A stretch of DNA of 64,000 nucleotides from Macrostomum lignano. Lineage: Eukaryota. The position numbers were made by a program, and so were the translations under genes. Where the stretch lies: the NCBI GenBank assembly GCA_002269645.1, contig NIVC01003776.1:1-64000 (forward strand). Reading direction: 5' to 3'. Below are positions 1 through 64,000 of this stretch, piece by piece; position 1 is the stretch's first letter, and every line of letters begins with the position of its first letter. Below the pieces are notes generated by a model. It was given only the letters and a program-made list of their open reading frames with translations. It searched no databases and was not told the DNA's origin.

Positions 1-403
1 CAGAAATGTCTATGGTACAATAACAGTATTAGCATTCTTATTATGAATTTACGAAGTCCGGACAGGCTCGATGGGGTTCATGTCTGGAGAGCCTTTGATC
101 GAATGTTAAAATGCGCGAAGTGCGTTGCGCAAACCCCCCCCCCAGTTCCCTCATGCGCTTTGCGCTGGCGTCTGGCTGCGCCAAAATTTGTGAATGAGTA
201 ATACACCGGTAATTCATTTTACAAAGCTATAAGGCTATGCCTAAAACAGTTCAGATCTACAGATTTTCAAAAAGATTTTCGAGACTTTCGGATGCCGAAT
301 GCCAAATATTCAAAAGGGCAACCAAGACTCTGCCGGATTCGTATTCCCTGGTGTAACCATGGCAACGCACTTCGACCTAATAATACGTTCGTAGATGCAC
401 AAA

Positions 404-724
404 ACCGGCGAGAGGCATTACTGCCCATTCAGCCGACTCCCCTGAGCAGGCACATAAGCTCGCGGATACCTCCGCAGTCATACGCACAGGCACACACTCA
501 CACACGAGTGTACAGCGGCCCTAACTGTATTTATCGTTAGGCATGTACACTTCACTGCGCCTTGGGGGGTTGGCTCTCAAGCTGGGCGTTGATTGCACGA
601 GCAGAGCCAAGCCGAGATTCCAAATTCCAATTTAGCCACAAATTAATGCGACTGCACTTGGAATCGAGCCTGGGCCACTGGCACGTCAGAGCGCCGCGCT
701 GGACCACTGGGGGGCTACGGCACC
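404..724 (-). mobile_element. tRNA-derived SINE, family A, most complete copy
   Basis: On - the 5' end reads GGTGCCGTAGCCCCCAGTGG...GGCTCGATTCCA: A-box-like at 717-705 and B-box-like GGCTCGATTCC at 671-661, with tRNA-like spacing of about 46 nt. The body recurs at 46891-47208, 53573-53886 and, diverged, at about 55930-56090. Confidence 0.75.
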
Positions 725-1494
725 CCCAAGTCTCAACCCTTGCATATGTTTCACTATCCTACATAGTGCAACAAAATTTGACAAGTGGAAAAAGCTACAA
801 TAAATTCTAGAATTTTATCCAAAGTTACATAATTTTAAGCATTCATCACTAATGGAAGAGTAGTATATATTGTATATACCGAATAATAACAATATTATTA
901 ATAGTATTATTATAATTAAACGTTAAATATGCAATTTCATATATCAATAAACACACAATTGTAGATTATGAATAAAATAGGCTAAATTTTTGAGTAAAAT
1001 TTGAGTATGATAAATTGAATCTTTTGCACAAATGATTGGCAAGATCTCACAATACTTATGTATGAAAAAACTGATTTAAGCAATTTAATAATATAGTAGC
1101 AAATATTAAACAAACATTACTGACAGTAGTATGAAATAAAACACAAACAATGAGAAAATTACTTTAAGTCAAACAAAATAACTCGAATAACCAAAGATAG
1201 TAGAACATTATATTCCAGAAAACATCTACACAGTAAAAGGCATGGTAATGTTCGTGTAATTTAATATGACAGGCATATGGTAAGCAACTGATTTTACATT
1301 TCTTTTCTAAGTAATAGTGAATATGCCAAGCAGTACATGCAAGAATAATAGTAGTAATAGTAATAATCTACTGTAACTCTCTGTGTAACGGCATAACAAA
1401 AATAGCAAATTTTAAATAACTGCTTCTTCGATAATTAATTTACTTAGAATGGCATGGACACTAATAGCAATAGTACAACCAGGTTACAGAAGAC

Positions 1495-2024
1495 AAGCGC
1501 GAGCTACAGAATCAGGAAAGCGGTGAAGCGCGAACTACAGAGTCAGGAATAAGAGGATAAGCGCGCACTTCAAAATCAAGAGTTTGGGATAAGCGCGCAG
1601 TTTAGAATCATGAGTTTGGATAAGCGCGAACTTTAGAATCATGAGTTTGGATAAGCGCGCACTTTTGAATCATGAGTTTGGGATAAGCGCGCACTTTAGA
1701 ATAAAGAGTTTGGGATAAGCGCGCACTTTAGAATCATGAGTTTGGGATAAGCGCTCACTTTAGAATCAAGAGTTTGGGATAAGCGCGAACTTTAGAATCA
1801 AGAGTTTGGATAAGCGCGCACTTTAGAATAAAGAGTTTGGGATAAGCGCGCACTTTAGAATCTAGAGTTTGGGATAAGCGCGCACTTTGGAATCTAGAGT
1901 TTGGGATAAGCGCGCACTTTAGAATCATGAGTTTGGGATAAGCGCGCACTTTAGAATCATGAGTTTGGGATAAGCGCGCACTTTAGAATCATGAGTTTGG
2001 GATAAGCGCGCACTTTAGAATCAT
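1495..2024. repeat. 33-bp minisatellite downstream of Raptor
   Basis: Tandem unit GATAAGCGCGCACTTTAGAATCATGAGTTTGG(G), degenerate at the left end. Confidence 0.95.
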
Positions 2025-2140
2025 AGAAAACAGTAATTTGCTAGTCGCTTGACCCGTAGATTGACGCAAAAAAACTGAAAATAAAAAGCTCAAGCATTAT
2101 TTTAAAGAAATAAACCAACATAGCAGCAGCAGTGCTCAGC

Positions 2141-5100
2141 CTACAGACCTACAGATGAATGAGCGGAGTACAGCGACAAGCAGCTATCCGTAGTGCTCAA
2201 CGCTAGCATGGGTTTCAACGGATGAAAAGCTACAGAGAATGGCCTGGCAATCTGCTGCAGCAGAGCTTCGTTAGCTCGAACAGCGGCCAGTTGAAAGCCG
2301 CCGGTAAACGATCTGACCGATAAAGTGCAGTCGGCTGTACCGACAGCGTAAACTGGACAGCGCGGATGAGCGGCGAAGCACGTGACCTGCTGCGGCGGTT
2401 GCTGCTGCTGAGGCGGCTGGTGGCTTTCTAGGAATTGCTGACCAGCTCGGCGAAGGTCCCAAAGTCGAACCAAGCCGCTAGCTGTGCAGGTTAGCAGCTG
2501 ATCAGGGTTGCTCGGGTTCAGACAGGCGCCAAGTACCAGATCGCCTGCTGGACTGCTCATTGCTGCTGCACCGCTGTTAGAGACTGTTGGGTAAAATTGC
2601 GAAAAGTAACAGTTTAAAGTGTTTACTGCGTCAATTGATATTCTCTCCTATCTACTCTCCATATCGACTCGCCCTACCAACTCTCCCTATCTACTCTACC
2701 TACCTACTCTCTGTCTACTCTCCTACCTACCCTCCCTAACTAATCTCCCTGCCTTCTCTCCCTGCCTTCTCTCCCTACCTACTTTCCCTACCTACTCTCC
2801 CTGCCTACTCTCCCTACCTACTCTCCCTACCTACTCTCCCTACCTACTCTCCCTATCTACTCTCCCTACCTACTCTCCCTACCTACTCTCCCTACCAACT
2901 CTCCCTACCTACTCTCCCTACCAACTCTCCCTACCTACTCTCCCTACCTACTCTCCCTACCTACTCTCCCTGCCTACTCTCCCTACCTACTCTCCCTACC
3001 TACTCTCCCTACCAACTCTCCCTACCTACTCTCCCTACCAACTCTCCCTACCTACTATCCCTACTTACTCTCCCTACTTACCCCCTCCAACGGGCACAGC
3101 GTCGGCCTGCACGCTGCAGACGCAGCACTGATTAGCCGGCGCCAACGGATCGAAGCATTTCACAATTCCATCGTCGAACCCGGCAATCAGCCGACCTCGC
3201 CCGGCCGACTCGTCCGAATAAGCCAGATGAGTGCAGGCGGCCGACTCGCACGGCAGATCGACGCACCGACGCTCGGCGTGGGCGTCAATTAATCGCAGAA
3301 ATCTGGCGTGACCGCCGAACGCCAAGCCGGCCTGCTGTTGTTGATTCCAAGCCATCGCTCTAAGCCGATCTGGCAGGCCAACGAAAGCCGAGATCAACTG
3401 CGGACTGCTATTGTAGGGGCAGGCATAGTTGCGCCATAGACGAACGCAGCCGTCTGACCAGGCGCAGGCCAGTAAAGAATCTTCCGTATGCCAGTTTACT
3501 AGCTGAATATCTACTAGGAAATTGCCGCCGCTGCCGCCGCCGACCATGCCGCCGTGGGCGCCGAACGAGTGCGAATGATGCGCCGGGGAGCTGGTCTGAC
3601 GCGAATGATGCTGATGCTGCAGCGAGCCCTGGTGCTGCCTGGTGTGGCCACCGAGACTGCCGCTAGCTGTTGAAATTGAGGGAGATAATTATAGATTAGC
3701 CAATGACCAATGACCATTCTATTATAGATTAGCTAATGACCAATGACCATTCTATTATAGATTAGCCAATGACCAATGACCATTCTATTATAGATTAGCC
3801 AATGACCAATGACCATTCTATTATAGATTAGCCAATGACCAATGACCATTCTATTATAGATTAGCTAATGACCAATGACCATTCTATTATAGATTAGCCA
3901 ATGACCAATGACCATTCTTTTATAGATTAGCCAATGACCAATGACCATTCTATTATAGATTAGCCAATGACCAATGACCATTCTATTATAGATTAGCCAA
4001 TAACTAATGACAAATCTATTATAGATTAGCCAATGACCAATCTAACTAGCTCCACAATGACCAATCTAATTAGCTCTACAATGACCAATCTAATTAGCTC
4101 CACAATGACCAATCTAACTTGCTTCACAATGACCAATCTAACTAGCTCCACAATGACCAATCTAATTAGCTCTACAATGACCAATCTAATCAAAATCACA
4201 ATGACCAATCAAATTAGCTCCACAATGATTTGACCAATCTAATCAAAATCACAATGACCAATCAAATTAGCTCCACAATGACCAATCTAACTAGCACCAC
4301 AATGACCAATCTAATCAAATTTACAATGACCAATCTAATTAGCTTTACAATGACCAATCTAACTAGCTCCACAATGACCAATCTAATTATGTCCACAATG
4401 ACCAATCTAATTAAATTCACAATGACCAATCTAATTAGCTTCACAATGACCAATCTAAACAGCTCTTCAATGACCAATTTAATTATCACCACAATGACCA
4501 ATCAAATTAACTCCACAATGACCAATCTAACTAGCTCCACAATGACCAATCTAATTATAACCACAATGACCAATCAAATTAGCTCCACAATGACCAATCT
4601 AACTAGCTTCACAATGACCAATCTAACTTGCTCCACAATGACCAATCTAACTTGCTCCACAATGACCAATCTAACTAGCTTCACAATGACCAATCTAACT
4701 TGCTCCACAATGACCAATCTAATTAAATTTACAATGATCAATCTAAACAGCTCCACAATGACCAATCTAATTAGCTCCACAATGACCAATCTAGTTAAAT
4801 TCACTATGACTAATCTAATTAGCTCCACAATGACCAATCTAACTAGCTCCACAATGACCAATCTAATTAGCTCCACAATGACCAATCTAAACAGCTCCGT
4901 AAGAAACTCACTTCCAGCAGTTAGGCCGCCGCTAGACCGACGACTGCCGCCGGCGGAGCCGCCGCCAAAGGCCAGCAAGTTGACGCCTGACTCGGCATTG
5001 AAAGAGGCCAACCTACACAGATCAGGGTCCAGCACTTGTACGCTAGAATCGTCGCACAGCAATAACTGAGCCAACAAAGGATGGAAATGCAGGCTAACAG

Positions 5101-8100
5101 CCGGGGACTGCACAGTTCGGGTGCTTCGCAAAGCGAATTGTACTGAGCGACCGCCGCTACCAGCGGTTGCCAAGGCGACAGCGTCCTGAGCGGCCAGCCG
5201 ATGCAGACTATGCAATAGCAGGCAGCTGAGCTCGCGGCTTTGAAAATTAGCAGACAAAGGATCGGATTCCGTTGACAAGTCAGCTTGAGCTTGAGAAGCC
5301 ATCGGCCTAGCAAATTGTGCGCAACAATATTCGAATAGTTTAGTTGTCAAGGGCTCGTTCGATACAACTGACGCAGCCGCGGCGCTTCTTGAACTCCAGT
5401 CGGCAGTTGAATAACTTGTCGTCGCCTCGTTAGCGGCCCCGGCGCTGTCGCTTTGACGACGAACTAAACCGACTAGGCCAGAGCGTCGATTGCCGCCGGT
5501 TGCCCCTGGCGACGGGGAGCGTCGTCGACTGTCTAAATTATCCATCATGCCCAGTAGTATCCGGGTAGCAAACCGATTAGTAGAAATTGCTCCGGTTAGC
5601 GGAGTTGGCGGACTCCTACTGCTCAAATGATGATGATGCTGATGATGCTGCAGGCCTAGATGTCGCTGTAATTTAGGACTGCCAGGCACGCTGCCAGAGG
5701 TGGAATCCTCTGCTGGCCGACTCGAACTCAATACTGCTGCAGAGGATACTCTAGGAAATGTGCCATTGTTTGACAGTTTGGCATGAGTCTGCTGTTGCTG
5801 CTGCTGCTGCTGGCTCTGCTGCTGCTGTCCAGGCTTGGCGTATTGCTCCAGAATGCGTTGATCTTTGCGCAGTTTTTCAGATACACGAGAATAGACACTC
5901 TGGACTAGAGTGCCGGCCATCGACTGTACCTGTACATTGTTTCATTCATATGGGTTGACTTTTTTATAGTTTAAGAACTAGGTACGAGTATAAGCATTAT
6001 CTATAGGTAAACAGCGTGTATCCAATGTAAACAGACTGTATCTATGGGTAAACAGTGTGTATCCAATGTAAACAGACCGTATCTATGGGTAAACAGTGTG
6101 TATCCAATGTAAACAGTCTGTATCTATGGGTAAACAGCGTTTATCCAATGTAAACAGACTGTATCTATGGGTAAACAGTGTTTATTCAATGTAAACAGAA
6201 TGTATCTATGGGTTAACAGTGTGTATCTAATGTAAACAGTCTGTATCTATGGGTAAACAGTGTGTATTCAATGTAAACAGAATGTATCTATGGGTTAACA
6301 GTGTGTATTCAATGTAAACAGAATGTATCTATGGGTAAACAGTGTGTATTCAATGTAAACAGAATGTATCTATGGGTTAACAGTGTGTATTCAATGTAAA
6401 CAGTCTGTATCTATGGGTAAAAAGTGTGTATCCAATGTAAACAGTGTGTATCTAATGTAAACAGACCGCTGTATCTATGGGTTAACAGCGTGTATCCAAT
6501 GTAAACAGATTGTATCTATGGGTAAACAGTGTGTATCCAATGTAAACAGACCGCTGTATCTATGGGTAAACAGTGTGTATCCAATGTAAACAGTCCGTAT
6601 CTATAGGTAAACAGTCTGTATCTACAGGTAAACAGTCTGTATCTATAGGTAAACAGTCCGTATCTATAGGTAAACAGTCCGTATCTATAGGTAAACAGTC
6701 CGTATCTATAGGTAAACAGTCCGTATCTATAGGTAAACAGTCCGTATCTATAGGTAGACAGGCCGTATCCAATGTAAACAAGCCGTATCTACGGGTAAAA
6801 GTCCGTATCTACGGGTAAACAGACTCGCATCCAACATAAACAGCCCGTATCCAATGTAAACAGCCAGTTGCTAAGCACCCAAGCTACAAACCTGCGGCGC
6901 CGGGTCCCGATGCAGGAAGCAGAGAGATCGCCAGACCTGCTGATAGACGTTGCCAGATTTGAGCAGGCCGGCAAACGGTTGAGCAGTGGTTGGGCGTTTC
7001 AACCTGCGCCACCGCTCCGTATCCTCAATCTGTTGGATAACCACTGCAATCATTTCGTTCTCGAATAGTCGGGTAAAAGCGGCCAAAGCGCAGACTAATT
7101 CGCAGCGAACCAAAGCCGAGCAATCTGACAGAGACCGCTGAAGCAGTCTGAGTACAATAGTCTGATCATTGCTACCGCTTAGATCCGAAGCGCGCAGACT
7201 CTGCTGTTCGGCGCTATTGCTGCCACTAGAAGCAGAAGACTGTTGTTGCGCAGAAGCATTAGCACTGTTATTGACATTGTCCATATAAGCTGCTAAAGCG
7301 TGCACGCAAGCCGCTCGAACTTTCGGTTGTCGATCGTCTAGAAGAGGCTCGTAGCCGTAGGCGGCGCTGGACGAGTACAGAGCTTCGTAGGCCGAACTGC
7401 GGGCTCCGTGCGATCTGCCCGGCTCATAGTTGGCCCAGATCTTGGCTAGGCAGAACACTAGAAACAGGCGATAGGTGACAGCCGGCAGGGCTTGGTCCAG
7501 CCGGACAGCTGGATCGTCAAGGTGCTCCAGTATAGTGCAGATCAGATTGCTGCGAATGCAGATCTCCTTAGCTTCAACAGATCGATTCATTAATCTAGCT
7601 AGTACGAACGCGGCCATGCCTCTTATTGACAAAGATTTCGGTGTAGTTAAAGGAGCAGGATCTTGTAGTACGTTGATAAAATAGCGAATATTGTCCTCTT
7701 TGACTAGGTCAAGCACTAGATTAGTGGAATGCTCAACCGCTACTATCTTAGCCCAGATGAATACTAGTTCCTCTTTCATATCTTTGCCTCCGTTCAGCAG
7801 CTTCAAGATGTAGGGAAAGGTGCCTACTGATAGGGTCTGATACACCGCATCGGGACCCAGATCCAGGTAGGAGCACAGAAGCTTCAGCGCTTTAGGCCTG
7901 TAGTACTGGGATAGCAGCACCTGCGATAGGGTTATAAAATAAAGCAGATCATGATTTCTTAGAAACAAACCAAAACTCTAAATCTAGTCAAACAGACTCT
8001 CAATCTAGCTAAACAAAGAAGTTTAATATAGCCAAATAAAGACTAGCAATCTAGCCAAACAAAGACAAAAATGTTGCCAAACAGACTAACAATCTAGCCA

Positions 8101-11100
8101 AACAAAGACTACTAATCTATCTAAACAAAGACTTTTTATATAGCCAAATTAGGACCACTAATCTATCCAAACAAAGACTCTTAATATAGCCAAACAAAGA
8201 CTACCAATCTAGCCAAACAAAGACTACTAAGATAGCCAAACAGAACCTATCAATGTACTCGAACAAAGACTACTAATGTAGCTAAACAAACACTTTTAAT
8301 ACAGCCAAACAAAGACTATCGATCTGACTAAACAAAGAATTTTAATATAGCCAAACAAAGATTAAAAATGTAGCCAAACAAAGATTAAAAATGTAGCCAA
8401 ACAAAGACTACTAATCTAGCCAAACAGGAACTACCATCTACTCAAACAAAGACTACCAATACAGCTTAACCAAAGTGATCAATCTAGCCAAACCAAGACT
8501 ACCAATATAGATAAACCAAGACTATCATTCTATTGAGTTAAACAAAGGCTAAAAATCAATCTAACTCAGTTCCATATAAATACATACATCTATCTACATG
8601 AATGTACTAAACAATGCACAAACTAACCTGCAGCACAATGGGCAGATGCCAGGCGTCAGCTGGCGTCTTGCTGCCGGCAGATTTGAGCCAGACTTCAAAG
8701 CTAGCCAAATGATCGGCAAAAAACGAGCAAGTTTTGTAGGGCACCTGAAGCAGCGGGCCAGACTCCGGATCTGGCATAGTCGATTGATGCAGATGCTGCT
8801 GATGATGATGATGATGATACTGGTGGTGATGGTGCTGCTGTTGTTGCTGCTGTTGCGCCTGAGCCTCGTGATTGCTAATCCATCGATGCACGTCCGGTAA
8901 TTGGCGCATAAAATCGTCTACAACGTGATCCCAAGCCGACCACAGCGGATGCTTGTGCATGGGCGGCAGCAGCGGATGAGTCACTGGGGTGCAGCCGTAG
9001 CTGACGAGAACTCGTTCGGCTAGTAGGAAGTTGCGAAACAATGACGCCAATAGGGTGTCGTAACGGAACAGCCGGTGGAACAGGTCTCTGTGCGGATGGA
9101 TAGGGTAATTGTGAGTAAGAAGCGTTCATAAGACCCTTCGAGGGCCGATTTCTTATATAATTCAAAGCCGATTTTTTCCATATTTGAAGGCCGATTATGT
9201 CCAAATTTGAAGGCCGATTTCTTACATATTTGAAGGCTGATTTTCTTACATAATTGAAGATCGATTTTTACATAATTGAGGGCCGATTCAAAATAATTGA
9301 AGGCCGATTCTACATAATTAAAGGTCGGTTTTACATAATCGAGGGCTGATTTTTTACATAATTTAAGGCCGATTTTTACACAATGGAAGGCCGACTTCTC
9401 ACAAAATTGAAGGCCGATTTCTCACATAATTAAAGGCCGATTCTAAATAATTAAAGGCCAATTTATTACATAATTGAAGACCGATTCTTACTTAAATGAG
9501 GGCCGATTTTTTTACCTAATTGAGAGCCGATTTTTCACATATTTAAAAGCTTATTTTTACACAATAGAAGGCCGATTTCTTACATAATTGAATGCCAATT
9601 TCTTACATAATTGAATGCTAATTTCTTACATAATTGAATGCTAATTTCTTACATAATTGAATGCCAATTTCTTACATAATTGAATGCTAATTTCTTACAT
9701 AATTGAATGCTAATTTCTTACATAATTGAATGCCAATTTCATACATAATTGAATGCCGATTTCTTACATAATTGAATGCCAATTTCATACATAATTGAAT
9801 GTCAATTTCTTACATAATTGAATGTCAATTTCTTACATAATTGAATGCCAATTTCTTACATAATTGAATGCCGATTTCTTACATAATTGAATGCCGATTT
9901 CTTACATAATTGAATGCCGATTTCTTACATAATTGAATGCCGATTTCTTACATAATTGAATGCCGATTTCTTACATAATTGATTGCCGATTTCTTACATA
10001 ATTGATTGCCGATTTCTTACATAATTGAATGTCTATTTCTTACATAATTGAAAGCCGATTTAAAAAAAGAAAATTGGTTTGTAACATTCCAACAGCCTCA
10101 CCTAGGAATAGAATTATAAGCGATAGTATCCGTAACGGCAGTGAAAATCCAATTCAATTCTCCCAGCATAGATTTTCGCTCAGACAACTTGCCGGGTATA
10201 TTAGACAGCATAGCCAGAGTTAGATCTGGAGATAGCCTATTACTGTAGCGAATCCAGTACCAATGCAGAGCCGCCTTAATAGGCGTAGTCAGGCAGGCAG
10301 TAAACAAATCAGCAGGTAAGTCCGGATTCATTGGCAAAAATTCGTCAACACCGCAAGAGCACAATAATATCGAATTTTCCATGCTAACTTCGCTACCAGT
10401 TGAATAGGCGCACGAACTGCCGCCGCTGGATTTCTGCTGCTGATATTGTTCAGATTGTTCCCAATCTTGGCGGCGTCGCTCGCAGAACGCTTCGTAGGAT
10501 TTTAATACCTGCGTTTGGGGAGATTATTGGTATGAGGAACAGGTGAGATTATTTTGATTTGCAAATGACAATATTAGCTTTATTACCCAGATGTACACGT
10601 GAGATAATTGGCTTTATTAGCCGGATGTACAAGTGAGATAATTAGCTTTATTACCCGGATGTACAAGCGAGATAATTAGCTTTATTACCCAGGTGTACAA
10701 GTGAGATAATTAGCTTTATTACCCTGATTTACAGGTGAGATAATTAGCTCTGCTATCCGGATGTACAGGTGAGATAATTAGTTTTAATCACCTGAATGTA
10801 CAAGTGAGATAATTAGCTTTATTACCCGGATGTACAAGTGAGATAATTAGCTTTATTATCCGGATGTACAAGTGAGATAATTAGCTTTATTACCCGGATG
10901 TACAAGTGAGATAATTAGCTTTATTACCCGGATGTACAAGTGAGATAATTAGCTTTATTACCCGGATGTACAAGTGAGATAATTAGCTTTATTACCCAGG
11001 TGTACAAGTGAGATAATTAGCTTTATTACCCTGATTTACAGGTGAGATAATTAGCTCTGCTATCCGGATGTACAGGTGAGATAATTAGTTTTATTACCTG

Positions 11101-12405
11101 AATGTACAAGTGAGACAATTAACTTTATTACCCGGATGTACATATTTCAAAAAAGGTACACAGGAAGGTAAGCTAAACGCACCTGCCCTGCATTGTGACA
11201 GTCGATAACGTAGACGGAAGGCGAGCCAAGCCAGGACTGCAGGTCATACAAGGACAACGGTATGTACTGGGTAAAGTTTCGATTAAATACCCAAGTCTCG
11301 CCATTCTTAGTAGGCCTGGGCACTCCGTGGCCATTGAAATGGAACAGTATCCTGTCCTGTCTGGCGGTTCTACGCAAACTCAAACACTGCTTTTTCACTT
11401 CGTCGACAGTTGGATCGTTGCAAGTTTTATAACGAATTTTAGAATTCCACCGTTTGTATTGATTAACTAATAAGGTGGAAATTTCTTCAACCGCTTTGTT
11501 AGGATTCTTGCCCGAAGGATCGTACCAACAGTGTTGAACAGCGCTTGGTACCGGCTTCTGCACGTCCGGGGGGTCCGTGTCAACGTTCAGGCACAGGACT
11601 AGCAGTACGTTGGTGATTCGAACCTGGGTCCAAATGTTTGCGACAATAGGGGAAATCAATAATATTAAGGGCCCCTGAAGATGACTCTTCCTAAATAGGG
11701 GTGTGAAGGCGATTCTTCTGGGGATTATGAAGGCGATTCCTCTGGGATTATGAAGGCGATTCCTCTGGGGATTATGAAGGCGATTCCTCTGGGGATTATG
11801 AAGGCGATTCCTCTGGGGATTGTGAAGGCGATTCCTCTGGGGATTGTGAAGGCGATTCTTCCAGAGGGTGTGAAGATGATTCTTCTGGGGTGTGAAGATA
11901 ATTCTTTTGAGGTATGAAGGCGATTCTTCCAGAGGGTGTGAAGATGATTCTTCTGGGGTGTGAAGATAATTCTTTTGAGGTATGAAGGCGATTCTTCCAG
12001 AGGGTGTGAAGATAATTCTTTTGAGGTGTGAAGGCGATTCTTCCAGAGGGTGTGAAGATGATTCTTTCCAGAAGTTTTGAACGTGATTCCTGAGTAGAAT
12101 ATAGTCCAAATAATTTCCGACTGTGCTTAAGTTACAGATAATTATTATAAACGAGTCAGAAATGCCTCTAAGAAATTATCGATGTAGAAACAAACTAAAA
12201 TTTCTTAAGAGTTGTAGACGCTAACCTTAGTCCCGTAACGCCAACTCTCCGCTATGCCTTCTACGCCGTTGGTTTCTTCGTGCAAATGGGGCGACGCAAA
12301 GGCTAAGGGAATGTTCCACTCTGGCAGGCTGCGGGCCAAGCCAATGGGATAGCAGGCCAATTCCGCTTCGTCCACTCGTTTGGCGTCTTCTTCGTACAAG
12401 TGCAT
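2141..12405 (-). CDS. RPTOR: Regulatory-associated protein of mTOR (Raptor), 8 exons, 1520 aa
   Basis: Exons on -: 12226-12405, 11183-11623, 10102-10508, 8628-9087, 6892-7920, 4912-5929, 3082-3666, 2141-2583. All introns are GT-AG, phases are consistent, total 4563 nt ending in TAG. Motifs: WNIPLAF, LCLNVDTDPPD, FNGHGVPRPTKNGE..VFNRNFTQYIPLSLYDLQSWLGSPSVYVIDC (RNC/caspase-like domain), LPADLFTACLTTPIK, ELNWIFTAVTDTIA, ASLFRNFLLAER, LPIVLQVLLSQ, HEAT/ARM region and C-terminal WD40 region. Confidence 0.97.
2645..3078. repeat. 13-bp minisatellite, Raptor intron 7
   Basis: (CTACTCTCCCTAC)n. Confidence 0.95.
3688..4897. repeat. Compound 33-bp then 24-bp minisatellite, Raptor intron 6
   Basis: ATTAGCCAATGACCAATGACCATTCTATTATAG to about 4032, then ACAATGACCAATCTAATTAGCTCC. 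The two units share CAATGACCA. Confidence 0.95.
6004..6863. repeat. 20/21-bp minisatellite, Raptor intron 5
   Basis: GTAAACAGTCTGTATCTATGG alternating with GTAAACAGTGTGTATCCAAT, then homogeneous 21-mers. Confidence 0.95.
7985..8530. repeat. Degenerate ~23-bp minisatellite, Raptor intron 4
   Basis: AGCCAAACAAAGACTACTAATCT-like units. Confidence 0.85.
9135..10065. repeat. 23-bp minisatellite, Raptor intron 3
   Basis: TTGAATGCCGATTTCTTACATAA; degenerate on the left, homogeneous on the right. Confidence 0.95.
10540..11140. repeat. 34-bp minisatellite, Raptor intron 2
   Basis: GTGAGATAATTAGCTTTATTACCCGGATGTACAA. Confidence 0.95.
11700..12065. repeat. ~24-bp minisatellite, Raptor intron 1
   Basis: GAAGGCGATTCCTCTGGGGATTAT and variants. 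Confidence 0.9.
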
Positions 12406-12564
12406 GCGGGTACTGCTCGGGGCGGGAAATGGGGATTAACTATTTGTGACGAGAATGTATTTAGACAGACCTATCACATATGACCCCAATTATTAAAATA
12501 TGATGCCAACTCCCTAGAATCCCTGGCAAAGACCCAAAATCACTCATGAATTAAAATACTTTGC

Positions 12565-13415
12565 TATGATCCAAACTAACTGGCTATGATCCAAACTAAC
12601 TGGCTATGATGCAAACTAACTGACTATGATCCAAACTAACTGGCTATGATCCAAACTAACTGAATATGATCCAAACTAACTGGCTATGGTCCAAACTAAC
12701 TGGCTATGATCCAAACTAACTGGCTATGATCCAAACTAACTGGCTATGATCCAAACTAACTGGCTATGATCCAAACTAACTGACTATGATCCAAACTAAC
12801 TGGCTATGATCCAAACTAACTGGCTATGATCCAAACTAACTGGCTATGATCCAAACTAACTGGCTATGATCCAAACTAACTGGCTATGATCCAAACTAAC
12901 TGGCTATGATCCAAACTAACTGGCTATGATCCAAACTAACTGGCTATGATCCAAACTAACTGGCTATGATCCAAACTAACTGGCTATGATCCAAACTAAC
13001 TAGCCATGATCCAAACTAACTGGCTATGATCCAAACTAACTGGCTATGATCCAAACTAACTGGCTATGATCCAAAGTAACTTATGATCTAACTGATCCAA
13101 ACTAACTGGCTATGATCCAAACTAACTGGCTATGATCTAAACTAACTGGCTATGATCCAAACTAACTGGCTATGATCCAAACTAACTGAATATGATCCAA
13201 ACTAACTGGCTATGGTCCAAACTAACTGGCTATGATCCAAACTAACTGGCTATGATCCAAACTAACTGGCTATGATCCAAACTAACTGGCTATGATCCAA
13301 ACTAACTGGCTATGATCCAAACTAACTGGCTATGATCCAAACTAACTAGCCATGATCCAAACTAAATGGCTATGATCCAAACTAACTAGCCATGATCCAA
13401 ACTAAATGGCTATGA
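12565..13415. repeat. 20-bp minisatellite upstream of the Raptor start codon
   Basis: (CTATGATCCAAACTAACTGG)n; a variant block recurs at about 12655 and 13185. Confidence 0.95.
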
Positions 13416-14238
13416 ACCTAAATCAAATAGTTTTGAAAGAATTTAAATTCGAAAAAAGTCAACATATCATGGAGAAAATACAATACAAAATATACAAACA
13501 GTTCTTCCTATTTTCTTTACCTGAAGAAAAGGTGAAAAGGAGGTCAACCAATAGGGTAGTGTAGGCATTCAAAACAAAGAAAAAAACAAAACAAACAAGT
13601 TAAACAAAGACACACAGTCAAAACAAAGAGTTGTCAGTAAGCGTTATAAATAATAATAAAGACAAAAAACAGGAACAGCAGTTACTGCGAGTCGAGCGGT
13701 GGCAAAATATTGAATCAAATACTACGAGTACTGTACTGGTTGTGACGAGCAGTGTCTTCAGGACCATCTGCTCATATCTATAAGCAATGCTTCAGGACCT
13801 TCTGCTCATAGCTATAAATGACGCTTAGGGATCAAGCAAATGGACACAGAATATGTTATGAAAAACAGGGGTTAGCAGTGTAGTGAATAGTGCAGCTACA
13901 AAAATGGTGGGATAAAGAAATAGGGTATTAAATAGAAAAGCATAGCGCATAGTTTCATAAAAACCAATCAATAGAATCACGAAGTTAACAAATTAATTTT
14001 TAAAAAGATGTAAGCAAACAGAAGCTAATGGAAAAGATAGTGCAGTTCTAATGAAACCAAACCAATGAAAAAATACAATTAACAAAGATATTGTCCCGCG
14101 ACGGTAGCAAAGTACTTTGTGCAAAATTGGCTACTGCAAGTAATACAAAAAAATCTTGTAAATATTTCATTTCATTTCGGTAAAAATTTTAAATAAAAAA
14201 TAACACTGTACCAGAGCAAAAGAAAGAGAGCAATGAAA

Positions 14239-14448
14239 CACACATGCGCAACCCCTCTGATTTACACTGGCCGTGAGTCTCACTTATAAAAGAAGCAAAC
14301 AAAAATTAACGTACTTAATAAAGGTAAACGGCAGGAATAACTACTACTGTAATTTGTAGGCTAAATGCCTCGTCGTCTAATTAGTGGGCATTTTTGCGAC
14401 TTATCTTGGCTGGGCCCTCGCCAGCCGGCCGGGTGTTGCGCATGTATG
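14239..14448. mobile_element. 210-bp hAT-type MITE (copy A) carrying a 28S rRNA fragment
   Basis: TIRs CACACATGCGCAAC (14239-14252) and GTTGCGCATGTATG (14435-14448). The flanking 8-mers CAATGAAA / CGATGAAA match 7 of 8 (TSD). Same TIR as the element at 18827-20899. Confidence 0.85.
14323..14386 (+). other. Degenerate 28S rRNA fragment (helix 69-71 region); not a functional rRNA gene
   Basis: GGTAAACGGCAGGAATAACTACTACTGTAATTTGTAGGCTAAATGCCTCGTCGTCTAATTAGTG versus the eukaryotic 28S sequence recalled from memory, GGTAAACGGCGGGAGTAACTATGACTCTCTTAAGGTAGCCAAATGCCTCGTCATCTAATTAGTG. Confidence 0.85.
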
Positions 14449-14529
14449 CGATGAAATGTCAATTGTAGTCCAGAATGTACTTTTCTAACGACCTTTAGTT
14501 TTATTAATTAATAATTTATTGATTGACAA

Positions 14530-17500
14530 CTAAGTGAGACGCAACTCAAAACAGCCGAGATGCGGCTCTTCAAATTGGATACACTTTTGCTGGAGAAAAT
14601 TTCTAACAACAGGCCTCAATACTGGACCGCTATTAGAGTGCTTCCCGTGTCCAGTAATCACTTTAATAGTCTTTAATCCGCTGCTTGAACTACTATTCAT
14701 AGTAGTCTTTAAAGCTTGTATAGCTTCGCTAGCGTTCATGCCGTGCAAATCCAACTGTTTCTCCCTGGACCCGAACAGTCGGATTCCGAGGTTATTGCCG
14801 CTGCTTCTAGTTGCCATGCCAACCAACTCAGCCCGTTCCTGTCGCTCCTGTTGAGCTAACGAGCCAGCCTGGCGCATATAATGGCCCTGAGCTCGTGGAT
14901 CTTTAGCGTAGGCCGCCTTAGTTAAATAATCGCGTCTTTGAGCACGGTAATCAGCGCTAACTAGGTTCAAATGATCGAATAGGCCTCCTAATTTAGTAGC
15001 TTCATCAGAAGACGTAGATGAGGAGGCTGCGGCTGCAATCGGTGATGGAGACTTCTTGAATACCGCGGAGCTAGCAGCAGCCGCGCCGTCAGGCTCTGTG
15101 GCCGGCTCAAGGCCGCACTCTAACAAAGTGGCAAAGGCGGCTTCATAGCTATTGCCACAGTCAGCTAGTAGAGAAGCGGCCGCGTCCTCAGATAGGCCTG
15201 GAAAAGCTCTAAACAGTCGGTCAAGATTAATCCGACTCGATAATGGATCGCTTGCTCTCCACCGGCTGTCTGATAGGGCTGGCGAAGAGTAAGACGATAC
15301 GGGTTGGCGCTGCTGCTGCTGCTGCTGCGCAGACACGCCAATATGGTCAAGAAAGGCCAAATAAATCAGCGACAAAACTTCATCTGGCGGAGTCCAATCG
15401 GCTAAGAAATCTTCGCCAACTTCAGATAATAAATTGCCAACAGTTGCATTGTTTTTGGAGTTCAATTTTTTACCAAATCGTTCATGCAAAGCCATTAAGT
15501 TGGTCTTAGTAATAAATCCTGATAGTGCCTGCAAATGTTTTGTAGCGAAATATCCAGGTTTTTAAGCTGTCTCTAACAGCTGCTATTGACTCTCATTAGT
15601 GACCTTACCTGATGATAAGGGACAATAGCCACAAGTGAGTCACAGGTGACACAAGACACAACAGGCACAAAGCGCATTCACCAGGTAACACCAGACACAA
15701 CAGTCACAAAGCACATTCATCGGGTGACTCCAGACACAACAGTCACAAAGCACCTTCACCAGGTGTTTCAAGACACAACACGTGACAACAGTCAAAGCGC
15801 ATTCACCAGGTGACACCAGAGCTCAGACTAAACAGTCACAAAGCACATTCACAAACTTGGATACTTTTTGTTATTGCCGATCAGGTAGAAAATTGTTAGA
15901 GTTTTAATTAAAGCTTTTACCTGATCATCGCTATACATATCTTTAACCACCTCGGCAGCGACTGGACTTTTAGAAGCCCAATTAGCTACATACTTAGGAC
16001 TTTCTTCGAGTCCTACAGAGAATTCCACACCAGATTGTTGCTGTTCCACAATTTCAGACACCAACAATGACGGAGAGCATTCATTAGAGACTAAAAGCGG
16101 AGCCATGCCAGCACCATCATCTTCAACTGGTAGCTTAGCATCGCCTTTATAAGCCTCAGATAATTGATTCAACTGTTCGATAGTGGCCGTCAAATCGTTC
16201 TCATTAGCTCGATACATTTCAATCAGCACTTCGGCATCAAAGTCGGGAAATATGCTAGCTAGATAAGCGGAATTGTCGTCCTCTTCTATGGCTGCGACGC
16301 GATCCGCGACTAAACAGACCTGAGCGTCGGCAACGACCTCATTCGAGCACAATGATGAAGCAGCTAGATCAGCATCAACACCAACACTATTGCTTGGAGT
16401 CTGTTGAGGCCGAGTCTCGAACAGACTGCGCCATTCGTTGACGTGAGCAACGCTTCGAAGGCAATCGTTAAATGATTGAACCATTTCAGGCTGACGATAT
16501 TGATCCATTGGCTGGTGTCTTGCCTGCAGTGTTATTTTTTAATAGAAAATATCAGTAAATAACAAGAGCAAACTTTTTTGATCTTCATGTTCAAATACCA
16601 TCATTATATGCATGATCATGTCTTTGGTCATATGCATGATCATGTCTTTGATCATATGCATGATCATGTCCTTGATCATATGCATGATCATGTCTTTGAT
16701 CATATGCATGATCATGTCCTTGATCATATGCATGATCATGTCTTTGATCATATGCATGATCATGTCCTTGATCATATGCATGATCATGTCTTTGATCATA
16801 TGCATGATCATGTCCTTGATCATATGCATGATCATGTCCTTGATCATATGCATGATCATGTCTTTGATCATATGCATGATCATGTCCTTGATCATATGCA
16901 TGATCATGTCTTTGATCATATGCATGATCATGTCCTTGATCATATGCATGATCATGTCTTTGATCATATGCATGATCATGTCTTTGATCATATGCATGAT
17001 TATGTCTTTGATCATATGCATGATCATGTCTTTGATCATATGCATGATTATGTCTTTGATCGTATGCATGATCATGTCTTTGATCATATGCATGATCATG
17101 TCTTTGATCATATGCATGATTATGTCTTTGATCATATGCATGATCATGTCTTTGATCATATGCATGATCATGTCCTTGATCATATGCGTGCAATTAATAT
17201 TCCTCTCCAACAAGGGGGAACCCCAACTTTCTTATTTGCTAAAATTTGCCCGAATCATTAACATTGCCAAACGTATTAACTTTCTGATAAACAGGGCTAA
17301 TAAAACTAATAGATATAAATAGCATAGCTTGAAATAAACCCTCTACCACACACAAACACATGGTGACCCACCTGAGATCTAGTATGAACGCTGTTAACCT
17401 TTGGCAATTGTAAAACTTTCAGGCAATACACCGTATTACCATGGCGCGAATCGTTAACCAGCGCGTTGGCCAATTTAGCTCCGACATTGCAGACTTCGTT

Positions 17501-18643
17501 GGGCAGCTGCTCAACGCCATCTTCGTCATCAACTAAACGCAATTGTTCAAAAATTTTGCGCATTTCTTGCAGTTTCTTTTTAGGCACAGAGTGCACATTG
17601 CGTTGGGCTAATTGGACAACATCGAATTTCCAATACGTATTCGGTTCAGTTACTATGCTTAGATAATTATGAGTAGCGGCCAGAGGTAAATATGATACAA
17701 ACTCGCTCGTTTTAACATTTGTATTGTCGATAATGACAATGGGCTTGCGATCCAACATGCAACTGCTTACTAAAATTGGTAGTAGGTGCACAATAACTTC
17801 ATGTAATTGGCTGGCTTTTATAGTAAAAAACAGGTTGAAATACCTCGAAACTACTACTGGTCATCTGATGATTCGGTTAGATACTCATTGCTCATTGAAC
17901 TGGATACTACTGCAATACCTTGTACCGAAATGTCACGGTACAAGTCGCTAAAAAGTTGTCAAAGAGTCATCTAAGAGTTCAATTTAAGGTGTTTTGTTGT
18001 CTGCGACTCCACTCTATTTAGTCTACTTAAGTCAGTAGAAAGTTGAGCACTAGCAGAACAATTCTTGGACGACTTTTTGGCGGCCCTAGAGTCGCTAGAG
18101 TCAATGGCGAGTTGTTTGCAATGACTCTTTAGCGATTCTGGTCACGTTAACATTTTGAATGGGATGCTTATTGAACTGGATACTACTTATTGCTTAATAC
18201 AAGTGAGCATATGCTCACATCAATCTATACTTAAAAATAGATAAATTAGAAACTTTTGAAAAATAAGTTGCTTACCTTTATTTCTACATTGAACATGAGC
18301 ATTTGAGATTAATGTTGGTTTGTAGTCATACTCTCCTGTTGGACTATAGAAATAATCATCTGCACTACATATGCAACATGCATTGTTGCCAAATTCAGCC
18401 AAAATAGATCTAAAATTAAATTATTATACAATTATATTAATCAAATAGAAATCAATGTCAGTGTGTTAACTAATGCAAAAAAATATAAATCTATTTTAAA
18501 CTTTCTTACTTTGCAAGTGTTGATTTTCCACTACCAGGCAAGCCTCTCAAGATAATAAGTAGGTTGTAATTCTGTCCAAGATACAATTCAATGATAGGTA
18601 ATATTGGATGTCTGAATTTTTCTTGCTGCCCTTTTGATTCCAT
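14530..18643 (-). CDS. N4BP2: NEDD4-binding protein 2-like (P-loop polynucleotide kinase + CUE + DUF1771 + Smr endonuclease), 5 exons, 755 aa
   Basis: Exons on -: 18510-18643, 18276-18409, 17372-17769, 15921-16523, 14530-15528. GT-AG introns, phases consistent, 2268 nt. Motifs: LIILRGLPGSGKST (Walker A), SADDYF, IIDNTN, EPNTYWKF..LAQRNVHSVP, CUE-like YLASIFPDFD and LFRAFPGLS, Smr LDLHGMNASEAI...VITGHGKHS..PVLRPVVRNFL. Confidence 0.92.
15640..15852. repeat. ~39-bp degenerate tandem repeat, N4BP2 intron 4
   Basis: CACAAAGCACATTCACCAGGTGACACCAGACACAACAGT-like units. Confidence 0.8.
16605..17186. repeat. 24-bp palindrome-rich minisatellite, N4BP2 intron 3
   Basis: (GATCATATGCATGATCATGTCYTT)n. 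Confidence 0.95.
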
Positions 18644-18923
18644 TGTGGCTATAGCTAGACAGGAAAGGGTTTGATATTATGATTGTCTTGTCAATAGTTT
18701 AAAAAGTTATAAACTTTACTCATCTGGAATTAAATGGCAAGTATATTGTATAAAAAGCCAAAAATTCATGTTAAAGTATAAACAAGAAATGTATAAAAGA
18801 ATAATTTCACTTCTAAACATGTATAACATACATGCGCAACTTCTGAAATTACGCTGGCCTTGCGACTTAGTTTTCGATCAAAAATGCGACTTACCTATGT
18901 AAAAAAGCTAAACAAAGAATTGT

Positions 18924-18988
18924 GGGTAAACGGCAGGAGTAACTATGACCATATTTTAAAGGCTAAATGCCTCGCCAGCTAATTAGTG
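18924..18988 (+). other. Degenerate 28S rRNA fragment (helix 69-71 region); not a functional rRNA gene
   Basis: Against the recalled 28S sequence the first 26 nt match 25/26 (GGGTAAACGGCAGGAGTAACTATGAC) and the last 27 nt match 24/27 (GCTAAATGCCTCGCCAGCTAATTAGTG); the central 12 nt are diverged. Confidence 0.9.
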
Positions 18989-20344
18989 CAGATTTCGTGG
19001 TTCTTACTACAGCTAATCAGTATATCATAGTGGCGGCCTGAGGCAATTAGTAATGATGACAATGAGTAAAGACATGTAATGACAAAAGTCATGATTCATG
19101 AATGTCTAGAAGTAAGTGAATTGAATACAGTGTGGCCTATAGCTCAAGAATAATTTCACTTGCTAGACGATTTGGCATGGAAGATGAGAGCCCTGATTCA
19201 GATGGCTCATCAGATGCAGAATACAAATCCAGTAGAGATACAAGCTGTGAAAACCCACAGATTTTGAAACCACTGAATTCCAATTTCCGGAACTATTTTG
19301 CATAGATTCTTAAATTTGAAGTCATGCTCAAACAAAAACTAGTTAACAGTTAGGAAAAAGGCAAACAAGGATGGGAGTAAATGCATGTTAAATTAAGATT
19401 TGAGGCCTTTGCAAATTCTCTCCTTTCCTCAATCTTCTCATCCTCTTTTTCTTTTCTCTCTCATCCCTCATCCCTTCTCTCTTTCCTCTCCTCTCTCCTC
19501 TCTTTCCTCCTCTCTTATCTCTTCTGTCTCCTGTCTACATTCTTATCTCTCCTCTCGTCTCTCTCCACTTCACTCTACTCTCTCATCTTATCTCTCCTCT
19601 CGTCTCTCTCCACTCAACTCTCTCATCTCATCTCTCCTCTCTTCTCTACTCTCTTATCTCTCCTCTCTTCACTCTCCTCTTATCTCCTCCTTATCCTCTC
19701 TTCTCTCGTCTACTCTCTTATCTCCTTTCTTCTCTCCTCTTTCCTCTTTCCTCTCTTTTCTGATCTCATCCATCATCATATCTTTCCTCTTTCCTCTCAT
19801 CTCTCTCATCTCTCTCCTCCCTCAGCTTTTCTCTCATCTTCTATCTTTTCTCCCATTGCATCGCTCGCCTCTCCTCTGTTTGCTTATCTCCAATCTTCTA
19901 TTCCCTCTACTTTGAAGTAAGAAAATATGCACACATTTTTGCTGAAGATAAGAGGAGAGAAGAGGGCATTGAGGAGAAAGGGTAGAGAGAAAAGGGGAGA
20001 AAGGAGAGGGGAGAAGAGAGGAGAGTAAAAATGAAAGGAGAGAGAAGAGGGAAAAGGGGGAGAGAGAGAAGAGGGGAGGCAAGGTAGAGAAGAAGAGAGA
20101 GATGAGAGTTGAAGAGACACCAACCTTGTTAGTTAGAAAGTTTCAAAGAACCCGAGGGGCGAGGGCCAGATAGAGGGGCTTCGCGAGCTGGACTTTGCCG
20201 ACCCCTGCTCCGGAGTTAAAGAAATCAATGGGAAACTGTTACATAGGCTGCTGATTTCAAAGATCTTGTCTGTGGTTGAAGGCTTCTATTCTGTTTTTTT
20301 GCTCTCCTGCCACACTTGCACCTACTACCCCTTGATCGCCTCTG

Positions 20345-20712
20345 ATTGCGACTTACTTCCCTCTTATTGCGACTTAGTTGCTCCTTTTGCGACTTACCTA
20401 ATCCTTTTTGCAACTTAGTTGCTCCTTTTGCGACTTACCTAATCCTTTTGCGACTTACCTAATCCTTTTGCGACTTGACCTAATCCTTTTTGCGACTTAG
20501 TTGCTCCTTTTGCGACTTACCTAATCCTTTTGCGACTTGACCTAATCCTTTTTGCGACTTAGTTGCTCCTTTTGCGACTTACCTAATCCTTTTGCGACTT
20601 ACCTAATCCTTTTTGCGACTTACCTAATCCTTTTTGCGACTTACCTAATCCTTTTGCGACTTGACCGAATCCTTTTTGCAACTTAGTTGCTCCTTTTGCG
20701 ACTTACCTAATC
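20345..20712. repeat. Subterminal tandem repeat of hAT copy B
   Basis: TTTTGCGACTTACCTAATCC and TTTTGCGACTTAGTTGCTCC units. Confidence 0.9.
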
Positions 20713-21197
20713 ATTTGTGCAATTTAATTTGCTTCTGCTGCAACTTGTTTTTCTTTTGCTTCACCATTTTACTTCCCTATATTGCTTTTTCCTCTTGCAT
20801 TTTTTCGTTTTTGGTCAACTCGATTTTGCGACTTACCCTGGTCCACCACAATTCACGGTGGCCGGATCGGCCAGCTCGGCCAGCAGTTGCGCATGTATGA
20901 TGTATAATATATAAGCTTGAACTATATTGCAAATTTTTATTAAAGAGATACTTAAGATTTAGCTTTATAACTTAACTTTTATATTAAAATAATATCTATA
21001 TAATATTATAATGGCTTTATATGCCAAGTAAATAATTATGTATACTTGCTTCCAAAACTAGATTCTGTTAAACAATTAAGTATACATAGAGCATATTTTA
21101 TATACTGCTAATAAATACGATACTAAGAGGAAATCAAAGTGAAATAAAGTAAACCTCATATATAATGATATTAATATTAAAATGCATTAGATATTAG

Positions 21198-21593
21198 TAG
21201 AGGTCAGACCAGATTAAAATCTTTAGGCGGGATCAGGAAAAATTTTTTCTTAGGATCAGGATCGGGATTCGGGAATTGGGATCAGGTCTTTTAGTGTATT
21301 GTAGCTTGTAGGTCTATATAAAGTTAAACAAAATTGAGCTAAAAATGTCAAGATCAAAAAAGTAGAATACAAAAAAATTGATGCAAAGTTTTGTAACCAA
21401 TAAATTAATAATGTAATGAGTACAAGGTAAAACAAAATACATTCAAGTAATCACTAATTCTATAAATTTTAATCAAAAGACCTGTTCCTATTTATCATGT
21501 TTTTTAGGGTTGGGATTCTAGTCCCGCAGGAATCCAATTTTCTTCAGGATCCCGAGATTTCGGGATCGGGATTGGGATCCCATCTAACCTCTA
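21198..21593. mobile_element. 396-bp hAT (Ac-like termini) MITE
   Basis: TIR TAGAGGTCAGA / TCTAACCTCTA (one mismatch), perfect 8-bp TSD GATATTAG (21190-21197 and 21594-21601), subterminal CGGGAT/GGGATC motifs. Confidence 0.9.
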
Positions 21594-23949
21594 GATATTA
21601 GACAATATATAATGTAATAGAAAGGCTATGACCTTTTAATTGCAATAATACAATATACCAGTATAACAATATATTTGCAAAATCATTATAATTTTAGCAA
21701 TTTTATCATTATAATTTTAGGTAGCAAAATATGTAAGTGCTTATACACACATACAAATGGAGGTCCAAAGTTGAATGTTAAAAAAGCATTCTATTAACAC
21801 TCATATCAACTATTAGCATGCTACATTCAATTTGTTTTGTATGTATATGTGTATATATGTGAATGCTTGCATGCAAAAAAATTTGTAAATATAATGCTAT
21901 ACTTATGGCAACATTGTGTTAAAGTTTTGTCAACATTGGTTTCAAATGACAAAAGTAAATCAGGCGCATTACGTGGGCCACCCTAGATTATAGTGTAGTA
22001 ATAGTGTTATAGGGAGAAGGAGTAAGGATGATATATACCTAGCATAGTTAGTAACATATTAAAGTTCATATCCCAAAACCAGTGGTCAACTTTCCTCAGA
22101 TCTCAGCTCTAAGTGACATAATTCACAATCACACCATGTTTACAGGAAGCAGGCTTATATAGGCTGATTTCACAATCAAGCTAATATGAAAAAATAAACT
22201 AATATTAATGTATTGTCAATGATAATATTAAGAATTAATTATTTCATTCATTCATTATTCAACTAATAAATAATTAATCATTTGACTAATAGCTTTGGGA
22301 TGGAAACATTAACATGTTGCTGAGTATAGTATTTATATATATCATTATAATATATAGCCATAGCCTAGACCCTACTATAGCCAATGCTAGAATGCTAGAA
22401 AATTAGAATTATAGACACATTTATAGGCCTACACATTTTCTTATGTTTAAATAAAGAGTGCCTTGACATTAAACACTTGGCTTGATTGCTTGTCTTATTT
22501 TCTAGATTTTATTTAAAAGCAGTGCAAATAAAGAAAATGAGATTAAAATGAAAATAGGTAATAAGACTATAGTATAGCTATAGGCCTATCTAAACCACAC
22601 TTCCATATCCACTTTTTAAATTTCAATCAGGTGCAAATTTAAATTTTAGAATGTATAGGACCCCTATGCCATGGCAATGCTGAGTAAGTGAGTGCTGATG
22701 ATGTGATACACATTGCACAAAAAACAGGTGGTGGCTGGAGGGGAATGATGGGATAGGCCTAGCCTAGGCTAGGGATAGCAGATGCAAATGGGGTGATATT
22801 CTAATGATAAAATACCTAGACAACAAATTTGGTGACAACAAAATGACAGAACCACTAATGGCGACTGAATTTTGCCTTTGAGACTGATGTCGATGTGATC
22901 CTGATGATGAGCTAGAGCTAGGCCTTGGCTAACTTGGCAGGTGGATTTCTAGCAAAAAAGATTAAAAACCATATTAATGAGTGAAATAAATATGTTGCAT
23001 GTTGGTCTGTACCACTCTGCCTTTTACTCTTTTAATTAGCATTAAGTATCCTTGGTGTAGACTATAGTTGAAGTTAGTAAGCTGTAAATAATACAAAATA
23101 GTACTGTACGCAGTGTACTCAGTGTACTTGGCGTGTCGCGGAATAGATGACGGCGCGAATCCATGATGTTGAACCCACTACCCACCCACGCGCTGATAAA
23201 ACTCCGATACTTTCACAAAATAACAAAGCAGAACTTTTTTTTCAACGAGAAGGTATTACATTTTTTTATAGTATTTAGGGTTTTTACCTTTATATTGATT
23301 TCTGTTTTGGTGCTTTAGCATAGGCTAAATATACGTGTCTTGAAAAAGTTTAACTTCATGATTTTCGTAGAATCAAAGATTTAGCTATTATTTTTTTCAT
23401 GGGTGATTATTCATTTAACTAGTATTTAAAAGTTAAGTAAACGAACAATTTCATTTTTTATAAATTTAAAATTTATGTTTTAAAATCAAAATTTTCTTTT
23501 TGTTAATTTCTAAGTATATAGGCCATAGACCTACCGAAGTTTATGCCATTATTATTGAAAATTATTATTGTTTTCGTGAGCTAAAGCGATCAGCATAAAG
23601 CATGAAACTTCTGACTGGGTGGCTAAAATTAGAAATTAAAAAAATAAATTTAAAATTTTAACTGTAATATCAAATATAAAAAATATTGTGACTGAAAGTA
23701 CTGCAATTATGTACATTGTAGTAATTTATACTCATGAAGTATACATGTAATTAGCTACAATATATTTACTATGCCATTACACTTTTACTTACCATAATTT
23801 TAGTAAGTTTTTGACATATTGAGCTATTAATAACATCTACTAAACATAAAAATTAAATTTAAGTTGGCAATTTTAAGATAGTATTGAAATCTATACTTTG
23901 ATATCTGAATTTTGATTTCCGCTTTATAATTGACTCATCACTTACCAGA

Positions 23950-26900
23950 ATGTGCTCCATAGAACCATGCTCCTTATTGCAACAGTCAAATTATGATTGC
24001 ATCATAATAGTTGGCGACAATCCATTGCATCTTGGCCAGAATTTGTCAGCATTTTCCAAAACAATTCAACAATATTGCGCTGTAAGTAGAACCAGTTACA
24101 TTACTCTTTTCATTACTAAAAATCGTGTTATATATGAAACACCCTGTTGTAGAAAAATTGTTCAATTATGTCGCCAAAATCGACAACCTTTGTGCCCTGC
24201 AGCGAGTCGGTCGCTCCAGCAGGCCGGCTGGTGTTCGCCCACACTGGGCCTTTGAATCGAGACTTTGATGACAGTCGCAGTCTCTATGATGCAGCCCAGC
24301 GCGGCATTGAACTGGCCATATCGGCTGGGTCGCGCTCACCCCTCCTGTGCCGAGCTTGGCTTGGCAGCCTGCCTAGCGATCAATGGTCGATGGATTTAAA
24401 TAACTTGGATCGCTGCATTGCACTTGGCGCTTTGCAGGCTGTATATTGCCCGTTGGAGGTGCGGGAAGCTACATGTAAGCTTTGAGTTAACGGTTGGAAT
24501 TTTCTACATGTATTTCCAGGTAAATTACAACAGAACTACATTAAGTCGCGACTTTCTTGGTTCTTGGTTCATCTGCACCTGTTTCTGTCTATTCTGTTGT
24601 CTTGTTATTTTATCTCTCTTCCTGGCCGCCTTCTTGAAATATTTGATTAGTGTTGAGGTGTCCTTGTCTTCTGGACTCTCATCTCACTGTCACTACTGTA
24701 AGGCGGTATAATAACTTCGATTATCAGTGTGAGAGCCAAATAACTGAGACGGCGGATTCGACAAACTTGTACTTATTTTTTACTATATTGTTAGTATATA
24801 GGATTGTCGGGCGAACTGATAGGTTCGATCTCTGTTGTAAGGAGGGGATCGGTTGTCCCTAAAGATACATTACTATTTCTCATTGGCTGAGGTTGGCGTC
24901 GTGTCCTCTGCTTTTGCTTGAATTGGAACGCATTGATTGGCTGGAAATGCATTCAAACTGTATGGGAACTTTCTGGGCCAAAATGTATTGCTTCATGTCG
25001 ATAGGCTCTTCAATAATGGCGCCTCTTTACTAAGACGCGCATTCCAAATTTCCAACCCCTCTTTTACACTTGCACTCAATCCCCTTCCGTTAGTTAACAT
25101 CTTATAAATATATCCATTTAGGCTCTGCGCCCTACTTACTGTTTGTTTTTGTTTTCCAACAATGATTAAATTGTTTACTTGCTTCTCTACATCATATTCT
25201 ACGATTCGTGGCTTTCATAATTATTAAAAGGCTAATAAATATTCCATGAGCTCACAGTTGCATATGGCTTGCTTGTTAATGTTAACTTGTTACAGTGTTC
25301 TGTCTATCTCATTTTCAATCAGTGCCTTGGTGATTGGGTGTGAACCGCACACTCTGTGACTTGATAGTTGGGTGTGAACCGCACACTGTGTCTTGGTGGT
25401 TGGGTGTGAACCGCACACTCTGTGCCTTGGTGATTGGGTGTGAACCGCACACTGTGTCTTGGTGGTTGGGTGTGAACCGCACACTCTGTGCCTTGGTGAT
25501 TGGGTGTGAACCGCACACTCACTGCATTGGTGATTGGGTGTGAACCGCACACTCAGTGTCTTGGTGATTGTGAACCGCACACTCAGTGACTCAGTGCCTT
25601 GGTGATTGTGAACCGCACACTCTGTGCCTTGGTGATTGGGTATGAACCGCACACTCAGATCATTGGTGATTGGGTGTGAACCGCACACTCTGTGCCTTGT
25701 TGGTTGGGTGTGAACCGCACACTCAGAGCATTGGTGATTGGGTGTGAACCGCACACTCACTGCATTGGTGATTGGGTGTGAACCGCACACTCAGTGCATT
25801 GGTGATTGGGTGTGAACCGCACACTCTGTGCCTTGTTGGTTGGGTGTGAACCGCACACTCAGTGCCTTGTTGGTTGGGTGTGAACCGCACACTTACTGCA
25901 TTGGTGATTGGGTGTGAACCGCACACTCAGTGCATTGGTGATTGGGTGTGAACCGCACACTCACTGCATTGGTGATTGGGTGTGAACCGCACACTCACTG
26001 CATTGGTGATTGGGTGTGAACCGCACACTCACTGCATTGGTGATTGGGTATGAACCGCACACTCAGTGCCTTAGTGATTGGGTATGAACCGCACACTCTG
26101 TGCCTTGTTGGTTGGGTGTGAACCGCACACTCAGTGCCTTGTTGGTTGGGTGTGAACCGCACACTCAGTGCCTTGTTGGTTGGGTGTGAACCGCACACTT
26201 ACTGCATTGGTGATTGGGTGTGAACCGCACACTCAGTGCATTGGTGATTGGGTGTGAACCGCACACTCACTGCATTGGTGATTGGGTGTGAACCGCACAC
26301 TCACTGCATTGGTGATTGGGTGTGAACCGCACACTCACTGCATTGGTGATTGGGTGTGAACCGCACACTCAGTGCCTTGTGATTGGGTATGAACCGCACA
26401 CTCTGTGCCTTGTGGTTGGGTGTGAACCGCACACTCACTGCCTTGTGGTTGGGTGTGAACCGCACACTCAGTGCATTGTTGGTTGGGTGTGAACCGCACA
26501 CTACTGCATTGTGATTGGGTGTGAACCGCACACTCAGTGCATTGGTGATTGGGTGTGAACCGCACACTCACTGCATTGGTGATTGGTGTGAACCGCACAC
26601 TCAGTGCATTGGTGATTGGGTGTGAACCGCACACTCACTGCATTGGTGATTGGGTGTGAACCGCACACTCTGCATTGGTGATTGGGTGTGAACCGCACAC
26701 TCACTGCATTGGTGATTGGGTGTGAACCGCACACTCACTGCATTGGTGATTGGGTGTGAACCGCACACTCTGTGCCTTGGTGGTTGGGTGTGAACCGCAC
26801 ACTCTGTGCCTTGGTGGTTGGGTGTGAACCGCACACTCACTGCATTGGTGATTGGGTGTGAACCGCACACTCACTGCATTGGTGATTGGGTGTGAACCGC

Positions 26901-29900
26901 ACACTAAGTGCATTAGTGATTGGGTATGAACCGCACACTCTGTGCCTTGGTGGTTGGGTGTGAACCGCACACTCAGTGCATTGGTGATTGGTGTGAACCG
27001 CACACTCAGTGCATTGGTGATTGGGTGTGAACTCTTAATGATTTTTAGAAAGAGAAGAATAATTTTTCAACTGGTTTTGCGCTCTTTGATTCAATCTTCG
27101 TGAGCAAAGCATCATGAAATTAGACGAAACAAATTGTGTAATTATATTTAGAGATTAAAAACACACGTATTTAAACAGGCAACAAAATGCAGCCCTGGTT
27201 AGCAGACTTGGCTACCTGGTTAATCAAGAAGACGATGCCACTGCAGCATTGGTGACTCAGCGATTCAACTTCATCCGAGCTCTGGAGTCCGGCCGCCAAC
27301 TTGCCAGAGACATTGGCGGCTCAGATCCGGAACGAATGTCGCCTGGTCGCATTGCGGATCGACTTGCGTCGGAATTTGGCGTCGTTAGCAACGGTCCAGT
27401 TGTCATGGAGATTGAAGAATCAATTAAGCCGGAGAAATATCCGTTAATGGCGGCTGTAGACAGAGGCAGCGTTGAGAGGCACCGTGGAAAGGTGGTACAC
27501 CTCACCTATGAGGGCGAGCTGAATAGTCTGGTAAATTATTAATTACAATACAATCTTTTCATAGCAACAAAAATTTATGCTGTCTTATAAGTTTGGCTGT
27601 TAAATCTGCTTTCATACTTGCGTTGCAGTGGGAGCTGATATGATAAGTCAGCTTCTACCCTCTCTCGGTCAGCTTCTACCCTCTCCCAGTCAGCTTCTAC
27701 CCTCTCTCGGTCAGCTTCTACCCTCTCCCAGTCAGCTTCTACCCTCACTCGGTCAGCTTCTACCCTCTCCCAGTCAGCTTCTACCCTCTCCCAGTCAGCT
27801 TCTACCCTCTCCCACTCAGCTTCTACCCTCTCCCAGTCAGCTTCTACCCTCTCCCATTCAGCTTCTACCCTCACTCGGTCAGCTTCTACCCTCTCCCATT
27901 CAGCTTCTACCCTCTCCCACTCAGCTTCTACCCTCTCCCAGTCAGATTCTACCCTCTCCCATTCAGCTTCTACCCTCACTCGGTCAGCTTCTACCCTCTC
28001 CCAGTCAGCTTCTACCCTCTCTCGGTCAGCTTCTACCCTCTCCCAGTCAGCTTCTACCCTCTCTCGGTCAGCTTCTACCCTCTCCCAGTCAGCTTCTACC
28101 CTCACTCGGTCAGCTTCTACCCTCTCCCAGTCAGCTTCTACCCTCTCCCAGTCAGCTTCTACCCTCTCCCACTCAGATTCTACCCTCTCCCATTCAGCTT
28201 CTACCCTCTCCCAGTCAGCTTCTACCCTCTCCCAGTCAGCTTCTACCCTCTCCCAGTCAGCTTCTACCCTCTCCCACTCAGCTTCTACCCTATCTCTGTC
28301 CGTCAGAAATGATTCGAAAGCAGCTCCCTGCTCCTCGCAACCATCCCACAGGCCGATGCCGCTGACTGCTCGCACGTGACACTCCTTCTAGCTGGCAAAG
28401 GCGTCACGTTCGATACTGGTGGACTGAGCCTAAAAACCGGTGGCAGCATGGTCGGCATGCACCGGGACAAGTGTGGTGCAGCAGCGGTTGCCGGCTTGTT
28501 CAGCCTGCTTGCCCAGCTGCGTCCGCCAAATCTGACGGCTCGCTGCAGCCTCGACCTGGTGCGAAACTCCATCGGGTCAGGGAGCTACTCGCCCGACGAG
28601 GTCATCGTCAGCCGGGCCGGTCGTCGAGTTCGCGTGGTGAACACCGACGCCGAAGGCAGAATGATTCTAGCTGATCTGCTGTGTCTGCAGCGTGAGCGAG
28701 CGTTGGAGCTTGCGGAACCGAGCAGAGCCAGGCTGTTTACCGTGGCGACCCTCACTGGCCACGCTGTGCTAGCCTACGGCCAGGGATATTCCATAGCGAT
28801 GGACAATGGGCCGGCAAGAAGGCTCGGAGTGGCCGCAAAGTTACAAGCTGCTGGCGATCTAATTGCCGATCCGTTTGAGGTGGAAATGCAAAGTCAATTT
28901 TTTATTCGTTAATTTTTTCTATTAGAGAAACTGCTCGCTGATTTGTTAAGAAGATAACTGATCGCTGATTGGTTAAGAAGAGAACTGATCGCTGATTGGT
29001 TAAGAAGAGAACTGATCGCTGATTGGTTAAGAAGAGAACTGATCGCTGATTGGTTAAGAAGAGAACTGATCGCTGATTGATTGAGAAGAGAACTGATCGC
29101 TGATTGGTTGAGAAGAGAACTGATCGCTGATTGGTTGAGAGGAAAAATGATCGCTAATTGGCTGACAACAGAGCTATATTCGACTACTTTATGAACCCTC
29201 GCTATTTAGATTTCCACTGTCAGACGCGAAGACTGGGACTTTGTTCGGTCATCAGGTCCATACGAGGAGCTACTGCAGTGCAATCCGCAACCCAGTGCAG
29301 CCACCCGCGTGGCCATCAATTTCCGGCCGCATTCTTTGCCGCAGCTTCCGGTTTAGATAAGGTACAGATATTGATTAGCGTAATAACTGAATTGCTTCGA
29401 CAGTATTGTAGTTATATAGTTGCAAAATCTTGAATTATAATTTGAATGTATATATGAAGCTACGGTCGGAATTCCAGTACTTCGTGTACTCGCTTGACCG
29501 TACGCTTAAGCGAGACGTTTTTAAATTGGGTAATTGACGTAAGTGGGCGTATATCAGATGTGTTTATTGTTAAACTTAGAAATTGGTAATAAATACCTCG
29601 TGTACTTTGGTTGCAAGTGTGGCAAATATTAATATATATTATATTACGTGCAGTCGTGGTCCTGCCGTTCAAGCTATGGTTTTATTATAATTATGCCTAG
29701 TGGATTTAACTGGTTTGATTTAGATAGTGGCTGCCTCCAGGTCCCTGATTTTCTCTAATTCTAGTACTTAGCGATCAAAGAATAAAAGAAGGAAACCAAA
29801 AATTTATTTACTAAAAGGATATAAAACCGGTAGCAGTCTTACTGTACCTAGTATTCCCCGACTTTATCCCCCGATGTTACCTCTTATTCTTTAAGTTCGA

Positions 29901-30609
29901 AGTTGGTTTCAAGACTAAAATTTGCTTGGAAAGGAACGACGTGTTTTCTCTCCTAACTGTAACTAACTAACTAGGTAAATCTGGCGCCTCAGCCATTGAG
30001 CAGGCTCTTACGCCACTAGAGATAATTTGGGTTCCTCTCTCATGCTTTCTCTCCTGCTTCACTTCACTTCACTTGATAAGTAATTCGGCGCCTCAGCCAA
30101 TGATTAGGCTCTTACGCCACTAGATAAATGAGTATTCCAGCTGGGGAGTGTACTTATGTACACTGAGATCCTAATTGGAGCTAAGAGGACTGTACAAAGG
30201 GCAAATGACAGATCAAAAACCTCCCCGAGGGACAGTGGCACGGGCTTCCTGACTGGTATGTTATAAGGATAGTTATAAGGAAGTCCCAATTCGCGATCTA
30301 ACTCCACCAAAATATTTTCCCTGGCTAGAACTACTGACAGTAGTTTAAAAGCATATCTGTTCTACTACATATGCATTTACCGGTATATAAAATAGTTTCG
30401 CAAATTAAAAAATCTGAGAAATTGTAAGTTTACAATCATTTATACCTTGTAAATTTCAGCACGGCACGGGCTCTAAAATTCCTCTGTCCTACACTCACAT
30501 CGACATTGCTGGCAGCGCCGGTCGAATGAAATCTACGCCGCCAACTGCCTCGCCTTTGCTGGCAGTCGCTATGCGCTACGTACTGCCTCGGTTGTCGCGC
30601 TGTGTTTGA
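23950..30609 (+). CDS. M17 leucyl aminopeptidase-family protein (W07G4.4-like clade), 6 exons, about 540 aa, with one apparent frameshift
   Basis: Exons on +: 23950-24081, 24153-24474, 27193(or 27179)-27530, 28352-28879, 29210-29361, 30460-30609. Motifs: ARDIGGSDPERM, GKGVTFDTGGLSLK, MHRDKCGAAAV, NTDAEGRM, ATLTGH, ISTVRREDW, RGHQFPAAF, YTHIDIAGS. One C is missing at about 29304-29306. Confidence 0.9.
25322..27030. repeat. ~34-bp minisatellite, aminopeptidase intron 2
   Basis: TGGGTGTGAACCGCACACTC(A/T)(G/C)TGC(A/C)TTGGTGAT units. Confidence 0.95.
27648..28290. repeat. 21-bp minisatellite, aminopeptidase intron 3
   Basis: (CAGCTTCTACCCTCTCCCAGT)n. Confidence 0.95.
28935..29160. repeat. 27-bp minisatellite, aminopeptidase intron 4
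   Basis: (GCTGATTGGTTAAGAAGAGAACTGATC)n. Confidence 0.95.
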
Positions 30610-31055
30610 TTGATCGTGTCAATACAGTATATACAGTATATATAGGATTTCAACTGGACCTATGTAGTTCCGTTCGTTTTAAAGTTAAATTTAATTCGAA
30701 TCCCCGCTAATAAGGAAATTGGTATAGTAAATCAGTATTTAAAACACTATTATAACTAAATTTAAATATCCGGAAGTGCATTCCATTAGCTATATGGTAA
30801 AGTCTTTCTTGAAATTCCAACGCCATTATTATAGACGAACTACATTCCTAATTGCAAAATGATTATTAGGAGCCAAAGTGATTTGCCATTTTAATTTACA
30901 AGTTAATTGGTTAATAACTATTTGTGCTTTGTTCAAAAATATATTGATTCAGCAAATTTCTGTTACACGACTTAAATTATATCGATTTATAATCCAAATT
31001 AGAGCCAAAATTTTTCGTTTCATTCGGAGTAATTTTTAGTTTAGTGTCTATTATA

Positions 31056-31571
31056 GCTTTTTGCGTTCTAGTTTGGACTGCGGGCTTTTAATTTGGACAC
31101 AGAGTTGAGCAAAGCCCAGAGAATGCTGGCTAGTCTATGGCACAAACCAGAAGCAACTGACGGGCTTTTAAATTCGACAGCGGGCACAAATTTGGACACA
31201 GAAGACAAGAAGATCAAAGTTAAGAACGACAGTAATCAGTTTTTGAGGGTAGGTTATGAATCTGTATATTTGACCCAAACATTGAACTTATCCAAACCGT
31301 TAGATACAATTTTCTAAAACTTTAAACTTTAAGACTCTTGCATTGTCAGAGCCTGTTTCTTCCTTCTAAAAAACTCGTGTACTTTGTGCTCTGGCTCAAG
31401 AAGAAATATGCAAGAGAAAGGGGAAGGAAAAGACTGTCCAAATTTGTGCCCGCTGTCGAATTTAAAAGCCCGTCAGTTGCTTCTGGCTTGTGCCATAGAC
31501 TAGCCAGCATTCTCTGGGCTTTGCTCAACTCTGTCCAAATTAACACCAGTCCAAACTAGAACGCAAAAAGC
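31056..31571. mobile_element. 516-bp MITE/foldback element with ~140-bp terminal inverted repeats
   Basis: 31056-31198 is the near-perfect reverse complement of 31435-31571 (one short indel). Both ends are flanked by TATA, so the TSD is TA or TATA. Confidence 0.85.
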
Positions 31572-32171
31572 TATATTAATTGTTATTATTTAATTTCTTT
31601 TTTGTTATTATTTTATCTATTGCCGCTAACCATTTTATACTCCACCAAATAATAAATCGTGGGCCCGTTATATAAAGCCTTTGCGTCGCGGTATCCTTAA
31701 GTTAATTTTAACTTACGTTGGCGCCGTGTCGTACCGGTAAATTTGCGTTCGGTGAAACTTTTGTAAGTCAGTTTGGCTTCTTAAGTTCCGCCGTTAATCT
31801 AGTAGGACAGGTCGGTCCTGTCGTAAGTCACTCTTTAGTTGCGAAAATGCACTTGTGCCGACTTCATTGAGTCAAAAACTTCGCATTTTACTGTATATTT
31901 TGAGTAAATTTAAATATTGAAAAAATTAAACACTAGCGAAAATTGTTACGCTCGTAATTTAAAGTTTGAGTTGCAAGAAAAACCAATTGTGTTAAAGTCA
32001 GGCACGGTGGGAGTAGCTCCATGATACGCTGCCTTTCTGCTCGACCAGCAGCGGTGTCTTCAGCCAGTCAGTGGCTTCATTTTCAGCAGTCGCTTCCATG
32101 GCTAGCGGCTGATGTTCAGGTGGAAGTGGAATGGCTCTGCAGGCTACGGCTAAATTGTGGAGCACGTAGCA

Positions 32172-32537
32172 TGCAACAATGATGTTGTACACCTGCAACA
32201 ATGATGTTGCACACATGCAACAATGATGTTGCACACATGCAACAATGATGTTGCACACATGCAACAATGATGTTAAGTTGTACACCTGCAACAATGATGT
32301 TGCACACCTGCAATTCAATGATGTTAAGTTGTACACCTGCAACAATGATGTTGCACACCTGCAATTCAATGATGTTAAGTTGTACACCTGCAACAATGAT
32401 GTTGCACACCTGCAATTCAATGATGTTAAGTTGTACACCTGAAACAATGATGTTGCACACCTGCAACAATGATGTTGCACACCTGCAACAATGATGTTAA
32501 GTTGTACACCTGCAACAATGATGTTGCACACATGCAA
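32172..32537. repeat. 22/33-bp minisatellite
   Basis: AATGATGTTGCACACCTGCAAC and AATGATGTTAAGTTGTACACCTGCAAC units. Confidence 0.9.
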
Positions 32538-34852
32538 CTGATGTGTTGTGCACTTTCACACAGTATCAGTGCACCTAGCCCTCCCAGCGGGTTGAGTCAT
32601 CCCTGTTTGCACCCATGTTGTTTTCGTTTGTTATCACCCCCCTTCGCGTATTCCGCAGCCAGAGGCTTAAGTCGGTTTGTTTTTACTGGTATGATTTTTC
32701 TCGCCCTGCGCTGCGATTGGTTGCGGCCAGCCCAGTAGTGTAGTGATTGGCTGACTCAAGGGGTTTGGTGCTGCCGGGCCCGCGCGGGGTGGTTGGCTGG
32801 GGGTTGGTGGGGTGGTGGGGTGGAGAGCGTGTACGTGGCCCTCCCCCTTCCACGGGCGTGCGCTATATTTAGCATCGCTCGCGGCGGGTTGGAGCGGTGT
32901 CCACCCTGCTCGGCTATCCCTCTCTCGAATTACTCCAAGTCACTTTAAGTCAATCAGCTCACTAGCTAGTCGGCTCCATATTGCCAAGGCTACGGCCATA
33001 CGACTGTTTCAAACAAAATAAACGAAATGGCGTCATTAGAAACGCTCGGATCGTGAGGACCTGAGGCATTCTGACAATTTCAAAAAATGCACGTGCTGAC
33101 GCTGCTGCTGCTTGCTGATTGATTGGAAACGAAATGCAAATGGGTGCCCAATTTCCCGATCACTGCAATCGAGAGAGAGGGTCAAGTCTGTCTTTAAAAA
33201 ATTGAAAAAAACAACACCTAGGTTATAAAAAGATAAAAATTAAATTGCCGGTTAAAGAGTTAGCTTTAGCGCAAAGTTTTTGTTGGACTATACTAGATCT
33301 TATTCGACTATGAAGGCGCGGTCTATGAAGTAATAATATAGATAGTCACTTAAATTAGTATACACATGGAAGCACCAGGAGCAAACTATTAGGCTTGCCA
33401 GGCTTTTAACCTTTTTCTTCGGTTCACTCGAAGTAAAACCATTGGAAATCTCTAGCCTTTTTAGTTATTCGTCTATAGGAGCGAAGCAGTGCTTGCGAAT
33501 TGCGAAGTTTCAAAGCAGTGTTTGCCGACAGCAGTAATTACAAAGCAAAACCGTTTTTGGGAAACGAGAAAAACAAGTGCTTACCTGAAATAAAACGTGT
33601 TGTCGAGTGAGGAAAGGACCAAATTGCCCAGTGCCAGGGGGAGAAGGGGAGGGAGTCACCCAGGGAAATTAAGGCGCGCTGCATAGACAGATCAGCGTGA
33701 TGCATCAGTGAGTTGTGACAGACTGTGACCCCGCTGAAGGAAGCCGGGAAACCTCTCTCGTCATTGGTAGCCCCGTCTTGGAACAGTAGTCAGCAGTCTC
33801 TTGCGGCTGGGTCACTAAATTGCTCAAGGACCACTAGAAGTTACCGTTGTATCAGGACGCAACACTCGCAAATATTGCAGAATTAGTTGAAGGCAAGCTT
33901 GTTTACCTGTATGTAGCGATGCTTGCCTTAAAAAAACCATTCTACTCGACTGTTCTAAAAAAGCCTGCACCACATTTGGGCCTCAGAAGCTCCAGAATGG
34001 GTGTATTTACAATTTAGTAAGGCTTTAATCTGGTAAATCTACATATTTAAAGTATTTATGCCATTATATACAACCTTGCAACTCGTTTAAAAGTTGCTAC
34101 GCTTTTATGTAGTCCTACTGCTACTAAATAGTTCAACAACGCATGAAAAATTTTTCAGATGGGCTTCTAATTAATTTACTAACAATGAAAAGTAGTTTAA
34201 CCAATAATTCCATAAGCTTCAGCTGTCTTGACAAAGTTATGGGCCTCAACCCTAGTATGAAATACTGCGTACTGCCTTTAATTTACTGTACGCCCGCCGC
34301 TTCTACATCTACTTCTACAAAAAAACAAAATTTTGAACAACCTGGCCAAAAAATTATCTTTCCAAGTGCATCCAGTCCGGAGTTTTTATGAGTATTTAAA
34401 GTTTAGCTGCAATGCAAACAAGCGGGCCTTCAAATAATTTTGCAATATTTGCCAGTGTTGCATCCTGATACAACGGTAACTTCTAGCGGTCCTTGGGGTT
34501 AAAATGCCGGCAAGGCGGTGCTAAAAGTCCTTTCTCATCAGAATCCTATATAGTCTATGGCCAGTCGGGGTGCCAACAGCCTCATTGAATTCCCGCGAAT
34601 CCAAATCGTCTATGGCCAGAGCCAGCTGACTCAGATGTACAGTTGCGTCTGTGACTGAGCCGAGCAACTCGGTCCCTTTTATACTACTGTTCCCAAGCCC
34701 AAAAATCTCTCAGAATTTCTGATTTCGTTGAGCTGGATTTGCCCTTTTAAAAAAACTTGACCACGCAGCACTAGGAGAAACAAGAAGCATTTCTTAACAA
34801 GCTTAATAAAAGGTTGCGGGGATCAGCTGACCTTATCTGCCTCGACTTGAGC

Positions 34853-36244
34853 ATGTTACGAACGGTTCTGCTTCTGTTCTGCATGAGCGCAGCCATCTAC
34901 GGCGCTCTGAGCTGCTCTTCCTCAAAGAAATGTGAGTAGCTTTTGTTGCTTTTGATTTGCGCTTTAGCTTGTGCGCATGCCCAGCTGCATTCAGGATAAT
35001 CCTGCCACTTTTCAGCTGAGCCTGATGCAGCTCCGGAAACCCAGGAAGACGCGAAAGAGGAGAGCGATTTAGGAAGTCCTGGTGAGATCCCAGACTAAAA
35101 GTTAAATAACAAATTTCTTACTTCAGTAGAGTAAAAAAATATTACTCCATTCCGTGACTGTCTAACAAATGAATTAACTTGCTAATTCCTGTCTTGACTG
35201 CTTCCACTTTACTCAGCATGTCAGAACAGTTCCCTCAGCATGTCAGAACAGTTCCCTCAGCATGTCAGAACAGTTCCCTCAGCATGTCAGAACAGTTCCC
35301 TCAGCATATCATAACAGTTCCCTCAGCATGTCAGCAGCATTCAGGATATACCTGCCACTTTTCAGCTCAGTCGGCTGCAGCTCCGGTAGTCAAGAAGGAT
35401 CCACCGAAAGACGAGAGCACTTCCGAAAATCCTGGTAGGACGCCAGATTTAGTGTTCAATTGCAAATTTCTTGCTTCGGTAGAGTCATTAAGCTGGTATA
35501 TAAACTGTCTCTATCAAACCATTTCAATTGTCTTCATTTCATTATTTACCCCACTTTGAAACAGATGCATTTTCCTCAGCATGTCAGAACAGTTTCCTCA
35601 GCATGTCAGAACAGTTCCCTCAGCATGTCAGAACAGTTCCCTCAGCATGTCAGAACAGTTCCCTCAGCATGTCAGAACAGTTCCCTCAGCATGTCAGAAC
35701 AGTTCCCTCAGCATGTCAGAACAGTTCCCTCAGCATGTCAGAACAGTTCCCTCAGCATGTCAGAACAGTTTCCTCAGCATGTCACAACAGTTCCCTCAGC
35801 ATGTCAGAACTTGTCATGTCATTTCTTACTTCAGTAGAGTAACTTCACCCTTGTCTGTGATCTGTCAATATCAAATCAATTTATCTCTTTTTCCTGCCTT
35901 ACTGATCCCTGCAGTTTTAGCGAGATGCGTATCATCTCCTGCGCAATATCCCACATCTGTGTTCAACAATTCAATTCAAATTTACATACTGCAGATCACA
36001 ATAGCAACTCATTTCAAGCACCTTCCGAGGCCAATGCGGCATTGCATATTACGGAAGAAAGGAGCACTCCGAGATCTCAAGGTGAGACATCAGCTGCAAA
36101 GTTGACTTTTTAGACTAGCAATTATCCCTTACTTCTGTGACCTTCACTTGATAAACATTTAGATCATTGAGCTGGTTATCTGTCTGTTCAGTATGAGAAA
36201 GTTTCAGTTCCATTGTAGCCCTTTGTACTTTTACTTTCGCGATT

Positions 36245-36327
<83 letters not shown>

Positions 36328-39300
36328 TAGAGCTAATGTAATTCCCCAGCCGTCTACAGTTCCCCAGCTGTCTTCAATTCCCCAGCTGTCTACAATTCCC
36401 CAGCTGTCTACAATTCCCCAGCTGTCTACAATTCCCCAGCTGTCTACAATTCCCCAGCTGTCTACAATTCCCCAGCCGTCTACAGTTCCCCAGCTGTCTT
36501 CAATTCCCCAGCTGTCTACAATTCCCCAGCTGTCTACAATTCCCCAGCTGTCTACAATTCCCCAGCTGTCTACAATTCCCCAGCTGTCTACAATTCCCCA
36601 GCTTTCTACAATTCCCTAGCTGTCTATAATTCCCTCAGCATGTCAGAACAGTTCCCTCAGCATGTCAGAACAGTTCCCTCAGCATGTCAGAAGAGTTCCC
36701 TCTGCATGTCAGAACAGTTCCCTCAGCATGTCAGAACAGTTCCCTCTGCATGTCAGAACAGTTCCCTCAGCATGTCAGAACAGTTCCCTCAGCATGTCAG
36801 AAAAGTTCCCTCAGCATGTCAGAAAAGTTCCCTCTGCATGTCAGAACAGTTCCCTCAGCATGTCAGAACAGTTCCCTCAGCATGTCAGAAAAGTTCCCTC
36901 TGCATGTCAGAACAGTTCCCTCAGCATGTCAGAACAATTCCCTCAGCATGTCAGAACAGTTTCCTCAGCATGTCAGAACAGTTCCCTCAGCATGTCAGAA
37001 CAGTTCCCTCAGTATGTCAGAACAATTCCCTCAGCATGTCAGAACAGTTCCCTCAGCATGTCAGAACAGTTCCCTCTGCATGTCAGAACAGTTTCCTCTG
37101 CATGTCAGAACGGCTCCCTCAGCATGTCAGAACGGCTCCCTCAGCATGTCAGAACGGCTCCCTTAACATGTCTGCTGCCTTCAGGAAAATCTTTCCACTT
37201 TTCAGCTGAGCCTGATGAAGCGCTGTCAGCCAAGGAAAATCCTCTGAAAGACAAAGACGTTTCGAAAAAGCCCGGTAAGACGCCAGATTTAAAGACTCCC
37301 TGTGCATGTCAGAACAGTTCAATTCAGCATGTCAGAGCAGTTCCCTCTGCATGTCAGAACAGTTCAATTCAGCATGTCAGAACAATTCCCTCTGCATGTC
37401 AGAACAGTTCAATTCAGCATGTCAGAACAGTTCCCTCTGCATGTCAGAACAGTTCAATTCAGCATGTCAGAACAGCTCCCTCTGCATGTCAGCTGCATTC
37501 AGGATATACCTGCCACTTTTCAGCTAAGTCGGCTGCAGCTCCGGTTATTAAGAAGGATCCACCGAAAGACGAGAGCACTTCCAAAAATCCCGGTAGGACG
37601 CCAGATTTAGTGTTCAATTGCAAATTTCTTGCTTCGGTAGAGTCATTAAGCTGGTATATAAACTGTCTCTATTAAATCATTTCAATTGTCTTCATGTCAT
37701 AAATTATCCCACTTTGAAACAGATGCATTTTCCTTAGCATGTCAAGACATTTCCTTGTCCATGTCATGACAGTTTTGCATTAGCAGATCTTAGAATTAAT
37801 TGTTCGCATGCACCCTGTAACTGATGCAAATCGCTATCATCAAACTCTGCTCAGTTTTGGTTTAATTGTCCCCAACTATTTCAGTCCAATCTTTCAATGG
37901 TATTGGCTGCTACCTCACAACGAATAAAGTGAATAATGAAGTGAAACTGGAACTAAAGCAAAATATTAAAATGTCGCACCGCGTTTGCGCTCTTGAGTGT
38001 GCCAGGAAAAGTCCCTTAAAGAGATACAAATACTTCGGCCTCGCCAATGGAGAAAACTGCCTGTGTGCATCGGAACTGCCTAGGAACGCAATCAAAGTCG
38101 ATAACCCTGAAGTACATTGTTCGTATCGCTGCCCAGGAAATCACCTGCAATCGTGCGGTGGCGAGAATGCAGCAGCGTATTTCAGCGTCAGCACAACACT
38201 GTCTTCTATGAGAAAAGGTAATTAGATTGATTGACACAGAGCTAAGGCTGCTTATATTAGTGATGTTCTCAAGTAAAGTCCAATCACAACTTTACCATTC
38301 CAGATAAATTCGAGCAGGGAGCGAAGGTCTATCCGGTTATTCCAGGTGAATTAAACTTGAAGCTTGTCAGTCGCATAATCTGTCTCATTACAATTAACTA
38401 TTATAATCTTATGCGGATCTCATCCGCATGCACTTGTGCTCACTTGTTATTCATTTTCATTTTTAGCTTCAGATTCTCTGAAATGCTACGAAAATCGTCG
38501 TAAATTGACAAAGGTGTTGCAAAGCGATGATGAGATGTCGCACCTTGTTTGCGCCTCCGAGTGTGTTAGGCGTGATCTCTACGGGAAAAAATTCAAATAT
38601 TTCGCCATCACCGATTCCGACACTTGCTTCTGTGCATCGACATTACCCACTTCAACGGAGAAAACAAAAAATACCTATTGTTCGTATCGGTGCCCAGGAA
38701 ATCACAATCAGTCATGCGGGGCAGACCACAAGATAGCGTATTTCAACCTGAGCTCAACAACTGTTCCTCCAGAAAAAGGCAAGATTTTTGTCATATTACT
38801 GCCTGTGCATGAGCTGCTTCTGTTTCGAATGGAAACTGCTTTTCACAAACTACCAAAAGTTCCAAAGACGCTCTTCATATCCAGCTGTCTACAATTCCCC
38901 AGCTGTCTACAGTTCCCCAGCTGTCTACAGTTCCCCAACTGTCTCGATTCCCCAGCTGTCTACCATTCCCTTGCTGTCTACAATTCCCCAGCTGTCTACA
39001 ATTCCCCAGCTGTCTCGATTCCCCAGCTGTCTACAATTCCCCTGCTGTCTACAGTTCCCCAGCTGTCTACAGTTCCCCAACTGTCTACAATTCCCCAGCT
39101 GTCTACAGTTCCCCAGCTGTCTACCATTCCCCAACTGTCTACCATTCCCCAACTGTCTACCATTCCCCAGCTGTCTACAATTCCCCAACTGTCTACCATT
39201 CCCCAGCTGTCTACAATTCCCCAGCTGTCTACAATTCCCCAGCTGTCTACAATTCCCCAGCTGTCTACAATTCCCCAGCTGTCTACAATTCCCCAGCTGT

Positions 39301-42300
39301 CTACCATTCCCCTGCTGTCTACAATTCCCCAGCTGTCTACAATTCCCCAGCTGTCTACCATTCACCAGCCGAACTTTCCATCTATCTTCCCAGCTGCAGC
39401 CGAGTTGCATTTTAAATCCTATCCGTCTATCAGTTTTCTCTCACTGATCTCTATCTGTAATTTTTTGCCCGCTTTGCCGTCTCTTGTCTTCTCTGTGGTG
39501 CATATCTCATTGCTTTTATTTGCTCCAGGATTAATTTGCCTGCTCTAATTTTCTATTATTCAGATAAATACGAGCAGGGAATGATGATACTTCCTGCGTT
39601 CACACTGGGTAAGTTACGATCTGAGTTACGTATTTCGGCGGTTTGAGCTGCTCTTACTTAAATTAATTTGTTTTAACCATTTCAGGTAACTTCCCTTTAG
39701 CCGGGTGCCTTTCTTTGCATCCTGGTTATATGATAAAAACTGTGCTGAACAAAAAAGTGATGACATATAGAGATTGCGCTCAAGAGTGTGTCAGAAAGGA
39801 TTTCTACGAGACTTACAAATACTTTGCCATTCAGAATATTAGGAAATGCTTGTGTGCAAAAAAAAATACCTACGTCTGGGCATGGCGTTTCTAAAGTAGA
39901 TGATAAACTGTGTAAAAGTCATTGTCCTATAGGCTCAAACGAGTATTGCGGAAGTCAAGGGCTTACGGCGTTTTTCAAGCTAACCCTACGAAAGCCAGGC
40001 AAGTATTCGGTGGCATCGCCGCCTTTCATGATAATAATTTTGCCCAATCCAACTGCAGCACATTACTTAATTTAATAATTAAGCATTTACTTAACTATCT
40101 GGTATCCATGCAGTAAATGCACCAGCTAATTCTCCCACGTGTCTACAATTCCCCAGTTGTCTACTCCTCCTCAGCTGAATACGATTCCCCAACTGTCTAC
40201 AATTCCCCACTTGAGTACAATTCCCCAGTTAACTACAATTCCCTAGCTGTCTACAATTCCCCAGCTGACTACAATTCCCCAGCTAACTACAATTCCCCAG
40301 CTAACTACAATTCCCCAGCTGACTACAATTCCCCTGCTAACTACAATTCCCCAGCTGACTACAATGTGGGCCAATTTCAATTACGAATTATATACGACTG
40401 ACTGCACATCAGAATATCAACTCATTTTGCACCCCTGTCCTATCCAGACTTATCCAGATTTGCAACTTCCGATATGGAATCTGCAGGTAAGACTTCAACT
40501 GCAGAGTTGATTTTAGACTTTTAAAACCATCAATTCATCATCTTTTTAATCAGTGTGTTTACTTGTCAGTTCAGCGTTTGACTTCTGCAGTTCCATTATG
40601 GCCCTTATATGTAGTTCTAATTTTAAAAAGTTGTAAGCGCAAGCTCTTAACGAATTTCGCTATTTTCCGCCGAGTACTGATCCACACTGCATCGTCATTA
40701 GCTCAGAATATCAATTCACTTCAACCCCTCTGCCCCTCCAGGCGAGTCCAAAAGTGGTCTGCAAACTCCAGATCCGAGATCGCACAGCGTCACAGCAAAT
40801 CCAAGTGAGCTCAGCTGCAGAGTTGTTTTTAACCTGGCTGCACTTTTCCCTCAGCATGTCAGAACAGTTCCCTCAGCATGTCAGAACAGTTCCCTCAGCA
40901 TGTCAGAACAGTTCCCTCAGTAAGTCAGAACAGTTCCCTCAGCATGTCAGAACAGTTTCCTTAGCATATCAGAACAGTTCCCTCAGCATGCCACAACAAT
41001 TCCCTCAGCATGTCAGAACAGTTCCCTCAGCATGCCAGAACAGTTCCCTCAGCAAGTCAGAACAGTTCTCTCAGCATGTCAGAACAGTTCCCTCAGCATG
41101 CCAGAACAGTTCCCTCAGCAAGTCAGAACAGTTCTCTCAGCATGTCAGAACAGTTCCCTCAGTATGTCAGAACAATTCCCTCAGCATGTCAGAAAAACTC
41201 CTATATTGATGTAATGCTTTTCATGCAACATTTGACCACTTTTCCCCAACGGTTGCAGGAGATCCCATAGGATGCTATTCAATATACCAAGGCTATCCGA
41301 TGGCAAAGCTGGAACTAATCGAAAAAGAAAAAATGTCGCACCGCGTTTGCGCTTTCGAGTGTCGCAAGAAAAATGCCTTGAAGAAATTCAAATACTTTAG
41401 CCTCGCCTTCGGTGACAGCTGCCTGTGTGCATCGGAACTGCCCCACGACTCGTACAGGCTGAGTATCGAGAAAGATTGTTCGATCCGCTGCCCAGCAAGT
41501 CACATGGAGTCGTGCGGTGGAGAAAGTGGAGCGGCGTATTTTAGCCTGAGCACAATAACCAACTCGCCGAACATTGGTAAGCTGTTGGCAAATTCGATTG
41601 GAAACTGAGACTGCTGAAGGTCACTTGCCAATTCTTGATCTTCTTGCAATTTACCTTACGATTTCAGATAAATTCGAGCAGGGAGTGAAGGTCTATCCGG
41701 TTATTCCAGGTGAATTAAACTTGAAGCTTGTCAGTCGCATAATCTGTCTCATTACAATTAACTATTATAATCTTATGCGGATCTCATCCGCATGCACTTG
41801 TGCTCACTTGTTATTCATTTTCATTTTTAGCTTCAGATTCTCTGAAATGCTACGAAAATCGTCGTAAATTGACAAAGGTGTTGCAAAGCGATGATGAGAT
41901 GTCGCACCTTGTTTGCGCCTCCGAGTGTGTTAGGCGTGATCTCTACGGGAAAAAATTCAAATATTTCGCCATCACCGATTCCGACACTTGCTTCTGTGCA
42001 TCGACATTACCCACTTCAACGGAGAAAACAAAAAATACCTTTTGTTCGTATCGGTGCCCAGGAAATCACAATCAGTCATGCGGGGCAGACCACAAGATAG
42101 CGTATTTCAGCCTGAGCTCAACAACTGTTCCTCCAGAAAAAGGCAAGAATTTTGTCATATTACTGCCTGTGCATGAGCTGCTTCTGTTTCGAATGGAAAC
42201 TGCTTTTCACAAACTACCAAAAGTTCCAAAGACGCTCTTCATATCCAGCTGTCTACAATTCCCCAGCTGTCTACAGTTCCCCAACTGTCTACAGTTCCCC

Positions 42301-44429
42301 AGCTGTCTACAATTCCCCAGCTGTCTACAGTTCCCCAGCTGTCTACCATTCCCCAACTGTCTACAGTTCCCCAGCTGTCTGCCATTCCCCAACTGTCTAC
42401 AGTTCCCCAGCTGTCTACCATTCCCCAGCTGTCTACAATTCCCCAGCTGTCTACAATTCCCCAGCTGTCTACAGTTCCCCCAGCTGTCTACAATTCCCCA
42501 ACTGTCTACAATTCCCCAGCTGTCTACAATTCCCCAGCTGTCTACAACTCCCCGGCAGTCTACCATTCCCCAACTGTCTACAGTTCCCCCAGCTGTCTAC
42601 AATTCCCCAGCTGTCTACAATTCCCCAACTGTCTACAATTCCCCAGCTGTCTACAATTCCCCGGCAGTCTACCATTCCCCAACTGTCTAAAACTCCCCAG
42701 CTGTCTACAATTCCCCAACTGTCTACAATTCCCCAGCTGTCTACAATTCCCCAGCTGTCTACAATTCCCCAGCTGTCTACAGTTCCCCAGCTGTCTACAA
42801 TTCCCCAGCTGTCTACAGCTCCCCCAGCTGTCTACAATTCCCCCAGCTGTCTACAATTTCCCTGCTGTCTACAATTCCCCAGCTGTCTACAATTCCCCAG
42901 CTGTCTACAATTCCCCAGCTTTCTACAATTCCCCAGCTGTCTACAGTTCCCCAGCTGTCTACAACTCCCCAGCTGTCTACCCTTCCCCAACTGTCTACAA
43001 TTCCCCAGCTGTCTACAATTCCCCAGCTGTCTACAATTCCCCAGCTGTCTACCATTCCCCTGCTGTCTACAATTCCCCAGCTGTCTACCATTCCCCTGCT
43101 GTCTACAATTCCCCAGCTGTCTACCATTCCCCAGCTGTCTACCATTCCCCTGCTGTCTACAATTCCCCGGCAGTCTACAATTCCCCAGCTGTCTACCATT
43201 CCCCTGCTGTCTACAATTCCCCAGCTGTCTACAATTCCCCAGCTGTCTACCATTCCCCTGCTGTCTACAATTCCCCAGCTGTCTACAATTCCCCAGCTGT
43301 CTACAATTCCCCAGCTGTCTACCATTCCCCAGCTGTCTACCATTCCCCTGCTGTCTACAATTCCCCAGCTGTCTACAATTCCCCAGCTGTCTACCATTCC
43401 CTTGCTGTCTACAATTCCCCAGCTGTCTACAATTCCCCAGCTGTCTCGATTCCCCAGCTGTCTACAATTCCCCTGCTGTCTACAGTTCCCCAGCTGTCTA
43501 CAGTTCCCCAACTGTCTACAATTCCCCAGCTGTCTACAGTTCCCCAGCTGTCTACCATTCCCCAACTGTCTACCATTCCCCAACTGTCTACCATTCCCCA
43601 GCTGTCTACAATTCCCCAACTGTCTACCATTCCCCAGCTGTCTACAATTCCCCAGCTGTCTACAATTCCCCAGCTGTCTACAATTCCCCAGCTGTCTACA
43701 ATTCCCCAGCTGTCTACAATTCCCCAGCTGTCTACCATTCCCCTGCTGTCTACAATTCCCCAGCTGTCTACAATTCCCCAGCTGTCTACCATTCACCAGC
43801 CGAACTTTCCATCTATCTTCCCAGCTGCAGCCGAGTTGCATTTTAAATCCTATCCGTCTATCAGTTTTCTCTCACTGATCTCTATCTGTAATTTTTTGCC
43901 CGCTTTGCCGTCTCTTGTCTTCTCTGTGGTGCATATCTCATTGCTTTTATTTGCTCCAGGATTAATTTGCCTGCTCTAATTTTCTATTATTCAGATAAAT
44001 ACGAGCAGGGAATGATGATACTTCCTGCGTTCACACTGGGTAAGTTACGATCTGAGTTACGTATTTCGGCGGTTTGAGCTGCTCTTACTTAAATTAATTT
44101 GTTTTAACCATTTCAGGTAACTTCCCTTTAGCCGGGTGCCTTTCTTTGCATCCTGGTTATATGATAAAAACTGTGCTGAACAAAAAAGTGATGACATATA
44201 GAGATTGCGCTCAAGAGTGTGTCAGAAAGGATTTCTACGAGACTTACAAATACTTTGCCATTCAGAATATTAGGAAATGCTTGTGTGCAAAAAAAAATAC
44301 CTACGTCTGGGCATGGCGTTTCTAAAGTAGATGATAAACTGTGTAAAAGTCATTGTCCTATAGGCTCAAACGAGTATTGCGGAAGTCAAGGGCTTACGGC
44401 GTTTTTCAAGCTAACCCTACGAAAGCCAG
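34853..44429 (+). CDS. Secreted multi-WSC-domain protein (signal peptide, acidic/Pro linker mini-exons, six WSC domains); 3' end unresolved
   Basis: Exons on +: 34853-34931 (MLRTVLLLFCMSAAIYGALSCS, signal peptide), 35016-35081, 35366-35434, 35995-36081, 37206-37274, 37524-37592, 37885-38217 (WSC1), 38304-38345, 38467-38778 (WSC2), 39564-39608, 39686-39998 (WSC3), 40448-40486, 40742-40804, 41259-41576 (WSC4), 41668-41709, 41831-42142 (WSC5), 43995-44039, 44117-44429 (WSC6); possible last exon from 45193. WSC pattern: GCY..MSH..CA.EC...YKYFGL..G..CLCAS.....CSYRCPGN..QSCGG....YF. Confidence 0.8.
35215..35812. repeat. 22-bp minisatellite arrays in WSC-gene introns (35215-35335 and 35572-35812)
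   Basis: (CATGTCAGAACAGTTCCCTCAG)n. Confidence 0.9.
36246..36322. repeat. (GA)n microsatellite
   Basis: Pure GA dinucleotide run. Confidence 0.98.
36340..37490. repeat. 18-bp array grading into 22-bp arrays, WSC-gene introns
   Basis: CTGTCTACAATTCCCCAG to about 36635, then CATGTCAGAACAGTTCCCTCAG to about 37165; a variant array follows the mini-exon at 37300-37490. Confidence 0.9.
38881..39362. repeat. 18-bp minisatellite
   Basis: (CTGTCTACAATTCCCCAG)n. Confidence 0.95.
40140..40365. repeat. 18-bp minisatellite variant
   Basis: CTACAATTCCCCAGCTAA/GA units. Confidence 0.9.
40848..41192. repeat. 22-bp minisatellite
   Basis: CATGTCAGAACAGTTCCCTCAG variants. Confidence 0.9.
42244..43793. repeat. 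Expanded 18-bp minisatellite in the duplicated intron
   Basis: (CTGTCTACAATTCCCCAG)n; 1067 bp longer than the paralogous intron (duplicate offsets are 3364 before and 4431 after the array). Confidence 0.95.
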
Positions 44430-44569
44430 GCAAGTATTCGGTGGCATCGCCGCCTTTCATGATAATAATTTTGCCCAATCCAACTGCAGCACATTACTTA
44501 ATTTAATAATTAAGCATTTACTTAACTATCTGGTATCCATGCAGTAAATGCACCAGCTAATTCTCCCAC

Positions 44570-45090
44570 GTGTCTACAATTCCCCAGTTGTCTACTCCTC
44601 CTCAGCTGAATACGATTCCCCAACTGTCTACAATTCCCCACTTGAGTACAATTCCCCAGTTAACTACAATTCCCTAGCTGTCTACAATTCCCCAGCTGAC
44701 TACAATTCCCCAGCTGACTACAATTCCCCAGCTGTCTACAATTCCCCAGCTGTCTACAATTCCCTAATTGAGTAGAATTGAGTACAATGTCTACAATTCC
44801 CTAGCTGTCTACAATTCCCCACTTGAGTACAATTCCCAGCTGTCTACAATTCCCCCAGCTAACTACAATTCCCCCAGCTGTCTACAATTCCCCAGCTAAC
44901 TACAATTCCCCCAGCTAACTACAATTCGCCCAGCTAACTACAATTCCCCAGTTAACTACAATTCCCCAGCTGACTACAATTCCCCCAGCTGTGTACAATT
45001 CCCTAATTGAGTAGAATTTCCCAGCTGACCACAATTGCCCAGCTGTCTACAGTTCCCCCAGATGTCTACAATTCCCCAGCTATCTACGAT
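44570..45090. repeat. 18-bp minisatellite variant
   Basis: CTACAATTCCCCAGCT-based units. Confidence 0.9.
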
Positions 45091-45777
45091 GTCCCTAACA
45101 GTGCGCAAGTATGCACCCCACATTCCCTTGATGTCTACACTCATACTTAAACTGACTGTTAACATCCCATCGCCTTTCGTGACGAATTTCAGACAACTGA
45201 CACAGCCGCTCCGAGGTTCAAGGGAACAGTCCGGTGCTGCACAGAATCAGTCGAGTAACCCATAGCGGACTGACAGTGTTTTATTTTGTAGCCATGCTTT
45301 TTAATTAACTACAAGGAGTTCTGTAAGCCAGCTAATATTTCAGTTCCTTATCTGTAGCCAGGGAATCGTTCCCAAACAGTCGCATGATATTTATTATTGC
45401 TTATCTGAAAATTTCTGTCATTTTTGTTTGCAATCTGTCGTACACTTTACCCATAGCGCCAGTGATTTGACAGCGGAAGTCTGTATGTACTTAGGAGCTA
45501 AAAGATTTAATTTATGCAGTGCGTTAAAACCCAGCTATTTGGCCTACCAATATTTAGTACTGTAGCTCCAGCCAATGGCCTCTTCAGAACTCAAATTTCA
45601 AGCAAACAAGTATTTAAAAGCCCTTTTTCTTGCCTAGCTTAGTAGCCCTGTCGCTCTCTATTTTATATTTCATGCGGCATAATTAAAACCAATAAAATCT
45701 GCGAGCTCGTTCAACAGCTTCTCCAAGTAGTCCGTCTTACTGCCATGTCTGTTTAAATGCATTTCAGAAGCAATTGG

Positions 45778-46285
45778 TAGAGAACTGAAGATGGAGACGG
45801 GAGGGTAGAGAACTGGAGATGGAGACGGGAGGGTAGAGAACTGGAGATGGAGACGGGAGGGTAGAGAACTCGAGATGGAGACGGGAGGGTAGAGAACTAG
45901 AGATGGAGACGGGAGGGTAGAGAACTGGAGATGGAGACGGGAGGGTAGAGAACTGGAGATGGAGACGGGAGGGTAGAGAACTGGAGATGGAGACGGGAGG
46001 GTAGAGAACTCGAGATGGAGACGGGAGGGTAGAGAACTAGAGATGGAGACGGGAGGGTAGAGAACTGGAGATGGAGACGGGAGGGTAGAGAACTCGAGAT
46101 GGAGACGGGAGGGTAGAGAACTGGAGATGGAGACGGGAGGGTAGAGAACTGGAGATGGAGACGGGAGGGTAGAGAACTGGAGATGGAGACGGGAGGGTAG
46201 AGAACTGGAGATGGAGACGGGAGGGTAGAGAACTGGAGATGGAGACGGGAGGGTAGAGAACTAGAGATGGAGACGGGAGGGTAGA
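45778..46285. repeat. 28-bp purine-rich minisatellite
   Basis: (GAGAACTGGAGATGGAGACGGGAGGGTA)n. Confidence 0.95.
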
Positions 46286-46890
46286 GGATGCTGAGTCGGG
46301 TCCGAGAGAAGGGGATTTAGGAAGGGCAATTACATCATCGCTGTCAGAGAAGTCCACCGACAAAAAAGCACCATCCGACATATGCAAGTGCGAATAGAAA
46401 ATGGAAAAGCATTCCTGTCCGGGGCACGCTCAATACAATAGCTATAGTCGTATGATGCGAAGGTCAGGCGCGATGTTTGCAGCCGCGGCATCCGCTGGAC
46501 CATGGCGGACATTGCGTGCTCAGTTCAGCTGCATCATAAAGGCTCGACAGCTTACCGACTATGCGACAGATGCCGCTACCATCAAAGTCGACAATTTGGC
46601 GGCGAATTCGACAGTATTTCGTATTTCCTGGGATTTGCAACTTGACAGCTAGCTACTAGGCCGGGATTAAGGTCGTTGCACTGAGTCAACCCAGAGGGCT
46701 CATCTTTCCAAACTTTTGACACTGCAAACCCTTTTTTACGTCAACGTGTAACCGTGAGCCAGTCTACGTCGTGGACATCTCACATTGCATGAAAAATGCT
46801 AGAAACACCCTGATGATTGTTTCATTTATTTTGATTATTTAGAGGTTAGGGGCTGTCAGGGACTACTCAATTGAGTAGTCCCTGAGGGCT

Positions 46891-47208
46891 GTGTGCACCC
46901 TGGCGCACTTTAAGCGACATTGTCACTTAACCGGCGAGAGGCATTACTGCCTATTCTGTCGACTACCCTGAGCAGGCACACAAACACGCGGATACGTACG
47001 CAGTCATACGCACAGGCACACAGTCACACAGGAGTGTACAGCGGCCCTAACTTTATTTATCACTGTGCCTTGGAGCTAGGTGACCCTTAAGCTGGGCGGT
47101 AATTATACGAGCAGAGCCAAGTCGAGATTCCTTGTTAGCCCCAACTCAATGTGACTGCACTTGGAATCGAGCCTGGGCCGCTGGCATATCAGAGCACTGC
47201 GCTAGCCA
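46891..47208 (-). mobile_element. tRNA-derived SINE, family A copy
   Basis: Homologous to 404-724; B box (plus strand GGAATCGAGCC) present at about 47163-47173. Confidence 0.75.
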
Positions 47209-47690
47209 TATGATACATGGCGTTTGTTTCTTTCTTTAAACTGTTTATTTCTTACAAAACGTGAGTCAAATAAATAGAATGTGTAGAAATTAAGTGCAAA
47301 ACAGCATAAATTCGAAATGAATTGCATTGATAGATACAGTGGAACGATATGTTCTTTTGATGGGTCTCGGGTCTATTTTGCTTGGCATGCGCTTTCGTTG
47401 TGGACACGATGCACTTTTTATTGTTAACGGAGACTCTCAAAAACTTTGTGAGGCATTGTTGCGTTGTCACTCAGGCACCTTGAGCGACATTACATGGACT
47501 GGTACCCCAGTTTGCAAACAGCTGTACATTGTTTTTGATATTTTAGCTCGTATTATGATATAACAAACATTATAATGAACGCATCTAGTGAGAAATTGAG
47601 GAGTTCAAATATATGAAATCGTGCAGAAAATATTTTAGCTCCTACGAGTACAAAATTTACTCGGTTACTTTACATGGCTTACCCAGGTTT

Positions 47691-47980
47691 GTAGCCTAGT
47701 GGTTAGAGTCACGGACTCTCGACTGGAAGGTCGGGGGTTCGGTTCTGGATTCACCAGGAACAATTTGTGTCCTTGAGCAAGACATTTACTCTGCATTGCT
47801 TCAGTTCACCTAGTTGTAAAATGGGCACCAATATTGCTGGGGCTATTGATGGTGTGTGTGGCGACCCCACCCCCATTCCTTGCACTGAACAGCCGTACGC
47901 AGCCTTCAGATGCGCCGTGCAATAGCAGCGGCTGAGCTGTCGGTTGCACATCTGCCCATTAGGGCAGGTTTAAGCAATTA
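47691..47980 (+). mobile_element. tRNA-derived SINE, family B, with a CORE-like central domain
   Basis: A box TAGCCTAGTGG (47692-47702), B-box-like GGTTCGGTTCT (47736-47746), TTCACCA, then GTGTCCTTGAGCAAGACATTTACTCTGCATTGCTTCAGTTCACCTAGTTGTAAAATGGG, which resembles the MIR/CORE-type motif. An internally deleted copy lies at 52551-52612. Confidence 0.8.
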
Positions 47981-48128
47981 CTATTAAAATTAAAAAAACT
48001 CTAGCGTCACACCTGTGACGACGTGATTGAGTACGAACTGTGCGCCGACCTGTCGCAGGTGCAAACGTCTGGTCGACTGCTGCTGGCTCTCCGGGCTCCG
48101 TTAACGTAGCCTCCAACCATGCCGCGAT

Positions 48129-51100
48129 CTAAATATCGATACTTCGCCCCGATCCCGCTGCCCCGTTCCGGTCGAGTGTCATGGAAGCGTAGGCCCTGAC
48201 TGAGTTGCCCAGACCGCTATCGAGCGTCGTGTCAGCTGGGGTGGCATTGCCGCATCCGCCAGCGCTGTACAACGGAATCCTGGGCAAGGTGGTGCAGTGC
48301 TGCTGCTGACGATAGCCGCCCGGATGTCCGCAGTGCTGATGATAGCCCGCCTGCTGGTTGCCATGGTGCAGGCAGGTTGGCGGACCCTTGCCGATAGCAT
48401 CAATTGGCGTCTGCATCGGCGTGTCCTCGTCGTTGCCAGCGTTGGCGCCAGCCGATCCGCTCATTCGAAGGCGTCGCGCCGCCGACATGATGATCCGTCT
48501 GCGATATACTACTATGATTAGGCCGCTCAGTAGGGCTAGCAGCACTAGCAGGATTAGAATGATGATGATTACTTGGCTAGTGCTGAGGCACATGCTGTAT
48601 TTGCACACCGCGTCGGCTGAAAGATTATTCACACACTATTGTAATGCTCAACACATGCAGTTCGAAGTTTAACTAACTACGAGCTACGCTAGGCAGTGTC
48701 TATCTAGTACACTCTGCGCCCAGGGGGTTGACCCTCAAAGTCTAAATTCCTGTGGTCTCCTACGGAATGGAAGCCCAGACCCAATCGTCAACCAGTTCAC
48801 GATCTGCAGTAGGCATTCTTACAGATTTCCGACCGCTTCGCTTGATGCTTTGCGATGACTACCAAACGGATTTCTTCGTCAAGTTCTCTGACACCAAAGT
48901 CGGGACTGCGTTTGGTCATTTTTTCCGGTTTGCAAGCAGTTTTCTGGAATCGGAAGTATGCGTGCATGTACACATGAGTATAGGCTATAGAGTCACGGAT
49001 ATATATATATATATATATATATGAGTCAGCCGCCATGGATAACCCCAGGACGGAACCAAACCACAGGTAGAACCCACCGGATCGCAGAAAATCGACTCCG
49101 ATTCCTGGCAAATCCGAACAGTGCACGCAAAGTACACGGTCGGCAAAGAGCCGCCCAGACGAAAAGCTGGAAAACTGCCTGTCTGCTGCAGATGCAAACC
49201 TGTGCCCTGGCGGGGACTTTGAAAGCTCGCATTGAAACCGGACTTTGGTACTGCGGATCTGCGATGGATGTTGGTGAGGTAGTGTTTTTAGGCTTCATCA
49301 TGATTGGTAGGATACCACACTTAAGGCGCTCCTATGTTGGCTGCATGCTATAAAAAGAAATGACGCAGGCCACCGACTAACCATTTCTAAATCTGCTTAA
49401 CTTGCAGTAAACTTATTTGATATTTAGCACAAGCTCTTTAAAAATATGAATCGATTACATGAGCATCGAGTCTAGAAGTCCAAAAAATGAAAAAAGTTAA
49501 TTAGTAGCCCTGGGGCGTCGCCATAGACAAATCCAAGAATTCTGCATTACTAAATTCCTGCATTATTTTTAAAACTGGTGTTGCTAGCACTCATTTTAGC
49601 GCCGCAGACACTCATTTTGGCGCCACAGGCACTCATTTTAGCGCCACAGGCACCTACTTCTGGCGACGCAGGCACTCATTTTAGCGCCGCAGACACACTC
49701 ATTTTGGCGCTGCAGGCACTCATTTTAGCGCCGCAGACAGACATTCATTTTGGCGCTGCAGGCACTCATTTTAGCGCCGCAGGCACACACTCATTTTGGC
49801 GCCGCAGGCACTCATTTTAGCGCCGCAGACAGACACTCATTTTGGCGACGCAGGCACTCATTTTAGCGCCGCAGACAGACACTCATTTTGGCGACGCAGG
49901 CACTCATTTTAGCGCCGCAGACAGACACTCATTTTAGCGCCGCAGACAGACACTCATTTTAGCGCCGCAGACACTCATTTTGGCGCCACAGGCACTCATT
50001 TTAGCGCCACAGGCACCTACTTCTGGCGACGCAGGCACTCATTTTAGCGCCGCAGACACACTCATTTTGGCGCTGCAGGCACTCATTTTAGCGCCGCAGA
50101 CAGACATTCATTTTGGCGCTGCAGGCACTCATTTTAGCGCCGCAGGCACACACTCATTTTGGCGCCGCAGGCACTCATTTTAGCGCCGCAGACAGACACT
50201 CATTTTGGCGACGCAGGCACTCATTTTAGCGCCGCAGACAGACACTCATTTTAGCGTCGCAGACAGACACTCATTTTGGCGCCGCGACACATTTTGGCGC
50301 CGCAGGCACTCATTTTAGCTATATTTTGGTGCCCTGAAGTAAAATTATTGATTTTTACAACGGGTCACAAGGTGGGGTAAGGGTGACAAAGCATTGGCAT
50401 GTCCCCCCCATAGCTTTTACTGGGGGGGGGGCATGTCCCCCTGTCCCCCCAGGTGGCGAAGCAACTGTTAATAGCTTTTCTGTTCGAATATTTCTGTATT
50501 TTCAAGTTGATCAAATTAGGGTTTACTGATTTCGAGCTATCTGTTTAACCATTCCCAGAAAATGTTCGACATGAGCTACGGTTTATAACGGTGGATTTTT
50601 GATAAAAAATATAATTGCTACGCTGAACTATAAATTGCAGACAATGGGATTACGAGAGCAAATCTACAGGGAGGAAAATTCTACGACAAAAGTAAGTATA
50701 AATAAATATATACACTGCAGTCCTGTAGGTAGCATTGGGCATTTTTCTGGCAATTTCCGTTGGCAAATAGACCGCGGGGTACTGCCTCAGCCCGCTCCTG
50801 GGGTACCTTCGTATTCTCCCGCTGCCAGAGCCCAGTGCAGCGAGATGCAGGAGCCCTACAGCCCTATGCTCAGCCAGCCGCATATGCTCAAGTTTCACCA
50901 GGCCCGCTTGCATAGGAGCTATAAAAAAACTAGCAAATTTGAACGTATCTAATGTGGTATTTTGCTCCGCAATCGAGCGGAATAGCTCTTAATGGGGGAA
51001 TAGAATTTTTTTAGTAAAAAGACTTGACAAAATTGCTACAAAGCAACCATTTGGTTAAGTAGGGATATAATATCATCCAGGAATCTAATTTCAATGTCCG

Positions 51101-54100
51101 CGCGGTCTGCCAGCTAATTTGCTTCTTGTTTCAAAATGATTGCGATTTTGTTCAAAATGACTTTAGTTTTTTAAATTCGCGTGGGCTAATTTCAGGTCAC
51201 GACTGAAAACTAGTCATACGAGGAGGAAAATACTCATGCTCACGCAGATCCCAGATACTGTATGCAGGCACACTCTCGCACAGATCCCGGATACTGTATG
51301 CAGGCACACTCTCGCACAGATCCCGAATACTATATGCAGGCACACTCTCACACAGATCCCGGATACTGTATGCAGGCATACTCTCACACAGATCCCGGAT
51401 ACTGTATGCAGGCATACTCTCACACAGATCCCGGATACTGTACGCAGGCACACTCTCACACAGATCCCGGATACTGTATGCAGGCACACTCTCACACAGA
51501 TCCCGGATACTGTATGCAGGCACACTCTCACACAGATCCCGGATACTGTATGCAAGCGCACTCTCACACAGATCCCGGATACTGTATGCAGGCACACTCT
51601 CACACAGATCCTGGATACTGTATGCAGGCATACTCTCACATAGATCCCGGATACTGTATGCAGGCACACTCTCGCACAGATCCCGAATACTGTATGCAGG
51701 CACACTCTCGCACAGATCCCGGATACTATATGCAGGCACACTCTCACACAGATCCCGGATACTGTATGCAGGCACACTCTCACACAGATCCCGGATACTG
51801 TATGCAGGCACACTCTCGCACAGATCCCGATATAGCTCGTACCAACCCCGCTCAAAAATGATAGTTACGCATCTTAAACTCATTTTTATTGCACGAAGCG
51901 GATTTAAATGCAAAGCTCGGTGATTTGCATGAGAATCTACTATAAAAGTTCCAAAGCGAAATCAGCATATTTAGGATCCGATCATTTCATGTTGGCACTG
52001 AAGCAGACATCAAAGTTAAATAGGACCAAATCTCTTCGTGTTTGTAGCAATTCTGTGATGTGATCCGCATGAACATGACCTAAAATTTGATGTTGGCTTC
52101 TAGCTCGTATGATGCACTATCACTCTCTCATTTTGTTTTGGTGATAAATTAGCATATGAAAATATCCCGGTATTGAGTCAACTTAGGGGTACTCAAATAC
52201 AATAGTCCTCCTTCAACTTTAACCCTCTGACTCACCCTCCGCAGTCGATCAACTTTGTAGATCCGGTGCTTTTAGTCCTGGGCGCTGCCGCAACAGTGCA
52301 TTGTTTCACCAATAGCCTTGTGTAGCCGTCTGAAATTGCCGGATTTTTGTTGTTGCTAAACAATTTAGTATACGTGGACTAGCCATGGCCCCTTATCAAA
52401 ATTAGCACTTTCGATGGCCCAGTTATCATGCACTTAATGTTCGATAGCTGATTCTCATATAGTCTACTTCTATCCAGTCTGAGATTTTATAGGTAAAGTT
52501 CCAGGACACTTTCTAGACAACGTTCCTGGACGTTTTATGGATGCTTAGTTGTAGCCTAGATATTTAAGACATTTAACTCTGCATTGCTTCAGTTCACCCA
52601 GCTGTAAAATGAATGCTTTCAGAGTATATTTTCTGGGGCGTTTAATTTCAGAGTAGATTAACTCGGCGTTTAACTTGACGACATTCATGGTCTCTGGTTG
52701 GTTTCTGTTCGTAGGATAAAATCAGTGGTCGTGAAGTTTTTTTAGATAGATATGGGCAATTTTTGTTTGGCTACAGCAGTCCCTTTTTGACTGCAGTTGC
52801 AGCTAGGTGTGCTCTGTATATAGTCCCTGCGCCCTTAAATGTACCGTAGATGTTAGTCCTGTTATATGTTTCTTCGTTTTGTTGCGTCTAAGTATATGAT
52901 AATCGCACACACGCACTCTGAATAGTTTCTAAATAGCATGCGACGAAACATTGGACCCGGTTGTTATAAATCATGCAGCGTACATGCTCGTGCACGCATA
53001 TAAAAGCTTTCCGAGGTCTCCATAAGTAAATTGAAGGCCCAGGTAAATGAATACACGGGAAGGCTGAAACTTCAGCCCAACTACACAGGAAGTTCTGCCA
53101 AATTACTGAGCATGCTAACCAAGCCTATACTTAGATTACGGAACACATAGCTAAGGCCAAATGCATAGCAACGCCGATCTCAAACAGCATCCTGTCTGTC
53201 TCACGATTGACCCGCCTAATTAAAGGTTCGAAGATCTAAGAATCACATAATAATAATAAAGTTCTCTCACCAGTGGTATCTCGGAGGAGAATCTCGAGCT
53301 GGATTGGGTCCTCCTCTTCAATTTCGCTAACTGAGAATCCGGACCTGTTTAATACTCGAAGCCAGAGAGCCAGGCCGGATATAACCTTTGGCGGCAGGTC
53401 CCAACCAGACGGATTCTGTTGACCTGTTCTGAAACCGGAATAAACGCGCTTTCAGAGTAGAAATTTGGTGAAAGAAACTTGTTTGAGCCACTTTCTTTGT
53501 AGGAAAATGGACAGTTTCGGAAAATGCGGAGTGCTAATTTTCAGTATCCCTTCTTTAATTAGAGGCAGGGGTTGTGTGCACCCTGGCGCACTTTAAGCGA
53601 CATTGTCACACAACCGGCGAGGGGCATTGCCGCCCATTCCGCCGCTCCCCTGAGCAGGCACACAAGCGCGCGGATACGTACGCAGTCATACGCACAGGCA
53701 CACACTCACACTCACACAGCGGCCCTAACTTTATTTATCGTCAGGCATGTACACTTCACTGTGCCTTGGGGGTTGGCCCTCAAGCTGGGCGTTAATTGCA
53801 CGAGCAGAGCCAAGCCGAGATTCCAATTCAGCCCCAAATTAATGGGACTGCACTTGGAATCGAGCCTGGGCCGCTGGCACATCAGATACAGTCTTTTCTT
53901 TAAGGAAACGGGAGCGCCAGTTAAAAATTCCACGGAACTAGGGGTTTTAATGGTGTTTGGCGGATTAGTCTGGGATAATTTTAAATTAAATTTTGGATAA
54001 ATATGTCTTCAGTGATGTCAGGTGAAGTGGAAACAAAAATTCTCTCGGAGTTTTTAAACTCCCTTACCTCGATTTAATCTTTGAATCCATGGAGTCGTTA

Positions 54101-57100
54101 TAGCCGAGTTGCTGGGCAGTCACTGTGCACATAAGGCCCACAACAATGTCCGGATAGGTGTAGAAGTTCCGGTTCCACAGCACCCGAAGTGTGGCTTTCA
54201 GCACCTTCTGGTTCGCTGTGTGGCTCTGAATGAAGTGACCAGAAAATATAATATTGTGCGCTAGTTAGCTGACTTATTGCGCTGCTGTAATTTAAGGCGA
54301 CGATCGACCCACAGAAAGCAGTTGTACTTTTGTATCCGCTGAGCCTTAAGCACAGAACTCTATTTTACGCTATCGACAATGAAAAGCAAATATTTAATCG
54401 CTTGATTCTCCCGCTTGCTCCTGAACTCAACCGGCTATACTTCAAATACTCACCTGTCGAGTTACGGTGACAGCTCGACCGCCGCAGGCAGTGTCTGAGT
54501 CTAGTCGCAGTTCAGCTTTGTATTTCCCTCCGCTGGCTTCACGAAGTTGGCATACGGAGGCCTCTGGCCCCTGACGGTAGCCGTCAATGTAGGCAATGGA
54601 GTCGCCACTTCGCAGTCTGCTTAACAACTCGTTGTAGGGCGGCTTCGGGTAGCCAGGATCGAACGTCACCTCCATTAGGCCATTGCCGCAACTGACGGTT
54701 ACTATGGAGACAGTTTATTTTGCGTGGGTGATAAAATTATTTTAACAAGACAGATGCAGAGCTTTGACGAGTGTCTAAAAACACTTTTTTTGACTGCGCT
54801 AAGGTAAAAGTTTGGGGTACATCTCGAGAGTCAGTAGTCATTTATCAAGGAACTCAGGAATTGGACGTCAGGATGGCACCCATTAAAGACGGGCGCCAAC
54901 TAACCCGATACGGAAGTCGGATAAAGAGCGCAACACTCAGGAGCGAGCTAAACTGAGCAAAACTGTCATTTTCTACAGAAAATGAAGCAGCCAGTCCATC
55001 TCAACCAACTCAAACTCCAATTCATAGGCTACAATTTCAAAGGTTTCGTTGCCTTACAAAGCGACTTCTCTGTAGAAGCAGGAGAAAATAACCAGGGAGA
55101 CTTGTGCGACAAAAAGCGAGTATGGAGTCAAACATTTTTTTCGCACTCCTACCCACAGAAGCCGAAAGTCATTAATCAGATTATTGCATCTCGCGGCCGG
55201 CGTTGGACCCGTTGAGAGCTGACGACTCTCTGGTTATTTGATTTCTCTCTCCTTCTCTAGTTCTTCTTCTTTTTTCTCTGACTCCACCCAGTCTTTTGCG
55301 CTAGACAAAATCAGTCAGTCTGGAAATTTACACGCTTGCATAGAGAGAAAATATAGCACCGCACTGGCCGCCGACTTGATTGGATTGCTAAATAGTGGAT
55401 GGAGCATAAACCCGTTTGACTTCTCTTCTCGTCTCGACTGGCGTTGTTTTTTCTTCTAATCTAACAGAACGCCTATCGTTCTGCGAGACCTGGCGTGGGG
55501 ACCTAGACGCTGGCAGACTCTTAGAAACAGCAAGTTCAAGCGACGTGTTGCGTTTTAGTCGACTCCAGCTGGCAGGCTTTACAACCGCCAAGTCGTACTG
55601 CCTACAGCCGGTGTAAAGGGTGCGCGACCTTGGGTCGGCAGCACGGACTACGCTTACGTTCAGGATCTTAGGCGCACCCTGCGACGCTGGTGCTTTCTAA
55701 GAACTAATTGACAGCATAGTATTGCGTTGTTGTTGTTGTTGTTGTTTTACAGCATACCGAAATACATCAGTAACTTTCTGTCGAAAACCGCATTTGATTC
55801 GAGTACAGGGCACGGGAGCTATAGCCCTTGAAAATAAGCAGAAATTGTTCTAAATGATTTTAAGCGTTGATTTTGTCATAAATACGAGTAATATTTATGT
55901 AATTTTCTCGAGGCCTTCGACGACATCCTCCCACAACCAGCGCTGAGGCAATTCTGCCCATTTCGCTGACTCCTGAGCACATACAAGCGCGCCAATACAG
56001 TAAGCAGGCATGCAATCATACACACGCTCACACAGGGTGTACACCGGCCCAGACTTTCTAATCGTCAGGTGTGTACACTCTGTAAGCCCCAAATGAAGGT
56101 GGTCGCGCACAGAATCGAACCACCTGGGGTCTCCACGAATTCTCTGCCCTGGTCGATGGCCGGTCGAGTATTCCCTACCCGGTTAGACAGTGATGAATAT
56201 CTGTTAACGAGGTGATCCATCATTTTTGCAGCCCTTGCAGGTGACATTACTAATTAGAAATTTTCTATAAATTTCTGGTCTCGTCAACACGCAAAGATAT
56301 GTTTTGTTTCGCAAAAATGTTTATCCATCCCTTTTCTTGCTTCATTCTAAGAATTTGAGAAGAATATAGGAAAAAGACAACTCAGGAAATAGCTTTCTTT
56401 ATTCAGCCAAACAAAGACTAATGAGACTGTTGACTTGAAGAAACACGAACTGGACAAGATTTAAGGCAGCCTGGGGGCAATTTTTGCCATTTTTGCTGTC
56501 TTCGATTTTTTAATAAGGAGAAAAAGAGGAATCAAAGATCTCTTAATTCATCAGGGAACATGAAAATAAAGTCTCTTTATTTCTCTTACCGTGGTGCCGG
56601 GAGCACCGCTTTGCTCCTTTGCCCGCGGGAGTGGACAGCTGTTTTGGACACAGACATCCTGGCCTGCTGTAGTTGCTAGGGGAATAACAGGTGCCGTAAG
56701 GATCTGAATCTGCGCATTCTTTGCACCGGTCCAACTCTTTTTTGAGCACTTCGACTGAAACAAGATTTTTTGCGGGTAAAGGGTGTTGAATTACAAACAG
56801 ATAATAAAGTCTAATACCGATACGTGGTTTAAATATTTGAATGCATTTCAGATCAACTTTCATGCGCTTTGGGTATAAGGGTTGCGCTTTAGAGGTGTCA
56901 GTGACGCCAACTCTAAGGGTGTCAGTGACGTCACTTTAAGATTCTTAGTGACGTCACTTTAATCGTGTCAGTGACGTCACGTTAAGGGTGTCAGTTACGT
57001 CACGTTAAGGGTGTCAGTAACGTCCCTTTAAGGGTATAAGTGACGTCACTTTAATCGTGTCAGTGACGTCATTTTAAGGATGTCAGTAACGTCACTTTAA

Positions 57101-59730
57101 GGGTGGCAGTGACGCCAACTTTGTACGGTGAAAGGGACAGTTAAAAAGGTCCTTCGACAAGGTATAAAACGAAATGAAAAAGGCAGAGCTCATTATCAAG
57201 CTGCCTTGTCATTAATTACTCTGTATTGGATAGCTTAGAGTAAACAAACTCTTACAGCACTCGTAGTACTTCAGCCAGGGCTGGTAAACTGCCACGTGAC
57301 CTTCGGGCATTGGCATTTTCTGAAATCTGCTTCAGTGTCTCGCAGCTTCTGGCATGCGGCTCGCTTGCTGCGGCAGAATAAGGTTTTGTTGTCGCATACT
57401 CCGTCAATATCGCCTGTGTTTGGGGTGGACATTGGATTGGAGAATAGGGTAGAGAACGAATTGTATAGTACGTTAGAGTAGAGTGGATCAAACAACTGAG
57501 GAACAGGGGAGAATTAATTAGCTGAGTAGATAGGGATTAACTAGAGGAGTAGAGAGTGGATCAGAGCCCCTGCGGCGGTACTTACGCAGCTTAGTTGAGC
57601 ACACTGGGCGGCCCCAATGGTCCGAGCCGCCCGAGTGCCGGGGAACTCCGCGATTATCCGGACACGAGCAGCTGAGTCGAAAAGTCGAGCCGTCTTCTGT
57701 CAGCAGCGGGCCGTTGCTCCTGGTTTGAATTGAATGGATTGCTAGTCTAGCCAAACAGCAACTATTAAGATGTGGATTGCTTATCTACCGTCTAAAACCA
57801 ACTCAAAATTTATTTAGAACTTAAGGTTTGCTGTGTAGAGCAGCTACCGTCTTCCTCTACGATCGACATCTAGAACTTTCACTCGAGCAATCCTCGCGAC
57901 AAACATTCAATTAAAATTCAGCTCCACCGCTACCGTGGGGCTACTTGAGATGCTGCTCAGCTCGGACAGCCCAGAAGAGGAGAAAAGAAAAAAGTTTTTT
58001 TGTCAAGCAGAAGGCGGCACCAGCAACAGGAGTAATTTTACAGAGAGGAAACAGAATCTCCCCGTGGTAGAAAAGTTTTGAAAATTAAAGTCGCGAAAGA
58101 GGAATCTGCGAAGAAGCGTGAGCTTGGTCAGGCTTGGTTCAGTGTTTGAGCCCCGGGCACAAGTGCTAATTTGAGGTCAGTTTTAGAACTCCCATACCTA
58201 CTGGATGCCGAGAACCTGGGTCCACTTCTTTCAAAAACTACTAGAAATTTAATACAGTAGTGTTTAGAACCGGTAAGTTAACAATCAGCTGGGAAACTTA
58301 AAACTTTGACCATAGTATCATGCATCAGACTGCGGCTCTTTTGAACCTTAAGAAAATTTAACTTTCCGTCAATTCTTGAGCTGTAAGTAAAATATGGGTA
58401 CTCTTGGTCCTGATAGACAGAGCAAGCAGGGGTCCTATAGAATCTCTTAGATGGACGATTCCATGACTGATTGAGGAAGCTGGGGTCCTATAGAATCTCT
58501 TAGATGGACGATTCCATGACTGATTGAGGAAGCTGGGGTCCTATAGAATCTCTTAGATGGACGATTCCATGACTGATTGAGGAAGCTGGGGTCCTATAGA
58601 CTCTCTTAGATGGACGATTCCATGACTGATTGAGGAAGCTGGGGTCCTATAGACTCTCTTAGATGGACGATTCCATGACTGATTGAGGAAGCTGGGGTCC
58701 TATAGACTCTCTTAGATGGACGATTCCATGACTGATTGAGGAAGCTGGGGTCCTATAGACTCTCTTAGATGGACGATTCCATGACTGATTGAGGAAGCTG
58801 GGGTCCTATAGAATCTCTTAGATGGACGATTCCATGACTGATTGAGGAAGCTGGGGTCCTATAGACTCTCTTAGATGCACGATTCCATGACTGATTGAGG
58901 AAGCTGGGGTCCTATAGACTCTCTTAGATGGACGATTCCATGACTGATTGAGGAAGCTGGGGTCCTATAGACTCTCTTAGATGCACGATTCCATGACATG
59001 ACTGATTGAGGAAGTCCCAGAGGTCCTATAGTCAATCTTAGACGGACGATTCCATGACATGACTGATTGAGGAAGCTGGGGTTCCACGATACGCTCAGAA
59101 GCAACAATGCTTCATGTAGGATGTAGTTACAAAAGTTCAAAAAAAGTAAGTTCAACGTTTTTCTTCAAAACAGCGGCGTCATAAAAAGACCTAGCGAACT
59201 ACTTTGCGACCTGAAAATGCACCCAGCTCAGATGAACTCTGTCCAGAAAATCCGAGAAAATAGACTTGTTTTACAAGTTTACAACGCCATTAAAGGCTAG
59301 GAATGGGCAGCTACTTAAAATGTTTGCATAATAGGATGGAGTTTTATGACCTAAGCGCCGCACTGCCAGTCCATTAATTTTGTCGCAAAAATTTTTGGTA
59401 ATTTTTAAAACGAAACAGAATCTTAGATGATCTCTGTTTAAACAGGTAGGAACTGTCAGTCCTGATTTGAAAAGGACAGGCAATATGGCGCTGCAACTGC
59501 CGGCGTATGTTTGAAGGAAATGATTGAAAAAAAGACTTGAGGAAGAGAGGAGAAGTGAACTTTCAAGATGGAGCTAGGCTTCGCACGGAAATCAATGATC
59601 CCCAATATTGAAGGACTCTGCTGGGGATAGCGGACTCACTCGGACAGGTCCTCTTCTTTGAAGCAGACGCCGCCTTCCTCTGAGCAGAACTTGCAGTATT
59701 GATGGTCCCGTCCGCTGTTGTAGATCGGTT
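48129..59730 (-). CDS. EGF-like repeats + ZP (zona pellucida) domain single-pass membrane protein; 5' end not found; at least 665 aa
   Basis: Exons on -: 59640-59730, 57586-57719, 57256-57413 (one base missing at about 57300), 56590-56754, 54454-54701, 54068-54225, 53271-53428, 52236-52329, 49078-49258, 48823-48943, 48129-48616; all GT-AG and phase-compatible. ZP-N: VTVSCGNGLMEVTF..C..TACG, LRVLW...DIVVGLMC. ZP-C: LLVKQCTVAA...LIDCG, SFPAFRL...VYFACTVRIC. Basic site MTKRS, EHP-like EEIRLVVIA, TM helix VIIIILILLVLLALLSGLIIVVY followed by RRR. Confidence 0.82.
49509..50467. mobile_element. Probable hAT-like MITE with an internal minisatellite
   Basis: Ends CCTGGGGCGTCGCCA / TGGCGAAGCAACTG form an imperfect TIR. 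Flanks TTAGTAGC / TTAATAGC match 7 of 8. G/C-run subterminal motif at 50395-50455. Confidence 0.45.
49585..50320. repeat. 21-29-bp minisatellite with a 402-bp internal duplication
   Basis: GCACTCATTTTAGCGCCGCAG(ACAGAC) units; the same block recurs at offset 402. Confidence 0.92.
51243..51832. repeat. 36-bp minisatellite, ZP-gene intron
   Basis: (GCAGGCACACTCTCACACAGATCCCGGATACTGTAT)n. Confidence 0.95.
52551..52612 (+). mobile_element. Truncated SINE family B fragment
   Basis: GTAGCCTAG joined to AAGACATTTAACTCTGCATTGCTTCAGTTCACCCAGCTGTAAAATG, matching 47691-47823. Confidence 0.7.
53573..53886 (-). mobile_element. tRNA-derived SINE, family A copy (head truncated before the A box)
   Basis: Homologous to 404-724 and 46891-47208. 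Confidence 0.75.
56893..57118. repeat. ~23-bp minisatellite, ZP-gene intron
   Basis: GTGTCAGTGACGTCACTTTAAGG units containing the palindrome GTGACGTCAC. Confidence 0.9.
58428..59085. repeat. 53-bp minisatellite, ZP-gene intron
   Basis: (GGGTCCTATAGACTCTCTTAGATGGACGATTCCATGACTGATTGAGGAAGCTG)n. Confidence 0.95.
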
Positions 59731-60169
59731 CTGCAATGAGCGATTTGGAGACTTGCAGGCAACCGAGTTACTCTGCTGGGCCATATGTAGGAACTGCCAT
59801 CTGTCTGCATTAGGCGGAGAGAAATAACAAGTTTACAAGCCCGGGGCCCGCATTGTTGCAGATAATGAAGCCAACGGCTGTGCATAATTCATCAATCGAT
59901 TGTTAGGCGTGTGTTGGATCTAATTTCATTCTGCTCAAAATTTTTTCTTCTTCTAGCTTTGCTTCCGGCAATCTGTGAGAAAGACTGAAAAATACAGATT
60001 TGGAATTAGTATAGATTTCTGTTCAAATCGATGGTGAACAAAGCAGAAAAGTAAGTAGGACAGCGGCTTCCGTTGGTAAATACACAATTGCTTTAATTAT
60101 TGTTGACAAATAATAACATGCAAAAAAACATTCTCAAAAAATTTCTTTGGGTCATAGTAAAATCATGTA

Positions 60170-63100
60170 GAGATCACACAGAAATCACTCACAGAGATCA
60201 CACACAGAGATCACACAGAGATCACACATAGATATCACACAGAGATCACACAGAGATCACACATAGATATCACACAGAGATCACACAGAGATCACACACA
60301 GAGATCACACAGAGATCACACAGAGATCAAACAGCGAGATAACACACAGAGATCACACACAGAAATCCCACACAGAGATCACACACAGATCACACAGAGA
60401 TCACACACAGAGATCACACACAGAGATCACACACAAAGACCACACACAGAGATCACACACAGAGATCACAGACAGAGATCACACACAGAGATCACACACA
60501 GAGATCACACACAGAGATCACACAGAGATCACACACAGAGATCACACACAGAGATCACACAGAGATCACACAGAGATCACACAAAGAGATCACGCACAGA
60601 GATCACACACAGAGATCACACACAGAGATCACACACAGAGATCACACACAGAGATCACACACAGAGATCACACACAGAGATCACACACAGAGATCACAGA
60701 CAGAGATCACACACAGAGATCACACACAGAGATCACACACAGAGATCACACACCGAGATCACACAGAGATCACACAGAGATCACACAGAGAGATCACGCA
60801 CAGAGATCACACACAGAGATCACACACAGAGATCACACACAGAGATCACACACAGAGATCACACACAGAGATCACACACAGAGATCACACACAGAGATCA
60901 CACACCGAGATCACACACAGAGAACACACACAGAGATCACACACAGATATCACACAGAGATCACACAGAGATCACACATAGATATCACACAGAGATCACA
61001 CAGAGATCACACATAGATATCACACAGAGATCACACAGAGATCACACACAGAGATCACACAGAGATCACACAGAGATCAAACAGCGAGATAACACACAGA
61101 GATCACACACAGAAATCACACAGAGATCACACTCAGATCACACAGAGATCACACACAGAGATCACACACAGAGATCACACACAGAGATCACACACAGAGA
61201 TCACACACAGAGATCACAGACAGAGATCACACACAGAGATCACACACAGAGATCACACAGAGATCACACACAGAGATCACACACAGAGATCACACAGAGA
61301 TCACACAGAGATCACACAGAGATCACACAGAGAGATCACGCACAGAGATCACACACAGAGATCACACACAGAGATCACACACAGAGATCACACACAGAGA
61401 TCACACACAGAGATCACACACAGAGATCACACACAGAGATCACACACAGAGATCACACACAGAGATCACACACAGAGATCACACACAGAGATCACACAGA
61501 GATCACACAGAGATCACACAGAGATCACACAGAGATCACACAGAGATCACACACAGAGATCACACACAGAGATCACACACAGAGATCACACACAGAGATC
61601 ACACACAGAGATCACACACAGAGATCACACACAGAGATCACACAGAGATCAACACAGAGAACACACACAGAGATCACACACAGATATCACACAGAGATCA
61701 CACAGAGATCACACATAGATATCACACAGAGATCACACAGAGATCACACATAGATATCACACAGAGATCACACAGAGATCACACACAGAGATCACACAGA
61801 GATCACACAGAGATCACACACAGAGATCACACACAGAGATCACACACAAAGACCACACACAGAGATCACACTCAGATCACACAGAGATCACACACAGAGA
61901 TCACACACAGAGATCACACACAGACACACACAGAGATCACACACAGAGATCACACACAGAGATCACACACAGAGATCACACACAGAGATCACAGACAGAG
62001 ATCACACACAGAGATCACACACAGAGATCACACACAGAGATCACACACCGAGATCACACACAGAGAACACACACAGAGATCACACACAGATATCACACAG
62101 AGATCACACAGAGATCACACATAGATATCACACAGAGATCACACAGAGATCACACATAGATATCACACAGAGATCACACAGAGATCACACACAGAGATCA
62201 CACAGAGATCACACAGAGATCAAACAGCGAGATAACACACAGAGATCACACACAGAGATCACACACAGAGATCACACTCAGATCACACAGAGATCACACA
62301 CAGAGATCACACACAGAGATCACACACAAAGACCACACACAGAGATCACACACAGAGATCACACACAGAGATCACACACAGAGATCACACACAGAGATCA
62401 CACAGAGATCACACACAGAGATCACACACAGAGATCACACAGAGATCACACAGAGATCACACAGAGAGATCACGCACAGAGATCACACACAGAGATCACA
62501 CACAAAGATCACACACAGAGATCACACACAGAGATCACACACAGAGATCACACACAGAGATCACACACAGAGATCACAGACAGAGATCACACACAGAGAT
62601 CACACACAGAGATCACACACAGAGATCACACACCGAGATCACACAGAGATCACACAGAGATCACACAGAGAGATCACGCACAGAGATCACACACAGAGAT
62701 CACACACAGAGATCACACACAGAGATCACACACAGAGATCACACACAGAGATCACACACAGAGATCACACACCGAGATCACACACCGAGATCACACACAG
62801 AGAACACACACAGAGATCACACACAGATATCACACAGAGATCACACAGAGATCACACATAGATATCACACAGAGATCACACAGAGATCACACATAGATAT
62901 CACACAGAGATCACACAGAGATCACACACAGAGATCACACAGAGATCACACAGAGATCACACACAGAGATCACACACAGAGATCACACACAGAAATCACA
63001 CAGAGATCACACAGAGATCACACACAGATCACACAGAGATCACACAGAGATCACACTCAGATCACACAGAGATCACACACAGAGATCACACACAGAGATC

Positions 63101-64000
63101 ACACACACACAGAGATCACAGAGATCACACACAGAGATCACACACAGAGATCACACACAGAGATCACACACAGAGATCACACAGAGATCACACACAGAGA
63201 TCACACACAGAGATCACACACAGAGATTACACACAGAGATCACACACAGAGATCACACACAGAATCCACACAGAGATCACACACAGAGATCACACACAGA
63301 GATCACACACAGAGATCACACACAGAGATCACACAGAGATCACACACAGAGATCACACACAGAGATCACACACAGAGATCACACACAGAGATCACACACA
63401 GAGATCACACACAGAGATCACACAGAGATCACACACAGAGATCACACAGAGATCACACAGAGATCACACAGAGATCACACACAGAGATCCCACACAGAGA
63501 TCACACACAGAGATCACACACAGAGATCACACAGAGATCACACAGAGAGATCACGCACAGAGATCACACACAGAGATCACACACAGAGATCATACACAGA
63601 GATCACACAGAGATCACACACAGAGATCACACACAGAGATCACACAGAGATCACACACAGAGATCACACACAGAGATCACACACAGACACACGAGATCAC
63701 AGAGATCACACACAGAGATCACACACAGAGATCACACACAGAGATCACACACAGAGATCACAGAGATCACACACAGAGATCACACACAGAGATCACACAC
63801 AGAGATCACACACAGAGATCACACACAGAGATCACACACAGAGATCACACACAGAGATCACACACAGAGATCACACACAGAGATCACACACAGAGATCAC
63901 ACACAGAGATCACACACAGAGATCACACACAGAGATCACACACAGAGATCACAGAGATCACACACAGAGATCACACACAGAGATCACACACAGAGATCAC
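60170..64000. repeat. 11/13-bp satellite, >3.8 kb, continues past the window end
   Basis: GAGATCACACA(CA) units with recurring variant blocks. Confidence 0.97.

Follow-up and report, generated by a model that had tools for sequence, protein, structure and literature searches.

The window, the whole 64-kb stretch of DNA analysed here, contains two inverted-repeat elements, e1 and e2, which lie in non-rDNA sequence with ordinary genic surroundings and adjoin an N4BP2-like gene. Both have the 14-bp terminal inverted repeat (TIR) CAYACATGCGCAAC, and a pattern search of the window at up to two mismatches returns four matches, exactly the ends of e1 and e2. The shorter element, e1 (14239–14448, + strand, 210 bp), begins with the left TIR CACACATGCGCAAC (14239–14252, + strand) and ends with a right TIR (14435–14448, − strand) whose reverse complement is CATACATGCGCAAC. 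In e2 (18827–20899, + strand, 2073 bp), the left TIR (18827–18840, + strand) and the right TIR (20886–20899, − strand) both read CATACATGCGCAAC. Target-site duplications (TSDs) of 8 bp flank each element: CAATGAAA (14231–14238) on the left and CGATGAAA (14449–14456) on the right of e1, identical at 7/8 positions, and ATGTATAA on both sides of e2 (18819–18826 and 20900–20907; 8/8). The coordinates, sequences, shared TIR and TSDs were first described in an earlier note on this DNA and are reconfirmed. TSDs and flanks differ between the elements, which are diverged copies of one non-autonomous cut-and-paste (class II, TIR) family with an 8-bp TSD.

The small element consists of an 84-nt left arm, a 64-nt block derived from the 28S rRNA gene and a 62-nt right arm. 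Its length of 210 bp, TIR and TSD, with no ORF of note, are the descriptive traits of a MITE, and when it is folded as single-stranded DNA, both termini pair together (z = −2.85). A subterminal 9-mer, TGCGACTTA, has 17 exact matches in the window, against 0.43 expected; all fall within e1 and e2, where they occupy left and right arms. The right arm of e1 holds one copy (14395–14403, + strand) and the left arm of e2 two (18861–18869 and 18885–18893, + strand). The right subterminal region of e2 (20347–20835, + strand) comprises a 20-nt tandem array of TTTTGCGACTTACCTAATCC, with about 17 copies at 20363–20716, and outlying TGCGACTTA matches. In the e2 interior (19416–20112), a CT-rich low-complexity tract at about 19416–19900 faces a GA-rich tract at about 19946–20112 as an imperfect inverted repeat. 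An Rfam match to MIR7533 in this interior is sub-threshold (39 bits versus a gathering score of 230) and is a low-complexity artefact. No Pfam domains were found in the ORFs of e2, nor any transposase-like ORF across the window; both copies lack coding capacity.

Homology between e1 and e2 covers 155–171 nt on the left (67% identity, E = 1.6e-15) and the right end. The earlier note read e1 as an internal deletion of the long type, joined just after the block near a GATTT/CATTT microhomology. The junction does lie there, but the left arms are only ~67% identical, so e1 did not arise directly from e2 by deletion, and the case for microhomology is weak.

The 28S-derived block is 64–65 nt long and starts 84 nt (e1) or 97 nt (e2) inside the left tip, on the + strand in both copies, so that the relative position and orientation noted earlier are upheld. 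In e1, it spans 14323–14386 (start 14322/3) and divides into sub-block A (14323–14343), a diverged centre (14344–14358) and sub-block B (14359–14386); in e2, it spans 18924–18988 (start 18924/5) and reads GGGTAAACGGCAGGAGTAACTATGAC...GGCTAAATGCCTCGCCAGCTAATTAGTG. The earlier note had proposed a comparison with LSU and Rfam collections, and real LSU sequences bear out the 28S identity. The canonical 28S 64-mer occurs exactly in at least 120 metagenome contigs; among these carriers, the three contigs tested with Rfam are all LSU_rRNA_eukarya, and blastn of the elements against those LSU contigs gives ~80% identity over 65–66 nt (E = 2e-7 for e1). A blastn comparison of the entire window with those rDNA contigs matches only the two blocks, and no 28S homology was found outside the block on either side. 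Both copies (n = 2) carry two changes away from 28S, GGCGGGA to GGCAGGA and GCCAAATG to GCTAAATG, which fall at block positions 11 (A versus G) and 39 (T versus C); these could be host rDNA states instead of derived ones.

The counterpart of the block in E. coli, 23S positions ~1896–1959, lies in a homologous stretch at about 1890–1978 of the annotated 23S gene and corresponds to helices 69–71. Relative to the R2 insertion site, the block spans about −40 to +25. As the earlier note stated, Pokey and R2 target this site: the Pokey TTAA lies inside the 28S stretch, the insertion points of R2 and R5 are no more than a few bp away, and that of R4 is 28 bp downstream (PMC3849761, PMC12180492). The block is not a functional rRNA piece, and rRNA secondary structure is not kept in it: the helix-69 stem, read directly from the sequence, keeps 2/5 pairs in each copy, and the 3′ strand of helix 71 is cut off at the block end. 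At the gathering threshold, Rfam finds no rRNA match anywhere in the window, and at E ≤ 10 none in 14200–21000. An rDNA orphon with retained rRNA structure is rejected on the missing Rfam LSU match and the destroyed helix 69 pairing.

No rRNA genes were found in the window with Rfam at the gathering threshold or with blastn against the LSU contigs. Both copies lie outside rDNA, and an rDNA-specific transposon of the Pokey or R2 type is rejected on this ground. The rDNA-targeting ancestor raised in the earlier note finds no evidence in two copies that sit in ordinary genic surroundings with rDNA absent nearby. A SINE28-type retroposon, which would lack TIRs and show an A-rich or simple-repeat tail and a variable TSD, is likewise rejected, as e1 and e2 have 14-bp TIRs and an 8-bp TSD and are without a tail.

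In superfamily terms, the elements look hAT-like in TSD length, TIR length, size and subterminal repeats. This assignment is unconfirmed because the tip CAYAC departs from YARNG and no transposase partner was found in the window, and the hAT membership claimed earlier stands only to that extent. An 8-bp TSD is characteristic of hAT elements (PMC3517528, PMC3014272), as are TIRs of 5–27 bp and a length under about 4 kb (PMC3517528), with which the 14-bp TIRs and the sizes of e1 and e2 agree. Subterminal repeats in hAT ends are BED-domain binding sites (PMC10368747), and TGCGACTTA, present at both ends, may provide candidate sites of this kind. The Buster/Charlie assignment made in the earlier note is not supported. 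The TSD consensus of Buster (including Charlie-like) elements is nnnTAnnn and that of the Ac family nTnnnnAn (PMC3517528, PMC10368747); ATGTATAA fits both alike, CAATGAAA/CGATGAAA, with TG at positions 4–5 and A/G at position 2, fits neither fully, and two sites are too few for a consensus.

Membership in another 8-bp-TSD superfamily (P, Merlin, MULE, Zisupton or Novosib) is less probable but deserves consideration; it is a question of the enzyme and leaves the 28S capture aside. P-type elements likewise begin with CA and have 8-bp TSDs and internal transposase-binding repeats. The tips CACAC and CATAC, moreover, depart from YARNG, a typical though not absolute hAT terminal motif, with a pyrimidine instead of R at position 3 and C instead of G at position 5 (PMC3014272). 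However, hAT is by far the commonest of the animal 8-bp-TSD families. It accounts for 208 of the 370 Pack-TIRs surveyed in 100 animal genomes (PMC8277862). The two elements are also hAT-typical in their 14-bp TIR, their size below 4 kb, the AT-rich e2 TSD with its central TA and their asymmetric subterminal repeats (PMC3517528, PMC10368747).

Conservation between the two copies is uneven along their shared length. Sub-block A is identical at 20/21 positions and sub-block B at 25/28 (together 45/49), whereas identity is about 66% outside the sub-blocks, with 45/68 in the left arm and 8/15 in the block centre; the right arm reaches 41/48 at aligned positions. With sub-block boundaries set post hoc, Fisher tests give p = 0.0015 for the sub-blocks against the left arm and p = 0.002 against the centre. 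The 64-nt block has no indels, whereas the alignments of the two arms contain 18 and 26 gap columns. Taken a priori and on substitutions only, the whole block is 83% identical versus 74% for its neighbours (p = 0.2), and the difference is significant only when indels are counted or sub-blocks are defined post hoc. The proposed test of whether the block is more conserved than its neighbours has, in these two copies, this divided outcome, and retention of the block for a function is hinted at by the sub-blocks but not carried by the whole-block comparison. Sub-block identity and the lack of indels in the block exceed what a purely neutral passenger predicts.

The reading we favour, with a probability of about 0.7, is that e1 and e2 belong to a non-autonomous TIR family whose progenitor took up a 28S fragment as gap-repair filler, and that the block is a passenger. 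A transposase encoded elsewhere would move both elements in trans, recognising the 14-bp TIR and probably TGCGACTTA. A single event in the progenitor of both copies would have brought in about 65 bp of the 28S rRNA gene; the equal orientation and relative position of the block in both copies, together with their two shared changes from 28S, point to a single acquisition. The likeliest route is template switching during double-strand-gap repair, after excision or a break, in which filler DNA is copied, with rDNA as an abundant donor; Ds-type deletion derivatives and animal Pack-TIRs have been proposed to arise in this way. The chimera would have stayed mobile and then spread. In e1, the block lies exactly between sequence homologous to the left arm of e2 and sequence homologous to its right arm, which is the anatomy expected for repair-junction filler. 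The present-day junctions do not reveal the capture mechanism, and no convincing microhomology is left in them.

Only two copies (n = 2), both within the window, are available, and the terms "family-wide" and "single capture" are extrapolated from them. The earlier note's description of the block as a fixed family module is likewise drawn from these two copies, both of which carry it.

Most likely, e1 and e2 extend a known type of capture, that of Pack-TIRs (Pack-MULEs in plants and, for example, Pack-hAT-N8_XT in Xenopus), to a 28S rRNA gene fragment, and represent a fairly ordinary sequence capture. Like e1 and e2, Pack-TIRs combine intact ends and TSDs with a short host-derived interior fragment, have more than one copy with distinct TSDs, and are attributed to gap filling and to template switches that involve microhomology (PMC8277862). 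In e1 and e2, family-specific arms flank the block in both copies, which places a host-derived fragment between intact ends, and the different TSDs of the two copies indicate that the chimera transposed. Pack-TIRs differ in capturing protein-coding genes or UTRs, and multicopy cases are rare in animals, with 4 among those from 100 genomes (PMC8277862). More generally, rDNA modules are commonly picked up by transposable elements and mostly presumed neutral (PMC10946416). The earlier note knew of no cut-and-paste element carrying this 28S site as a fixed subterminal module, and a 2024 review table of rDNA-derived transposable element sequences contains no cut-and-paste element with a 28S gene fragment (PMC10946416).

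Other systems share part of this anatomy. Pokey/mPok, a piggyBac family of Daphnia, is also a cut-and-paste/MITE family with internal rDNA-derived sequence; this sequence consists of IGS and ITS repeats rather than 28S gene sequence, and Pokey inserts specifically into the 28S TTAA (PMC3849761). In contrast, e1 and e2 have 8-bp TSDs, lie outside rDNA and carry internally the 28S stretch that contains Pokey's own target, TTAAGGTAGCCAAATG. SINE28, 5S SINEs and the Cassandra/Ajax TRIMs are likewise mobile with an rRNA-gene module, which in SINE28 comes from 28S (PMC10946416). Unlike e1 and e2, which are DNA transposons with TIRs and TSDs and a module without known promoter activity, SINE28 and 5S-type retroposons move via RNA, and the 5S module has a clear role as a Pol III promoter. 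The hAT MITEs of Drosophila willistoni (Mar) and Ds-type derivatives with filler DNA resemble e1 and e2 in being short and non-coding, with 11–14-bp TIRs, 8-bp TSDs and an interior unrelated to the autonomous parent; they form through internal deletion or aborted gap repair. Mar has a tip, CAG(G/A)G, that conforms to YARNG, and is tied to Buster by a relic autonomous copy, whereas e1 and e2 have the tip CAYAC and no known partner.

Instead of being a passenger, the 28S sub-blocks might be under selection and act in cis, for example as sites bound by the DNA-binding domain of a partner transposase or by a nucleolar or rDNA-binding host factor. We consider this unlikely, although the high identity of the sub-blocks and the indel-free block speak for it, as does the retention of the block by the 210-bp e1 despite the loss of nearly all else. 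The block also lies within the 100–200-bp end zone usually required for hAT-type transposition: Tol2 needs about 200 bp at its left end and Tag1 about 100 bp, and the BED domains of Hermes bind subterminal repeats, mainly at the left end (PMC10368747). However, the sub-block signal comes from two copies and post hoc boundaries, the a-priori whole-block test falls short, and the right arm is equally conserved at aligned positions; TGCGACTTA is absent from the block and no partner protein is known. The blocks could alternatively be kept 28S-like by repeated exchange with the rDNA array, through gene conversion or re-capture. Pokey offers a precedent, in that IGS-derived repeats inside it evolve in concert with rDNA (PMC3849761); the sub-blocks are nearer to 28S (19–20/21 for A, 24–25/27 for B) than the ~34% divergence of the arms predicts, and the two shared differences would fit host rDNA states. 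Exchange is nevertheless highly improbable, given a block of just 64 nt whose centre shows strong divergence that differs between the copies, where conversion tracts should homogenise; private differences also occur within the sub-blocks of each copy, and no rDNA lies nearby.

A further reading places 28S sequence at the birth of the family, which would have arisen from, or been shaped by, a TIR-like 28S 14-mer used as a transposase pseudo-end or as repair microhomology, bringing the adjacent 28S stretch in. The 14-mer that adjoins the captured stretch on its 3′ side in 28S, GACGCGCATGAATG, resembles the right TIR GTTGCGCATGTATG. It is the single best TIR match (3 mismatches) in a whole 3.3-kb LSU gene; it has right-TIR orientation, and its first base is the last one of the block. 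An LSU gene is expected to contain about 0.26 such matches, and the coincidence of position and orientation is put at ~1e-3, a post hoc estimate of a post hoc observation. Local-alignment shuffles without the position constraint give p = 0.01–0.1, and between the block and the right TIR lie 48 nt (e1) or 1897 nt (e2) of genuine right-arm sequence with TGCGACTTA, which pseudo-end use does not predict. Such an origin is very unlikely compared with capture as filler. It is also improbable that the sub-blocks GGTAAACGGCAGGARTAACTA and GGCTAAATGCCTCGYCRKCTAATTAGTG form a functional module, either recognised by a partner transposase that also targets, or once targeted, the 28S hot spot in the manner of Pokey, or serving as a dispersed R2/R5/R4/Pokey landing site. 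If they did, the landing-site copy would bring the element into contact with rDNA-specific elements or nucleolar factors, and the TIR-like 28S 14-mer would be a trace of the family's rDNA origin.

Elements e1 and e2 are two copies of one TIR-transposon family, where TIR denotes the terminal inverted repeat. e1 (14239-14448) is 210 bp long; sequence reading and a script give CACACATGCGCAAC at its start and, at its end, the reverse complement of CATACATGCGCAAC. Its target-site duplications (TSDs), CAATGAAA and CGATGAAA, agree at 7 of 8 positions. e2 (18827-20899) is 2073 bp long, carries CATACATGCGCAAC at each end and has ATGTATAA on either side as a perfect 8/8 TSD. This anatomy agrees to the base with that described in the earlier note. 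When at most two mismatches are allowed, the TIR is matched at four sites in 64 kb, precisely the four ends of e1 and e2, and blastn within the window detects no additional copies or fragments of the family. In the same comparison, the left 155-171 nt of the two elements are 67% identical (E=1.6e-15) and their last 30 nt are 87% identical.

Each element contains a block of 64-65 nt that resembles 28S rDNA. Both halves of the canonical 28S stretch match the window only at 14323-14386 (e1) and 18925-18988 (e2). Chance similarity was rejected, as the match consists of two colinear blocks with 1-3 mismatches and shuffled sequences are expected to give 0 such matches. Rfam reports no rRNA match in the window at the gathering threshold and none in 14200-21000 at E<=10. 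The LSU model does not pick up fragments as short as 65 nt, so identity was taken from real rDNA contigs instead. The 64-mer GGTAAACGGCGGGAGTAACTATGACTCTCTTAAGGTAGCCAAATGCCTCGTCATCTAATTAGTG occurs exactly in at least 120 metagenome contigs, and the three of these put through Rfam score as LSU_rRNA_eukarya at 1810-2672 bits. Against these contigs, blastn aligns the elements at ~80% identity over 65-66 nt (E=2e-7 for e1), bearing out the 28S identity first read from the sequence; with the whole window as query, the e1 and e2 blocks are the sole matching places. The homologous E. coli sequence is 1890-1978 of the annotated 23S gene, in which the block corresponds to ~1896-1959, or helices 69 to 71 (the helix-69 loop UAACUAU lies at 1911-1917 in standard numbering).

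This part of the 28S gene is a well-used insertion region. The block stretch lies within the 84-bp duplex that serves as an in vitro R2 target (PMC12180492). It includes the TTAA used by Pokey, with R2 and R5 inserting within a few bp of it and R4 28 bp downstream (PMC3849761). An intact R2 or Pokey target is rejected for the elements themselves, as the centre, around the insertion sites, is the part of the block that has degraded most.

The block has the same orientation in e1 and e2 and lies 84 and 97 nt, respectively, from the left tip. Both copies share two changes from 28S, GGCGGGA to GGCAGGA and GCCAAATG to GCTAAATG, and neither shows 28S homology outside the block on the left or right side. 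Read directly from the sequence, two of the five pairs of the helix-69 stem would remain in each copy, and helix 71 loses its 3' strand beyond the block end. Together, these features indicate that the block is an rDNA piece acquired once, by the ancestor of e1 and e2, and that it is no working rRNA fragment. An rDNA orphon or pseudogene is rejected because the block sits within TIRs in both copies, whose flanks differ. No rDNA lies near e1 or e2 in the window by rDNA blastn or Rfam. A retroposed vehicle resembling SINE28 is likewise rejected, given the TIRs and TSDs of e1 and e2.

The layout of e1, a left arm of 84 nt, 64 nt of 28S and a right arm of 62 nt, places the foreign fragment exactly between the two arms. 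For this reason, the most likely route of capture would be 28S filler copied by template switching during double-strand-gap repair. Rubin and Levy reportedly proposed filler through template switching in gap repair in 1997 for Ds-type derivatives. A filler or template-switching mechanism has likewise been proposed for animal Pack-TIRs, of which 370 were found in 100 genomes, 208 of them hAT and only four multicopy (PMC8277862). A 14-mer in 28S bears on the details of capture. GACGCGCATGAATG, at 2143-2156 of L009, a real 28S sequence used for comparison, has the final base of the block stretch as its first nucleotide. Across the whole 3.3-kb LSU gene, it is the single best match to the right TIR GTTGCGCATGTATG (3 mismatches), and it is colinear with the right TIR orientation (14435-14448, 20886-20899). 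TIR matches of this quality are expected ~0.26 times per LSU gene; the coincidence of position plus orientation is roughly 1e-3, estimated post hoc, and shuffles that leave the position free give p=0.01-0.1. The left ends show a marginal TIR-like match to the 28S bottom strand. The likeness may be fortuitous, or it may have been left by microhomology or use of a pseudo-end during capture. Simple pseudo-end use is disfavoured because genuine right-arm sequence separates the block from the TIR in both copies.

After capture, the chimera stayed mobile, since the two copies differ in their TSDs. No Pfam domain is found in e2 ORFs and no transposase-like ORF among those of 80 aa or more in the window; e1 and e2 are therefore non-autonomous. 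Their movement would depend on a transposase that acts in trans and recognises the TIR and probably also a subterminal repeat. Against an expectation of 0.43, the window contains 17 occurrences of the 9-mer TGCGACTTA, all of them inside e1 or e2 and on the plus strand. The e2 left arm has two, the e2 right arm 14, mostly in a 20-nt tandem array at 20363-20716, and the e1 right arm a single copy. The final ~75 nt of e2 can be aligned to the e1 right arm, one TGCGACTTA included. hAT-type transposases bind family-specific subterminal repeats via BED domains (PMC10368747), and by analogy TGCGACTTA appears to be a repeat of this kind.

How the two copies relate to each other can be read in two directions. 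The earlier note took the short copy for an internal deletion of the long type; e1-like elements may indeed be deletion products of e2-like ones, but the 67% identity excludes e1 as a direct derivative of e2 and makes the GATTT/CATTT microhomology weak evidence. In the other direction, e2 may have grown from an e1-like element through low-complexity sequence and minisatellite expansion, a plausible history because minisatellites occupy most introns in the window. Within the e2 interior (19416-20112), CT-rich and GA-rich tracts face each other in a long, imperfectly matched inverted repeat. The sub-threshold match that Rfam gives in this interval to MIR7533, a plant family (39 bits vs a gathering score of 230), is a low-complexity artefact, and a sub-threshold RUF3 match is likewise an artefact of low-complexity sequence and tandem repeats.

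Conservation between e1 and e2 varies along the element. The TIRs are identical at 13/14 and 14/14 aligned positions with no gap columns, the left arm at 45/68 with 18 gap columns, and the right arm at 41/48 with 26. The block aligns without gaps: sub-block A (14323-14343 in e1) is identical at 20/21 positions, the centre (14344-14358) at 8/15 and sub-block B (14359-14386) at 25/28. Sub-blocks A and B combined (45/49) exceed the left arm (Fisher p=0.0015) and the centre (p=0.002), with boundaries chosen post hoc. In the comparison of block with neighbours proposed earlier, the block does not stand out on substitutions only (83% vs 74%, p=0.2) and does so once indels are counted (p=4e-5). Based on two copies, this does no more than hint that the block may be retained for a function. 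The conservation is compatible with a cis role, given that 100-200 bp are often required at hAT ends (PMC10368747). In our judgement, the block is unlikely to be a functional module linked to the insertion hot spot in rDNA.

The family is best termed hAT-like. Its 8-bp TSD, 14-bp TIR, size and subterminal repeats fit hAT (criteria from PMC3517528), whereas the tip CAYAC departs from the typical hAT terminal motif YARNG (PMC3014272). Membership of hAT, as read in the earlier note, is thus tentative. Its narrower assignment to Buster is not supported: one TSD fits both nnnTAnnn (Buster) and nTnnnnAn (Ac), and the other of just two TSDs fits neither fully. Given the misfit of the tip, P and other 8-bp-TSD superfamilies are also possible.

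Non-autonomous TIR elements that captured a short host fragment and then spread are an already known kind. The rDNA-carrying transposable elements in a 2024 review of rDNA-TE relations are 5S-promoter SINEs and TRIMs, the 28S-derived retroposon SINE28 and Pokey with its IGS-derived repeats (PMC10946416). That review, like the rest of the literature found, reports no cut-and-paste element with a 28S gene fragment, in keeping with the earlier note, and the present example therefore appears new. The element-specific pattern GGTAAACGGCAGGA-N(30-45)-GCTAAATGCCTCG has 0 matches in metagenome, viral and prokaryote genome contigs, collections without the host genome, and the ORF across the e2 block has no relative in a protein search. 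If the block is a filler capture, it adds one more case to the elements with rDNA pieces (5S promoters, SINE28, Pokey IGS repeats) and to the rare multicopy animal Pack-TIR elements. If it is conserved above background, a DNA transposon would have put to use part of the 28S site that is most prone to insertion, and could be a second DNA-transposon lineage, after Pokey, bound to this rDNA niche. In practice, repeat maskers and rRNA filters will label such copies as LSU-rRNA fragments, and the copies could serve as ectopic targets of rDNA-specific elements.

The two elements flank a minus-strand gene (14530-17791): e1 is 82 bp past its stop codon, on the downstream side, and e2 is upstream of it. 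Kinase, CUE and Smr domains, read from ORF translations, suggest that the gene is N4BP2-like. Two minus-strand AATAAA signals occur between its stop codon and e1 (14449-14530), placing the e1 insertion at or just past the 3' end of the transcript. Any read-through RNA of this gene would include antisense of the e1 28S block.

Long minisatellite arrays with 13-53-nt units and up to 300 copies occupy 1555-13415 and other places, filling the introns of a minus-strand gene for Raptor, an mTOR partner, and most other non-coding stretches. The window is eukaryotic and resembles animal DNA. Bit scores of a Raptor exon are 205 with human RAPTOR, 172 with yeast Kog1 and 171 with Arabidopsis RAPTOR1; its best match in a protein collection that does not include the host is 38% identical. 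A 3.8-kb array of CACACAGAGATCA (60175-64000) forms the window's end. A dispersed ~300-bp repeat is present in three copies (398-700, 46929-47203, 53607-53886) that are 81-89% identical, and is probably a tRNA-derived SINE family because it contains a tRNA B-box-like GGCTCGATTCC on the minus strand. A local duplication at 35000-45100 contains several WSC-domain-like exons, recognised by eye from ORF translations (for example, 37866-38222, 38436-38800, 41210-41605 and 41800-42150). Between them, 18-nt and 22-nt tandem arrays recur from copy to copy, and 39764-40072 and 44195-44503 have identical translations. Directly 3' of a 21-nt minisatellite (27646-28291), a plus-strand exon at 28313-28912 resembles M17 leucyl aminopeptidase, with the motif GKGVTFDTGG seen by eye.
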